Below, one piece after another: positions 1 through 64,000 of a DNA stretch of 64,000 nt (within the stretch, counting starts at the first letter, position 1; each line of letters starts with the position of its first letter). The position numbers and the translations under genes are program-made. A model generated the notes under the pieces. It had not been told where the DNA came from. It did no database searches and saw nothing but the letters and a program-made list of their open reading frames with translations. Source of the DNA: Okamejei kenojei (Eukaryota); assembly GCA_035221665.1 (NCBI GenBank), contig CM069142.1:10292001-10356000 (forward strand), written 5' to 3'.

Positions 1-180
1 ACTTCACAGAGAGATGCAGTTGCAAACCCTCGGGTATAGTCAGCACCTAAGGACCACAAAACCAATTGCAGCTCTGAAAAGAATGGACGGGGTGAGGGTG
101 GACAGCATGCCAGAACGAGCACCATCTGCCCCATTATTCTGATGTTGGTAGAAGTAAGTGACAATGTAATCTTTTGCCAA

Positions 181-285
181 AAGTAGACACAAAAAGCTGG
201 AGTAACTCAGCGGGACAGGCAGCATCTCTGGAGAGAAGGAATGGGGTCGAGACGTTTCGGGTCGAGACCCTTTATCAGACCAACT
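181..285 (-). mobile_element. Penelope terminal-repeat fragment with degenerate hammerhead motif
   Basis: AGACACAAAAAGCTGGAGTAACTCAGCGGGACAGGCAGCATC...GACGTTTCGGGTCGAGACCC matches the repeat found 3' of the GIY-YIG ORFs; flanked by the direct repeat TTTTGCCAA (172-180, 286-294). Confidence 0.8.
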
Positions 286-760
286 TTTTGCCAACCCAGT
301 TGACCTCCATAATATTGAGCATGCATTTTGCACACACAATAATATTGCATATAGTGGATTCCTGCCCTTTGTGATCCCCACAGGGATGTTTGCATATTTG
401 ACTCCTCACTGTATTGCTCATCATTCGGCATTTTGCATGGAAATTTTCAAAACTGCTGATGTAATGTATAGTGTGTGTGAAATTACTGGCGATTTTCAGA
501 GCACCACTGCCAATACTCTTGCTTGCTTGGACGATTATTTTTTCTGCTTTATTTGGAAGTAGTTCTATTCTCAAACACTGTCCTTTGCAGTGTTCAGTTA
601 CTACAAAAATGTCTCACAAAATATCACAAAGATATACAAAAGCCTTTTAAAGTGGTTTTAGTGATCACCCTGCAGTATGTATCTGCACAATACTGTTGGA
701 TGCTGTGAGATTCCCAGTAAACATCAGTCTCTGACCCGATGGGCTGACGATTGTCAAGTT

Positions 761-1072
761 TTTAGTTTAGTTTAGTTCAGTTATACAGCGCGGAAACAGG
801 TCCTTCAGCCCACCAAGTCCGCACCGTCCAGAGATCCCCACACATTAAGAGCATCCCACACACTAGGGACAATTTACATTTATACCAAGCCAATTAACCT
901 ACCAACCAGCACGTTTTTGGAGGGTGGGAACAAACTGAAGATCTCAGAGAAAACCCACACAGGTCATGGGGAGAACGTACAAACTCCATACAGACAGCAC
1001 CTATAGTCAGGATTGAACCGGGTCTCTAGCGCAGTAAGGCAGCAACTCTACTACTGTGCCATCGTTCCACCC
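761..1072 (-). mobile_element. HE1-type tRNA-derived V-SINE
   Basis: Reverse complement has a tRNA-like head with A/B-box-like motifs, the CTCCCAC central block, the CR1-like GGACCTGTTTCC tail and (TAAAC)n. Confidence 0.85.
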
Positions 1073-1175
1073 TGTTCTAAAGTATTCTAAAATATCCTAT
1101 TCACTGTGACATCTCAAATGTTCTGGTCATTCTTTTTTTTTGCCAAATACCAGAATATATTGTATTATATGATGC

Positions 1176-2322
1176 AGACAATAGACAATAGGTGCAGGAG
1201 TAGGCCATTCGGCCCTTCGAGACAGCACCGCCATTCACTGTGATCATGGCTGATCATCCACAATCTGTACCCCGTTCCTGCCATCTCCCCATATCCCTTG
1301 ACTGCTATCTTTAAGAGCTCTATCTAACTGTCTCTTGAAAGCATCCAGAGAATTGGCCTCCAATGCCTTCTGAGGCAGAGGATTCCACAGATTCACAACT
1401 CTCTGGGTGAAAAAGATTTTCTTCATCTCCGTTCTAAATGGCCTACCTCTTAGACCACTCCCTCCGTACCTCCCTGGTCAATTTGTCCCTTCCCACCCAA
1501 ACCACCCCCTCCGCTGGTACGTTCCCCCTTGACTCTATCCAAGGACCCAAGCAGTCTTTCCAGGTGAGGCAGAGGTTCACCTGCACCTCCTCCAACCTCA
1601 TCTATTGCATCTGCTGCTCTAGGTGTGAACTGCTCTACATCAGTGAGAGAGACCAAGCGCAGGCTTGGCGATCACTTCGCCCAACACCTCCGCAGAGTTC
1701 GCATTAACCAACCTGATCTCCCGGTGGCTCAGCACTTCAACTCCCCCTCGCATTCTGTATCCAACCTATCTGTCCTGGGCCTTCTCCATGGCCAGAGTGA
1801 GTCCCACCGCAAATTGGAGGAGCAGCACTTCATATTTCGCTTGGGTAGCTTACACCCCAGCGGTATGAACATTGACTTCTCCAATTTCAGGTATTCCTTG
1901 CTTTCTCCTTCCTTCCCCCCCCCCCCCCCCCCCCCCAGCTCTCCCACAGCCCACTGTCTCCGCCTCTTCCTTTCTTCTTCCCGCGCCCTACACCCCCACA
2001 TCAGTCGACCCGAAACATCACCTATTCCTTCGCTCCATAGATGCTGCCTCACCCGCTGAGTTACTCCAGCATTTCCAGTCTACCTTTGATTTTTCTAGCA
2101 TCTGTAGTTCTTTCTTAAACATACCTCTTATTCTTAAACTGTGACCCCTGGTTCTGGACTCCCCCAACTTCAGGAACATGTTTCCTGCCTCTAGCATGTC
2201 CAATCCCTTAATAATCTTATACGTTTCTATAAGATCTCCTCTCATCCTTCTAAATTACAGTGTATACAAGCTCAGTCGCTCCATTCTTTCAATTTATGAC
2301 AGTTCCGCCATCCCGAAAATTA
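1176..2322 (-). mobile_element. CR1 LINE 3' fragment, split by a Penelope insertion at 1453-2121
   Basis: ORFs MRGDLIETYKIIKGLD...ESRTRGHSLRI and FFTQRVVNLWN..LP are CR1 ORF2 C-terminus; (CTATTGT)n tail near 1176-1190. Confidence 0.9.
1453..2121 (+). mobile_element. 5'-truncated Penelope-like element (Neptune-like), frameshifted GIY-YIG endonuclease plus terminal repeat
   Basis: NLIYCICCSRCELLYI / ETKRRLGDHFAQHL...PVAQHFN...GMNIDF is a GIY-YIG domain; TSD TACCTCTTA at 1444-1452 and 2122-2130. Confidence 0.9.
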
Positions 2323-2540
2323 ATAATTCATAATAATTGAACAGCAGGTCTCTATGGAATTCCAGTTCAGTGACTGGAAGTTATAGTTTTAAGTACATAA
2401 AGCTGGTCAAATATGCCACTCTGGTTGCTGGTTCATAACATTTGCAAGCAAAATAAAATGTTATTTCATTTTAAAAATTTGCAGATATACTTCTCAGCCA
2501 CTGTTGACTGCCACCAGTCAGATTCAGCATCTAAGGGGAC

Positions 2541-3228
2541 CTGTGTGGGAAGGAACTGCGGATGCTGGTTTAAACCGAAGAACACCTAATGCTGGAGTAA
2601 CTCAACGGAACAGGCAGCATCTTCAGGAGTCAGAAGAAGGGTCTCGACCCGAAACGTCACCCATTCCTTCTCTCCAGAGATGCTGCCTGTCCCGCTGAGT
2701 CTATCTAAGTGGAACAGCCTGCAGGGGAAATCCATGCTGTTAGTTGCCTGAGAATATCAGAGATAACTGGGATAATTGAGATGTACAGTATTGATATGAA
2801 ATGAGAGATATAGATGGTGATATAGAGAGATATAGAACAAATGAATGAAAGATATGCAAAAAAGTAACGATGATAAAGGAAGCAGGCCATTGATAAAAAC
2901 GAGTTACAGACAATGAGACTCAAGAAGACATCTTTAAAGATGGTATGACTTGGATGGGGGAGTGATGGAGAGAGAGGGAAAGAAGGGTAACTTGAAGTTA
3001 GAGAAATCAAGTTTCATGCCGCTGGGTTGTAAGCGGCCCAAGCGATATACAAGGTGCTGTTCCTCCAATTTGCGTTTGGCCTCACTCTGACACCCTTCTT
3101 CAGACTTCTTGACCCAAATAATCACCTATTCCTTTTCTCCATAGATGCTGTGTGACCCACTGAGGTACTCCAGCTTTTTGGCGCCTGTCTTTGGTTTAAA
3201 CCAGCACCTGCTGTTCCTTCCTTCACAC
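2541..3228. mobile_element. Rearranged Penelope fragments in both orientations
   Basis: Terminal-repeat copies on both strands; minus-strand ORF RKLEEQHLVYRLGRLQPSGMKLDFSNF. Confidence 0.8.
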
Positions 3229-3275
3229 CTAACCATTCTCTATAATATTAGTTTTGCAATCCACTCGCAACAGAT

Positions 3276-3432
3276 TAGGGGCAATTTACAGAGGCCAATT
3301 AACCTACAAAGTTGCACATCTTTGGGATGCGGGAAGAAACCAAAGCACCCAGAGAAAACCCACGCAGTCAAAGGAAGAACATGCAAACTCCACACAGACA
3401 CCAACCGAAGTTAGGATTAAGCCCAGGTCTCT
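3276..3432 (-). mobile_element. Partial, diverged HE1-type SINE
   Basis: GCCAATTAACCTACAAA...AGAAAACCCACGCAGTCA block shared with other SINE copies. Confidence 0.75.
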
Positions 3433-4202
3433 AGTTTATATTGCCCAGGCCCCACTATGCTGCTGGTAAGAAGAGAGATATTATTTTATGTCAATTAAAA
3501 AAATATTTTTACATGACAAGGGGACTGTATTGACTGTGGTGGAGGTTTAATGTAATCTTTTTGTGTTGTGCTATAGTAGTAATAAATCTCCCAGTACTAA
3601 ATATAGTAAACACTGACAATTACCCGCTGACATGGCCTGATGTTAATAAAACATGATTGCCTTTCAAAATTTGTCGAGAGAACATGAGATATTTGTCGCC
3701 AGTGAAACAGAAAGGAAGCAAACACCTTTGATATTCTTGACGGTAATAATAAATTAATAGCAACCCAGAGTATCTAATTTTATGAGTCTATTAAATGGTT
3801 GTAATACTAACAATTCAATTTGCCTTGTCGTGCACAAAAGCATTAGCATTGAGGGATTTTCTTTGTTTTTATTGCTGCCATCCAGCTAAAATGCTGTACT
3901 TCAGATTTTCAGCATCAAATGCCTGGTAGAAATAAACCAATTGCCACAGAGATGTACTTTGCACTGGTAAATCACTTGGTTCCAAACCGCTAAAACTCAC
4001 TCAAGCGTTCACCAGCCAGCATCGTTCCCTTTTTCAGTCGTTGCACTTTATTTAGCGGCATTTAGGCCATTAATAGAGAGGTCATAATAAAGAAGAGTGG
4101 ACCTCAAGACAGTGCTATTTGAAACAACAAAGAAACAGGCGGCATTTGTTCCTGGTTCATGTAAACTGCAATGTCAATTGGAAGTGGGGAGAAACATTAA
4201 TG

Positions 4203-4585
4203 AGACAAACACAAAATGCCGGAGTAACTCAGAGGGACAGGCAGTATCTCTGGAGGGAAGGAACGGGTGACATTTTGGGTCGAGACCCTGCTTCAGATTG
4301 AGTCAGGGGAGAGGGAGACACAGAGATAAGGAAAAGTGTAAGGTGTGAAAACGAGACATCAAAAGAGATGCGGTTGAAAGAAAATGTAGAATAGATCCTT
4401 GTTAAGTATGAAAAGGAAACAACAAAGCAAAGAAAGATAAAATGTAATCAGGGGGGCAGTCAGACTGGTTGGAGAACTAGGAAGGGGGAGGGAGGGATGG
4501 AGAGAGAGAGCGCAAGCAGGGGTTACTTGAAGTTGGAGATGTCAATATTCATACTGCTGGGGTGTAAGCTGCCCAAGTGAAGTAT
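4203..4585 (-). mobile_element. Penelope 3' end and terminal repeat
   Basis: Terminal repeat followed by TTACTTGAAGTT...AATATTCATAC..CTGGGGTGTAAGCTGCCCAAG, the antisense of the endonuclease C-terminus. Confidence 0.8.
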
Positions 4586-4826
4586 TAATGAGATTATGAG
4601 GGATATCCCTGGAGTTGTTAACCCCAAAGAGGAATGCCTTTTCATGAGGGAATGTCATTTGTGTGAGGCACCAGCTTGATGTGATGGAAGATTTAAACCT
4701 GCTTGAAGGAAAGAACATTATTTTGGCTTGAAATTACTGTCACAAACGTTGTTTTACATTCTCACCTCCCCATTGCCCAAAGACATATCTGAAGAAGGAT
4801 TCTGATCCGAACTAGGTCTGAACACC

Positions 4827-5147
4827 GGGCGGCATAGTTGCGAGGCGGTACAGTTGTTGCCTCACAGCACCAGAGACTCAGGTTCGATTCCGACTGCGGC
4901 TTCTGTATGTACGCAGTTTGTACGTTCTCCCCGTGACCTGCGTCGGTTTTCTCCGGGAGCTCCGGTTTCCTCCCACACTCCAAAGACGTACAGCTTTTTT
5001 GGTTAATTGACTTGGTATTTAAAAAAAAAAGTATAATTGTCCCTTGTGTGTGTAGGGAAGAGTTAATGTGCGGGGATCGCTGGTCGGTGAGGACTCAGTG
5101 GACCGAAGTGCCTGTTTCCACGCTGTATCTCTCAACTAAACTAAACT
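4827..5147 (+). mobile_element. Full-length HE1-type V-SINE
   Basis: GGGCGGCA..head, B box GGTTCGATTCC, central domain and (TAAAC)n tail. Confidence 0.9.
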
Positions 5148-5339
5148 ATCATCGCTCCATTTCCCATCTCAGATGCCGACTGACTCGCCAAGTTTCTCTT
5201 ACTGTCCATTTTTTTGGCTTTTAATTCAGAAACCTTGAAGCCCTTGTTTGACTATGTGGTGCTCAGAATTCTGCTGCCCCATTCTGATAGCAGGTCATCA
5301 CCACTCTCCACTTATCCCGCTCATGCCCCCCATGCCACA

Positions 5340-5810
5340 CTGCTGATTGACCTCCCCCTCCCATTCCTACACTAACCTTTCTGTCCTGGGCCTCCTCCAA
5401 TGCCAGTGAGGCCCAGTGCAAATTGGAGGAACTGCATCTCATATTTCACTTGGGCAGCTTACACCCCAGCGGCATGAATATCTACTTCTCTAACTTCAAG
5501 TAACCCTTGCTTTCCCGTTCTCTCCATCCCCCCTCCCCATTCCCGGTTCTCCGACCAGTCTGACTGTCCCCAATTACATTTTATCACAGTTTGCTTTGTT
5601 GTTACCTTCTCCTGGCTAAGGCTGATCTATTCTACATTTTCATTGAACCTCATCCCCCTTTGATGTCTCATTTTCACACCTTACACTTCCTCATCTCTGT
5701 ACCTTCCTCTCCGCTGACTCTCAGTCTGAAGATGGGTCTCATCCTGAAGCGTCACCCATCCAGAGAGGCTGCCTGTCCCACTGAGTTCCTCCAGCATTTT
5801 GTGTCTATCT
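5340..5810 (+). mobile_element. Penelope 3' end and terminal repeat
   Basis: AAATTGGAGGAAC...TTACACCCCAGCGGCATGAATA endonuclease end, then terminal repeat. Confidence 0.8.
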
Positions 5811-6270
5811 GCTGATTGAAGACCTTACCTACATTAAGCCCAGCTGGGAGACTGCAGTATTTCTCCTCAGCAACCCACAGAAATAATTCGTTCATCGTAG
5901 TAAGTCATTTGTTACATCAGGGACAGCAGATAAAATTGGGTCCATATATTGACTTACATATTAAACATCTATCTTGCGTTAATGTGACCAATGACAACTT
6001 GATGCTGGTTTATGAAGTCGATTTATGAGAAGTCATTGTAAGCCTTTGGAAAGCTTCAATCTATCAATCCTATCTTCCCCTTGCTGATTCAGTCATCATT
6101 AAAATGCGTGTTTAGAAAATAAAAATTTCATGAGTAAAATCTAGTTTCAAAGGACTTCAGTACAGCCAACAGATCATTGCTCCAAATTCCAGCTTCAACT
6201 GCTAATGAACTTATTTTTGGAATTCATCTGGACTGTGACCACAGGCAGAAAAAAACACTCACAAATTACC

Positions 6271-6458
6271 AAAGATAGACACAAAAAGCTGGAGTAACTC
6301 AGCGGGTCAGACAGCATCTCTGGAGAAAAGGAATGAATAGGTGACGTTTTGGGTCGAGACCCTTCTTGGAGAAAAGGAATGAATAGGTGACGTTTTGGGT
6401 CGAGATCCTTCTTGGAGAAAAGGAATGAATAGGTGACGTTTTGGGTCGAGACCCTTCT
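6271..6458 (-). mobile_element. Penelope terminal-repeat insertion containing a 3 x 46-bp tandem
   Basis: Units at 6321-6366, 6367-6412 and 6413-6458; TSD TCACAAATTACC at 6259-6270 and 6459-6470. Confidence 0.85.
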
Positions 6459-7244
6459 TCACAAATTACCTATTGCCATCACTCCATTATCAAGTCAGAG
6501 GTTGGGTGGAAATGGTTGGCCAATTAACTGACGGCAATCAGACTATCGTGAAGCGAACATAATCAACTTTTTTTTACTAAAAGGGCAATTTAAAGAACGG
6601 TGAAAATAAACTATAGCAACTTTTCCTGAACATTGCAACGAGTGAAGCCCACTCAGCTTCACAGAAAGGTAGTGCATAAAAGCATTTTGGGGTCAGATAC
6701 AGCAGTGTGTCCCAACATGGAGGACTAGTATATCACTGACCATGTCCATGTTGTTGAACTGAAGCAAGTCACTTTTATGCAGTCTTTTCATAGAGTCCCA
6801 CAGCATGGAAACAGGGCCTTCAGTCCACCAAGTCCCCACCAACCATCAATATTCAATGTTCAATGGCACTCATTCTGCCCTGGCCAGAGGTTGCGCAACT
6901 CGACAAGCCGTAGTTGTGTCTTTCAGCTGCTCGTTCTCTGTTTTCAGATAAGGAGCCATTGACAACGGTCTAAATCATCACGATCCAATATTGTAACGTT
7001 CAGGATGTTAAAATTGTAACATTTGCTCTTTAAATGTTGAGGGCATTTTTGATTGTAAGTGCAAAGATTTAATGGTCTATGTGAAACCAATATTCAGTGG
7101 TTTAATGGTGCTTTATTGTCGCGTGTGCACTGGACAGTGAAATTATCGTTGTATAAATCAGACGTGCCCGAATCGCATTTACAAAAAGGACAAAGTCTGG
7201 TCCACCGCTCAATTTAGTTTAGTTCAGTTTTTCAGTTTCGTATG

Positions 7245-7660
7245 GCTTCCAAGATGGCGTCCAACCGAGGGACTGTTTGCCTGCTGGCCACAGAAGCAGA
7301 TCTACAATCACATATTACAATTGCTCCACACTCTTACATTTCTACTCCTACAGACTGGCTTTACCTTAACTTTAATCCCTTATGTATCTATACGCTGTAT
7401 ATGGCTGGATTGTAATCATGTGTAGTCTTCCCACTGACCGGATAGCATGCGACCAAAGCTTTCCACTGTATCTCAGTACACGTGAGAATAAACAAAACTA
7501 ACTAAACTAATTAACTAACTAACTTTATTGTTGCGTGTACCGAGGTACAGTGAAAGTCTTTTGTTGCGTGCTATGCAGTCAGTGGAAAGACAATACACGC
7601 TTACAATCCAGCCACCCACTGTGTGCAGATACACGATAAAGGGAATAACGTGATTAATGT
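7245..7660. mobile_element. Rex1/Babar 3' UTR pieces in opposite orientations
   Basis: CTGGCTTTACCTT...GTACACGTGAGAATAAA with (TAAAC)n-like tail on +, then the antisense of the same UTR from ~7522; matches the UTR after the Rex ORF at 43300-43775. Confidence 0.7.
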
Positions 7661-8008
7661 TTCGGAGGAGAATTTGAGGAGATCTTCAATTGTCTTTGCA
7701 CTCCGACTAACCGAGTCGGAGTGCAAAATAGGAGAAATTAATTTGTGCAAATGATTAGTTTTTCTGCTACGCAGGTGCCCACTTTGTGGGCATTTTTGCA
7801 TTGGGTTTGGGGGTAAGGCTGAATGGTGCAAGATTGCCTGTGGAATGCAGAGTGAGCAATGACGGGAAGTACTCAGTCACATCTTTCCTGTTAAAATGTG
7901 CGCTCCATACGCAACTAATGCGCAATGTGATCCACACGGGAAATTGGGACTGAATGCAGACAGTTTAAGGAGGTCCGTAATAGTTTGCAGTGTTGTTGTG
8001 AACTGACT

Positions 8009-8316
8009 GGGGACGGCGTGGTGCGGCAGCGGTAGAGCTACTGCCTTACCGTGCCAGAGACCCGAGTTTGATCCTGACTACTGGCGCTGTCTGTATGGAC
8101 CTTGTACATACTACCCGTGACCACGTGAGTTTTTACTGGAAGCTCCAGTTTCCTACCATACTCAAAGACGTACAGGCTCGTAGGTTAATTGGCTTGGTAA
8201 ATTGTCCCTAGTGAATGTAAGGACAGTGTTAATGTGCGAGGATCGCTGGTCGGTGCGGACTTGGTGGGCTGAAGGACCTGTTTCTGCGCTGTATCTCTGA
8301 ACTAAACTAAACTAAA
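8009..8316 (+). mobile_element. HE1-type V-SINE
   Basis: tRNA-like head, central domain, (TAAAC)n tail. Confidence 0.9.
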
Positions 8317-9086
8317 TTTAAGCAGTTGTGTATTTTTTAGTGATACAGCGCGGAAACGGGCCCTTCGTTAGCTCACGCACTGCAATTTATGAAGTTGCCT
8401 TGACAAATAACTTTCCCTTTAGTGAGGTGAAGGCTGCTGTACTTTTGTTTACATGTAGGTGCTTTAGGTCAGGAATGGTCCCACTGAAGAAGAGGATTCA
8501 AGTTATACAATAGATCTAATACAAGATAGGTTAACGGTTGAAATTCTCTGCCCTAGACTAGAGCACTGTGGAGGTTCAGCCATGGATTGCATTCAGAGAT
8601 CAAAAGATTTCTGGATATCTCAGAAATTAAGAAATTTGGATGGAGCAGGAAAATGGTATTGAGGTAGACAATCGTTATCTCACCGATCGGCAAAGCAGGC
8701 CCGTGGGGCCGAATGACCTACTCCTGATCCAATTTCCTGCTTCCTGTGGAGATTTTTTTAAAGTTATTTAACTTAATTGTGGGGGGTTGTGGAAATGTTG
8801 AAGTCTGAGTTGTAATTCTTCCTGGTCTTATTTGCTTTGTGTAAAACCATCAAGAAGAATATTGAATTGGGGACACCTCCAAGTGCAATAGGGATAAAAC
8901 ATTTTTATCAAATGTAAGATAAGAATAAAATATATTTATTTATGACAATTGTTGAAATTACAATTTAAAATACATACTTGTGCTGTAGCACCAGGATATG
9001 CGCTCAACCAAGAAAACCAAGCCCAAAGCCAAGGTATGATCTGAATTGAATATACAGCACCAGCTTATGCTCAGGACAATAACTAA

Positions 9087-9604
9087 AGAAGCTGTCCCAC
9101 TTGGGCAACCTAATTGGCGAGATTAGAAGAGTTTAGGAGAGATTTGAAAAAATGTCATGTTGAAGACCTCCTTCGACTACGTTGAAGACCTCCTTCGACT
9201 ATGTTGAAGACTAGCTTCAACTAGCTACAACTAGCTACGACTAACTTCCGGAAAAGTGGAGAGTAAAGACGATCTCCGTCGATCTCCTTCGACCTCCCTT
9301 TGACTTCCCTTCGACTATGATGAAGACTATCTGCGACTACCTTCGACTAACATGCCCACCTACTATGACCTACTACGCCTAAACCTACGAGTAAAAAAAG
9401 TATGGATTTTTTCCATGACAACCTCTTTTTACTCACAGGCATTTTTCAACATGTTGAGGCCTCGAGTACGCGGAGACCACTCTCGAGCATGAAGGAGAGT
9501 TCCGAAGACCTCCTGCGACCTCGTGTCGACCGTGCTGCGAATATGAGTCGAGGGAAAACTCGTCACGAACTCGTGGATTAGGTCGTCCATGTGGGACAGC
9601 CCCT
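9087..9604. mobile_element. PIF/Harbinger-type MITE
   Basis: 14-bp TIRs AGAAGCTGTCCCAC / GTGGGACAGCCCCT; TAA TSD at 9084-9086 and 9605-9607; internal CGAC-rich subrepeats. Confidence 0.8.
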
Positions 9605-10334
9605 TAACTCCACATGCAATATGAAATCTCAGCACCCTTACAGCACTGTGACAATCTTTATTATAAAAGCACAAGTATCAGTGATCGTAGGCACTATTTT
9701 TCTTTGCCTCTGCGGGAGGTTTCCTTATTTCCTTTCATTCATTGAATCTGCGAGGACTCATATTAAATAACCAACATTGTCACCTTTATACTGAGAGGGA
9801 AAGTACATTGCATCGTGTACCATGACTGTCTGCAACTTGATCATATTGCTAAATTTGGCGAAGAACAAAAAAGGTCTCACTCAAACCAGATAGGAAAACA
9901 GAGAGAGTGTTCCCACAAACAGCCCAGAAAGGCCTTTGAAACAGCAGGCTTTATTTCTAAGTCCATTCACTGTTTGGTGCATTGCTGATTAATAGGCCTT
10001 TCCTCTCCAAATGAGGATGGAATTATACTGTTTAACACAGCAGCTTTGTTTTGCAATTGAAAGACCCGCTGCCTGCATTATATTCGTACAATGCATTCAT
10101 GCTTTGAGGCAGTTGCATACATTTCAAACCAACTCAATCTTGGAACAATTAGACAAGATGCTAAAAACGTCAGGGTTTTAAATGACTCGGTTGTCGTGCG
10201 AATGTGGCTTCATAAAGATTTGGTCCATGTCATTGTGCTGTCCTAGAATTCTAATAATAGCCCTTGAGGCTTTCTATGTGTAAATAATCTCATAACTTTG
10301 GTACAATAACATGTTAAGTAGCCACGGAGAGGTC

Positions 10335-10746
10335 TATTTCATATTTCATTTTTCACTTGGGCAGCTCGCAACCCAGCGACATGAATATTGATTTCCCTAA
10401 CTTCAAGTAATCCTTGCATTCCCTCTCTGTCCATCCCTCCCCCACCCAAGTCATTGTGCGAGCTTCAAAGACATCTTGTTGAGTTTCATTGTCTGTAACG
10501 TGTTTGCCCCTAGCTCACAGCTAACAATGGGCCTGTTCCCTATATAATCATTACTTTTTTTTGCATATCTTTCATCCATTTGCTCTGCATCTCTCCATAT
10601 AACTTTCTTTATCTCTCATTTCCCTTTCCCCTGACTCTCAGTCTGAAGAAGGGTCTCGACCTGAAACGTCACCTATTCCTTTTCTCCAGAGATGCTGTCT
10701 GCCCCCACTGAGTTACTCCGGCTTTTTGTGTTTATCTTTGGTCTAA
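10335..10746 (+). mobile_element. Penelope 3' end with hammerhead motif at 10643-10670
   Basis: Endonuclease C-terminal remnant, then CTGAAGAAGGGTCTCGACCTGAAACGTC. Confidence 0.85.
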
Positions 10747-10799
10747 AGAATGATATATATGTTACAATTTTGCCGAAATACCCTCTTTGTGTGACAACC

Positions 10800-11297
10800 C
10801 ACACCACCAGGTTCAGGGACAGTTTCTTCCCAGCGGTTTTCAGGCAACTGAATCATCCTACCACAACCAGAGAGCAGCGCCAAACTACCTACAGGGCCTG
10901 TCCCACTTGGCAATTATTTCGGCGACTGCCGGCATCATTGACTGCCGTATTAGGTCACCGAAAAATTCACGATGTGACGCGGTGTGACGAGGCGTGATGA
11001 CGTATTGACGCGCGGCGTTTTTTCAAGTGTCGCAACGTTTTTTTTGTCGCCGCAGGATTTTGAAATGTTCAAAATCTTTTGATGACCCTGATACGTCAGT
11101 CAATGACGCTGGCAGTCGCCGAAATAATCGGGAAGTTGGACAAGCCCTTGCGTCTTTGATGACCTTTGGACTATCCTTGATCGGACGTTGCTGGCTTTAC
11201 CTTGCCCTAAATGTTATTCCCTTATCATGTATCTATGCACTGTAAATGGCTTGATTGTAATCGGTACACGTGACAATAAACTAAACTGAACTGAACT
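10800..11297 (+). mobile_element. Rex1/Babar 3' end interrupted by a MITE
   Basis: HTTRFRDSFFPAVFRQLN; ends GTGACAATAAACTAAACTGAAC. Confidence 0.8.
10893..11148. mobile_element. PIF/Harbinger-type MITE
   Basis: TIRs AGGGCCTGTCCCAC / GTTGGACAAGCCCT; long imperfect internal inverted repeats; TSD imperfect (TAC/TGC). Confidence 0.75.
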
Positions 11298-11739
11298 CTC
11301 CAGAGTTGTTGTACGTTGGAAACGTGACCCTTCTACCCATGATAAATATTTACAGTATTTGACTGTCTTGATTCTAACTTAATAGCTGATAAAAACTGAT
11401 AATAACTGATAAAAACACATTGACAGCTGACAGAATTTTTGTTAACTACATCAATAAAGCTTGGTATATAATGTCAACCATTCATCTTGGTTAATACAGA
11501 ATGCCGATATCCTGACGAACAGAATGCCGATATCCTGCATGAACTATGGAGACGTCACATTTGTTCCTGAACATGTCACAGTCTGTGACAGGTTAACTTG
11601 AGTGGGAAAACACCCAGAACAGAAACCAAATGGACAATACTGAACAACAGTGAATGTGCCGGTCGGTGTTACCTAGTGGCGATATCAAGTGGCGATTTAT
11701 AGTAGAAATCAAAAATGTAATTCAATCAAATAAGCAAAC

Positions 11740-11996
11740 TGGGGAGAAGGCAGGAGAATGGTGTTAGGAGGGAGAGATAGATCTCTGAAGAAGGGTCTTG
11801 AACTGAAACGTCATTCATTACTTCTCTCCAGAGATGCTGCCTGTCCCGCTGAATTGCTCCAGCTTTTTGTGTCTATCTTCGGTTTAAACCAGCATCTGCA
11901 GTTCCTTCCTACACAATGGATCATCCATGATTGAATGGCGGAGTAGACATGATGGGCCGAATGGCCTAACTCTGCTCCCATCACTTAGGATCTTAT
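11740..11996 (+). mobile_element. CR1 3' UTR with inserted Penelope terminal repeat
   Basis: GGGGAGAAGGCAGGAGAATGG...CCATGATTGAATGGCGGAGTAGAC split by a CTGAAGAAGGGTC.. repeat. Confidence 0.75.
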
Positions 11997-12956
11997 GGTC
12001 CAATTTTTCCCAAACTGAGAAACATCCCAAACTCAATCAAACTAAAAAGTGAAAAATTCAAATCTAAATATCTACAAAAGAAGTCTTTAAGAGTGGCTGC
12101 CATGTGTAATTGCCAGTTTGTTCCCTTTCTCTGACTGCCAAAAGCTCTGTCTTGATTCATTGCATCTAAGACTTTCATTTCTGACGTTGGAGCTGCCATC
12201 TTTGACCAGATGAAGTGTGTACTCTGGTTTTGCTGATGATTTATGTTGGCAATAATCTCCAGAACCAGTAATGTTATTTCTGTCATGGTTGTGCTTCTAA
12301 TTGAGGGTAACCAGATTGCCCTGTCAGCAATTGAGCCAACCCTGTAAATTACAGGTGCTTTTATTGTAGAACTGTGTGGGATAGGTTTTCCATGCAGCTT
12401 TCTATATCTTTGCTTCATTCCTCATAAGTTAAATTCCTAGTATGTTTTTGCTTCATTTCACTTATTTATGAGATCCACAAGGGACATATTGTGTTCTGGA
12501 GTAATTCAGTACAGAAACAGGCCTTCGGCCCAACCTACCTATGCTAACCAAGATGCCCCATCTACACTCATCCCACCTGCCCTCGTTTGGTCCATATCCC
12601 TCTCAACCTTTCCTATCCATCGTGATTGCATTACCACATGAAGACGATTGAATGAACCTTTCTTCTAGATTCTTCAAATGTACTACTTCTTAATTAATAC
12701 AGGTATTATGGGGAGAAAGTAGGAGAATGGGGTGAGGAGGGAGAGATAGATCGGCCATGATTGAATGGCAGAGTAGACTTGATGGGCCAAATGGTCTAAT
12801 TCTACTCCTATTCCTTATGACCCTATGACTTATAACTAGAACATAAATCATAGAAAAGTACAGCACAGGGATGGGCCCTTAGGCCTACAATGTTTAGCCG
12901 AACATGATTTCAAGTTACACTAATCACATAAGCCTGCACATGATCCATATCCCTCT

Positions 12957-13182
12957 GGGGTTACACAAAAAGCTGGAGAAACTCAGCGGGTGCAGCAGCA
13001 TCTAAGGAGCGAAGGAGATAGGTGACGTTTCGGGTCGAGACCGTTCTTCAGTCTGAAGAAGGGTCTCGACCTGAAACGTCGCCTATCTCCTTCGCTCCTT
13101 AGATGCTGCTGCACCCGCTGAGTTTCTCCAGCTTTTTGTATAACCCTCGATTCTCCAGCATCTGCAGTTCCTTCTTTAACAC
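12957..13182. mobile_element. Palindromic Penelope terminal-repeat insertion
   Basis: 94-bp inverted arms 12958-13051 and 13053-13146 with 4 mismatches; TSD ATCCATATCCCTCT at 12943-12956 and 13183-13196. Confidence 0.9.
13053..13080 (+). ncRNA. Minimal hammerhead ribozyme motif (Penelope type)
   Basis: CUGAAGA-A-[GGGUC UC GACCU]-GAAAC-GUC. Confidence 0.65.
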
Positions 13183-13708
13183 ATCCATATCCCTCTATTC
13201 CTTTTACACACCCACATGCCTATCTAGAAGCTGTTCAAACACCACTATCATATCTATCTTCCCCCACCAACCCTGGTATTGTGTTCCAGCCCCCCACGTC
13301 TCTCTGTGTTGAAAAAAAACCTTTCCCCACACACCTGCATTAAACTTCCCCCCCACTCACCTTATTAATGCAGACAAATTCAAATAACAGAGGAGGAAGC
13401 ATCAATGGGAGTGATATATGGGGTCCCAATCAATGATCATGTGCAGCACCCACTAGTGGGTTAATTGGCTGCTGTAAATAACTAGTACTTCAGGTGAATG
13501 GCAAAAGAAACAAATGGGAGTTGGTGGGCATGTGAGAGAGAATAAGTAGCAGACCCACTGGGCAAAAATTGAAGATAAAAATGGAAGATGAAACGGGATT
13601 GCTGTGCAGGAGCTAGCTTGGGTACAGTGGGCCAAATGGGCTTCTTCTGTGCCACAATAAATAGATGATAAGTAGGGAGTTGCAATTGAATTTAAAACAT
13701 TTCTATCT

Positions 13709-14750
13709 GTAGCAATGTTACAAAATTTTGAGATTTTGAAATTCAAGTCTGCAATTTATCCCATCAGATAAAGCATAAAAAGAATTTTAATTTGACACCT
13801 AATTCACTTTCATATCTTCATTATTAAAAACGTTATGGCCATTTTCATACTCGGAAATTAGCAACTTGTTTCCTATTGCTTTTCCATTGACTTAACACAA
13901 AAGTTGTGATCAAGGACAGTCAAAAGCCCATAACTTTCTTAAAAATTAAGAGAACTGAAAGAAATTTTCAGTTATTGTAGATTGAAGCATTCTGAAACAA
14001 ATATGAAACAATCTTACTTGGATGACCTGAAATTAAAGCATATAATTAGTTAGTTACCTAATTGTAGCTAATTACAAAATTCAATTACTAGATCTAAACA
14101 TCTATCCATTTCTTAAGAAAAAATTAACATTTTTTTTTAAAGAATAAGTGTCCAAATAACATTCACACAAGAATTCACAATATAACATGATTTTTAAATC
14201 TGTCATTAATTTATAGGCCAAATTGAAGGAATTTTGTGTTTAATGCCTGTAAATTAATGGCCATTTAAATCAGCTTGCGAGTGGGATTTTCTGGAACGCG
14301 ATGGATTGGAACGTTGCAGTTGCGGTGAATTTAAACCCCATATCGGCAGGAAAAATTCTGCCGGTTCGTATGGGGAATGAATCACTGTTTAGCCGCGTTA
14401 AAGTTTGATTAAGGTCATCTAAAAAAGCAAGTTTATATGAAAAAATAAACAGCTTTCACTTACCCGTCCCCTACGTAAAATCCGTCCCCGTTGTCGGCGT
14501 TCACGGCATTAGGAGCTAATTTTTATTTTACTGCAGCGATGAAATAGTCGGGCGATTTAAAAAAAAAAAATTTACCGGCAGTCGGAACAAATCTTTAGAA
14601 AAATCTCGCACTCCGAGAAAATAAAGCTCCGGATGGCAAGGGAAAACCGCACTTTAACCCCGCTCCCCCCCCTCAAAGGCACCAAAGTCGCGCACACAGC
14701 CAGTGACAGAACTGCAGCACCGCTAAAGGTAAGTTTTGTAACATACCTAC
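13709..14750. mobile_element. Non-autonomous TIR DNA element, superfamily unassigned
   Basis: Ends GTAGCAATGTTACAAAA / TTTTGTAACATACCTAC; TATCT on both flanks; second partial copy at 59990-60597. Confidence 0.75.
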
Positions 14751-15037
14751 TATCTGCAGGTGAGCTGTTAAGTCTGTCTCAGATATGCGGAGCTTATTAA
14801 AATTGGTTCTCCACTTGAGTGCATTATGGTAAGTATATGTAGCAACAGGACCACATGGAAGGATTATAATTGGAAGGTTCTGCTAGGGTGATTGTACAGT
14901 GCAAAGTGACTCACTCAGAGACACATTTAGGTTATTCTTTGAGCTTCATGAAGATTAATGATATGGGGGATATTTATATAAAAATTATACCCAATGAAAC
15001 CATGCAGCAGAAAATTCTGAGCTGGGTTTTCTAATTC

Positions 15038-15339
15038 GTTTAATTTAGAGATACAGTGCAGAAGCAGGCCCTTTGGCCCACCAAGTACGCACCGACCAGC
15101 GATCCCCATTCGTTAACACTATCCTACACTAGTGACAATTTTTACATTTATACCAAGCCAACGAACCTAAAAATCTGTACGTCTTTGGAGTGTGGGAGGG
15201 AACCGGAGTTCTCGGAGAAAACCCATGCAGTCACGTGGAGAACGTACAAACTCTGTACAGACAGTCAGGGTTGAACGCGGGTCTCAGGCCTTGTAAGTGC
15301 TGTAGGCAGCAACTCTACCGCTGCGCCAATGCGACGCCC
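15038..15339 (-). mobile_element. HE1-type V-SINE
   Basis: Antisense of the SINE consensus seen at 4827 and 8009. Confidence 0.85.
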
Positions 15340-15561
15340 AACTATCTTGAAGGCTTTTATGTAGACTTGCGGATATTGGCCCGAGTGTGTCATAAATTAG
15401 ATTGCACCATTTTGAACACTTTGTTGGTATGCTCTGTGTATGATTACGACATCAACAAAACAAAGTGACTGTGAATAAAATGGAGGATGCAATTGAGGAG
15501 ACTTATCTAACAAAATAGCAGCAAAGTGCAGGACACATTGGGAAGATTCTCCTGCAGAGTA

Positions 15562-15736
15562 ATGTGTAGGACGGAACTGCAGATGCTGGTTTATACCACA
15601 AGAAGCTGGAGTAACTCAGCGGGACAGGCAGCATCTCTGGAGAGAAAGAATGGGTGATGTTTCAAGTCGAGGATAGGTCTTCTCAGCGATGTTGCCTGAC
15701 GCACTGAGCTGCTCCAGATTTTTCATGTTTATCTCC
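15562..15736. mobile_element. Palindromic Penelope terminal-repeat insertion
   Basis: Flanked by the direct repeat CAGAGTAATGTGT. Confidence 0.75.
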
Positions 15737-15812
15737 GACAGAGTAATGTGTTCCCAGTCATAATCCTATGCTGTGTCCCTCTTGCAACAGAAGGGAATTA
15801 CCACATTTTCTC

Positions 15813-16735
15813 GTTGTTGAAGAAGAAACTGCAGATGCTGGAGAATCAAGGGTTACACAAAAAACTGGAGAAACTCAGCGGGTGCAGCAGCATCTAAGGA
15901 GCGAAGGAGATAGGCGATGTTTCGGGTCGAGACCCTTCTTCAGACTGGTCAGGGATCAGGGAAACGACAGATATAGACGGTGATGTGGAGAGATAAGGAA
16001 CAATGAATGAAAGGAATGAAGGATATGCAAAAAAGTATCGATGATAAAGGGAACAAGCCATTGTAAGCTGTTTGTGGTGTGAAAATGAGAAGCTAGTGCG
16101 ACTGGGGTGGGGGAGGGAGATAGAGATAGAGGGAATGCCAGGGCCCGAGGACTGAGGGAGAGGTGGGAAAGGGAGGAGACAGCAAGGGTTAACAGAATTG
16201 AGAAAATTCAATGTTCAAGCCCAAAGGATGCAGACTCCCCAAGCGGAATATGAGGTGCTGTTCCTCCAACTTGCGGTGTTGCTCACTCTGGCCGTGGAGG
16301 AGGCCCAGGACCGAGAGGTCGGATGCGGAATGGGAAGGGGAGTTGAAGTGCTGAGCCACCGGGAGGTCGGGTTGGTTTTTTGCGGACCGAGCGGAGGTGT
16401 TCGGCGAAACGATCGCCAAGCCTCCGCTTGGTCTCACCGATATAGATCATCTGGCATCTGGAGCAGCAGATGCAGTAGATGAGGTTGGAGGAGGTGCAGG
16501 TGAACCTCTGTCGGACCTGGAAGGACTGCTTGGGTCCCTGAAAGGAGTGGAGGGGGGAGGTGAAGGGACAAGTGTAGCATTTCTTGCGGTTGCAAGGGAA
16601 AGTGCCCGGGGAAGGGGTAGAGCGGGAGGGAAGGGAAGAATTGACAAGGGAGTTGCGGAGGGAGCGGTCTTTGCGGAAGGCAGACAGGGGGGGAGATGGG
16701 AAGATGTGACGGGTGGAGGGGTCACGTTGGAGGTG
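15813..16735 (-). mobile_element. 5'-truncated Penelope-like element with GIY-YIG remnant
   Basis: NQPDLPVAQHFNSPSHS...RKLEEQHLIFRLGSLHPLGLNIEF; TSD ACCACATTTTCTC at 15800-15812 and 16736-16748. Confidence 0.9.
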
Positions 16736-16953
16736 ACCACATTTTCTCTCTGGGTTACAACATTCACTTCAGTCAAATTCATTTTGTATGTTTTTTAATT
16801 CTGAAGTTTAAAAATAATCTGTGACTGAAAATTTGGCAGGTTGTTATGCTTCTGCCCTAGAAAATGAGTCACAAACAGTTAAGGAATAAGACTACTCCAG
16901 GAGCAAAAATGTTGCTTTATGATCAATAGTGCCAGGGTTCATCTTATAGAATT

Positions 16954-17094
16954 CTTCTTCTTCTTCTTGCGTATGATGTGGCACAGCCTAAAGTTGTAGA
17001 CAACTTGTTCTATTTGATCTTACTTGATTGTGCACACCAGGTTGATTGCATTCGTCGAAACAGGGCGGACCACGTGAAGGTTGCAATCTCCCAC
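16954..17094 (-). mobile_element. Short non-autonomous retroposon with ribozyme head and (GAA)n tail
   Basis: TSD ATCTTATAGAATT at 16941-16953 and 17095-17107; minus strand ends CATACGCAAGAAGAAGAAGAAG; no tRNA-like head. Confidence 0.85.
17044..17094 (-). ncRNA. Minimal HDV/CPEB3-like ribozyme fold with 5'-truncated P1
   Basis: P1 (GUGG/CCGC-CCU), J1/2 GA, P2 GAUUGCA/UGCAAUC, P3 ACC/GGU, L3 UUCACGU, G, U-UUCG-A, J4/2 CGAA. Confidence 0.8.
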
Positions 17095-17449
17095 ATCTTA
17101 TAGAATTAAAATCACAGGTCGTGCTATAGTTTTGGAATATCTCAAAATTTGTTCTGTGTGGAGCTGACATTTTAAGCATGATGATGGTGGGAATAGGTCT
17201 GATTATATTGTATCAGGAATTGGCAATGGCTCCTTTCTGCTTGGTAACAGTCCGATCTTGTTATGATCAGTGGAACCTCTTCATCTTGTGGAAGATGATT
17301 GCCGGGAAAGACAGCTGCTCTGTCTAAGCTTTAACACGCCAGCATGCATGACTTGCTTCATGAAGTAATCACACCTGCTGAGAGCATTGGGGCAGCTTCT
17401 CCATTCATTGATCAGTTCTCGGCTTATTAACCATGTAGCATCTAGCCAC

Positions 17450-17872
17450 CCAGAGTGAGGCCAAACACAAATTGGAGGAACAATACCTAATATTTTGCTT
17501 GGGCAGCTTGCAATCCAGTGGTATGAATATTGATTTCTCTAACTTCAAGTAACCCATGCATCCCCTCTCTCTCCATCCCTCCCCCACCCGTCGTTGTTCT
17601 AGTTTCAAAGTCGTCTTGTTTAGTCTCATTGCCTGTAACTCGTTTTCACCTAGCCCACAGCTAACGATGACCTGTTTCCTTTGTCATCGTTAGTTTTTTG
17701 CAGATCTTTCATTCATTTGTTCTATGTCTCTCTACATCACCGTCTATGTCTCTCGTTTCCCTTTCCCCTGACTCTCAGTGTGAAGAAGGGACTCTACCCG
17801 AAACGTCACCTGTTCCTTTTCTCCAGAGATGCTGTCCGACCCGCTGAATTACTCCAGCTTTTTGTGTCTACC
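17450..17872 (+). mobile_element. Penelope 3' end and terminal repeat
   Basis: CAGAGTGAGGCCAAACACAAATTGGAGGAACA endonuclease end plus terminal repeat. Confidence 0.85.
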
Positions 17873-18072
17873 TAAACATTCATTGGTCACTAACTGTAAT
17901 CATGTATTAATCATTTATGAATCTTCATCTGAAAGCATGCAATCACACAACGATCATAGACTCCAATCATTTCCAGGGATTATTGTGGTGCCTTTGGTAG
18001 GGGCAACCAGGTTTGAAGAAGGGTCTCAAGAGATGCCGCCTGATCCGCTGAGTTACTCCAGCATTTTGAGTC

Positions 18073-18260
18073 AATAGACAATAGGTGCCATTCGGCCCTT
18101 CGAGCCAGCACTGTCATTCAATGTGATCATGGCTGATCATCCCCAATCAGTACCCCGTTCCTGCTTTCTCCCCGTATCCCCTGCACTATCTTTAAGAGCC
18201 CTATCTAGCTCTCTCTTGAAAGTATCCAGAGAACCGGCCTCTGCCGCCCTCTGAGGCAGA
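18073..18260 (-). mobile_element. CR1 3' end inserted into a Penelope repeat
   Basis: AATAGACAATAGGTGC tail; host CAGCATTTTGAGTC|TATCTTC is split, with GAGTC duplicated. Confidence 0.8.
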
Positions 18261-18317
18261 GTCTATCTTCATAGTAAGCAATCAGGCAGAATGAAAACAG
18301 GGCTGAAAGGACAATGA

Positions 18318-18996
18318 GTGCAGGTACAGCAGGCAGTGAAGAAAGCGAATGGCATGATGGCCTTTATAACAAGAGGAATCGAATATAGGAGCAAAGAGGT
18401 CCTTCTCCAGTTGTACAGGGCCCTAGTGAGACCACACCTGGAGTATTGTGTGCAGTTTTGGTCCCCTAATTTGAGGAAGGATATTCTTGCTATTGAGGGA
18501 GTGCAGCGTAGGTTTACAAGGTTAATTCCCGGGATGGCGGGACTGTCATATGCTGAGAGAATGGAGCGGCTGGGCTTGTACACTCTGGAGTTTAGAAGGA
18601 TGAGAGGGTATCGTATTGAAACATGTAAGATTGTTAAGTGTTTGGACACACTAGAGGCAGGAAACATGTTCCCGATGTTGGGGGAGTCCAGAACCAGGGG
18701 CCACAGTTTAGGAATAAGGGGTAAGCCATTTAGAACGGAGACGTGGAAACACTTTTCCTCACAGAGAGTTGTCAGTTTGTGGAATTCTCTGCCGCGGAGG
18801 GTGGTGGAGGCCGGTTCTCTGGATACTTTAAAGAGAGAGCCAGATAGGGCTCTTAAAAATAGCGGAGTCAGGGGATATGGGGAGAAAGCAGGAACGGGGT
18901 ACTGATTGGGGATGATCAGCCATGATTACATTGAATGGCGCTGCTGACTCGAAGGGCCGAATGGCCCACTCCTGCACCTATTGTCTATTGTCTATA
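18318..18996 (+). mobile_element. CR1 LINE, 5'-truncated, ORF2 C-terminus open for 195 aa plus 3' UTR
   Basis: LYRALVRPHLEYCVQFWSP...LERLGLYTLEFRRMRG-like motifs; (CTATTGT)n tail; GAGTGCAG on both flanks. Confidence 0.95.
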
Positions 18997-21322
18997 GAGT
19001 GCAGACTGGATGGTATTCCATAAGAGGTTAGATCATGGCTTGTCTACATCTTATCTTTACCAAACAAAGATTTATAAATTTTAGTTTTGACCTTTCCAGT
19101 TGAGGCCCTGATCCAACAACTTGGTTTAAGAAGAAAGTTTTGGATTTGGTCCACGCTGTGTGTGAAGGGTGCTGAGTTTGTACCTCCCCCACCCTGGGAC
19201 AAATTGGAACAAGGTTCTATGGTGCTGGGAGCGTGAGCAATTTGAATGGATGTGTAATGTGATAACAGGGAAAGCTCAAAGTGAGGACTCGAGACGTAGA
19301 AACCTCACACAACTTAATTGTGCCCGTCAGAGCTGTGAGTCAGTGGGGCCAGTTGCTGAATCAGTTTATCCAGTGACTTGACCCTTGACTCCTCCTGCTG
19401 TGTGTGTTGGTGATGCAGATGGAAGTCAATAATTGGAGCCGTATGTGCTCAGCTTCAAGTTATCCTGAGAAATGCAGTAAAGTTAAACAAGGGAAGTGTG
19501 GCGTGCTTAACTTCAAATAAACCCACAAAGCCTTATTTGTACCAAGTATCTGACACAAATCCTGTTTTGCACAAATCACTTTATAGCTTTGTGTTCCAGC
19601 GTCGCCAAAACAAAACTTAAAGCTCATAAAATCAATAGCAGAAATTATCTTGCAGGATTCATAATTTGTATAATCGGCCAACATAATTTCTATAATCGCC
19701 AATCCACACATTTTACAATAGTCATTATGCTTATTGTGAGTGTTTATTGTTGATAGCTCGGCACATGAAATGAGATCCCTGTCATAGATAATTAAATTGT
19801 TTATTCCTCCACAGTTAATACCCATCTTTAGATTTATTGATTAAGCTCACTGAGTGTGCTTTGGATAAATGTAGACATTAATTTTAATATGTTGGCTGGA
19901 ACACACTTGCTAAGCATCTTTAATGTTCATTCATCATCGCAAAAATAGGCAGGGTTTCAATGCGTTCATTTAATTGATATGCTTGTTAAATTCTGCATGG
20001 CTCATTTTACAGGCGGTTACCATGGCAATTCCTGGTATTTTTTAAATAATAAAAGATAACTTGCATCTTGGGTTACTTGATGTGCAACTGAGAAATAGTT
20101 TCTCAATTAATCCTCATAATGTAAAACTCTTTGTCACTTTAAAACAATTATCTCCGTATATGAACTGATGTTTCTAAGTTGCTGAAAACTTGTGTCATTC
20201 AAAATGTAGTGAAGTCTTGCAAAGAACCTCAGTTATGCTCGGGTGGAGTGGGTTGGGGTGTAGTGGTGTTTTTTCCTCCCCTGGGTATGGATTGGAGCCA
20301 ACTAATTCTTTGTAGGTCGGTTTGCATTTGGGGTTTAGTTGGGGGAACCATGCATTGCCTCTTCCTCCTCTGTATGCTGGTGGTGTTAAAGCAAGTTGCT
20401 ATGTCTTTTGCTGTGCGTTGAAGAAAGCAAATCCAACATAATATGCGCGGATCAATGCCGGCGCAAACCTCCTTCTTTGGGTTTTGAACGGCAGTTACCC
20501 AAGCAATTTTCCTTTGTTTTGTTCCCATGTCACAGCTGAGATATGAATAATGATGAAGGAGTGAACAATGGGAGAGGCTCTCCCTGGTGAGCCTCCTCTC
20601 TTGTCTCTATTATCTATTCAGAGTGGGGATGAATAGATCTGAAGAGTCCATTCACCCATGAAGACCCAGGGCCGCCGAGCTGCCCCAAGGCGAGCAGTTT
20701 CTCATGGGTAGCATCGATGAGAAGAGCTGGCCTGTTGCGGAGGCACACATTAATAATGCTTGCTGAAAAATCCCGAGGACTAAAACAGATGAGTATTTCT
20801 CATTCCAGCGGTGTCCTGTTTCCACAGTTGCTCAGTGCAACTGTCTCTTTCGCAATCCCTACACATGATTTAAATGCCATATGAGTTAAAAAATCCTTCA
20901 AAATTGCTGAGGTGTAATAGTAAAGATGTGATTTGGGTTACATTCACTGCCGAATCTGATGCAGCCACAGTGTAATCTGATGTGAGATTACAATAATAAA
21001 TATCACCGCACGCAGAGTTTACTTCCAAGATGTGAATAATTGGCAGAATAATTTAGAATATTTTCTAAAGTGATTTCTTTCAGTGATGCAATTAGTATCA
21101 TTCTTGCCAGCAATAACATTCCAAGGTACGTTGAAAAGAGAAGCAACCGGGTGTCATAAGATATCCACTCGCATCAGCTTTCTCTTCTTCCCTAGTAGGT
21201 TGTCGTATCATCCTGTACACCAGAGTAGCCAAACTGTGCAGGAATTGGTTTGCAAGATGCATGGTGATGGCCAATGGATGAGAACTAGGTCCCAGGACTT
21301 GCCTGTACATTAAGTACCCACA

Positions 21323-21559
21323 CTAGACACTAAAGCTGGAGTAACGCAGCAGGACAGGCAGCATCTCTGTCTGTGGTATGCCAAAGGCATGGGAGATGTT
21401 TCAGGTCGAGCCCCTTCTTCAAACGAAGAGTTTGAAGAAGGGTCTCAACCCGAAACGTCAGCCATTCCTTCTCTCCAGAGATGCTGCCTGTCCCGCTGAG
21501 TTACTCCAGCAATTTATGTCTATCTTCGGAGTAAACCAGCATCTGCAGTTCCTTCTTTC
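21323..21559. mobile_element. Palindromic Penelope terminal-repeat insertion
   Basis: TSD ACATTAAGTACCCACA at 21307-21322 and 21560-21575. Confidence 0.85.
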
Positions 21560-21924
21560 ACATTAAGTACCCACAATGATGGATTGCAGTGCACTGTTTT
21601 TATTGCTCCAGTTTGACTATTTTACCCAGCTTTTAATTTTTGGGTTGAAGTTCATTGAGGGCATCATCCTATCGGATGTGGTCAAATGCTGGACCCCATC
21701 AGTTCATCTGTTGAGGTTTTAAGGAAACAAATTAATATAGTGAGAAATTGTTTCCAACATTTCCAATTCAAACAAAAGACCGGAACACCAACTTTGCAGA
21801 TGCTGCAAATATGAAATAAGCATAAAATGCTGGAAATACTTAGAGTCATACTGCATGAAAACAAGCCCCTTGGCACAACTTGCCCATGGCAAGCAGAAGC
21901 TCCATCTAAACTAGCTCAAGTCAG

Positions 21925-22198
21925 TTATGAGATACAACATGAAAACAGGCCCTTTGGCCCACCAAGTCTGCACCAACCAACGATCATCCATGCACTAATT
22001 CTATCATACACACTAGAGAAACCAATTAACCTACAAACCTGCACGTCTTTAAAATGTGGAGGAAACCGGAGCATCTGGAGAAAACCCATGGGGTCACAGG
22101 GAGAATGTACAAACTCCGTACAGACAGCACCCGTGGTCAGGATCAAACCCGGGTGCTTGGCTCTGTAAGGCAGCTACCCTGTGCAACTGTGCCACCAT
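21925..22198 (-). mobile_element. HE1-type V-SINE
   Basis: Antisense SINE consensus. Confidence 0.8.
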
Positions 22199-22199
22199 A

Positions 22200-22650
22200 G
22201 TGCCACCTGCATGTGTTTGGCCCATACTCCTCTAATCCTTTCCTTTCCGTGTACCTGTACAAAGGTCTTTTTAATATCGTTATATTACCTGCCTCAACTA
22301 CCTTCTCTGGCAGCCCGTTCCATATACTCACCATCTTCTGTGTGAAAAATATGCCCCTCAGTTGCTTATTAAATCTTTTCCCTCTGACCTTGAACCTATT
22401 TCCCCTGGCTCTCGATTCCAATATGCTAGGTAAAAGACTGTGATTTATTCTATCTATTCCCCTGTATGATCTTGTACACCTCCATTAGATCATACCACAT
22501 CCTCCTGCGTTCTAAGGAATAAAGACCGTGCCTGCCTATAGCTCAAGCCCTCAAGTCCTGGCAACATCACCGTACATCTTCTCTGCACTCTTTCCGGCTA
22601 ACAACATCTTTCTTATAGCAGGGAGAACAAAACTGAACATAATACTTCAA
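22200..22650 (-). mobile_element. CR1/HER1 fragment
   Basis: ESRARGNRFKVRGKRF..FFTQKMVSIWNGLPEKVVEAG. Confidence 0.85.
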
Positions 22651-22810
22651 TGGAAGACGGATAAAATGCTGGAGTAACTCAGCGGGTTAGACAGCACCTC
22701 TGGAGAAAAGGAATAGGTGATGTTTCGGGTCGAGATGCTTCTTCAACTATGTCATCGCGCTGCCCATAGGAATTTGTTTCTTCCTGTTGCTGGTGGATAG
22801 TTCATGAGTG

Positions 22811-24542
22811 ATAGAAACATAGAAACATAGAAATTAGGTGCAGGAGTAGGCCATTCAGCCCTTCGAGCCTGCACCGCCATTCAATATGATCATGGCTGAT
22901 CATCCAACTCAGTATCCCGTACCTGCCTTCTCTCCATACCCTCTGATCCCCTTAGCCACAAGGGCCACATCCAACTCACTCTTAAATATAGCCAATGAAC
23001 TGGCCTCAACTACCCTCTGTGGCAGAGAGTTCCAGAGACTCACCACTCTCTGTGTGAAGAAAGTCTTTCTCATCTCGGTCTTAAAGGATTTCCCCCTTAT
23101 CCTTAAGCTGTGACCCCTTGTCCTGGACTTCCCCAACACGGGAACAATCTTCCTGCATCTAGCCTGTCCAACCCCTTAAGAATTGTAAGTTTCTATAAGA
23201 TCCACTCTTAATCTCCTAAATTCCAGAGAGTATAAAACCGAGTCTATCCAGTCTTTCTTCATAAGACAGTCCTGACATCCCAGGAATCAGTCTGTGAACC
23301 TTTCTTGCACTCCTCTATGGCAAAATGTCCTTCCTCAGATTTGGAGACCAAAAAACTGCACGCAATACTCCAGTGTGGTCTCACCAAGACCCTTACAACT
23401 GAAGAGAACCTCCCGCTCCTGTACTCAAATCCTTTTGCTATGAAAGCTAACATACCATTCGCTTTTTTCACTGCCTGCTGCACCTGCATGCCTACTTTCA
23501 ATGACTGGTGTACCATGACACCCAGGTCTCGCTGCATCTCCCCTTTTCCCCAATCGGCCACCATTTAAATAATAGTCCGCTTTCCTGTTTTTGCCACCAA
23601 AGTGCCTCACATTTATCCACATTATACTGCATCTGCTAAACCCCACTCACCCAGCCTATCCAAGTCACCCTGCAGTCTCCTAGCTCCTCCTCACAGCGAA
23701 CACTGCCCCCCAGCTTAGTGTCATCCGCAACTTGGAGATATTGCCTTCAATTCCCTCATCCAATCATAATATATTTGTAAATAGCTGGTCCCAGCTTGAA
23801 GCCCTGCGGGTACCCCCTAGTTACTGCCTGCCATTGTGAAAAGGACCCGCCTCCTACTCTTTGCTTCCTGTTTGCCAGCCAGTTTTCTCTAGCCACATCA
23901 ATACTGAACCCTAATACCGTATGCTTGTTTGTATACTAATCTCTTATGTGGGACCTTGTCGAAAGCCTTTGGTAGTCAGATATACCACATCCACTGGTTC
24001 TCCCTTATCCACGCATACCTAGTTAACATCCTCGAAAAATTCCACAAGAAGACATGATTTACCTTTTTAAATCCATGCTGACTTTGTCCAATGATTTCGC
24101 CACTTTCCAAATGTGCTGCTATCCCATCTTTAATAACTGACTCTAGCAGTTTCCCACTACCGATGTTAGACTAACTGTCTGTAATTCCCCGTTTTCTCTC
24201 TCCCTCCCTTCTTAAAAAGAGGGTTACATTTGCTACCCGCCATCCTCAGGAATACTCCAGAATCTAAAGAGTTTTGAAAGATAGCTTATGCATTTTTCCT
24301 GAGCTACGTACTCTGATGCAGGGCCCCTGGGGGGATTTATCGCTTCTAACATTTACCCAACACCACTTTCCCGACTGACCTGGATTTCACTCAATTCCTC
24401 CTTTGACCCACAGTCCCCTGCTATTTCAGGCAGATTATTTATGTCTTCCTTAGTGAAGACGGAACCAAAGTAGTTATTCAATTGGTCCGCCATATCCTTG
24501 TTCCCCATGATCAACTCACCTGTTTCTGACTGCAAGGGACCT
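22811..24542 (-). mobile_element. CR1 LINE, RT region to 3' end, many frameshifts
   Basis: QRDLGVMVHQSLKV..QVQQAVKKAN, MADQLNNYFGSVFTKED; (CTATGTTT)n tail. Confidence 0.9.
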
Positions 24543-24660
24543 GATAGGAGCAGGATTAGGCTATTCGGCCCATCAAGTCTACTCTGCCGATCAATCATGG
24601 CTGATCTATCTCTCCCTCCTAACCCCATTCTCCTGTCTTCTCCTCATATCCATTGACACC
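24543..24660 (-). mobile_element. CR1 3' UTR fragment
   Basis: CAATCATGGCTGATCTATCTCTCCCTCCTAACCCCATTCTCC. Confidence 0.75.
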
Positions 24661-25247
24661 CATTGATCCCATTGAAGCACCCAGTAGCCAGGGAAATCTT
24701 TCAAATTGAGTTTTCAGATTGCCAAAACGTGCATGAAATGGCTGGTTAAAATCCTTCCAAAGACTGTGTGTCGCTTAGATTAATCTGAATGCAGAAGCTG
24801 AATAATTTTTTTGTAAACGGAAGACAAAAGATGCAAACACATAACAGGAACCTAACGATTTTCCACCCTAGCTGGCTAAATCCTGCCTTATAAACAATTG
24901 GTTTGCAGTGGAAAATTTGATTCTCACTATGATTGCTTGAGAATGCATGAAATGATCACCGAGGAACTGATTTTTCTTTTAGCTTCGTTAAGAGATTCAG
25001 CACGGAAACAGGCCTGTCGGCCCACCCGAGTCCGCGATCCACGCACGTTAACACAGGCCTACACAATACTTCACAATACTTGCTTGTTTGACATATTTGA
25101 GGCATTATTAGTTTTAATTATTTTCTTGAGAAGAATGCAGGCAACATTTTAATTTTTTTTTATATAGAAGGCAATGCATGTCATTTTGTGTCCTGGGAAT
25201 GGGCCTTGGCTGAAATGAGGTGGATTTGTTTCAATGAACAGTGTTCG

Positions 25248-25527
25248 TAGGTTATAGGAGCATTTGACCCATCGAGTCTACTCCACCATTTAATCATGGC
25301 TGATCTAACTTTCCCTTCCAAACCCATTCTCCTGCCATCTCCGGAAACCTTTGATACCCATATTAATCAAGAAACTGTCAATCCTTTCTAAAGGTACATC
25401 CTTATATTCTGAGGTATTATATTCTGTGCCCTCTGGTCCTAGACTCTCCCATTAGTGGAAACATCCTCTCCACATCCACTCTATCTAGGTCTTTCATTTG
25501 TCATTAGGTTTCAATGAGAACCCCCCG

Positions 25528-25565
<38 letters not shown>

Positions 25566-25730
25566 ATCCTTCTAAACTCCAGCGAGTACAGGCCCCGGCC
25601 ATCAAACGCTCATCGAATGTTAACCCAATCATTCCGGGGATCATTCTTGTAAATCTCCTCTCGGCCCTTTCCAACGCCAGCTCATCCTTCCTCAGATATG
25701 GGGCCCAAAACTGCTCACGGTACTCCAAAT
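25248..25730 (-). mobile_element. CR1 3' fragment containing a long poly-C tract
   Basis: LEYREQFWAPYLRKDELALERAERRFTRMIPG; C run at about 25521-25563. Confidence 0.85.
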
Positions 25731-26289
25731 TTGTGTCTGACCAGTGGAGAGCGTGGAGGAAGCACTGCGCTATGAATTCAGTTGATGTGGTTTGGCGTAT
25801 AGCTTCTGGCATCTTAAGGCACTGTCATCACCACTGCAATTTGTTTTTTAAGTCTGCCAGGTGGCATGGTAAATGGGCACTAAATGTGGAATATGGTCTG
25901 AACTTGTCCACGCGGGCACTTGCTGGCTGCCTCCTTTGTGTGTGGCATCGAGGCTGGCACAGTGTAGGTAGGGAATGACACAGAAAGCAGTGATGCAGAA
26001 CAGTAAGGTTGCTGCTTTATTAACACTGAACAGTTGCCCGGTGGCTATTTGACAGATCTTAGAGAAAGCACCAGCACAGAAACAGATTTTGGAGAACACA
26101 TCAGTTTTTAGAGTGGTGCAAAATGGCTAAGGGACACATTTACTTTGGCAATTGGGAAGAAACTTGACAATGCAGGAAAATAGACCATTCTTCACTATTC
26201 TGTATTAAGTGTTGCGATATTATTTCAGCAGACAATTTAATTTTTAACCTGTGGGGTGTGGACAAAGTCAAGGGTAGTGCAACAGCACT

Positions 26290-27298
26290 GAAAGGTTGCG
26301 TTTTGGACTGTAGGCCTGTGTCTAGTGGTGTGCCTCAGGGCTCGGTGCTGGGCCCATTGCTGTTTCTCATCTATATCAATGATTTGGATGAGAATGTACA
26401 AGGCATGATTAGCATGTTTTCAGATGCCACTAAAGTGGGTGGTATTGTAGATAGTGAAGAGTGGTTGTCAAAAATTGCAGCAAGATCTTAATCGATTGGG
26501 CAGATAGGCTGAGGAATGGTTGATGGAATTTAATACTGAGAAATGTGAGGTGTTGCATTTTGAGGAGTCTAACAGGGGCAATGACATACACAATGAATGG
26601 CGGGGCTCTGGCGGATATTGTACAGAGGGATCTAGGAGTGCAGGTGCGTGGTCCATTAATGTGGCGTCACAGGTAGATAGGGTGGTCAAAAAGGCTTTCA
26701 ACATGTTGGTCTTCATCATTCAGAGTATTGAGTATTGAAGTTGGGAGGTCATGTTACAGTTATGTAAGCCATTAGTGATGCCATATTTATAGTATTATGT
26801 TCAGTTTTGGAAAGATATTGTCAATCTGGAAACATGTTGGATGTTGCCAGGTTTCACGTGACTGAGCTGTAGGAAGAGATTCAGCAAGCTGGGGCTTTAT
26901 CCCATGGAGTGCAAGAAGATGAGGGGTGATGATATAGAGGTGTACCAAACCGTGAGAGTAATAGATCGGGTAAATGTACAGAGTCTTTTGCTCAGATTAG
27001 GAAAATTGATAACCAGAGGACAGAGGTTTAAGGTGAAGGGGAGGAAGATTTAATTGGAACCTGAGGGGTAACTTTTGTACACAAAGGGTGGTGAGTGTTT
27101 AGAACAAGCTACCTGGGGAGGTGGAAAAAGGCAGGGACAATCGCAACATTTAAGAAACATTTAGACGGGTACATGGATAGGACAGGTTCAGAGGGTTATG
27201 GGCCAAATGAAGGCAGGTGGGACTGGTGTAGATGGGGCATGTTGGCCGGTGTGGGCAAGTTGGGCTGAAGTGCCTATTTCCATGCTGTGTGACTGTAT
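26290..27298 (+). mobile_element. CR1/HER1 LINE, RT to 3' end, degenerate
   Basis: [22 protein letters not shown]; MEFNTEKCEVLHF. Confidence 0.92.
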
Positions 27299-27899
27299 GG
27301 CACTTGCCATTGACCATGTAGAAAACATCCCACAAAGGTGTAGCGATCCCTTTCGCTTGGATTTTACTTTTCCAATTGTGTCATTTGTTAGGTGTTGGCT
27401 CCAGAAGACTTCTTGGCATCCAGTAGCAGGGATGTCTTTGAGCAGGGCAAGCTGAAAATCACATTGACAAATTCTCAGCAGTAAACCTGAAAGGACAAAA
27501 GCATAACCTTCCACTGATAGTTTCCACGTAGAGCCAAAACCAAATGTTGGGGTATTAGCATAATAATAACAGAAGCTAATAAAATTTCATTTTAATATTT
27601 AACAATACTAATATTTATTTAAAATCCATCATCATCTGAAATATTTATGAGGGAATTATAGTCTCATCCCCAGAGTTGGTTATTTTTTTAAGCGTTAGCT
27701 ACTTTGTAAGCAGTCAATCTGATTTAGCTTGCCATTATAACTCGCTCCACCTTGCACAACAAACCATTATATTTTACAACAAAAACTCTTGTCCCCAACA
27801 TTGGCTGGAGTTGCTAGTTAGTGGGCACACTGGTTAGTTAGATACTGGTTAACAGTTGACTCATGCACTAGTTATCAAAAGCAGAATGGTTTACTGAGA

Positions 27900-28114
27900 T
27901 GACACCATCCCCTTTGATCTGTCATTTTCACAGCTAACCCTTCCATTTCTCTATGTCTCCCTCTCCCCTGAAGAAGGGTCTCGAAGATCGAAGCAAAGTG
28001 CTGGAGTAACTCAGCGGGACAGGAGTCTGAAGATGGGTCTCGACCCGAAACGTCACCCATCCCTTCTCTCCGGAGATGCTGCCTGTCCCGCTGAGTTACT
28101 CCAGCATTTTGTGA
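27900..28114. mobile_element. Penelope terminal repeats with hammerhead motif at 28027-28054
   Basis: CTGAAGATGGGTCTCGACCCGAAACGTC. Confidence 0.8.
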
Positions 28115-28894
28115 CTTTGTGCTGTCTGGTGCTGCCACGCATGTGGCAAGGGAACCTAAATACAAAGAGCATCTCAAGCCTGCATTACTGTTCCAGTAAG
28201 ATCATGGCTTATAACCTCAACTTCATTTTCCTGCTTTAGCCCCATAGCCCTGTAATTTGTCATTAGTCCAAAATTTCACTCTGCAGTGAACATACTTGAG
28301 GACTCAGTATCACAATCCTCATCTTAATCTTAAATGGCATATCACTATATCCTGAGTGTACATCCCCTTATTCTCGATAGACCCAAAATGCTGGAGTAAC
28401 TCAGCGGGTCAGGCAGCATCTCTGGAGAGAACGAATGGGTAATGTTTTGGGTCGAGACCCTTGTTCAGACCTCGCCAACCCCCTTATTCCAGTCTCTCTT
28501 ACCAGAGCAGGTATCTTTATAGAGTCTTTAACTGCTGTAAACTGCTGGACCTGGACTACTACAGGGAACCACGTTATACGTTGCAATATTTAATTTACTC
28601 AGGAACTGCTTGGAGTATGGAGATTGGGGAGGGTCAGGAAATGTGAATAAACATATGGCAGGAGCGAGAGATTTTTTTTCGCGCATTTTTAAAGGTGGGA
28701 ATATATAATAGGGCATTTTGGATCCCTAAATGGGAAGGGAAAATAGACAAGGATATGTGTTGCATCTCATTCTATATCTTGTTGGTTGCATGAGATGGTG
28801 CTGTGGAAGAGTGTGGGTGGTAATGGGAGAGTGATCTTGTGCATTCTTTTAGGAATAGTCCTTTCAGAAGGCTGGGCAGTAGATTTGGGGCAAC

Positions 28895-29120
28895 ACTTTT
28901 ACACAGAGTGGTGGGTGCCTGGAACGTGCTGCCAGGGTTGGTGCTGGATAGTAGTATTTACTACTACGATAGTAGTACTTAAGAGGATTTTAGATAGTCA
29001 CGTGGGTATGCAGGGAATGGAGGATTATGGATCATGTGCAGGCAGAGATTATATTTAGCAGCATGTTCGGCACAGATGTTGTGGTCTGCAAAGCCTGTTC
29101 CTATAGTGAACTGTTCTGTG
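28895..29120 (+). mobile_element. Old CR1 3' end
   Basis: TTTTACACAGAGTGGTGGGTGCCTGGAAC...GGATCATGTGCAGGCAGA. Confidence 0.7.
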
Positions 29121-29293
29121 TACTAAGCGCAGTCTGGTAGTGATTCAGAGTGGAAGGTCCTACCTGACTTGGGTCACAATACCCACCTGAGACCTGTTTA
29201 ACAGCCCTAGCTTCAACCTCTGAAAGCTTCTTTCATTGTGAGTGGTCTCATATGGTACATGGTGAACAAGTACCAGGTACACGTTGCATGTTG

Positions 29294-29564
29294 AGTCGGA
29301 GGGAACTGCAAATGCTGGTTTAACCCGGAGATGGACACAAAATGCTGGAGCAACTCAGCGGGTCCGGCAGCATCTCTGGCGAGAAGGTAGACAAAAATGC
29401 TGGAGAAACTTAGCGGGTGCGGCAGCATCTATGGAGCGAAGGAAATAGGCAACGTTTCAGGCCGAAACCCTTCTTCAGACTCATACAGATACTCATACTG
29501 GAGAGAAGGGATGGGTGATGTCTGAAGACCCAAAACGTCACCTGTTCCTTCTCTGCCTGTCCCA
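29294..29564. mobile_element. Nested Penelope terminal repeats of two subfamilies
   Basis: TSD CACGTTGCATGTTG on both sides. Confidence 0.8.
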
Positions 29565-29604
29565 CACGTTGCATGTTGTTATACGCCACATTCCAGTATC
29601 TGTG

Positions 29605-29902
29605 TTTAGTGTAGTTTGGTTTAGAGCTGTAGCGCGGAAACAGACCCTTCGGTCCGCCGAGTCCGCGACAACCAGTGATTCCCGCACGTTAACACTATCC
29701 TACACACACCAGGGACAAATCATACATACACCAAGCCAATTAAGTGTGGGAGGAAACCGAAGATCTCGGAGACAACCCACGCAAATCACGGTGGGAACGT
29801 ATAAACTCCGTACAGACACCGCCCGTAGTCGGGATTGAACCTGGGTCTCCGGCGCTGCAGGCGCTGTAAGCCAGCAAATATGCCGCTGCATCACTGTGCC
29901 AC
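29605..29902 (-). mobile_element. HE1-type V-SINE
   Basis: Antisense SINE consensus. Confidence 0.85.
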
Positions 29903-30264
29903 CTTCAACATGTCAGACATACGGAGGACGCAAAAAGATGCAGCCTTTCTGCAGAACCTGATTTTCAGTGACCTTCCACTTCATTATTGTAATTGATTGT
30001 GCAGCTTGTAAAACCCTTCTCACATCTCAGTTTGTTTACCCTCCTCATATTTCAGATTTCATTCATCTCTTCATGTTTACACCTGCCTTCACCACCCGCC
30101 CCGCAGCATTTCATGTCCTTCAGTCCCTTCCAGATCCTACACTCCCTTAAACCGTTCCTCTTAGTGCAAGCATTTTATTTTATTTTAATTTAATTCACAG
30201 GTGACCCCAACTGGTGGTGGGGGGTTGTATTCCTAGAAAATTCCATTCTGCATTCCTAGAAAAT

Positions 30265-30442
30265 GTATTTAAGAAAGAATTAGATAGAGCTCTTAGGGCT
30301 GTCGGAATCAAGGGATATGGGGAGAAAGTAGGAACGGGATACTGATTTTGGATGGTTAGCCATGATCATATTGAATGGCGGTGCTGGCTCGAATGGCCGA
30401 AAGGCCAAATCCTGCACCTATTTTCTATGTTTCTATGTTTCT
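30265..30442 (+). mobile_element. CR1 3' end
   Basis: GGGATATGGGGAGAAAG..GGAACGGG; (CTATGTTT)n tail. Confidence 0.85.
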
Positions 30443-30906
30443 AAAACAGTGTATCGTGATTTTCATTAATGCTCACATTTTGTGTTGGCTTTCTGTATTT
30501 TTCACACATTCTGGAAGAGTGAATTTCATTCCGTATCTCGAATTTTTGGGTCAAAAGTTAGGAATTCTATAAGGATGAATTTCTATAACCTGAAGGACTC
30601 TGACATGGGAGTTGCCTGTATTATTGATATGATGTGTGCATATTCCAATCTTCCTGGCCAAAAATCTGATGCTACTTTTTCTTGATATCTCCACAGAAAT
30701 TACTACAAATAATATTGCCATGAGACAATACAGATATTAAATGCCAATGTTATGCTAATCCAGGTGCAGCAAAGTATTTATACCCTGCTCGATCTTTTTG
30801 GTTTAGAAGTGAATGGGGCCAGCATGGGTGGGTGGGGTAAGAACCTGTATTCCACTAATTTCATCTGGTGTTACTCACACCAGATCTGGAGAATCCAAGG
30901 ATGAAA

Positions 30907-31218
30907 TTTAGTTTTAATTTAGTTTAGAGATTCAGCAAGGAAACGGGCCCTTTGGCCCTCCAGATCCTCGCCGACCCGCGATCACCCTGTACACCAGCAC
31001 TATCCTACACACTAGGGACGTTTGACAATTTTTTTTACCAAGCCAATTAACCTAGAAGCCTGTACGTCTTTGGAGTGCGGGAGGAAACCGGTGCACCCGC
31101 AGAAAACCCACGTGGTCACGGTGAGAATGTACAAACTCTGTAGGTTATTACTTGTTGTCAGGGTCGAACCCGGGGCTCGGGTGCTGTAAAGCAGCAACTC
31201 TACCGCTGCACCACCAAC
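30907..31218 (-). mobile_element. HE1-type V-SINE
   Basis: Antisense SINE consensus. Confidence 0.85.
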
Positions 31219-32095
31219 ATCCCAAGGATATTGACAACTTAAAATAGCAAGATATTGAAACAGACAATTTAGTTCAGTCATTCTGTTGAATACCTAAAGG
31301 ACCCCGTCCATCAGCACTGATTGAATCACACATAATGAAGGCCTGTGTGCAAAAATACGGCAGAGGTTTGGAAGTAAATCTTCTGCATTATAATTCATCT
31401 GTTTATTAATTCTGCGAGTAATTAATGTTTATTACAGGTGGGGGAAAAAAAAAAATTGGTAGGCTTAAAGGGACAGCAAAGAATAAAATGTTATTTTTCC
31501 CTAAATCCCATCAGATAGAATTAATTAAAGCTGTGGACTGTGTGGAAATTCAAAAGTGCTCTTTGGGAAAAATGGTCTTCTCATTGTGTGATGACATGCA
31601 TTCTCCCCAGAGACCAGGGCCATAGTGACTGCTGTGTGGAGACGGAGTCCCTGTTATTGTAGTGCATAGACTCTCTCATAATGTAATCAATCCACCCCCC
31701 CCCACCCCCCCCCCCCCTCCTCCCTCCCCCTCCCCCCCACCCTCAGTGTTGCCATTCTTTGGTCATTTCATTTAGCGTGTTGCAGAAAGGGAGTCAGAAA
31801 TGTACTTTTAAACTCGGGCTGGGCAGGAACTTGAGTGGAATTTTAATTCGGCACTGCTATTTGACAACCGGAGCCCTCCGCGACGCATGTGTGACCAGTC
31901 GCTGGCTGGGATTTTCATGGACCAGTAAGTTGAGTCAAATCCGATCTGACAAGACCTCTGCATCTCTGGGAAGCGCAGCTTTTTGCAGAAAGCAGCACCG
32001 CACAGCTCAATCACAGTTGCCGTGAGAGTTAAAGGTGAAAAGGGAAACAAAGAGACAGCGGGAAGTGTTGTCTCTGAATTTGTCTTTGTGTCTAG

Positions 32096-32160
32096 AATGA
32101 AGCCGGCCCTGGAAACTACGACCCCTGAGGACAACCGTGAACTAAGCCAAGAAAGCAAAG
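32096..32160 (+). CDS. Candidate small coding exon (MKPALETTTPEDNRELSQESK-), gene not recognised
   Basis: Pyrimidine tract TTTGTCTTTGTGTCTAG acceptor ending 32095; ATG at 32097; only one frame open; AAG|GTATTG donor at 32161; lies in a ~2-kb repeat-free island. Confidence 0.4.
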
Positions 32161-33327
32161 GTATTGTACTGTGAACTCTCAGCTCCGCAACGCCTTGGTC
32201 TTGCTTGCGGTGGGCTGTTAACCACTGCCCTGAGTGTTACTGCTGCCATTTCTGTTACTATCGCAGTTTTTCTCCCCAGAGATTAAATCAATAATCTAAA
32301 TGCCATTTAATTATATTTGGCTGGAAATGTTTGCAATGCCATTCTTGCATTGCCACTGACACATTTGTCGAATATTGTGGTCGATATTGAGTCGCGTTTC
32401 AGGAGTGTCCTGGTGTTGTAGGTGATGGATGTGAGAGAATTCAGTGCTTCACCAGACTCGGTAAATCTAGTCCAGTCGTGCGTCTCTTACCAGAAGCTAG
32501 CGTTGGTGATAATAATGCATTACAGGACAGTAAGAGGATTCATCTCTCTGAATAAGTCTTTACTAAATGGAGATTGTCAGCTCAATGTTCATCATCATCA
32601 AAGTTCACATTTGGGAAGACAATCTGCTTTAATTTAATGCAGTATAAAACGTCACTCATTCCTTGGAGGATTTAAAATCAGTTATACTCTTGGGAAGGGG
32701 CGCATGCTAATGTATGAATATGCTCTCTAATTGCAAGATGTACTCCAAATAACTCTCCAGCAGTTTGGGCTGACACAGCTTACTTAGGCATAAGATTTCC
32801 TTGCCATTTTCTCCCCATCTTCTTTGAATTCAAGATTTCCATAATTAAATCAATTATGGTCAGTACATATGGAAAAAAGCCTCTTGCCTAGTGAATTATA
32901 CAGGATCTTGTTAAGATTGTGCTACCCAGTAGAACTGTGGCTTTGCACAAATAGATCATGATTACAATCTCTCGCGGGGATATCTGTGTGAATTTGAGCG
33001 GTGGATATTATGATTAAATGTCGCGGTGGTGTTGGCTTTGCTTTTGATTCTGTGACAGATTGGAAAGGCTTTGTGTTCATTTCACTCAGACGCGTGTCGA
33101 TTGAAAGGGATTGCAATCGTCTGCTTCGAATGTTGCTATTTTTTGTTGCTGAAGTTGTCGTTAGCTGGTGATTTTTTGTGCTTTGAAACGAAGTGTGGAA
33201 TTTTCGAGATGAAAGGGGGCAGAATCCATTGGAGGTGTCGATGCTTCAGCAAGGATTCACTAACAGCCTTCCTCCATTTTGTACTTGGAGCTGAACACCA
33301 TTTGCATCAGCCATGCCATGGTTGACA

Positions 33328-33560
33328 CTAGAGTCATATAGAGTGATACAGTGTGGAAACAGGCCCTGCAGCCCAACTTGCCCACACCGGCCAACATGTC
33401 CCAGCTACTCTAGTCCAGCCAGCCTGCGTTTGGTCCATATCCCTCCAAACTTGTCATATCCATGAACCTGTCTAACTGTTTCTTAAACGTTGGGATAGCC
33501 CCAACCTCAACGACCTCTTCTGGCAGCTTGTTCCATCCACTCACCACCCTTTGTGTGAAA
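33328..33560 (-). mobile_element. CR1/HER1 3' end
   Basis: FTQRVVSGWNKLPEEVVE; tail shared with the HE1 SINE (GGGCCTGTTTCC). Confidence 0.85.
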
Positions 33561-34060
33561 GGGTGTAGCAGAGGTCGGACTTTTCTTGAGTGCCCGAATT
33601 GGATTGAATGTAACCATTTCTTAGTTTTGAATGAACTGTTTTCCTTTGCTGGCCCCTTAGGGATTTCTCTCATTGCCACTTCTGGGAAGCATTTGTCTGA
33701 GATGGGGAAATCCGCTGAGATGGCTCGGGATATTGTGGACCACAAACTACAAACTTCACGGTGCATCTATGGTGGAGCAAAAAGCAGCTCCCAATAGCAG
33801 CAACACAGATGTTTAATAATTGAATTCTTGCCTCGTCCATTTGCGTGGATGGTTATTATAGTCATTGAGCCCTTGGGAACTTTGAAGTTTCCAGATGCTT
33901 TTGAGAGGAATGTATGCAAGTGCTCAGCCCTGGACTGAGTATATCTGAACCTGGGACTACAATGCTATAGAATGGTTACATTCAATGTCAGAATCATTAC
34001 CTCCTGGATCTTATACTCAAAGATTCCCACTGTACCTCGATACACGTGACAATAAACTAA

Positions 34061-34275
34061 GATGGACACAAAATGCTGGAGTAACTCAGCGGGACAGGCA
34101 GCATCTCTGGAGAGAAGGAATGGGTGACGTTTCGGGTCGAAACCCTTCTTCAGACTGATGTCAGCGGAGTGGGCGGTACAGAGATAAAATGTAGTCGGAG
34201 ACAGTCAGACTGGTAGAACTGGGAAGGGGGAGGGGATGGAGGGAGAGGGAAAGCAAGGGCTACTTGAAATTAGGG
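34061..34275 (-). mobile_element. Penelope terminal repeat with hammerhead motif at 34126-34153
   Basis: GACGTTTCGGGTCGAAACCCTTCTTCAG on + strand. Confidence 0.8.
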
Positions 34276-34289
34276 TAGTCAGTTTTCAA

Positions 34290-35110
34290 ATGTTAGACCA
34301 TAAACTAAACTGAACTGCACCGAGCAATGAGAGTGACCATATCATATGCCTTCTTTACCAGTCTGTCGACTTGTGTTCGCAATTTCTGGGAGTTATTGAC
34401 CCCAAGACCCTGCTGCACATCCATGCCATTATGGGTAGGAAGGAACTGCAGATGCTGGCTTACACTGAAACAAAATGCTGCAGTAATTCTGCGGGACAGG
34501 CAGCATCTTTGGATAGAAGGAATAGGAGCCATTTCAGGTTGAGACCCTTCTTCAGAGTCTTCAGAGATGCTGCCTGTCTCGCTGTTTTCCAGCATTTTGT
34601 GTCTATCTTTAATGCTGTGATGGGTCTTGCCATTAGTTGTGCACAGCAGATGACTCTTACATTCGAACTGACACTTGCTCCGATTAAACTCCAGCTGCCG
34701 TTTCTCCGCCCATTTCTGTAGCTGATCTATACGTTGTTGTATACAGCCCGCGACCCCAGTAATCTTTGTATCATCTACAAGCTTACCAATCAACCCATCT
34801 ACGTTTACGTCCAAATCAGTCATATATCACAAACAACAGAAGTCCCAGCACAAACGCCTGTGGAACTCCACTGGTCACAGACCTCCAGCATGAACATAGT
34901 CCTTCCACCACAACCCTCTGTATTTTATCAGTAAGCCAGTTCTGAATCGGTACAACCAAGTTCCTGTTAACCCTGTGCATCTTAGTCTCCTGAATCGGCC
35001 TACTTGATCAAATATCTTACAAAAATCCATGCGGAATAACATCCACTGCCCGACCCTCATCGATTAGCTTTGTCACCTCCTCAAAAACCCAATCAAGTTA
35101 TTAGACTAAT
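34290..35110 (-). mobile_element. Degenerate CR1 RT fragment with Penelope insert at ~34433-34610
   Basis: DLDVNVDGLIGKLVDDTKI...QRIDQLQKWAEKRQLEFN. Confidence 0.85.
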
Positions 35111-35176
35111 AAAGAAAATTGACGCTGTGTTTACGGGCCATGCTGATAGTTTCTGCACGCAATTTCTGACCATGCG

Positions 35177-37310
35177 TTTAGTTTACTTTATTTTTGTCAC
35201 GTGTTTTGTTGCATGCTATCCAGTCAGCGAAAATACAATACAATACATGATTACAGGGGTACACAAAATGCTGGAGAAACTCAGCAGGTGCAGCAGCATC
35301 TGTGGAGCGAAGGAGATGGGCAACGTTTCGGGCCGAAACCCTTCTTCAGACTGATGGGGGGGGGGTGATTCAATACATGATCACAATCAGGCCATCCCAC
35401 AGTGTACAGATACAGGATGAAGGGCACAATGTTTAGTGCAAGATAAAGTCCACTTAAGTATAGTTTGAAGATTCTCCAATGAAATAGATGGAAGTTCAGG
35501 ACCACACTCTAGCTGGTGACAAGAAGGTTCAGTTCCCTGATAATAGCTGTGAAAAAACTGTCCCTGAATCTGGAGGTACACGTTTTTGAACTGGATGGGA
35601 GAGGGGAGAAGGAAGAGTGACTGAGGTGAGACTGGTCCTTGATTCTGCTGGTGGCCTTATATCGAGGCAGCATCAAGTGTAGATGGAGTTTTCGTTTAGT
35701 TTAGAGACACAGCGCGGAAACAGGCGCTTCAGCCCACTGCGTTCGCACCGACCAGCGATCCCCCCACATTAACACTATCCTACACAAACGAGGGAGTTTT
35801 TTTTTACTCGTACACCAAGCCAATTAACCCACAAACCTGTACGTCTTTGGAGTGTGGGAGGAAACGGAAGATCTCGGAGAAAACCCACGTAGGTCACGGG
35901 GAGAACGTACAAACTCCGTGCAAACAGCACCCGCAGTCGGGGTCGAACCCGGGTCTCCGGCGCTGCATTCGCTGTAAGGCAGCAACTCTACCGCTGGGAG
36001 GGAGGTTGGTTTGCATGATGGTCTGGGCTATGCCCACAACTCTGTTAATTTCCACGGTCTTGGATGCCTATGCTGTGATGCTTCCCGACAAAATGTCTTC
36101 TACAGCGTATCTGTAGAAGTTGTTGAGGGTTGTTGCCGATCTTCCTGCGCCTTCTAAGGAAGTAGAGGCATTGGTGTGCTTTCTTGTCCATTGCTTCGAT
36201 GTGGTTGGTCCAGGACAAGTTGTTGGCAGTATTTAGTCCAAAGAACTTGAAGCTTTCGCTCATCTCTACTTCAGTGCCATCAATGTATCACTTTGCTTCC
36301 TGAAGTTGATCGCGATCTCCTTTGTTGACGTTGAGGGGCATCAGGTTTCGAGGTTCTCAATCTCCTTCATGGATTCCATCTTGTCATTATTTGACATATG
36401 GCCCACTACGATGGCATCATCCGTGAATTTGTAAATTGATTTGGATTTGTACTTGTCTGCGCAACCATGAGTGTATAAGGAGTGCGGAGGAAAGCTGAGA
36501 ACACTTCATTGCGGGGCACCAGTGGTGAGGATTATTGTAGAGGATGATTTGTCCCCCATCCTCACTGATTGGGGTCTGTTGGTCAGGAAGTCGAGGATCC
36601 AGTTGTAGAGATGAGTGCTGACCCCAAGTCCCACAGGTTAGGAGATGAGCTTGGATGTGATAATAGTTTTGAAAATAGAGCTTATCAATGAATAGGAGTC
36701 TAGCAGGGAGATGGCATCAGCCATGGACCTGTTGTGGTGATAAACAAACTGTAGTAGGTCAAGGGTGGATTTGATGTGTTCTATAACCAGCCTCTCAAAG
36801 TACTTTACAATGGTAGATGTCAAGGCCACTGGGCAGTAGTCCTAACGGCATGAGATCATTTTCCTTCGGCACCGGTCTTCTTAAAGCAGGCGGATATCTC
36901 AGAATGGAAAGGGGGGAGGAATTAAAGATGTCTGCGAATACTCCCGGTAGCTGGTCCGCGCAGTTCCTAAGGACACGGCCATGAACTCCGTCTGGGACAG
37001 TTGCTTTCCATGGGTTCACACTCGGGAAGGCTGATCTAACTTCTGCAACAGTGTCCCTGGGGAAAGGCACACTTGATTGAGTCTGAAGGGACGGATGTCA
37101 TCACCCTGTTGGCCGTCAGCTCAAAGTGACTATGGGATGCATTCAGTTCCTCAGGACGGGCACACTATAGCCAGCGATGCAGCCTGACTTTGCTTTGCAG
37201 CCAGTTGTAGTGTTCAGGCCATGCCACAGTCTGCCGGTGTCCAAATGATTACACTGGGACTCAGTATTGCCTCTTGGCATCCTGATGGTTTGTGAAGATC
37301 GTGGCGAGTG
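35177..37310 (-). mobile_element. Rex1/Babar LINE, RT to 3' UTR, degenerate, interrupted by Penelope repeat and SINE
   Basis: KATVPDGVHGRVLRNCADQLPGVFADIFN; [14 protein letters not shown]; LSWTNHIEAMDKKAHQCLYFLR. Confidence 0.85.
35690..35996 (-). mobile_element. HE1-type V-SINE
   Basis: Antisense SINE consensus inside the Rex element. Confidence 0.85.
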
Positions 37311-37410
37311 GTGCGGGGGAACAGTTCACTGAAAATTAGCCTGAAATCTCCTTCAGCCGATGGTGTATAATAACTTCAGGTTTTGCTGCAAAACAATTTC
37401 ATTAACTGCA

Positions 37411-37945
37411 GAAAGACACAAAATGCTGGAGTAACTCAGCGGGGCAGGCAGCATCTCTGGATAGAAGGAATGGGTGATGTTTCGGGTCGAGACCCTTCTT
37501 CAGACTTGTTTGATGACACTGTCTCTTTTGGCTCGTGTCAGAAATGATCCTGTTCTTTTGAGGCAATAATGCTGCCAATTTTATCTTGAACTCCATATTT
37601 TCTGGAGGAATGGGTGACATTTCAGGTCAAGACCCTTCTTCAGTTCTGACTAGTTTCACTGCCCTGATTAATTTAACTGGTTGCATGCCTCATTGTCACC
37701 ATCCCCTCAACCAAAAATTAACCATTCTACATTTCCTTATCAGCATCTGCTTTGATCAGTCATTTTCGCACCTTACCCTTCCATATCTCTGTGTCTCCAT
37801 CTCCCCTGACTCTCAGACTGAAGAAGGGTCTCGACCCGAAACGTCACCCATTCCTTCTCCAGTGATGCTGCATGCTCCGCTAAGTTCCTCCAGCATTTTG
37901 TGTCCTTCTGCAGTTTAAACCAACATCTGCAGTTCCTTCCGACAT
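37411..37945. mobile_element. Penelope-derived unit: two minus-strand hammerhead motifs around a unique spacer, followed by an inverted terminal repeat
   Basis: Cores at 37476-37503 and 37616-37643 (-) and 37818-37845 (+); spacer homologous to 48768-48877. Confidence 0.8.
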
Positions 37946-38348
37946 AATTAACTGCAGCTCCAAAGTCAAGTGGTCTTTAAAGCTAGTTTTAGAGGCTACT
38001 AACAGCATTATGATTTGTGGCATTCCACAAGCACAAAATTGCACAACCATGCAATAAGAATGAAAATTAGAAGCTGGGAGGTTGGGCTTCTCAAGCTGGA
38101 GAGGTTTTACTGGTAATATTATTGTATCCTGCCAGAAAAATAATATTTGTGCTGGATTCTTCAAAGAAAGAAAGTGGTACCCATTTGCTTATTTTAAGAG
38201 GAGAACGTTGAATCATTTGGGCTAATTAGGATGATGGTATGAATGTAAAAGTAGGTCAGGGTCGTTGTTGCATTCCCTCAAGTTTCCAAAACATTCCCTT
38301 GTGATTATTTCGACCACTTTTACAAACCATGAGCTCTCAATGGTAGCC

Positions 38349-38351
<3 letters not shown>

Positions 38352-38382
<31 letters not shown>
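38352..38382. repeat. (TA)n microsatellite
   Basis: Directly visible TA run. Confidence 0.95.
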
Positions 38383-38386
<4 letters not shown>

Positions 38387-38699
38387 CTCTTAACACAATT
38401 TCTCTTCTTGTTAGCTTTGCCTAAAAATCTGTGAACTCCACAGGTATGCATGCACACCCTTGACTTAAGTGTTTGGAATAACCACTTCCCAGAAGCACAT
38501 GTGTAGGAAGGAACTGCAGATGTTGGTTTAAACCGAATATAGATACAAAATGCTGGAGTAACTCAGTGGGACAGGCAGCATCTCTGGAGAAAAGGAATGG
38601 ATAACGTTTTGGGTCTGAAGAAGGGTCTCGAAATTAGAAATTTTGTACGTTGGTCAGCGAAGCTGTTCCCTTAAATCTAGTCATGAAACAGTTCACCGG

Positions 38700-39023
38700 C
38701 AGGCGACACGGAGGTACAGTGGTAGAGTTGCCGCCTTACAGCGCGTTCTGTGCCAGAGACCCGGGTTCGTTCATGATCATGGGTGCTGTCTGTACGGAGT
38801 TTGTACGTTCTCCCCATGGCCCGCGTGGGTTTTCACTGGGTGCTCCGGTTTCCTCCCACACGCCAAAGACATACAAGTTTGTAGGTTAATTGGCTTTCAA
38901 TAAATATAAATTGTCCCTAGTGTGTGTAGGATAGTGTTAATGATAGTGCGGGGGTCGTTGGTCGGTACCGACTCGGTGGGCCGAAGGACCTGTTTCCCCG
39001 CTCTGTCTTTAAACTAAACTAAA
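38700..39023 (+). mobile_element. HE1-type V-SINE
   Basis: tRNA-like head, central domain, (TAAAC)n tail. Confidence 0.9.
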
Positions 39024-39881
39024 TGAATTGTGTAAAGACTTTGCCTAACCCTAGGCGGACAAGGTAAACTCTTCAGCTGAAAGGAGGGTGCTTCAGAAAG
39101 TCGGTCCTATTTCAAAAGAGCGCTGCATCCCGGCACAATGATCATTTAGTGGTCACAAAAGCAGACGGCTTGCAGGAATGAGTGTTTGCAGGCAGGAATT
39201 CATAAGGATCAAGCAGCCATGGGCAGACTGAATGATTTAATAATGTTTTTCCTTTAAAACAGAAATCATGTGGTAAACACCCACTCCACCACAAAGAAAG
39301 GGTTGCCATTTCTATGTGAGCTGAAGAGGTTGAGTCAGATGACTTTCGTATTTAAGAAATGTGAATCTATTTAAAGGTTCAGATTGCATCAGCCTTTCTT
39401 TGAAATCCCACGGACCAAATAGAATTTGAAACTGAATAAAATAATCTCCTCGTCCTTCTCGATAGCTGGAGGTCCCTGCACAAATGTGTTCATTGCAGCT
39501 TTAACTCACACAAAATTCAACGTTGAAGGGAGAGAATGATCCATTTTTCAGTGCAGTTTCATCTCGCTGTATATTTTACAGCAGATCTGGTTTCAATTTA
39601 CATTTATGTTTTTTTTTTTTTTTGCTTTTCATCTTTTAATGAATTCCAGCATTGGCTCGGATTCTAGGTCCCATTTCCCTTGTCGGGTTTAAAGGGACCC
39701 ATGACTCTTGAGATTTGGACAGGACTCGTGTGAATTCGATGCACCTCCAGGCTTGCCAGTAAAATTTAATGGGGCATTCGGAGCTAGTGTTGAATGTTAG
39801 TGCCTTCTCTCGAGGAGTGCCCAGAGCTATAATCAATTTGTGGGACAGCAAGGTTGCCTCTTGTCCAATCCTTCTCGGAAG

Positions 39882-40192
39882 TTAGTTTAGTTGAGTGTAG
39901 AGATTCAGAGCGGAAACAGGGCCTTCGGCCTACCGAGTCCGCTCCGACCTGCGATCCCATGCACATTAACACTATAACATACCAGGGACAATTTACGCTT
40001 ATACCAAGTATACAATCCCAAGCCGATTAACCTACAAAGAGTGTGGGAGGAAACCGAAGATCTCGGAGAAAACCCACGCAGGTCACGGGGAGAACGTACA
40101 AACTCCGTACAGAAAACACCCTTAGTCAGAATCGAGCTGGAGTCACTGGCGTTGTAAGGCAGCATCTCTACCGCTGCGCCACCGTGCTGACC
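39882..40192 (-). mobile_element. HE1-type V-SINE
   Basis: Antisense SINE consensus. Confidence 0.88.
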
Positions 40193-40354
40193 CTCAGTTG
40201 GGGCTTTTCCATATTATGGGCTCAATAGAGATTTTCCACATCATTTGAGTGCAGATCTGAAAGTTGATCCAAACTGAATGCAATATAAACCATTGGCATT
40301 TGGAATTCAAGAACAGGATTGATATATTTTGGAATATTATATAATGGACTCGTT

Positions 40355-40945
40355 CCATTTGCCTGCATTTGGCCCATAGCCCTCTAAACTCTTACTGTCC
40401 AAATATCTGTCCAAATGCCTTTTAAGACCCATAATTATACTCATTTCCATAGCTTCCCCTGGCAGCATATTTCAAATACAGACTACCCTCTGAGTGAAAA
40501 AGTTGTCCCTGAGTTCCCTATTAAATATGTCTCCTCTGGCATTAAGCTATGCCCTCTAGTTTTAGAATCCATTAGCTGGGATAAAAGACTGTTAGTATTC
40601 AGGAAGGAACTTGCAGTTGCTGGTTTACACTGAAGATAGACACAAAATGCTGGAATTACTCAGCGGGACAGGCAGCATCTCTGGAGAGAGAGGAATGGGT
40701 GAAGTTTTGGCTCGAGACCCTTCTTCAGAACACTGTCATTGTTCACTTCATCCATGCCCCTCATGAATGTACACATCTAAATAAGGTCACACCTCAGCTC
40801 ACTATGCTCCAAGCCTATCCAACCTCTCCCTATAACTCAAGCCTCCAAGCCCAGAAAACATCCTGGTGAATCACTTCTGCACTCTTTCCAACTTAAAGAC
40901 ATCCTTCCTACAGCTGCGCACAGTACTCCAAGTGTGGTCTTACCC
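40355..40945 (-). mobile_element. Old CR1/HER1 fragment with Penelope insert
   Basis: GCCTGCATTTGGCCCATAGCCCTCTAAAC...TACTCCAAGTGTGGTCT. Confidence 0.7.
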
Positions 40946-42324
40946 ACGGCTTGTAACAGGTTTTGTGCTCAATAAGCCGGAAGGAACTGCAGAAGTTGGT
41001 TTAAACCGAAGATAAACGCAAAAAGCTGGAGTAACTCACTGGGTCAAACGGGTAATGGGTCCATAGGGAAATTCATCTCTACAGTAATTGAGTGAAGGAT
41101 TGATGTACTTGCAGCCCTCCAGCCCATGTACATGTTGTGTCCTTGCTCTTCACAATGCTACTTCTAACTGGTGTTCCAGATGCTGGCTCATTGCCTGACT
41201 GAGGATTGTAGTGATTATCAACAAGGGATTTCCTTGACCACCTTTGCCCTCACGCGATGAGACTTCATGGAGTTTGGATTTGATGTTCAAAGCTCCGAGA
41301 GTATTTCTACACACTTTAACCCACACCATGCTACACCTAACGCCTGCTACAGTGCCACCATGATTCTACGTCAGCTCAGATGGCAGGATGGTAATCTGGG
41401 TCATGGATGCTCGCTGAAAGATGATTCTGTAAGATAGACACAAAAAGCTGGAGTAACTCAGTGGGTCAGACAGCGTCTCTGGAGAGAATGAATAGGTGAC
41501 GTTTCGGGTCGAGACTCTTCTTGAGACTCTGTAAGTATGGTTCTACAGTATTGTTGCTTGATCAGTCTGTTGGCCAACTCTCTCAACATGGCATGGGCCT
41601 CCAAACGTTAGTGCAGAAGCATTTGCAAGTTTAACTATTTGTGCTAATGATTTGTTTGAATCCAATGCCTCAGTTAATGCCAAGTAAACGCTCTGTTTTG
41701 GGATTACACTTTCTCATGCTAGTTTGTCACAACTGAGCAGTTATCAAGCCATTTCAAAGGGCAATTAAGATCATGGGAAATGGGCCCTTGGTAACATGGG
41801 AAGCAAAGCCCAGTGACCCAGATACCAAACCATCAGGATTTCCGAATAATAAGGTTATCGGTGATTTATAGTGTTTACAGTTCGAGCCTTGAAAACGAGT
41901 GCTTGTTATATCTGTGTCCGTAAACTATGCTGAGAAAGAACGGGTGACGTTTCGGGTCGTGACCGTCTTAAGAAGGGTCTCGTCCAAAAACCTCAGCCAT
42001 CACTTCTCTCCAGAGATGCTGCCTGTTCCGCAGAGTTACTCCAGCAGTTTGTGTCTATCTTCTGAGTCTTTGATTTCTGCATATCGCATTGAGGTAGAAT
42101 TTCGCATCAACTTTTTAAATTCCCTTCAATATGTTTTATAATTTAATCAACCCTGGAAAATGTTGTTGATATTGATAGGTAATTTATTTAGTCATTCTGA
42201 GTGTCTCAAAATATTTCTGCATTCTACATACAGACACCTTTGTGGCTGTTATTTTTTTTTAAACCATCAGCTCTGCAGAAGAACAGCAAATGTTATGTAG
42301 TCGAGTTTTGTGCTTCTTTTAGTG

Positions 42325-42836
42325 CAGCAGGGTGGCGCAGGGGTAGAGCTGTTGCCTTACAGCGCTTTCTGTGCCAGAGACCCGGGTTCGATCCTGCCAA
42401 TGGATGCCGTCTGTACGGAGTTTGTACGTTCTCTACATGACCGCGTGGGGTTTTCTCCGAGACCGTCAGTTTCCTCCCAAACTCCAAAGACATACTGTAC
42501 AGGTTTGTAGGTTAATTGGCTTGGTATAAATGTAAGTTGTCCATAGTGTGTGTAGGATAGTGTTAATTACCGATCATTCTTTATTATTCTGGATTTTAAT
42601 TAATGTATTGTTTTTTTTAATGTATAATTTATGATGCTTTTATAAGTGATATACTAAGATTTTATATGTATTTTATGATGTTTTTAAATGCAATGTTTTT
42701 TATGTAATGTTGTCCCTTGTTTGGACCTTGAGTCCGAAATGAAGTTTATTGTTATTATTAGTACTAATGTGAGGAGATTGCTGGTCGGAATGGACTCGGT
42801 GGGTCGAAGGGCCTGTTTTTGCGCTGCAGCTCTAAA
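42325..42836 (+). mobile_element. HE1-type SINE interrupted by an AT-rich LINE 3' UTR (~42570-42760)
   Basis: SINE breaks at AGTGTTAAT and resumes at AGTACTAAT; insert ends in a (TTA)n-like tail. Confidence 0.8.
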
Positions 42837-43294
42837 GTGAAGGGTCTCGACTAAACTTTATAAACTTTATATTTTTCTTGCAAGAACACTGGTTTACCCA
42901 GTAGATTTGTTCTGAGAGGAGCTTTGAAGGAAGACAGTGGTGTAGCACTGTTGAAAGATATGTTGGACGGTGGTAGTGCTCTTACAGAAATGAGATGCAA
43001 AATTCAATGGTGTAGTGTCGGGGGCAAGTAGGCTGTTGCGTGGGTTCAATTATGTCAAATGCTGTGCAGTTCTCATATTAATATCACGTGTGGAAAATTG
43101 ATTTTTCTATAAAGAACCCGTGATAACCCCACAACTGAAACTAGTCTTTCCTGTGAGCCAAATGTGCTACAGCCTTATTCAAAGGTCCCAATTTATGTGC
43201 ACCACTGCTTCCAAGTCCAAGGCACCCCTCTTCTTCCAGGAAGGTTCTTTGGGTGTCGAGAAGCTGGGATTGTTCCCATCCCAAAAATTGCCAG

Positions 43295-43775
43295 CGAAAT
43301 TGCAGCAAATTGTGGACGCGGCCCAGACCATCACACAAACCCACCTCCCTTCCATTGACTCCATTTATACCTCACGCTGCCTCGGCAAGGCCAGCAGCAT
43401 AATCAAGGATGAGTCACACCCTGGCCACTCCCTCTTCTCCCCTCTCCCATCGGGCAAAAGGTACAGAAGTGTGAAAACGCACACCTCCAGATTCAGGGAC
43501 AGTTTTTTCCCAGCTGTTATCAGGCAACTGAATCATCCTACCACAACCAGAGCGCAGTGCTCAACTACTATCTACCTCATTGGTGACCCTCAGACTATCC
43601 TTGATCGGACTTTGCTGGCTTTACCTTGCACTAAACGTTATTCCCTTATCATGTATCTATACACTGTAAATAGCTCGATTGTAATCATGTATTGTCTTTC
43701 CGCTGACTGGATAGCACGCTACACAAAGCTTTTCACTGGACCTCAGTACATGTGACAATAAACTAAACTAAACTT
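43295..43775 (+). mobile_element. Rex1/Babar 3' end
   Basis: ASSIIKDESHPGHSLFSPLPSGKRYRSVKTHTSRFRDSFFPAVIRQLN; ends GTGACAATAAACTAAAC. Confidence 0.88.
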
Positions 43776-43787
43776 AACTTCATAGGT

Positions 43788-43987
43788 GTAGGAAGGAACT
43801 GCAGACGCTGGTTTAAACCAAAGATAGACACAAAAAGCTGGCGTAACTCAGCGGGACAGGCAGCATCTCTGGTGAGAAGTAATGGGTGATGTTTTGGGCC
43901 TGAAGAAGGGTCTCGACCCGAAACGTCACCCATTCCTTCTTTCCAGAGATGCTGCCTGTCCCGCTGAGTTACTCCAGCATTTTGTGT
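43788..43987. mobile_element. Palindromic Penelope repeat with hammerhead motif at 43900-43927
   Basis: TSD TTAACTTCA(T/C)AGGT; CTGAAGAAGGGTCTCGACCCGAAACGTC. Confidence 0.85.
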
Positions 43988-44949
43988 TTAACTTCACAGG
44001 TCCTTGTCTACACAGCCACTTTCCCGATCATCGCCTGAGCCTAAAATGCACTGCCTCCCAATGTGTCTTCTTGATACATTGTTCCCACCCTCTTCATGTC
44101 TCTCCTCTACCTTTCACAATCCTCTGCCCATGTCCCAGTTTCCGTTCCACAAATTGTTGACCGATACACCATAATCCAATCCAATTCTCAGCAAAAATGG
44201 AAGATAATGGAGAAACCATCATTCCAAGATATCTCCATCTCAACGAGTAACCACATCAGGTTGTGGAGGACAAGTCAATGGATCTTTTTAAGTCAGAGAT
44301 AGATAGATAGATTCTTGTAGGTGTCAGAGGTTATGGGGAGAAGGCAGGAGAATTGGATTAGGTGGGGGAGATCGATCAGCTATAATTGAAGACTTGATGG
44401 GCCAAATGGCCTAATTTTGCTCCTATCTCTTATGATCCTTATGACAACGTGTTTCATTTGTTTTAACAAATATTTCATATTTACATATAAATCAATTTAG
44501 CAATGCCTATTTTTGGATCTTATTGTTCAATTTGGAGGTTTTATAAATGTATCAATTATCCAATGAAGCAACAACTTTAAATAATTAGATTTTATTAGTG
44601 GAAACTTGAGTTTACATACATTAGTGTGGGTGTTAAATTGCACTGGATACATTATTTAAAATGTCACCGATATTTATGCATTAGCATCTTAAAGTTACAA
44701 AATAGATCAAAAGGTTACTTTGTTATCAGCACAAAAATGCATTTCAGTTTTTTGGTTTTTTTTGGTAAATATAAATGTACACAATCTTCGCCTGTTCCAA
44801 ATGAACACATGTACAGCTAGGTTATTGACTGCATTCTGTTGGTTTACTGGTGAACAAAGACCTTAACCAAATATACAAGATAGCTCTTGTGTAGGAAGGA
44901 ACTGCAGACACTGGTTTGAACTGAAGATAGACACAAAAAGCTGGAGTAA

Positions 44950-45163
44950 TGGGCCTGTCCCACTTCCACAAACTAATTCACGACCTCTGCCGAGTTTGCC
45001 CTTGACTCATACTTGCAGCATGGTCGTCACAGGTTGTTGGAGGTCGTAGGTAGGTCGTGATGCCAGTCATAGGTGCTCGTGGCATCGGGGTGCTTTTCTA
45101 GCCTGATGAAAAACGTCCACGAGTTAAAAAGGTTGTGAATTAGGTCGTGAAAGTGGGACAGGC
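44950..45163. mobile_element. PIF/Harbinger-type MITE inside a Penelope repeat (host ~44887-45255)
   Basis: TAA|TGGGCCTGTCCCAC ... GTGGGACAGGC; host flanked by AAGATAGCTC. Confidence 0.75.
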
Positions 45164-46144
45164 AGCATCTCTGGAGAACAGGAATAGGTGATGTTTCGGG
45201 TCGAGACCCTTCTTCAGACTGAGTTACTCCAGCTTTTTGGGTCTATCTTCTATGTAAGATAGCTCGTAAAGTTCCCATATTTTATTTGTATGCCTTTGCA
45301 TCCTGGATGGCAAAAGTAAAATGTTAAAGGATTTATTATTTTATCAGCATGGGCAGTGTTAACAAATGCATAGAAATGAACAGTAATTTGGAATAAATCC
45401 TAATGAGCCTGCCAGTCATTTTTTTGTTGTTTTATCCGCTCATTTTCTTTCACGGGGGTGGAAATCGCCTGAATGTTGTTCAAGTGAAGAGCATTCCTGC
45501 GGCATACATTCTCATCTCTCTCCAATGACGAAGATGCATTGGTTCCTGTAAATAGGATTCTTAGTTAACACATAAATAAACCTTTCAGATTTCAAATTAG
45601 CGGTGATTAAATCCGGGCTTTAATCCTGCCTTCTAGTCCATACCTTCCTTCCTTCCCCCATCCCCCAAAAGGTTTAGCCTTGCACGATTAATAGTGGCAT
45701 CTGGAACTGATTATCCTGCCTGTCATATTCGAAAGCCGGTTTGTTCGACCCGGACAAGCAAGCCCTGTAAAGAAAAGCTTAGCAATGGATTGTCCCGCAT
45801 ACAGCACACACCAAAATGGCTGATTTTTATTCCTGCCTTTGTAATGGTGAATACAATCAGAAATATTTGCTTATTGAAACAGTTTTCCAAGTAATTCCCC
45901 TATTTCTTCCTTGCAGCCATTTCCCTAAATGCACAGAATTTTATTCACCATCTTCTGTCATACACATGAGAACAATTTGTAATTTTTCCTGTCAAGCATA
46001 ATTCACGATAATGAAAGCATTTATAGCACTTTAAACCTTTGCCTCCATGCCCACTAGCGGCAAGGCGTAAGAGCTCCACTCCAAACAGCACAAGAAAGAG
46101 AGAAAGACAGTAGATTAATTAAAACACAAATATCTTTGCGTTTA

Positions 46145-46410
46145 CAGGTCCAGGTTCAGGAATAACTACTTCCCCACAGCCATCAGGCTATTAAACTCAA
46201 CTCAAAGAAAACTGAACATTAATAGCCCATTTCTGTTTATTTGCACTTCATCTGTTTATTTATTCATGTGTGTACATATATGGTCTATGGTATATGGACG
46301 CACTGATCAGTTCTGTATTTATGCCTACAATATTCTGTTGTGCTGAAGCAAAGGAAGAATTTCATTGTCCTATCTGGGACACATGACAACAAACTCTTGA
46401 ATCTTGAGTT
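46145..46410 (+). mobile_element. Rex1/Babar 3' end
   Basis: CAGGTTCAGGAATAACTACTTCCCCACAGCCATCAGGCTATTAAAC; ends ATGACAACAAACTCTTGAATCTTGA. Confidence 0.75.
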
Positions 46411-46974
46411 GTATTCTCACTATCAGTTCTATTGGTCCTTAGCTGAAAATAATTCTCAATCACGAGATTCCTTTGTTAATTACTTTGTTTAATGTCAATT
46501 TAAATACCGAGAATCATATGTTTCAGTGCCACATTTTCTCGTTTGATGTTGCTGCTATGAAGTGGCTTAGGATATTTTTATTGCATTGATGTTAATTTGC
46601 AGATGGAGATCCTTGGTTGTGGTGGAGTTTCTACCACAGAACTTCTCCAGGACCTCACCATGCAAGGAAGAGGCGGTGGTCTCTGCGCATAGCAGCTTGG
46701 ACTGTTGTGGTCATAAGGTCATAAGCGATAGGAGCATGAATTAGGCCATTCGGCCTATCAAGTCTACTCCCCCATTCAATCAAGGCTGATCTATCTCTCC
46801 CTCCTAACCCCATTCTCCTGCCTTCTCCCCATAACCCCTGACACCCGTGCAATGAATAGAAGGCCTCCTGCTCTGCCCCTCACACCCATGGCACTGAGAT
46901 CTACCTCCACTGTTTCGCAATCCTCAGGAGAACCGTGGAAATCATTTGTTTGTCAAAAACCTGCAACCACAATT

Positions 46975-47560
46975 GTGTCTGTGCTAGGCCTCCTCCACTG
47001 TCAGAGTGAGGCCAAACACAAATTGGAGGAACAGCCCCTCATATTTTGCATGGGTGGCTTACAACACAGCAGTATGAATATTTATTTTTCTAACTTCATG
47101 TAACTCTTGCATCCCCCTCCCTCTCTCTCCATCCCTTCTGCAATAGTTGTTGTACTCATTTCACTGCCGTCCTGTTGAGTCTCATTGATGTTTATGTTAA
47201 ATTCTATCATGTAATGTGTGTTCTATTTTTCAGCTGTATCGCTGCTGGCAAATTCAATTCACTGCACCTTAGTTGGTGCATGTGACGAATAAATGTGACT
47301 TTGACTTTTGACTTTGTCTCTAACTCGTTTTCACCTAGCCCACAGCTGACAATGGCCTGTTTCCTTTAACATTGTTACTTTTTTGCATATCTTTCATTCA
47401 TCTGTTCTATATCTCTCTATAGCACCGTCTATACCTTTTGTTTCCGTTTTTCCCTGACTCTCAGTCTGAAGAAGGGTCTCGACCCAAAACGTCACCTATT
47501 CCTTCTCTCCAGAGATGTTGCCTGACCTGCTGAGTTACTCCAGCGTTTTGTGTCTATCAT
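46975..47560 (+). mobile_element. Penelope 3' end with an internal LINE-tail insert
   Basis: SVLGLLHCQSEAKHKLEEQPLIF..MNIYFSNF, then terminal repeat. Confidence 0.85.
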
Positions 47561-47654
47561 CACAACAATTGATACCTTGCTCTCAAATGTGAGCAGAGCG
47601 CTGTATGAAACATGTGCTCACTAGGCAAACATCCTGCAGAACTCACATTAGGTA

Positions 47655-47832
47655 TTGGGCGTGCAGGTTAGTAGGTTCATAGGCTTGGTATGAATGCAAA
47701 TTGTCTCTAGTGGGTGTAGGATAGTGTAAGTGTGCAGAGATTGCTGGTCAGTACGGACTCGGTGGGCCGAAGGGCCTGTTTCCGCGCTGTATCTCTAAAA
47801 CTGAATGAAACAAAACTATACTAAACTAAACT
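47655..47832 (+). mobile_element. 5'-truncated HE1-type SINE
   Basis: 3' half of the SINE with (TAAAC)n. Confidence 0.8.
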
Positions 47833-48257
47833 CCTGCATTATCCCAATCCCCTGATTCGCTCAATGTCTAAAAATCTGTCTCCCGTCTTGAAAATACTCA
47901 GCAACTGATTAGGGAATTCTCTCTGGGTAAAGAAATATTTTCCCATCTCAGGCCGGATTGTTCAGTCCCTTAGTTAGAGACTATAAGCTTTGGTTCCAGA
48001 CAGCCCACCCATGGGGAAACAGTGAGCTCCTCTACCATGCCACCATTTATCACATGGGGCAGTGTCCGAAACGTTGAGAGTGAGAATATCGAGCATAATG
48101 ATGAATCCAGCTGCTGTAAACGAGCAAAATAATGTTCAATATGGGATTTAACTGTTTTAAACCTTTCGACGTATGAGCAGTTTCTAACCTTAGCTCATTC
48201 TCTGCTGCAATTCCCTCTTTGGAAAAAAGACTGGATAATGTGGGCTATGAATTTTCT

Positions 48258-48354
48258 AGGGTCTGAAGAAGGGTCTCGACCCGAAACGTCGCCTATCTCC
48301 TTCGCTCCTTAGATGCTGCTGCACCCGCTGAGTTTCTCCAGCTTTTTGTGTACC
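48258..48354 (+). mobile_element. Short Penelope terminal-repeat insertion starting at the hammerhead motif (48263-48290)
   Basis: TSD CTATGAATTTTCT at 48245-48257 and 48355-48367. Confidence 0.85.
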
Positions 48355-48670
48355 CTATGAATTTTCTTGGTTGGTTTGTGTCAGTATTTGATCTGTTTTT
48401 ACATCCCGGCTAAGGTAATTGTCATTATGGTAATGGTAATTGCACTATCAATAATTATGGGTTGCCATTGGCACAGGTTTCTGCAGAAGCAATTTATGGT
48501 CTATTACCACAAGGTTTTCTGGCCAGCTTCCATATTCATTTGGGTTTATAGTTTTACTTTAATCCTCTTTTTTTAATTCAGTGATGCTTACATTGACCAT
48601 GTCTCAGTGTGTAATGCAGTCGTTGAAATGATGGAGCACAGCTCTGGACATAGTTCGGCCATGTTTTTTC

Positions 48671-48910
48671 TGAAGAAAGACACAAAATGCTGGAGTAACT
48701 CAGCAGGACAGGCAGCATCCCTGGAGAAAAAGAGTAGGTGACGATTCGGGTCAAGACCCTTCTTCAGACTAGTTTGATGAGTGTCTCTTTGGGCCAGTGT
48801 CAGAAACAATCCTGTTCTTTTGAGGCAATAGTTCTGGCAATTTTACCTCAAACTCCATATTTTCTGGAGGAATGGATGACATTTCAGGTCGAGACCCTTC
48901 TTCAGACTCT
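48671..48910 (-). mobile_element. Hammerhead-spacer-hammerhead unit (retrozyme-like)
   Basis: Cores at 48740-48767 and 48878-48905; TSD ATGTTTTTTC at 48661-48670 and 48911-48920. Confidence 0.8.
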
Positions 48911-48974
48911 ATGTTTTTTCCGCATTAAAGTAGTGTTTCGGTCACCCTAACCCTAGTTGTGAAAGTCAACTAAG

Positions 48975-49435
48975 TTTTATGAATAAGTTTAATTTATGAA
49001 TACGTTTATTGGCCAATTATGTACACATACAAGGAATTTGCCTTGGTGCTCTGCTCGCAAGTAACAACACGACATACAGTAAACCATTAAGAATAAAACA
49101 TTAACACATTAAGAATAAAATATTATAGCTTAAACATGTGAATGAAATAAAATACCAGAGCAAAAGGAAGCTACAGACGTTTGGCTGTTGAGTAGAGCTA
49201 CTGCTCTTGGAAAAAGCTGTTTTTATGTCTGGCTGTGACGGCTTTGACAGTCTGGAGTTGCCTTCCAGAGGGAAGTGCTTCAAAGAGTTTGTTGCCAGGG
49301 TGAGAGGGGTCAGAGATGATCTTACCCGCTCGCTTCCTGGCCCTTGCAATGTACAGCCTGTCAATGGGGGGGGGGGGGGGGAAGGTTGCAGCCAGCAACA
49401 TTCTCAGCTGATCGGACGATTCGCTGCAGCCTCCG
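48975..49435 (-). mobile_element. Rex1/Babar 3' end, second subfamily
   Basis: RARKRAGKIISDPSHPGNKLFEALPSGRQLQTVKAVTARHKNSFF. Confidence 0.85.
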
Positions 49436-49671
49436 GAAAACTTGAGTTGCGAGGTACGTGAAAGAACATTGGCGAATAGCCCCGTGTAACGCTGTGCAGA
49501 AACTAACCATGTTTTTTACCGCAGCTCAGACATGGAGAACAATGCTCAACACTCTTCCAGTTACTGCAGAGTGTTGATACCTAGTGCAGCAAGCAAATAA
49601 ATGAGTGGGAGAGTGCTGCTTAGGGGGCGGATGTAGTTGAAGAAATACTTAATTACAATCTCATTTTGATT

Positions 49672-50400
49672 GTAAAATATTTTTATTAGAAGTAAATAAA
49701 TATTAAGAAGAAATAATATAAAATCGAAAAAAAAGAAACATATTATTCGTCACATACATTCTTAATATTTTTAAAATTTACAGTGAGGAGATTATTTGTG
49801 GTCTATTGTATATAATTCTTCATCTATTCCTTCATTCAGGCTTCAGTCAGGGCCTCGAACTGGACCACCTTGCCCCTTTAAGTATTCAATAAATGGAGAC
49901 CATATTCCTCTGAATTGATCTAGCCTGTCCAATAGGACAAGTAATATTTCCAGGTGAAGTGTCTCCGACATTTCTGTAATCCACATTTTGATTGTGGGGG
50001 ATGTGACCTTTCCAAAATCTTAGTATTTTTTTAAAATTATTAAACTGTAACCAATAAAAATTAAGTAGCTGATCCGTTTCTAGATTAATTTTGAGTCTGG
50101 AGTTAAATTTGCATTAACTACATTCGAGATTATCTTAAAAATTTCTGTCCAAAAATTAGCAATTTTTGTACATTTTGTGAATGAATGCGTTAGATTAGCT
50201 TTCTAAACTGCTGACATTTATCACATATAGGACAAACATTTGAAAAAATTCTGTTTAATTTGGATTTTGTGGAAGTGTAATCTATGGTATCAAGGAGTGT
50301 CTAGCATTTAATGAGCATTCTAATTTTAATGTGAATCTTAACGTTTATCATCAATGAAACATTTTGTAGTTTTGAACTTTATGTACATTAATCCAATATT
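49672..50400 (-). mobile_element. L1-like LINE 3' remnant
   Basis: Minus strand reads SKLNRIFSNVCPICDKC...ANLTHSFTKCTKIANFW, a Cys/His-rich L1 ORF2 C-terminal motif; A-rich end. Confidence 0.65.
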
Positions 50401-50604
50401 TTAACACCTCAGACTGAGTGAACCTCTCTTTATGTTCATGTGGACATTTTCACTTCACTGATTAAAGAACCACATGCAAAATATACCAGCCTATCTGTTC
50501 TCTGGTAGAAATAAAGAAATAATATTGGCAGCTCTGCCTATTGGCCTCTGGCCTTGAGATTAAGGGGTGTTTTAGATTACATTGTATTGTAATTTTTTGT
50601 TCCC

Positions 50605-51260
50605 AGGATTTGAGGACCAGAGCTATCGTGAGTGGTTGGGCAAACAGGGACTCTATTCCTAAAAGTGCAGGGGGCTGAGGGGGTGATCTTATAGAGGTTT
50701 ATACGACCAAAGGGTGAAATAGGGTAAATACAGAGCCTTTTACCCAGAATTTTGGAATCAACAACCGGAGGACATAGTTTTTAGATGAGAGGGGAAAGAT
50801 TTAATAGTAACCTGAGGCGTAACATTTTCACACAAAGAGTTGTGAGTGTACAGAAAGAGCTTCCAGAGGGGGAAGCTGAGGCTGGTACGATAACAGCAAT
50901 CAAACAGCATTTGGACTGGCACATGGATAGGAAAGGTTTAGAGCGAGGAGGAGAAGGAGTACAAGGGTATCAACTCAAAACGTCATCCATTCCTTAATCT
51001 GAAGAGGGGTCTCGACCAGAAACGTCACCCATTCCTTAGTCTGAAGAAGGGTCTCGACTCGAAACATCACCCATTCCTTCTCTCCAGAGATGCTGCACTG
51101 TCCCACTGAGTTACTACAGCATTTTGTGTCTACCTAAGGTTTTGAGGGATGTGGGCCAAATGTGGGCAAGTGGGATTAGTGTGGATGGAGCATCTCAGTC
51201 AGCATGGGCAAAATGAGCCTAAGGACCTGTTTCCGTGCTGTAAGACTGTGACTCTATGTA
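50605..51260 (+). mobile_element. CR1/HER1 3' fragment with a tandem-hammerhead Penelope insert (~50940-51135)
   Basis: RGERFNSNLRRNIFTQRVVSV; insert flanked by AAGGTTT. Confidence 0.85.
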
Positions 51261-51829
51261 ATGCCACCCAGTAAGCATCAACCATTTGATGTTTGATCTT
51301 TAATATTGCAAAGTACATTTTGAAGCACTAAAGAAGGTTTACAAGATGACTCACAAGGATGTTAACAGGACTGAGAAGATAAACATCAGGAAAGGTTGAA
51401 CAAGCAGGGTCTCTGCTCAACGAAAGAGAAGCCTGGCTGGTGGCCAGCTGAGGGCATAAAAACAAATATTTAAAGAAGAATGTGTAGAAAAGACATGCAG
51501 ATGCTGGTTTACATCGAAGAACGACACAACATGCTGGAGTAACTCAGCGGGACAGGCAGCATCTCTGGAGAGAAGGAATGGGTGACGTTTCAGGTGGAGA
51601 CCCTTCTTCAGACTATTTAAAGAAAAGAGACTAAAAAATGTTAAGAGAGTATTAGTGGAAGATTTCAACTTCCCTTATGTTGCTGGATCACCCATAAGTT
51701 ATAGGAGCATAATTAGGCCATTCGGCCCATCAAGTCTGCTCTGTCATTCAATCATGGCTGATCTATCTCTCCCTCCGAACCTCATTTATCTGCCTTTTCC
51801 CCATATCCCCTGACACCCGTACTAATCAT

Positions 51830-53280
51830 AGTGTTTAAGATGAAATTTGGGAAATGGATCCAAGAAAGTTTCCGTAATATTCAGGTCCAGCTAAAGAGTC
51901 TACTAGAGACTATGAAGTCTGTGGAGACTCTGGTGAACTGATCTCTGTGCTACTAACTGTGGTTGTGCTTCCGCAAGATGAGGTTGCAGAGTAAGTGGAG
52001 ATGATCTGTTCCCATTGGAATACGGAATGGAGGTGGTTGCCAAAAGAACCTGACCTGAGATAAGGAAAAGCTTCTCCATGCAGTGGGTGGTGAGAGCATT
52101 GAATGTACTGTCAGGGTAACAGTGAAGGCAGATTCAAATGTAGTGTGCATATGGAAGATTCGTTGGGGCGGCTTACACACTAGTGGTATGAATATTGACT
52201 TCTCTAATTACAAGTAACCCTTGCTTTCCCTCTCTCTCCATTCCCTCCCCCATCCGAGTTCTCCGGCCAGTCTGACTGTCCGCCTGATTACATTTTCTCA
52301 TTGTATGCTTCGTTGCTACCTTCTCCTAACCAACAATGATCCATTCTACATTTTCCTTGACTTTGTCCCCTTTGATGTCTAATTTTCGCCCCTTATCCTT
52401 CCAAATCTCTGTGTCCTCACCCTTCCATATCTCTGTGTCTCCCTCTCCCCTGACTGTCAATCTGAAGAAGGGTCTCAACCCGGAGATGCTGCCTGTCAGT
52501 ATGAGTTACTAGCATTTTGTGTCTATCTCGGTGGAAACCAGCATCTGCAGTTTCTTCCTGCACATGAACAAGTATCCGTCAGGAGAGGGAGTGGGAAAAT
52601 GGGATTAACTGGATTGTTCTTGCAGAGAGCAATATAGATTCAATATGCTCAATATTCCAACCATCCTCTGTTATTTTCTTTGATGAGCTAACAATGAGAG
52701 TTGATAAGGGAAGTGCATTTGATGTGGTCTATGTGGATTTTAGTAAGGCCATTGATGTCCCAGATGGCAGGCCAGTGAAAAAAGGAGAAATCGATGGGAT
52801 CTAAGTGAGTGTTTACACTTTCACTTGTATCCAAACTTGGCTGAGCAGCAGGGTATGGTTAATGAGTGCTTTTGAGCCTGGTAGCCTGTTACAAGTGGAT
52901 TTCCACAGGACTCTGTACTAATTCCTTGCATTTTGTAATACATTGTAAGAACATTAAACTTAAATGTAGTGGACGTCAGCAGAGTGGCTTAGTGAGGAGA
53001 CAAAGTTTAGACTGCCGGATGATGTGGACAATATTATAATTTGGGCGGACGTATAGCAAATGAAATGTAATCCGGTGAAGCAAAGTCTTTGGGAGGTGCA
53101 ACTGTCCAAAAGGCTATACAGTAAATGGAAGATGTCAGGTGCTGTGGAGAATCAGGGATCTTGCAAAGAATTTTTAGGAAATCTTTAAATGTAGTAAAGA
53201 GGACAGTAAAATTATTGAATAAGTAAACAAGATGCTTTACGTTATTAGTCCATATATAGAATACAGGAACAAGAACTGCG
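51830..53280 (+). mobile_element. Very old CR1 remnants with Penelope inserts
   Basis: GATGTGGTCTATGTGGATTTTAGTAAGGCC (DVVYVDFSKA RT motif) near 52721; Penelope end at ~52160-52562. Confidence 0.6.
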
Positions 53281-53675
53281 GCCTTTCTTTCTCAAACAAC
53301 TGCCAGAGAAACCCAGGGGGTCGGGCAGCATCTCTGAAGAATATGGATAAATGATGTTTTGGATCAGGACCCTTCTTCAGACTGATTGCAGGGGTAGCGG
53401 GGTGGAAAAGAAAGCTGGAAGTGAGGCGGAGCAGGGCAGAGCCTGGCTGATAATAGCTGAAGGTAGACAAAAGTGCTGGAGAAACTCAGCGGGCGCGGCA
53501 GCATCTATGGAGCGAAGGAAAAAGGCAATGTATCGGGCAGAAACCCTTCTTCAGCTGAAGATAGCTGAACACAGTTGAGGAGGGGCTACACGCATTATTT
53601 TGATCAATCATTAATGGTGATTTATTATATTATTTATTTGTCTTTTCATTCACTGATTTTTGTCATTGTTTAATG

Positions 53676-53950
53676 TAGAGATACAGTGGGAAAACAAGTC
53701 CTTCGGCCCGCTGAGTCCAAGCTGACCGATGACCAATCCGACACACTAGGGCCAATTTACGGGAGGCAATTAACCAACAAACCTGCACGACTCTGGAGTG
53801 TGGGAATAAATTAGGAGCTCCCGTTGAAAACCCATGCGGCCACAGGGAGATCGTACAAACTACGTGCAGACAGCTCCCATAGTCAGGATCGAAGACCGGT
53901 CTTGGGCGCTGTAAGGCAGCAGCTCTACCACTGCTCCACTGTGCTGCCCT
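53676..53950 (-). mobile_element. HE1-type V-SINE
   Basis: Antisense SINE consensus. Confidence 0.8.
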
Positions 53951-54004
53951 ATTGTTCTAAACTTATGATATATTAATTATCATTAAGGGGTTGCAAAGTT
54001 GACA

Positions 54005-54320
54005 TGCATCTACCGAACCTCATCTACTGCGTCTAGAGTTTCCGATGTGACCTCCTACACATCAGCGGGAACAAGCGTAGACCCGGCGACCACCTGCACT
54101 CGGTCTGCCAAGGCCAACTGGAAGTCCAGATTGGCAAAGTGTGTTTAACTCCCCTTCCTATTCCCACACTGATCTTTCAGTCCGCGACCTCCTCCGTTGC
54201 CAGAACGAGGCCACACGCAAATTGGAGGGGCAGCACTTCAGATTCCATTTGGGAAGATCACAAATTGTCAGTGTGAACGTTGAATTCTCCAATTTTAGGT
54301 AACTAACCCACTCCCCACCC
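54005..54320 (+). mobile_element. Degenerate Penelope GIY-YIG remnant
   Basis: AACCTCATCTACTGC...CTCCTACACATC...AAATTGGAGGGGCAGCAC homologous to 1590-1890. Confidence 0.75.
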
Positions 54321-54344
54321 CTGACCTTCAAGTCTACTCTGCAA

Positions 54345-54640
54345 TTCAAAACATGGCTGATCTATCTCTCCCTCCTAACCCCATTCTCCTGCCTAAGCCC
54401 TGACACCCATATTAATCAAGAATCCACCTATATCTGCCTTAAAAATATAAATTGACAGCCTCCACAGCCTTCTGTGGCAATTCCAACGATTTACCGCCAT
54501 TTGACTAAAGAAATTCCTCCTCATCTTCCTAAAGGAACATCCTTTAATTCTGAGTCCATGATCTCTGGTCCTAGATTCTCCCACTAGTGGAAACGTCCTC
54601 TCCACATCCACTCTATCCAAGCCTTTCAATATTCTATCTG
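54345..54640 (-). mobile_element. CR1 3' fragment
   Basis: KGLDRVDVERTFPLVGESRTRDHGLRIKG. Confidence 0.85.
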
Positions 54641-54996
54641 TTTATCTCTTTCCCAAACAATTTTCAGCTTTGATCGAGCATACGATGGATTAAAGTGAAC
54701 AGTGAAGTGGGTTTTTGAGAAATCCTTGGTCAAAGGTTCTTGTTTTTGAAACTGCTTATTTTAGTTGTTTACCTGCGGCAGTGACTATGTGTTATAATTG
54801 CTTCAGCTGCAATTCCTCTCTGGCGCTAAAGATCAATGTTTCTGGCAGTCAGTGAGCTCATTCCTCACAATCACAAACACTTCCAGTGTAGAGTTATTCC
54901 GTTTTACATTCGCTGCCTGAGCAAACTGTCAAGGTATGTAAGAAGGAACTGCAGATGGTGGTTTACATTGAAGAGAGACACAACGTGCTGGAGTAA

Positions 54997-55324
54997 AAGC
55001 CCTGTCCCACTGTACAAGTCCATTCCAAGAGCTCTCCCGAGTTTGCCTTGATTCAAACTCGGAGATTTACGGTAATGGCCACTCGTCGGTACTCGGGGCT
55101 CTCGTGGACATTTTTCAACATGTTGAAAAATGTTCACGAATCTTCCCGTTCTTACCTGCCGTTAGCGAGTCTTCCCGAGTACCCGAGTACCTGCCGTTAG
55201 TGCTAAGAGAGGTCCCCGAGCTCCGACGTACCTGCTACGCTCATTCTCCGTGCTTACCACGAGTTTGATTTTTTATAAACTCGGGAGAGCTCTTGGAATG
55301 AACTCGTACCGTGGGACAGGGCCA
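54997..55324. mobile_element. PIF/Harbinger-type MITE inside a Penelope repeat
   Basis: TAA|AAGCCCTGTCCCAC ... GTGGGACAGGGCCA|TTA; host GGAG(TAA)CTC continues after the element. Confidence 0.8.
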
Positions 55325-56439
55325 TTACTCTGCGGGACAGGCAGCATTTCTGGAGAGAAGGAATGGGTGACGTTTCGTGTCAAGACCCTTCTTCAGACTG
55401 AGAGTCAGGGGAGAGGGAGACACAGAGATATGGAAGGGTATGATGTGAAAACAACAGGTCTAAGGGGATGATGGTCAAGGAAAATGTAGAATGGTTCATT
55501 GTTGGCTGAGGGGAAGGTGACAAACACTAAAATGTAATCAGGAGGATAGTGAAGCTAGTCGGAGAACTAGGATAGGGGAGGGACAGAGAGAGAGAGAGAG
55601 AGAGAGGGAAAGCAAGGGGTTACATGAAGTTAGGGAAATCAATATTCGTACCACTGGGTTGTAAGCTACCCAAGAGGTATTTCTGCAGTTTCTTCTCCCT
55701 CCATTCTCTTCCCTCATTTTTGTCAGACCCAACTGAACAGAAATGCATTTTTACCAACAGTGTTGTAAATGTGTGGAAATCCTTCATAATAAAAGTGAAA
55801 TTCCCATGTTCAAAATATAATTAAAAAAAACAGGATTTTCACCTTGAAACATCCAGATACAGACAAGGTGCTTAATCTGCACTCGGGGGAACGGCATAAG
55901 AGAAAGCATTGTTTTCCTTCCTAAGTAACTTTTTTTCTGATAAACCCTTTGGTGAAATGATCAAATGCCTTGCCTACTCTGTTGGACTGGGGAAATTTAA
56001 CTTGTGTCGGGCACGACATTGAAAGATGCCATTCACTAACAAAGGTTGCAGCAGGCCAACTATTCAGCACCCCTTGTAGTCACGTCTCCACTGTGTGCAC
56101 CAACCTGATGTACGGTTTGATCACATGTACCACTTTGATATTGATGCCTTGAAACAAAAACACAATTGCAAATCAATAACTAAAACATTCTATGCCCCAG
56201 AACCAATTTTCCGCAAAGACAATTTCACTTTAAAAAAAAACTAGAAAAACAGGAGAAAAAAAACAAATCGCAGCAACAACACTGTGTAAATAGTGATTGT
56301 GAATTTTGCAATACAACAGCACATTATTGTTTGTGGCCCTTGAACAGTGGTGTTGCACTTCATCATATTTCAAAATTGGCTCCATAGAATGAGTGCAGAT
56401 TTGCCATCTGGCTCTACAATTGTGTGCAGTATTAAGTTC

Positions 56440-56878
56440 ATAAGGTCTAAGAGCAGAATAAGGCCATTCGGCCCCATCAAGTCTTCATCCCATAATTCCT
56501 GACATCTGTGAAAAATTTCAGCTTGAAAATATCCAATAATTTGGCCTCCACAGCTGTCTGTGGCAATGAAATTCACCACCAGATTCACCACCCTCTGACT
56601 AAACACATTCCCTCTCGTCTCCTTTGTGAAGGTACGTCTTTTGTACTGTATGTACGGAGTTTGCACGTTTTTCCCGTGACCTGCATGGGGTTTCTCCGCC
56701 ATCTTCTGTTTCCTCCCACACTCCAAAGATGTACAGGTCTGTAGGTTAATGGGCTTGGTTTAAATGTAAGATTGCCCCTAGTTTGTGTAGGGTAGTGTTA
56801 ATGTGCAGGGTTCGCTGGTCGGTGCAGATTCGGTGGGCCGAAGGGCCTGTTTCCGTGCTGTATCCCTTTCACTAAACA
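56440..56878. mobile_element. CR1 3' fragment (-) joined to a partial HE1 SINE (+)
   Basis: FSQRVVNL on minus strand; SINE body from ~56645. Confidence 0.75.
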
Positions 56879-57171
56879 AAATTTAAATAAGCAAAATAAA
56901 AAGATTATGCTGGAAACACTGGGATTGTCTGGCAACATCGGTTGGACTAATGTGCTGTGATGAAATAGACTCCATCCCCCATTCCCTCCTTAACTTCAAC
57001 ATCTTCATAACTACTTTCCGCATTCAGTGAACCTTTTTAATAAATACATGATTATGTTCTATTACCCATTGGTGAACTCTTCCTGCATTTGGCTTGTCCG
57101 CTGTTCATGCTGCCAAACCACTGGGGCCATTAGTGTGTGGGGAATTCCTTGTGTGTCAACATAGCATGAAC

Positions 57172-57500
57172 CAGTTCAGTTCAGTTGAATTTAGTTTATT
57201 ATGTACTGAGGTGGAGTGAAAAGCTTTTGTTGCGGGCTATCCAGTCAGCGGAATGACAATACATGATTGCAATCGAGCCATTTACAGTGTACAGATACAT
57301 GATAAGGGAATAACGTTTAGTGCAAGGTAAAGCCAGCAAAGTCCGATCAATGATAGTCCGAGGGTCACCAATGAGGTAGATAGTAGTTCAGCACCTCTCT
57401 CTAGTTGTGGTTGGATGATTCAGTTGCCTGATAACAGCCGGGAAGAAACTGTCCCTGAATCTGGAGGTGTGCGTTTTCACAATTCTACACCCTTTGCCTG
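57172..57500 (-). mobile_element. Rex1/Babar 3' end
   Basis: Antisense of the 43440-43775 sequence. Confidence 0.85.
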
Positions 57501-58611
57501 GGATGACTGGAGATTAGACTGACCCAGTCCGAAGCAGAGTCTCTCCCTGAAACGTCACCCATTCCTTCTCTCCAGAGATGCTGCCTGTCCTGCTGAGTTA
57601 CTCCAGCATTGTGTGTCTATCTTCGGTGTAAACCAGCTTCTGCAGTTCCTTCCTACACAAGACTGGAGATTAACCTCAGTTCATGGAAACTGTGACTTAA
57701 TCCTGGAAGATGTAGATCTGCGCGACTCGCCATTGAGCAGGTAGGAAGTGGAGTGTAGTAGAGTTGTGAATGCCGCCTCTGATTTAATGTCTGACAGCTG
57801 CGGACTGGAGCCGTTGATAACCATGCACTTAATGGCTTCGAGCTCTGCAGCCTGTTCCAGAGTGGAAACGCCTCATTAGTCATGGTATCAACTTACTTCA
57901 ATCTCACTTATTATCACTCCTTTTATCTCTGTCCCTTGTTCAATAAGTCTTGTGACATTCCTGAGATGACCAATTTATTGCTAATTAATGTCAAGTGAAA
58001 ATTAAGTGGAGGTATGTGACCTTCTTTCACCCACAACCTTTGTAGCAGACGGACGACAAGCTGCCATGTCCTCTTACTCTGAATACCACCTCATTCGGTT
58101 CTTCTATTATTGCACTTCATTATTCCTCTACACTCATATCTTGCACTACAACTTTGCATCGTTCTGCTACTTTGCCCTCGTCATTGTACCTAATGTCGGA
58201 TGTACCGTTGTTGGATTTAAGCTGTTTACTCTGTGAGCTTCATGTGAACGGGGAATTTCATTACATCCTGACGTATATGACAATAAACTCATCTCAATTG
58301 GAATCTAAGTTGGAGCCGCAAAGTTCTGATAAAGAGACCTAGACTTGCCACGTTAACTGTTTTGTTGTGCTGATTCTATCTGGCCTTCAGAGCTCTTCCA
58401 GCATTCCCTGTTGTTGACAGTAACACAGGTTATCTAATGACCATTCCACATTCCAGCAGTCAGGCCAAGGATGGCCTGCCCCATTGGCTCGACAATGGGT
58501 TTGGGACGCTGTTGTGTGGTGCAAGGTGCCATATAAACGTAAGCCTTTCTTTCCATAATATCACAACTCAGATTTGCTGCAATTTGCATCCAGAGTCATT
58601 GGAAATAGTTA

Positions 58612-58825
58612 AGGGCCTGTCCCACTTGGGTGTCATTTTCACGTCATTTATGCGACATAATTTACGCGTCACGACACACGCATGGTGCGCATTAGGCACG
58701 CATGGTGCGTGGTGACGGAGGCGGTGACGCACGGTCGCGTGCAGCACCCCGGGATTTTGGAATGTACAAAATCTTCGCCCGCTGTCTGCGTAACGCGCAA
58801 ATGACGCCCAGGTGGGACAGACCCT
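58612..58825. mobile_element. PIF/Harbinger-type MITE
   Basis: TIRs AGGGCCTGTCCCACTTGGG / CCCAGGTGGGACAGACCCT; TTA TSD at 58609-58611 and 58826-58828. Confidence 0.85.
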
Positions 58826-59609
58826 TTAACAGTGGATTACAGACCAAACATTCTACAGTCCGATTACTTTTAAAGAAAGAAGCAGACCGAACATAGGATT
58901 AGCATAAATGGATGGTCAGATGGTCAGTGGGCTGAAGGGCTCTACTGTATTTCCACAACTATTCCTGAAAACCACCGTGTTCTAGTAAGAGGCCTGTTGC
59001 AGAGAATTATTCATCAGTAACGACAGAGATAGACAGTACAGTACTTTGCCTCAAAATATTGGTGCTGAACATGATGCCCAGTTAAACTGAGCTGATCTGC
59101 CTGTACGTGATCCATATCCCTCTATTCCTTGCACTTCCATGAGACTTTCTAAAAGCATCTTTAACATCACCAGCATATCTGCCTCCACCTCCAACCCTGG
59201 CAATGCAGTCCAGGCCCTGAACGCTCTCTGTGTAATCAGGGGCTGTTAAAGGCATTGTCTCACTGCGTGAGCAAAGGGTTACTTCAAACACTGGCAAACA
59301 AGCAGGACAACGGGACCCAGAGTTTCCATCCAGTCTGACTGTTGGCCAGAGAGGTCATTTCCAATTGATCATGACCTTGACAAACCCAACCATGTAGACA
59401 CAAAAATGCTGGAGTAACTCAGCGGGACAGGCAGCATTTCTGGAGAGAAGGAGTGGGTGATGTTTCGGGTCGAGACCCTTCTTCAGAGCAGTATTCAAGG
59501 ACAATGAGTGTTGGAAATACTCAGCAGGGCAGGCCACAATGTGGGAAGAGAGACAGAGAGTAATGTTTCGGGTTGGATTCTAGCCAGAAATCGGGAGGCC
59601 TTGAATATG

Positions 59610-59890
59610 GCTGGGGTGTGAGGTGGGGGTGTGTTAAGGGGGTGAAGGTTTGGACCGGTCTGAGTTGTGGTGAGGGGGTGGGGTGAGGAATGGGAGGTTG
59701 AGGAGGGGGCCTGTCTGAGCTGGGGATGGGGCAGGTGGTGAGCGACTGGTCCAAGCAGTGGGGAGTGGGGAGGTTCAGGAGATGGGGGTGTGCGTGGCTG
59801 TGAGTTGTCCCAGCTGGCTGTGGCATGGGGGTGAGGGGAGGGGGGGGGGGCGTAGCTGGGCTGAGCTTTGGTGAGGGAGGTGGGGCGGGT
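59610..59890 (+). repeat. G/T-rich low-complexity tract
   Basis: Many GGG-GGGGG runs separated by short T/A linkers. Confidence 0.7.
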
Positions 59891-59989
59891 CTGAGGCCAT
59901 GCTTTTGACCAGAAGACATGTGGCAAATGTCTGAGGGAATTGACAGTGTGAAAGCTATTGGGGTCACCCAACAAAATATCATGGAGTAA

Positions 59990-60597
59990 GTAGCAATGTT
60001 ACAAAATTTTGAGATTTTAAAGATCAAGTCTGCAATTTACCCCATCAGATAAAGCATAAAAAGAAGTTTAATTTGACACCTAATTCACTTTCACATCTTC
60101 AGTATTAAAAAAGTTATGGCCATTTTCATACTCGGAAATTAGCATCTTGTTCCCCATTGCTTTTCCATTGACTTAACACAAAAGCTGTGATCGAGGACAG
60201 TCAAAAGCCCATAACTTTCTTAAAAATTAAGAGAACTGAAATAAATTTTCAATTATTGTAGATTATAGCATTCTGAAACAAATATGAAACAATCTTACTT
60301 GGATGACCTGAAATTAAAGCATATTATTAGTTAGTTACCCAATTGTAGCTAATTACAAAATTCAATGACTAGATCTAAACATCTATCCATTTCATAAGAA
60401 AAGATTAACATTTCTAAATAGCCTAAGTGTCCAAATAACATTCACACAAGAATTCACGATATAACATGATTTTTAAATCTCATTGTCATGAATTTATAGG
60501 TCAAATGGAAGGAATTTAGTGTTTAATTCCCGTAAATTAATGGCCATTTTAATCATCTTGCGAGTGGGTTTTTGTGGAACGCGATCGATTGGAACAT
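59990..60597. mobile_element. Truncated second copy of the TIR element at 13709-14750
   Basis: Near-identical from GTAGCAATGTTACAAAATTTTGAG to GATTGGAAC. Confidence 0.85.
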
Positions 60598-61132
60598 TAT
60601 TTTCGGCAACATATTTCCTGCCTCTAGCGTGTCCAAACCCATAATAATCTTATGTTTCAATAAGATCCCCTCTCATCCCTCTAAATTCCAGTGTATACAA
60701 GACCAGCCGCTCCATTCTTTCAACATATGACATCTCCCTTTCAGTTCATTGGAAATACATGCATCCTGTGCCGTCTTTAAGTTCACTAAGTTCTCTGTTA
60801 CCTGCCCTCCCTTTACACGTGTGTAGGAGGCAACCATGCTAGTTTAAACCGAAAATAGACATAAAACCTGGAGTAACTCAGCGGGTCAGACAGCATCTCT
60901 GAAGAAGGGACTCAACCCCGAAACGTCACCTATTCCTTTTCTCCAGGGATGCTGTCTGACCCGCTGAGTTACTCCGGCTTTTTTGTGTCTATCTCCCTTT
61001 ACACCTATTGGGTATACTGGAAAATGTATTCCAACACTGCGTAATATTGTTTCCAGAAAAAAAAGAGTGAATTAAGAGTCTGTTGGGGAACGAAAAGGAA
61101 TCGCATCAAATTGTCAAATAAATCTTTTGATC

Positions 61133-61275
61133 CACTATCCTACATGCACTAGGGACAATGTAAATTGTCCCGAGTGTGTGTAGGATAGTGTTAAGGTACG
61201 GGGATCGCTGGTCGGTGCGGACTCGTGAGCTGAAGGGCCTGTTTCCGTGCTGTATCTCCTAAACTAAACTAAACT
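61133..61275 (+). mobile_element. 5'-truncated HE1 SINE with a short inverted 5' segment
   Basis: CACTATCCTACATGCACTAGGGACAAT is inverted against ATTGTCCCGAGTGTGTGTAGGATAGTG. Confidence 0.8.
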
Positions 61276-61611
61276 ACCAGAGCATTCAGTACTTCAGTTA
61301 TAAATCTTTCCTTATATTATAATGAAGGTGAGAATCTCCCACTGTCCAGCTAAATGTGGCACGCCAGTCAATCATTTTAAATGGCAGACACGTGAGTGAT
61401 AGTGAGATGAGAATATCTTTGTGGCAGCAAATTTTTATGATTTTTATGATGAATGGAGATTTACTCTCTTATCTAATTGCATGGGGACTTACAAGGGCAA
61501 TGTCCTCGTAGGGTCTAGCGGGGAACCCGGGCTACGTGTGTTCCACAGGAACAGTGGTGATAACCAGCCTCCAGCATTGCCGTCCATATCCTGGTCGACT
61601 CCCTCATCAAC

Positions 61612-61898
61612 TCATAGCCTCAGAATTAAAGGACGTTCCTTTAGGAAGGAGATGAGGAGGAATTTCTTAAGTCAGAGGGTGGTGAATCTGTGGAATTCTT
61701 TGCCACAGAAGGCTGTGCAAGCCAAGTCAGTGGATATTTTTAAGGCAGAGATAGATATATTCTTGATTAGTGCGGGTGTCAGAGGTTATGGGGAGAAGGA
61801 AGGAGAATGGGGTTCGGAAGGGGAGATGATTGAATGGTGGCGTAGACTTGATGGGCCGAATAGCCTAGTTCCGATGCTATCACTTATGAACTTATGAC
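61612..61898 (+). mobile_element. CR1 3' end
   Basis: HSLRIKGRSFRKEMRRNFLSQRVVNLWNSLPQKAV. Confidence 0.9.
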
Positions 61899-63164
61899 TT
61901 TCCCTAATCCTCAAGCCTTTGACTATTGGTGTGGTATGGAACCGGACTAATACCAGTGATCTTTGAGAAACGAGCCCAAACAGGATATTTGGAAATTGCA
62001 TTGAACTTCAAACTGCTTCCCAGCCATGCACCCGCCCTGAAACTCATTTGGAAGTTGGCATGGATTATAATGCTAATTCTTGACTGAAATATTGAGCATT
62101 CAGTTGACAAAAACAACATATTGTTCCTTTTGCACTCAAGCAAGGCTATCCTGAAGTCAGTGTGCACAACATACAGATGTTGTCAGAATGATTTCCTTTC
62201 TTCAACAGAGGATCACAGGAAAAATCTGGTCTTTATACATTGTCCCTCCACTCGGTTACCCTGACTCAAAATGTCTCAATAATTTTATTTTCTACATTAC
62301 AATATTCCACATTTTACTGGAACGTTGTCCCCTTTGATCTCTCGTTTTCACTCCCTTACCCTTCCATATCTCTGTGTTTCCCTCTGTCTCCCCTGAATCT
62401 CAATCTGAAGGAGGGTCTTGATCCAAAACTACACCGTTCCTTCTCTCCAGAGATGCTGCCTGTCCCGCTGAGTTACTCCAACATTTTGTGTCTACCTTCA
62501 ATAATCCTTTGCCACTCTAAAAGGTTGTATAAAGTGTTTATATCACGGGTGAAAAGTGTTTGAAGACTGTGTGGGCTAGCCTCCCTCATCCATTACTGCG
62601 GGTAATTCTGCATTTCAGTAGCACCCGGTGCAGCACAACCCTTGTTGCAAGGAGGGGGTTTGTGTTTGCTGTTGCCCACCCTCATCGTGTGAATGCATTG
62701 TACCCGCTGCCAACAAACGGTCAGCTGTTCGGCCAAATCCAGGCGGATGGCTGGCCCGCTAGGACCCACGTTTCCACGGAAACGCTTCTTCGCTAGGCCG
62801 GAGACCAAAAAATGCTTTCAATATGCAGCTCTTTACAAAAGAGCCTGGTGACACTCTCAAACAAAATGGCCATTGAAAGCAGGATGTGTGGAAATGCTTG
62901 TGGAGCATCGGAAGGAGTCTGAGACACTGTCAAAGCACAGAAAACTGAGCTGAACTTTCCATTCATGCTGTTGTTCCAAATTCAGCTTGTGTATCAGCAT
63001 GCACTTCACAATGTTGTTAGGTTATGAGCTGCCATTGATTCCTTATTTATTCAGACTAAAGTTATCTCCCTATGTCTGTAATTTTGCGTGCGTTCCTATT
63101 GAATCTTCAGTGACAAGTTTTCAATAATCATGGCAAACTTCATGGACTGTGGTTGGTACACTGT

Positions 63165-63368
63165 GAAATCGACAGAAGGATGTAGGGTTGGGAGTTTATG
63201 CGTGCTACTTTCATATTTATTTTAGCTGTTTATCTTTTTTAATATTTTACCTTGTATGCATCGTTAGCTTTTAGAAATGTTTGAATGGTGCGCTGACGGG
63301 CTGACATCTTTTAAATTTCGTTGTACATGGTTCATGTTACAATGACAATAAAGAAACTATTCTATTCT
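63165..63368 (+). mobile_element. LINE (Rex1/Babar-like) 3' UTR
   Basis: Ends AATTTCGTTGTAC...AATGACAATAAAG (CTATT)n. Confidence 0.6.
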
Positions 63369-63559
63369 GAACTTTATTTCAACATTCTTATCTAAATGAG
63401 GGCCCAACAGTTCGAATATTTTGAAGTATTTGGAATGCTCAATAAGTCTTCAATGGAGAACCTGGGCGAGGAAGATGAGGATTGTTGAAAGAATAAGGAA
63501 ACTTTTACCTTGTCAAGATGCAAAATAATTATGAAAATTCGTATCAGAAGACTAGTGAA

Positions 63560-63926
63560 AGTGGCACGGTGAACAGTGTTAGAGTTGCTGCCTTGCAACG
63601 TCAGAGACCCAGGTGCCATCCTGACTATGAGTGCTGTCTCTACAAAGTTTGTAAGTTCTCCCCGTGACCTGCGGGGGTTTTCTCCGAGACCTCTGGTTTC
63701 CTCCCACACTCCAAAGACGTACAGATTCGTAAGTTAATTGTTTAAGAAGGAACTGCAGATGCTGGAAAAATGGAAAATAGACAAAAAAGGTTACTTGGTT
63801 TGGTATAAATGTAAATTGTCCCTAGTGTGTGTAGGATAGTGTTAATGTACAGGGATCGCTGGTTGGTGCGGACCCGGTGGGCTGAAGGGCCTGTTTCCGT
63901 GCTGTATCTCTAAACTAAACTAAACT
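63560..63926 (+). mobile_element. HE1-type V-SINE with a short Penelope insert (~63740-63790)
   Basis: tRNA-like head, central domain, (TAAAC)n tail. Confidence 0.88.
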
Positions 63927-64000
63927 ACCAGAGCAATCAGAGCAGGTCTGTTGTACTTCAGTTATAAATCTTTCCTTATAATGAAAGTGAGAGTCTACTA

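Follow-up and report, generated by a model that had tools for sequence, protein, structure and literature searches.

A pair of minimal hammerhead cores around a unique spacer in Okamejei kenojei is very probably a relic of Penelope-like element ends

Penelope-like elements (PLEs) carry minimal hammerhead ribozymes which, in the accessible part of their description (PMC4209133), have no loop III, a palindrome at positions 15-16, an extra base between positions 9 and 10.1 and a very short helix I, and which occur mostly as single dispersed motifs or as opposite-strand pairs 30-200 nt apart, with a GIY-YIG open reading frame (ORF) upstream. These features recur in the family of cores analysed in the present work, which was studied in a window (the whole stretch of DNA analysed) of 64,000 nt from Okamejei kenojei. 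The locus of interest, referred to as copy 2, differs from that description in that its two cores have the same sense and flank a unique 92-nt filler and not an ORF, and in that helix I has 2 bp, as it does throughout the family. A second related arrangement consists of non-coding host DNA captured between solo pLTRs with target-site duplications (TSDs), together with inverted pLTR arms, as reported in the accessible part of Arkhipova et al. 2013 (PMC3846280). Copy 2 resembles these captures in its direct pLTR pieces around unrelated non-coding DNA, in a TSD in the range of 8-10 bp, in the optional inverted pLTR and in its microhomology junctions, but it is very small, it recurs 11 kb away as an inverted arm, and the source of its filler was not found in window, metagenome or phage searches. 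Animal non-LTR retrozymes, as far as the accessible parts of Cervera and de la Pena 2020 (PMC7229834) and Li et al. 2026 describe them, have in common with copy 2 a pair of type I cores in the same sense at short distance, a GC content of 42-43% and a pLTR origin; copy 2, in contrast, is not arranged head to tail, its cores are minimal and damaged, its self-pairing is weak, its period falls below the monomer range of 150-450 bp, and it is present in 1-2 copies per genome. Finally, non-allelic gene conversion between SINEs (PMC8230782, in the part accessible) likewise concerns neighbouring members of an abundant family, at distances of about 10 kb and with mosaic subfamily bases, but in the present case it would have to transfer a 138-bp insertion, and not only substitutions.

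The analysis leads to the conclusion that copy 2 is very probably a relic of PLE ends and does not represent a retrozyme family. With a 30-nt core probe, its minus-strand cores map to 48738-48767 and 48876-48905, a period of 138 nt; this agrees with the preliminary description of the locus, whose core starts of 48740 and 48878 fall 2 nt inside the probe. The minus strand is the ribozyme sense, in which the order of parts is TSD, 5-nt leader, core A, 13 nt, 92-nt spacer, AGT, core B, tail and TSD. In window coordinates the features are as follows.

48661..48670, no strand: left copy of the 10-bp target-site duplication (repeat search and flank comparison)
48671..48737, minus: ordinary pLTR tail, the 3' end in ribozyme sense; its final 1-2 bases can also be read as target (microhomology)
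48738..48767, minus: core B, the downstream minimal hammerhead core, with A15.1 -> U
48768..48770, minus: family leader AGT, 3 nt, preceding core B (family alignment)
48771..48862, no strand: 92-nt unique spacer; compared with copy 1, 79 matches, 13 mismatches and 2 gap columns
48863..48875, minus: 13 nt of family sequence following the core, from which 5 nt are deleted, as in copy 1
48876..48905, minus: core A, the upstream minimal hammerhead core, with C11.1 and C15.2 -> U in both copies
48906..48910, minus: 5-nt leader ending in GT, the usual 5' stop point of the family; copy 1 has no leader
48911..48920, no strand: right copy of the 10-bp target-site duplication (repeat search and flank comparison)

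The 10-bp TSD reported in the preliminary description withstands statistical scrutiny: ATGTTTTTTC forms a direct repeat flush with copy 2 (48661-48670 and 48911-48920) and has just two matches in the whole window, compared with 0.37 expected, and flanking repeats of at least 10 bp were found at 0.4% of 2000 randomly placed intervals. Copy 2 has the ends and the duplication of a retro-insertion, as had been noted earlier.

The cores of copy 2 belong to a family which is abundant in the window, with 32 matches at up to 3 mismatches (none is expected) and 43 at up to 7. The family forms 48 clusters which occupy 10.6 of the 64 kb, or about a sixth of the window. Flanking repeats of 7-16 bp, a few of them of low complexity, are present at 23 of the 48 clusters, compared with 9.7% of random intervals, and because so many clusters have such duplications, the TSD of copy 2 is an ordinary footprint of the family. 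Both orientations are found within 11 of the 48 clusters. When TSD-flanked copies with a single orientation were chosen for a 5' end at the core (n=8), all started at most 12 nt from it; seven of the eight have a leader of 2-12 nt, and all seven leaders end in GT. The ends of copy 2, with a leader ending in GT, a TSD and an ordinary tail, are typical of the family.

Several further features of the family were observed in the course of this work. TSD-flanked solo ends which start 2-12 nt before the core are located at 181-285, 28374-28479, 41434-41527, 48258-48354, 51478-51613 and 57517-57660. The hot spot for 5' stops coincides with the 5' edge of the ribozyme and not with the predicted cleavage site, which is about 30 nt further downstream, and contig ends in the sequencing runs also pile up near the stop point (joints 48770 and 48907-48908). 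Head-to-head inverted pLTR pairs with duplications of 9-16 bp lie at 12958-13181, 21324-21564, 29295-29553 and 43786-43995, among others; the pair at 43823-43993 gave weak, spurious matches to microRNA hairpins.

The assignment of the family to the PLEs depends on one protein-coding fragment in the window.

16286..16768, minus: GIY-YIG endonuclease fragment (E 2.3e-05, passing the Pfam cut-off), with a core about 340 nt downstream of it

The core downstream of this fragment, at 15914-15943 on the minus strand, belongs to a sister subfamily and is not copy 2. Many of the 30 longer relatives of the fragment are labelled as sharks, rays and skates (whale shark, manta, stingray, skate), and two unlabelled relatives combine a reverse transcriptase (RT) with GIY-YIG. 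On the strength of these relatives the window is assigned to a cartilaginous fish. Because GIY-YIG lies upstream of a core and has relatives which combine it with RT, the repeat is the end of a PLE, for which our guess as to clade would be Neptune. The marks of a PLE derivative are found in the family in the form of a pLTR and minimal hammerhead downstream of a GIY-YIG ORF (through the 15914 core), TSDs of variable length (7-16 bp), and 5'-truncated, partial-tandem and inverted arrangements (the 11 clusters mentioned above and the junction in copy 1). A Cys-rich stretch precedes the GIY-YIG motif in the window fragment, and a Zn-finger-like linker between RT and endonuclease is named in the accessible part of PMC8557442. 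The TSD and both ends of copy 2 are the work of a PLE. Rfam has no match in the window at the gathering score and, at E values of up to 10, eight weak matches in 37000-49500, none of which is a hammerhead; this silence is as expected, because the cores are minimal. The family core was not found in metagenome contigs.

The preliminary description had assigned the same architecture to another locus in the window, copy 1, at 37411-37643. The cores, the spacer and the tail are indeed common to both loci, but copy 1 is part of a larger insertion, of which it forms one arm: it runs on past 37643 into a plus-strand copy of the same pLTR family, and the whole insertion (37412-37946, 535 bp) is bracketed by an 11-bp repeat which is found nowhere else in the window.

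37401..37411, no strand: left copy of the 11-bp duplication that brackets the entire copy-1 insertion (flank comparison)
37412..37643, minus: inverted arm, consisting of tail, core B (37474-37503), spacer and core A (37614-37643)
37633..37946, plus: direct arm, consisting of about 180 nt of the element's 3' region, a core (37818-37847) and a long tail
37947..37957, no strand: right copy of the 11-bp duplication (flank comparison)

Where core A starts, the two arms overlap in an imperfect microhomology of about 11 nt, and it is because of this overlap that copy 1 is without the family leader. In the direct arm the sequence is that of an ordinary element. The insertion is arranged head to head, with copy 1 as its inverted arm, and copy 1 is not the same unit as copy 2. 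The helix-III segments of its inverted arm (37474-37503 and 37614-37643) are fully complementary after opposite CpG decays, which is probably due to chance.

When the two copies are aligned, as the preliminary description had recommended, they are identical at 207 of 236 columns, with the identity distributed over core A (28/30), spacer (79/92), core B (27/30) and tail (58/67). The local alignment scores of the flanks resemble those of shuffled sequence (26 on the left, which 5.5% of 200 shuffles reach, and 19 on the right, which 68.5% reach), so that the flanks are unrelated, as had been claimed, and the extended flank homology that had been named as evidence to the contrary was not seen. The further claims that the copies have a single origin and that no segmental duplication is involved also stand; homology stops at the element boundaries on both sides. 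A variant in the second core, said to be shared, is present in both copies; it consists of two CpG decays and occurs in 3 of 43 cores, and it was rejected as a diagnostic mark of the pair because a third, spacer-less copy at 34526 carries both decays. The real marks common to the pair are the spacer, its two junctions and the 5-nt deletion after the upstream core. The B ends of copies 1 and 2 agree at 0.88, compared with 0.89 for the best of the other family members and a mean of 0.86 among 26; because the copies differ as much as random family members, the event that relates them is old. One derived base is shared by the B ends, and it is found in four other copies too. Both tails end within a few bases of each other and have one variant in common, and the linked subfamily bases at columns 31 and 39 are present in copy 2 and in seven other copies in the window, but not in copy 1. 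The two spacer copies have the same orientation and lie at a distance of 11 kb. A candidate arrangement in which core B alone forms a TSD-flanked insertion beside host DNA was rejected, there being no matching repeat at either locus.

Contigs of three DNA runs, each from a different organism (four of the 24 listed runs were used), were aligned to 48380-49160 at 80% likeness. More than 120,000 contigs aligned per run, a number which includes those of a second high-copy repeat (48974-49160) that begins 54 nt past the right TSD and has a single copy in the window. Summed depth, which is not equivalent to copy number (contig records are also filtered, and 10-14% of two runs fall outside the reading), was 10.4/6.8 over the spacer in run X1 (flank 10), 15.3/13.4 in X6 (flank 10.5) and 99.8/81.5 in X11 (flank 48), the last being made up of two contigs of 38.5 and 43; the pLTR bins were deeper than the spacer by 4-6 orders of magnitude in the three DNA runs. 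Because the spacer remains at the level of the flank and the pLTR is deep, there is no dispersed spacer family; a few spacer copies may have been missed, but a large family cannot have been. An orthologue of copy 1 was expected in X1 but was not evident, and the contig approach does miss some copies. The copy-2 site is filled on both sides in X1 and X11 and on the left side in X6, and no joint that skips the insertion, as at an empty site, is among the 15 listed of 608 joints. At 48807 and 48833 one of the X11 contigs, but not the other, reads as copy 1 does; this fits an orthologue of copy 1, but six other copy-1 letters are absent among the alignment rows listed, and the fit is not relied on here. 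Among the same rows, both X11 contigs have a common base at 48824 which is in neither window copy. The best scores of the spacer elsewhere in the window, 31 and 29, are in the range of 28-37 obtained from 15 shuffles each, a 22-mer from it has 0 exact matches in metagenome contigs, and a phage search gave no match.

The best reading of these data, which we hold tentatively at close to an even chance, is that copy 2 is a dead chimeric PLE insertion whose transcript was copied locally, as a whole unit and with RNA as the template, into one arm of copy 1. Copy 2, a pLTR fragment followed by 92 nt of unique filler and a pLTR end, would have been built by PLE machinery: the GIY-YIG endonuclease would make a staggered cut that results in the 10-bp duplication, the reverse transcriptase would start on uncleaved RNA at the tail and read on through core B, and a template change would then pick up the filler and core A, with synthesis ending where family copies usually stop, before the core. 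In a later event, read-through transcription of copy 2 from the minus strand, towards copy 1, would have supplied the RNA template for one arm of copy 1, 11 kb away, while the other arm would have come from ordinary element RNA, and the two cDNAs would have been joined by microhomology. The mechanism is comparable to the twin priming of L1. Ribozyme cleavage and circular RNA would have no part in the formation of either copy. The earlier proposal that the whole unit moved as one retrotransposed piece is thereby retained as the leading reading, with which the TSD and the ends are in agreement, but it is unproven, because gene conversion gives the same picture.

The RNA-templated route is favoured by the even divergence along the unit and by the tail end and single variant which the copies have in common, while the fact that the B ends are no closer to each other than to family members, with one common derived base that four other copies also have, counts against it. 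The direction from copy 2 to copy 1 is favoured by the leader, which is present in copy 2 and absent in copy 1, and by the target end of copy 1, which matches the tail end of copy 2 at 5 of 6 bases. The bases at columns 31 and 39, which copy 2 has and copy 1 does not, suggest an independent tail. In vitro, according to PMC11167929, a PLE protein both cuts the two strands of the target and extends them, and it uses RNA that has not been cleaved. A search of titles and the beginnings of abstracts, which most subscription papers lie outside, found no report of local copying by PLEs, and the accessible part of PMC9977147 contains nothing on local PLE insertion. Searches with 73 of 79 long ORFs and 150 of 178 shorter non-repeat ORFs returned only the GIY-YIG fragment, a weak RT and one ALKBH8_N match, and no transcript was found to span the region; run X17, which is labelled as RNA but is probably DNA, has no cover over the spacer and is uninformative either way. 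With neither a host gene nor a transcript across the region, the read-through RNA is an assumption. The general proposition that PLE machinery can copy nearby read-through (nascent) RNA kilobases away on the same chromosome, with head-to-head arms derived from two RNAs, is doubtful at present.

Gene conversion or templated repair, although unlikely when taken by itself, is a close rival that is rated just behind the RNA route. It supposes that the spacer arose once, as the filler of copy 1, and that a solo end with its own 10-bp duplication at the copy-2 site was repaired from copy 1, core B offering homology to one end of the break and core A to the other, in which case the TSD dates the solo end and not the whole unit. 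Solo ends with TSDs and the same start point are common, and one (48258-48354) is only 400 nt away; the leader and the two linked tail bases of copy 2, absent in copy 1, are also as this explanation predicts. A distance of 11 kb separates the two copies, which point the same way, and Alu conversion is reported to operate over about 10 kb and to fall with distance (PMC8230782, in its accessible part, citing earlier work), but that figure covers substitutions and not insertions, and here a 138-bp insertion would have to be acquired by way of two homologies of about 45 nt. The base at 48824 common to the X11 contigs is what a later exchange between the loci would give, but the identities of these contigs are unsettled. 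The divergence of the tail (58/67) is no higher than that of the spacer (79/92), and the variant and end point common to both tails likewise speak against repair.

It is improbable, though less so than the explanations that follow, that the copies belong to a small non-autonomous PLE subfamily in which a distant master locus gave rise to a few copies by 5' transduction, two of which are neighbours by chance. Core A does look older than core B, with two CpG decays and a deletion in both copies, as if the template had aged, and additional members might be concealed by the contig filter, which drops records, or in the 10-14% of two runs outside the reading. However, at most two spacer contigs were counted in any run, and both X11 contigs enter the core-A side. 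Two independent insertions within 11 kb would be expected at about 1e-5 per pair if the genome is taken to be 2-3 Gb in size, an argument from proximity which carries selection, in that the window was flagged because it contains the pair.

A true non-LTR retrozyme, in which the 138 nt between the cleavage sites would be excised by a double hammerhead, circularised and reinserted via rolling-circle reverse transcription, is very improbable. The same-sense type I cores 138-140 nt apart would suit such a process, minimal cores need a partner, the helix-III segments of copy 1 are fully complementary, and animal retrozymes are reported to be derived from pLTRs (bioRxiv 10.64898/2026.07.22.740005, in the part accessible). 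The complementarity, however, is the outcome of CpG decay of a palindrome, and the cores themselves are damaged. The GAAT in place of GAAA that had been noted in one core is confirmed in core B of copy 2, the downstream core, where it corresponds to A15.1 -> U and is predicted very likely to have killed the ribozyme; in core A of both copies a G-U has replaced the pair G10.1-C11.1. On sequence and folding, two consecutive units with complete and catalytically intact type I cores are not present. The predicted pairing of the active helices is 0-0.09 with a helix I of 2 bp, and the would-be circles have MFE z values of -1.14 (copy 2) and -0.44 (copy 1) relative to 200 shuffles each, with 40-48% pairing; because they fold like shuffles, they are not highly self-paired monomers.

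The arrangement of the unit is equally unlike that of a retrozyme. The spacer occurs once per unit, and core B is followed by the family tail, with no second spacer and no permuted ends; because the spacer does not return past core B, the unit is not a tandem monomer. Head-to-tail repeats with a hammerhead in each unit are lacking, and among 16 rows TRF reports no array at copy 1 or copy 2. Nor is there a multi-copy family, apart from the few copies that the filter and the partial reading may have missed. The preliminary classification of copy 2 as a retrozyme-like unit therefore falls, for want of a repeated monomer and of a TRF array, and because the spacer has single-copy depth and copy 1 is an arm; by the criteria in the accessible parts of PMC7229834 and bioRxiv 10.64898/2026.07.22.740005, copy 2 is no retrozyme. 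Spacer-less tandem repeats of the core are present upstream of a full tail at 6271-6458 (period 46, 3.0 copies, inside a 12-bp duplication) and at 50963-51135 (period 42, 2.8 copies), with TRF rows at 6321-6459 and 50963-51079. These are nearer to the definition of a tandem retrozyme than copy 2 is, yet too short, and they are probably products of slippage.

Segmental or tandem duplication of a block, to which the closeness and same orientation of the copies might point, has a negligible probability, and in its plain segmental form is refuted by the flank comparison, because homology ends at the element boundaries, the flanks are shuffle-like and each copy has a separate duplication.

The window contains other repeats as well. 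A second abundant short repeat (families D9 and D10, for example at 5054-5148 and 63833-63927) ends in (TAAAC)n and is presumably a shark or ray SINE or LINE tail. Younger dispersed repeats are found at 13709-14008 and 59990-60289 (300 nt, 94%, direct) and at 43453-43726 and 57225-57498 (274 nt, 92%, inverted). The weak RT fragment (RVT_1, below the cut-off) lies at 26168-26488 on the plus strand, and the ALKBH8_N match, at 36048-36287 on the minus strand, is in our estimation probably a LINE-derived piece and not a host exon.

Copy 2 is one more fossil of an abundant family, in an arrangement already described for Penelope elements, and it calls for caution, in that, in genomes of this kind, the presence of two hammerheads and a TSD is not enough to identify a retrozyme. 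Why PLEs retain introns, and by what route their tandem and inverted structures form, are questions that PMC8557442 leaves open. If the local route is true, the unique spacer would act as a natural barcode of a retrotransposition event close to its source, and across shark and ray genomes the pairs that share such a barcode would be expected to show strong clustering. Fillers of this unique kind, enclosed by pLTR pieces, could then give, across an entire assembly, the distance between donor and copy and the template origin of each arm.
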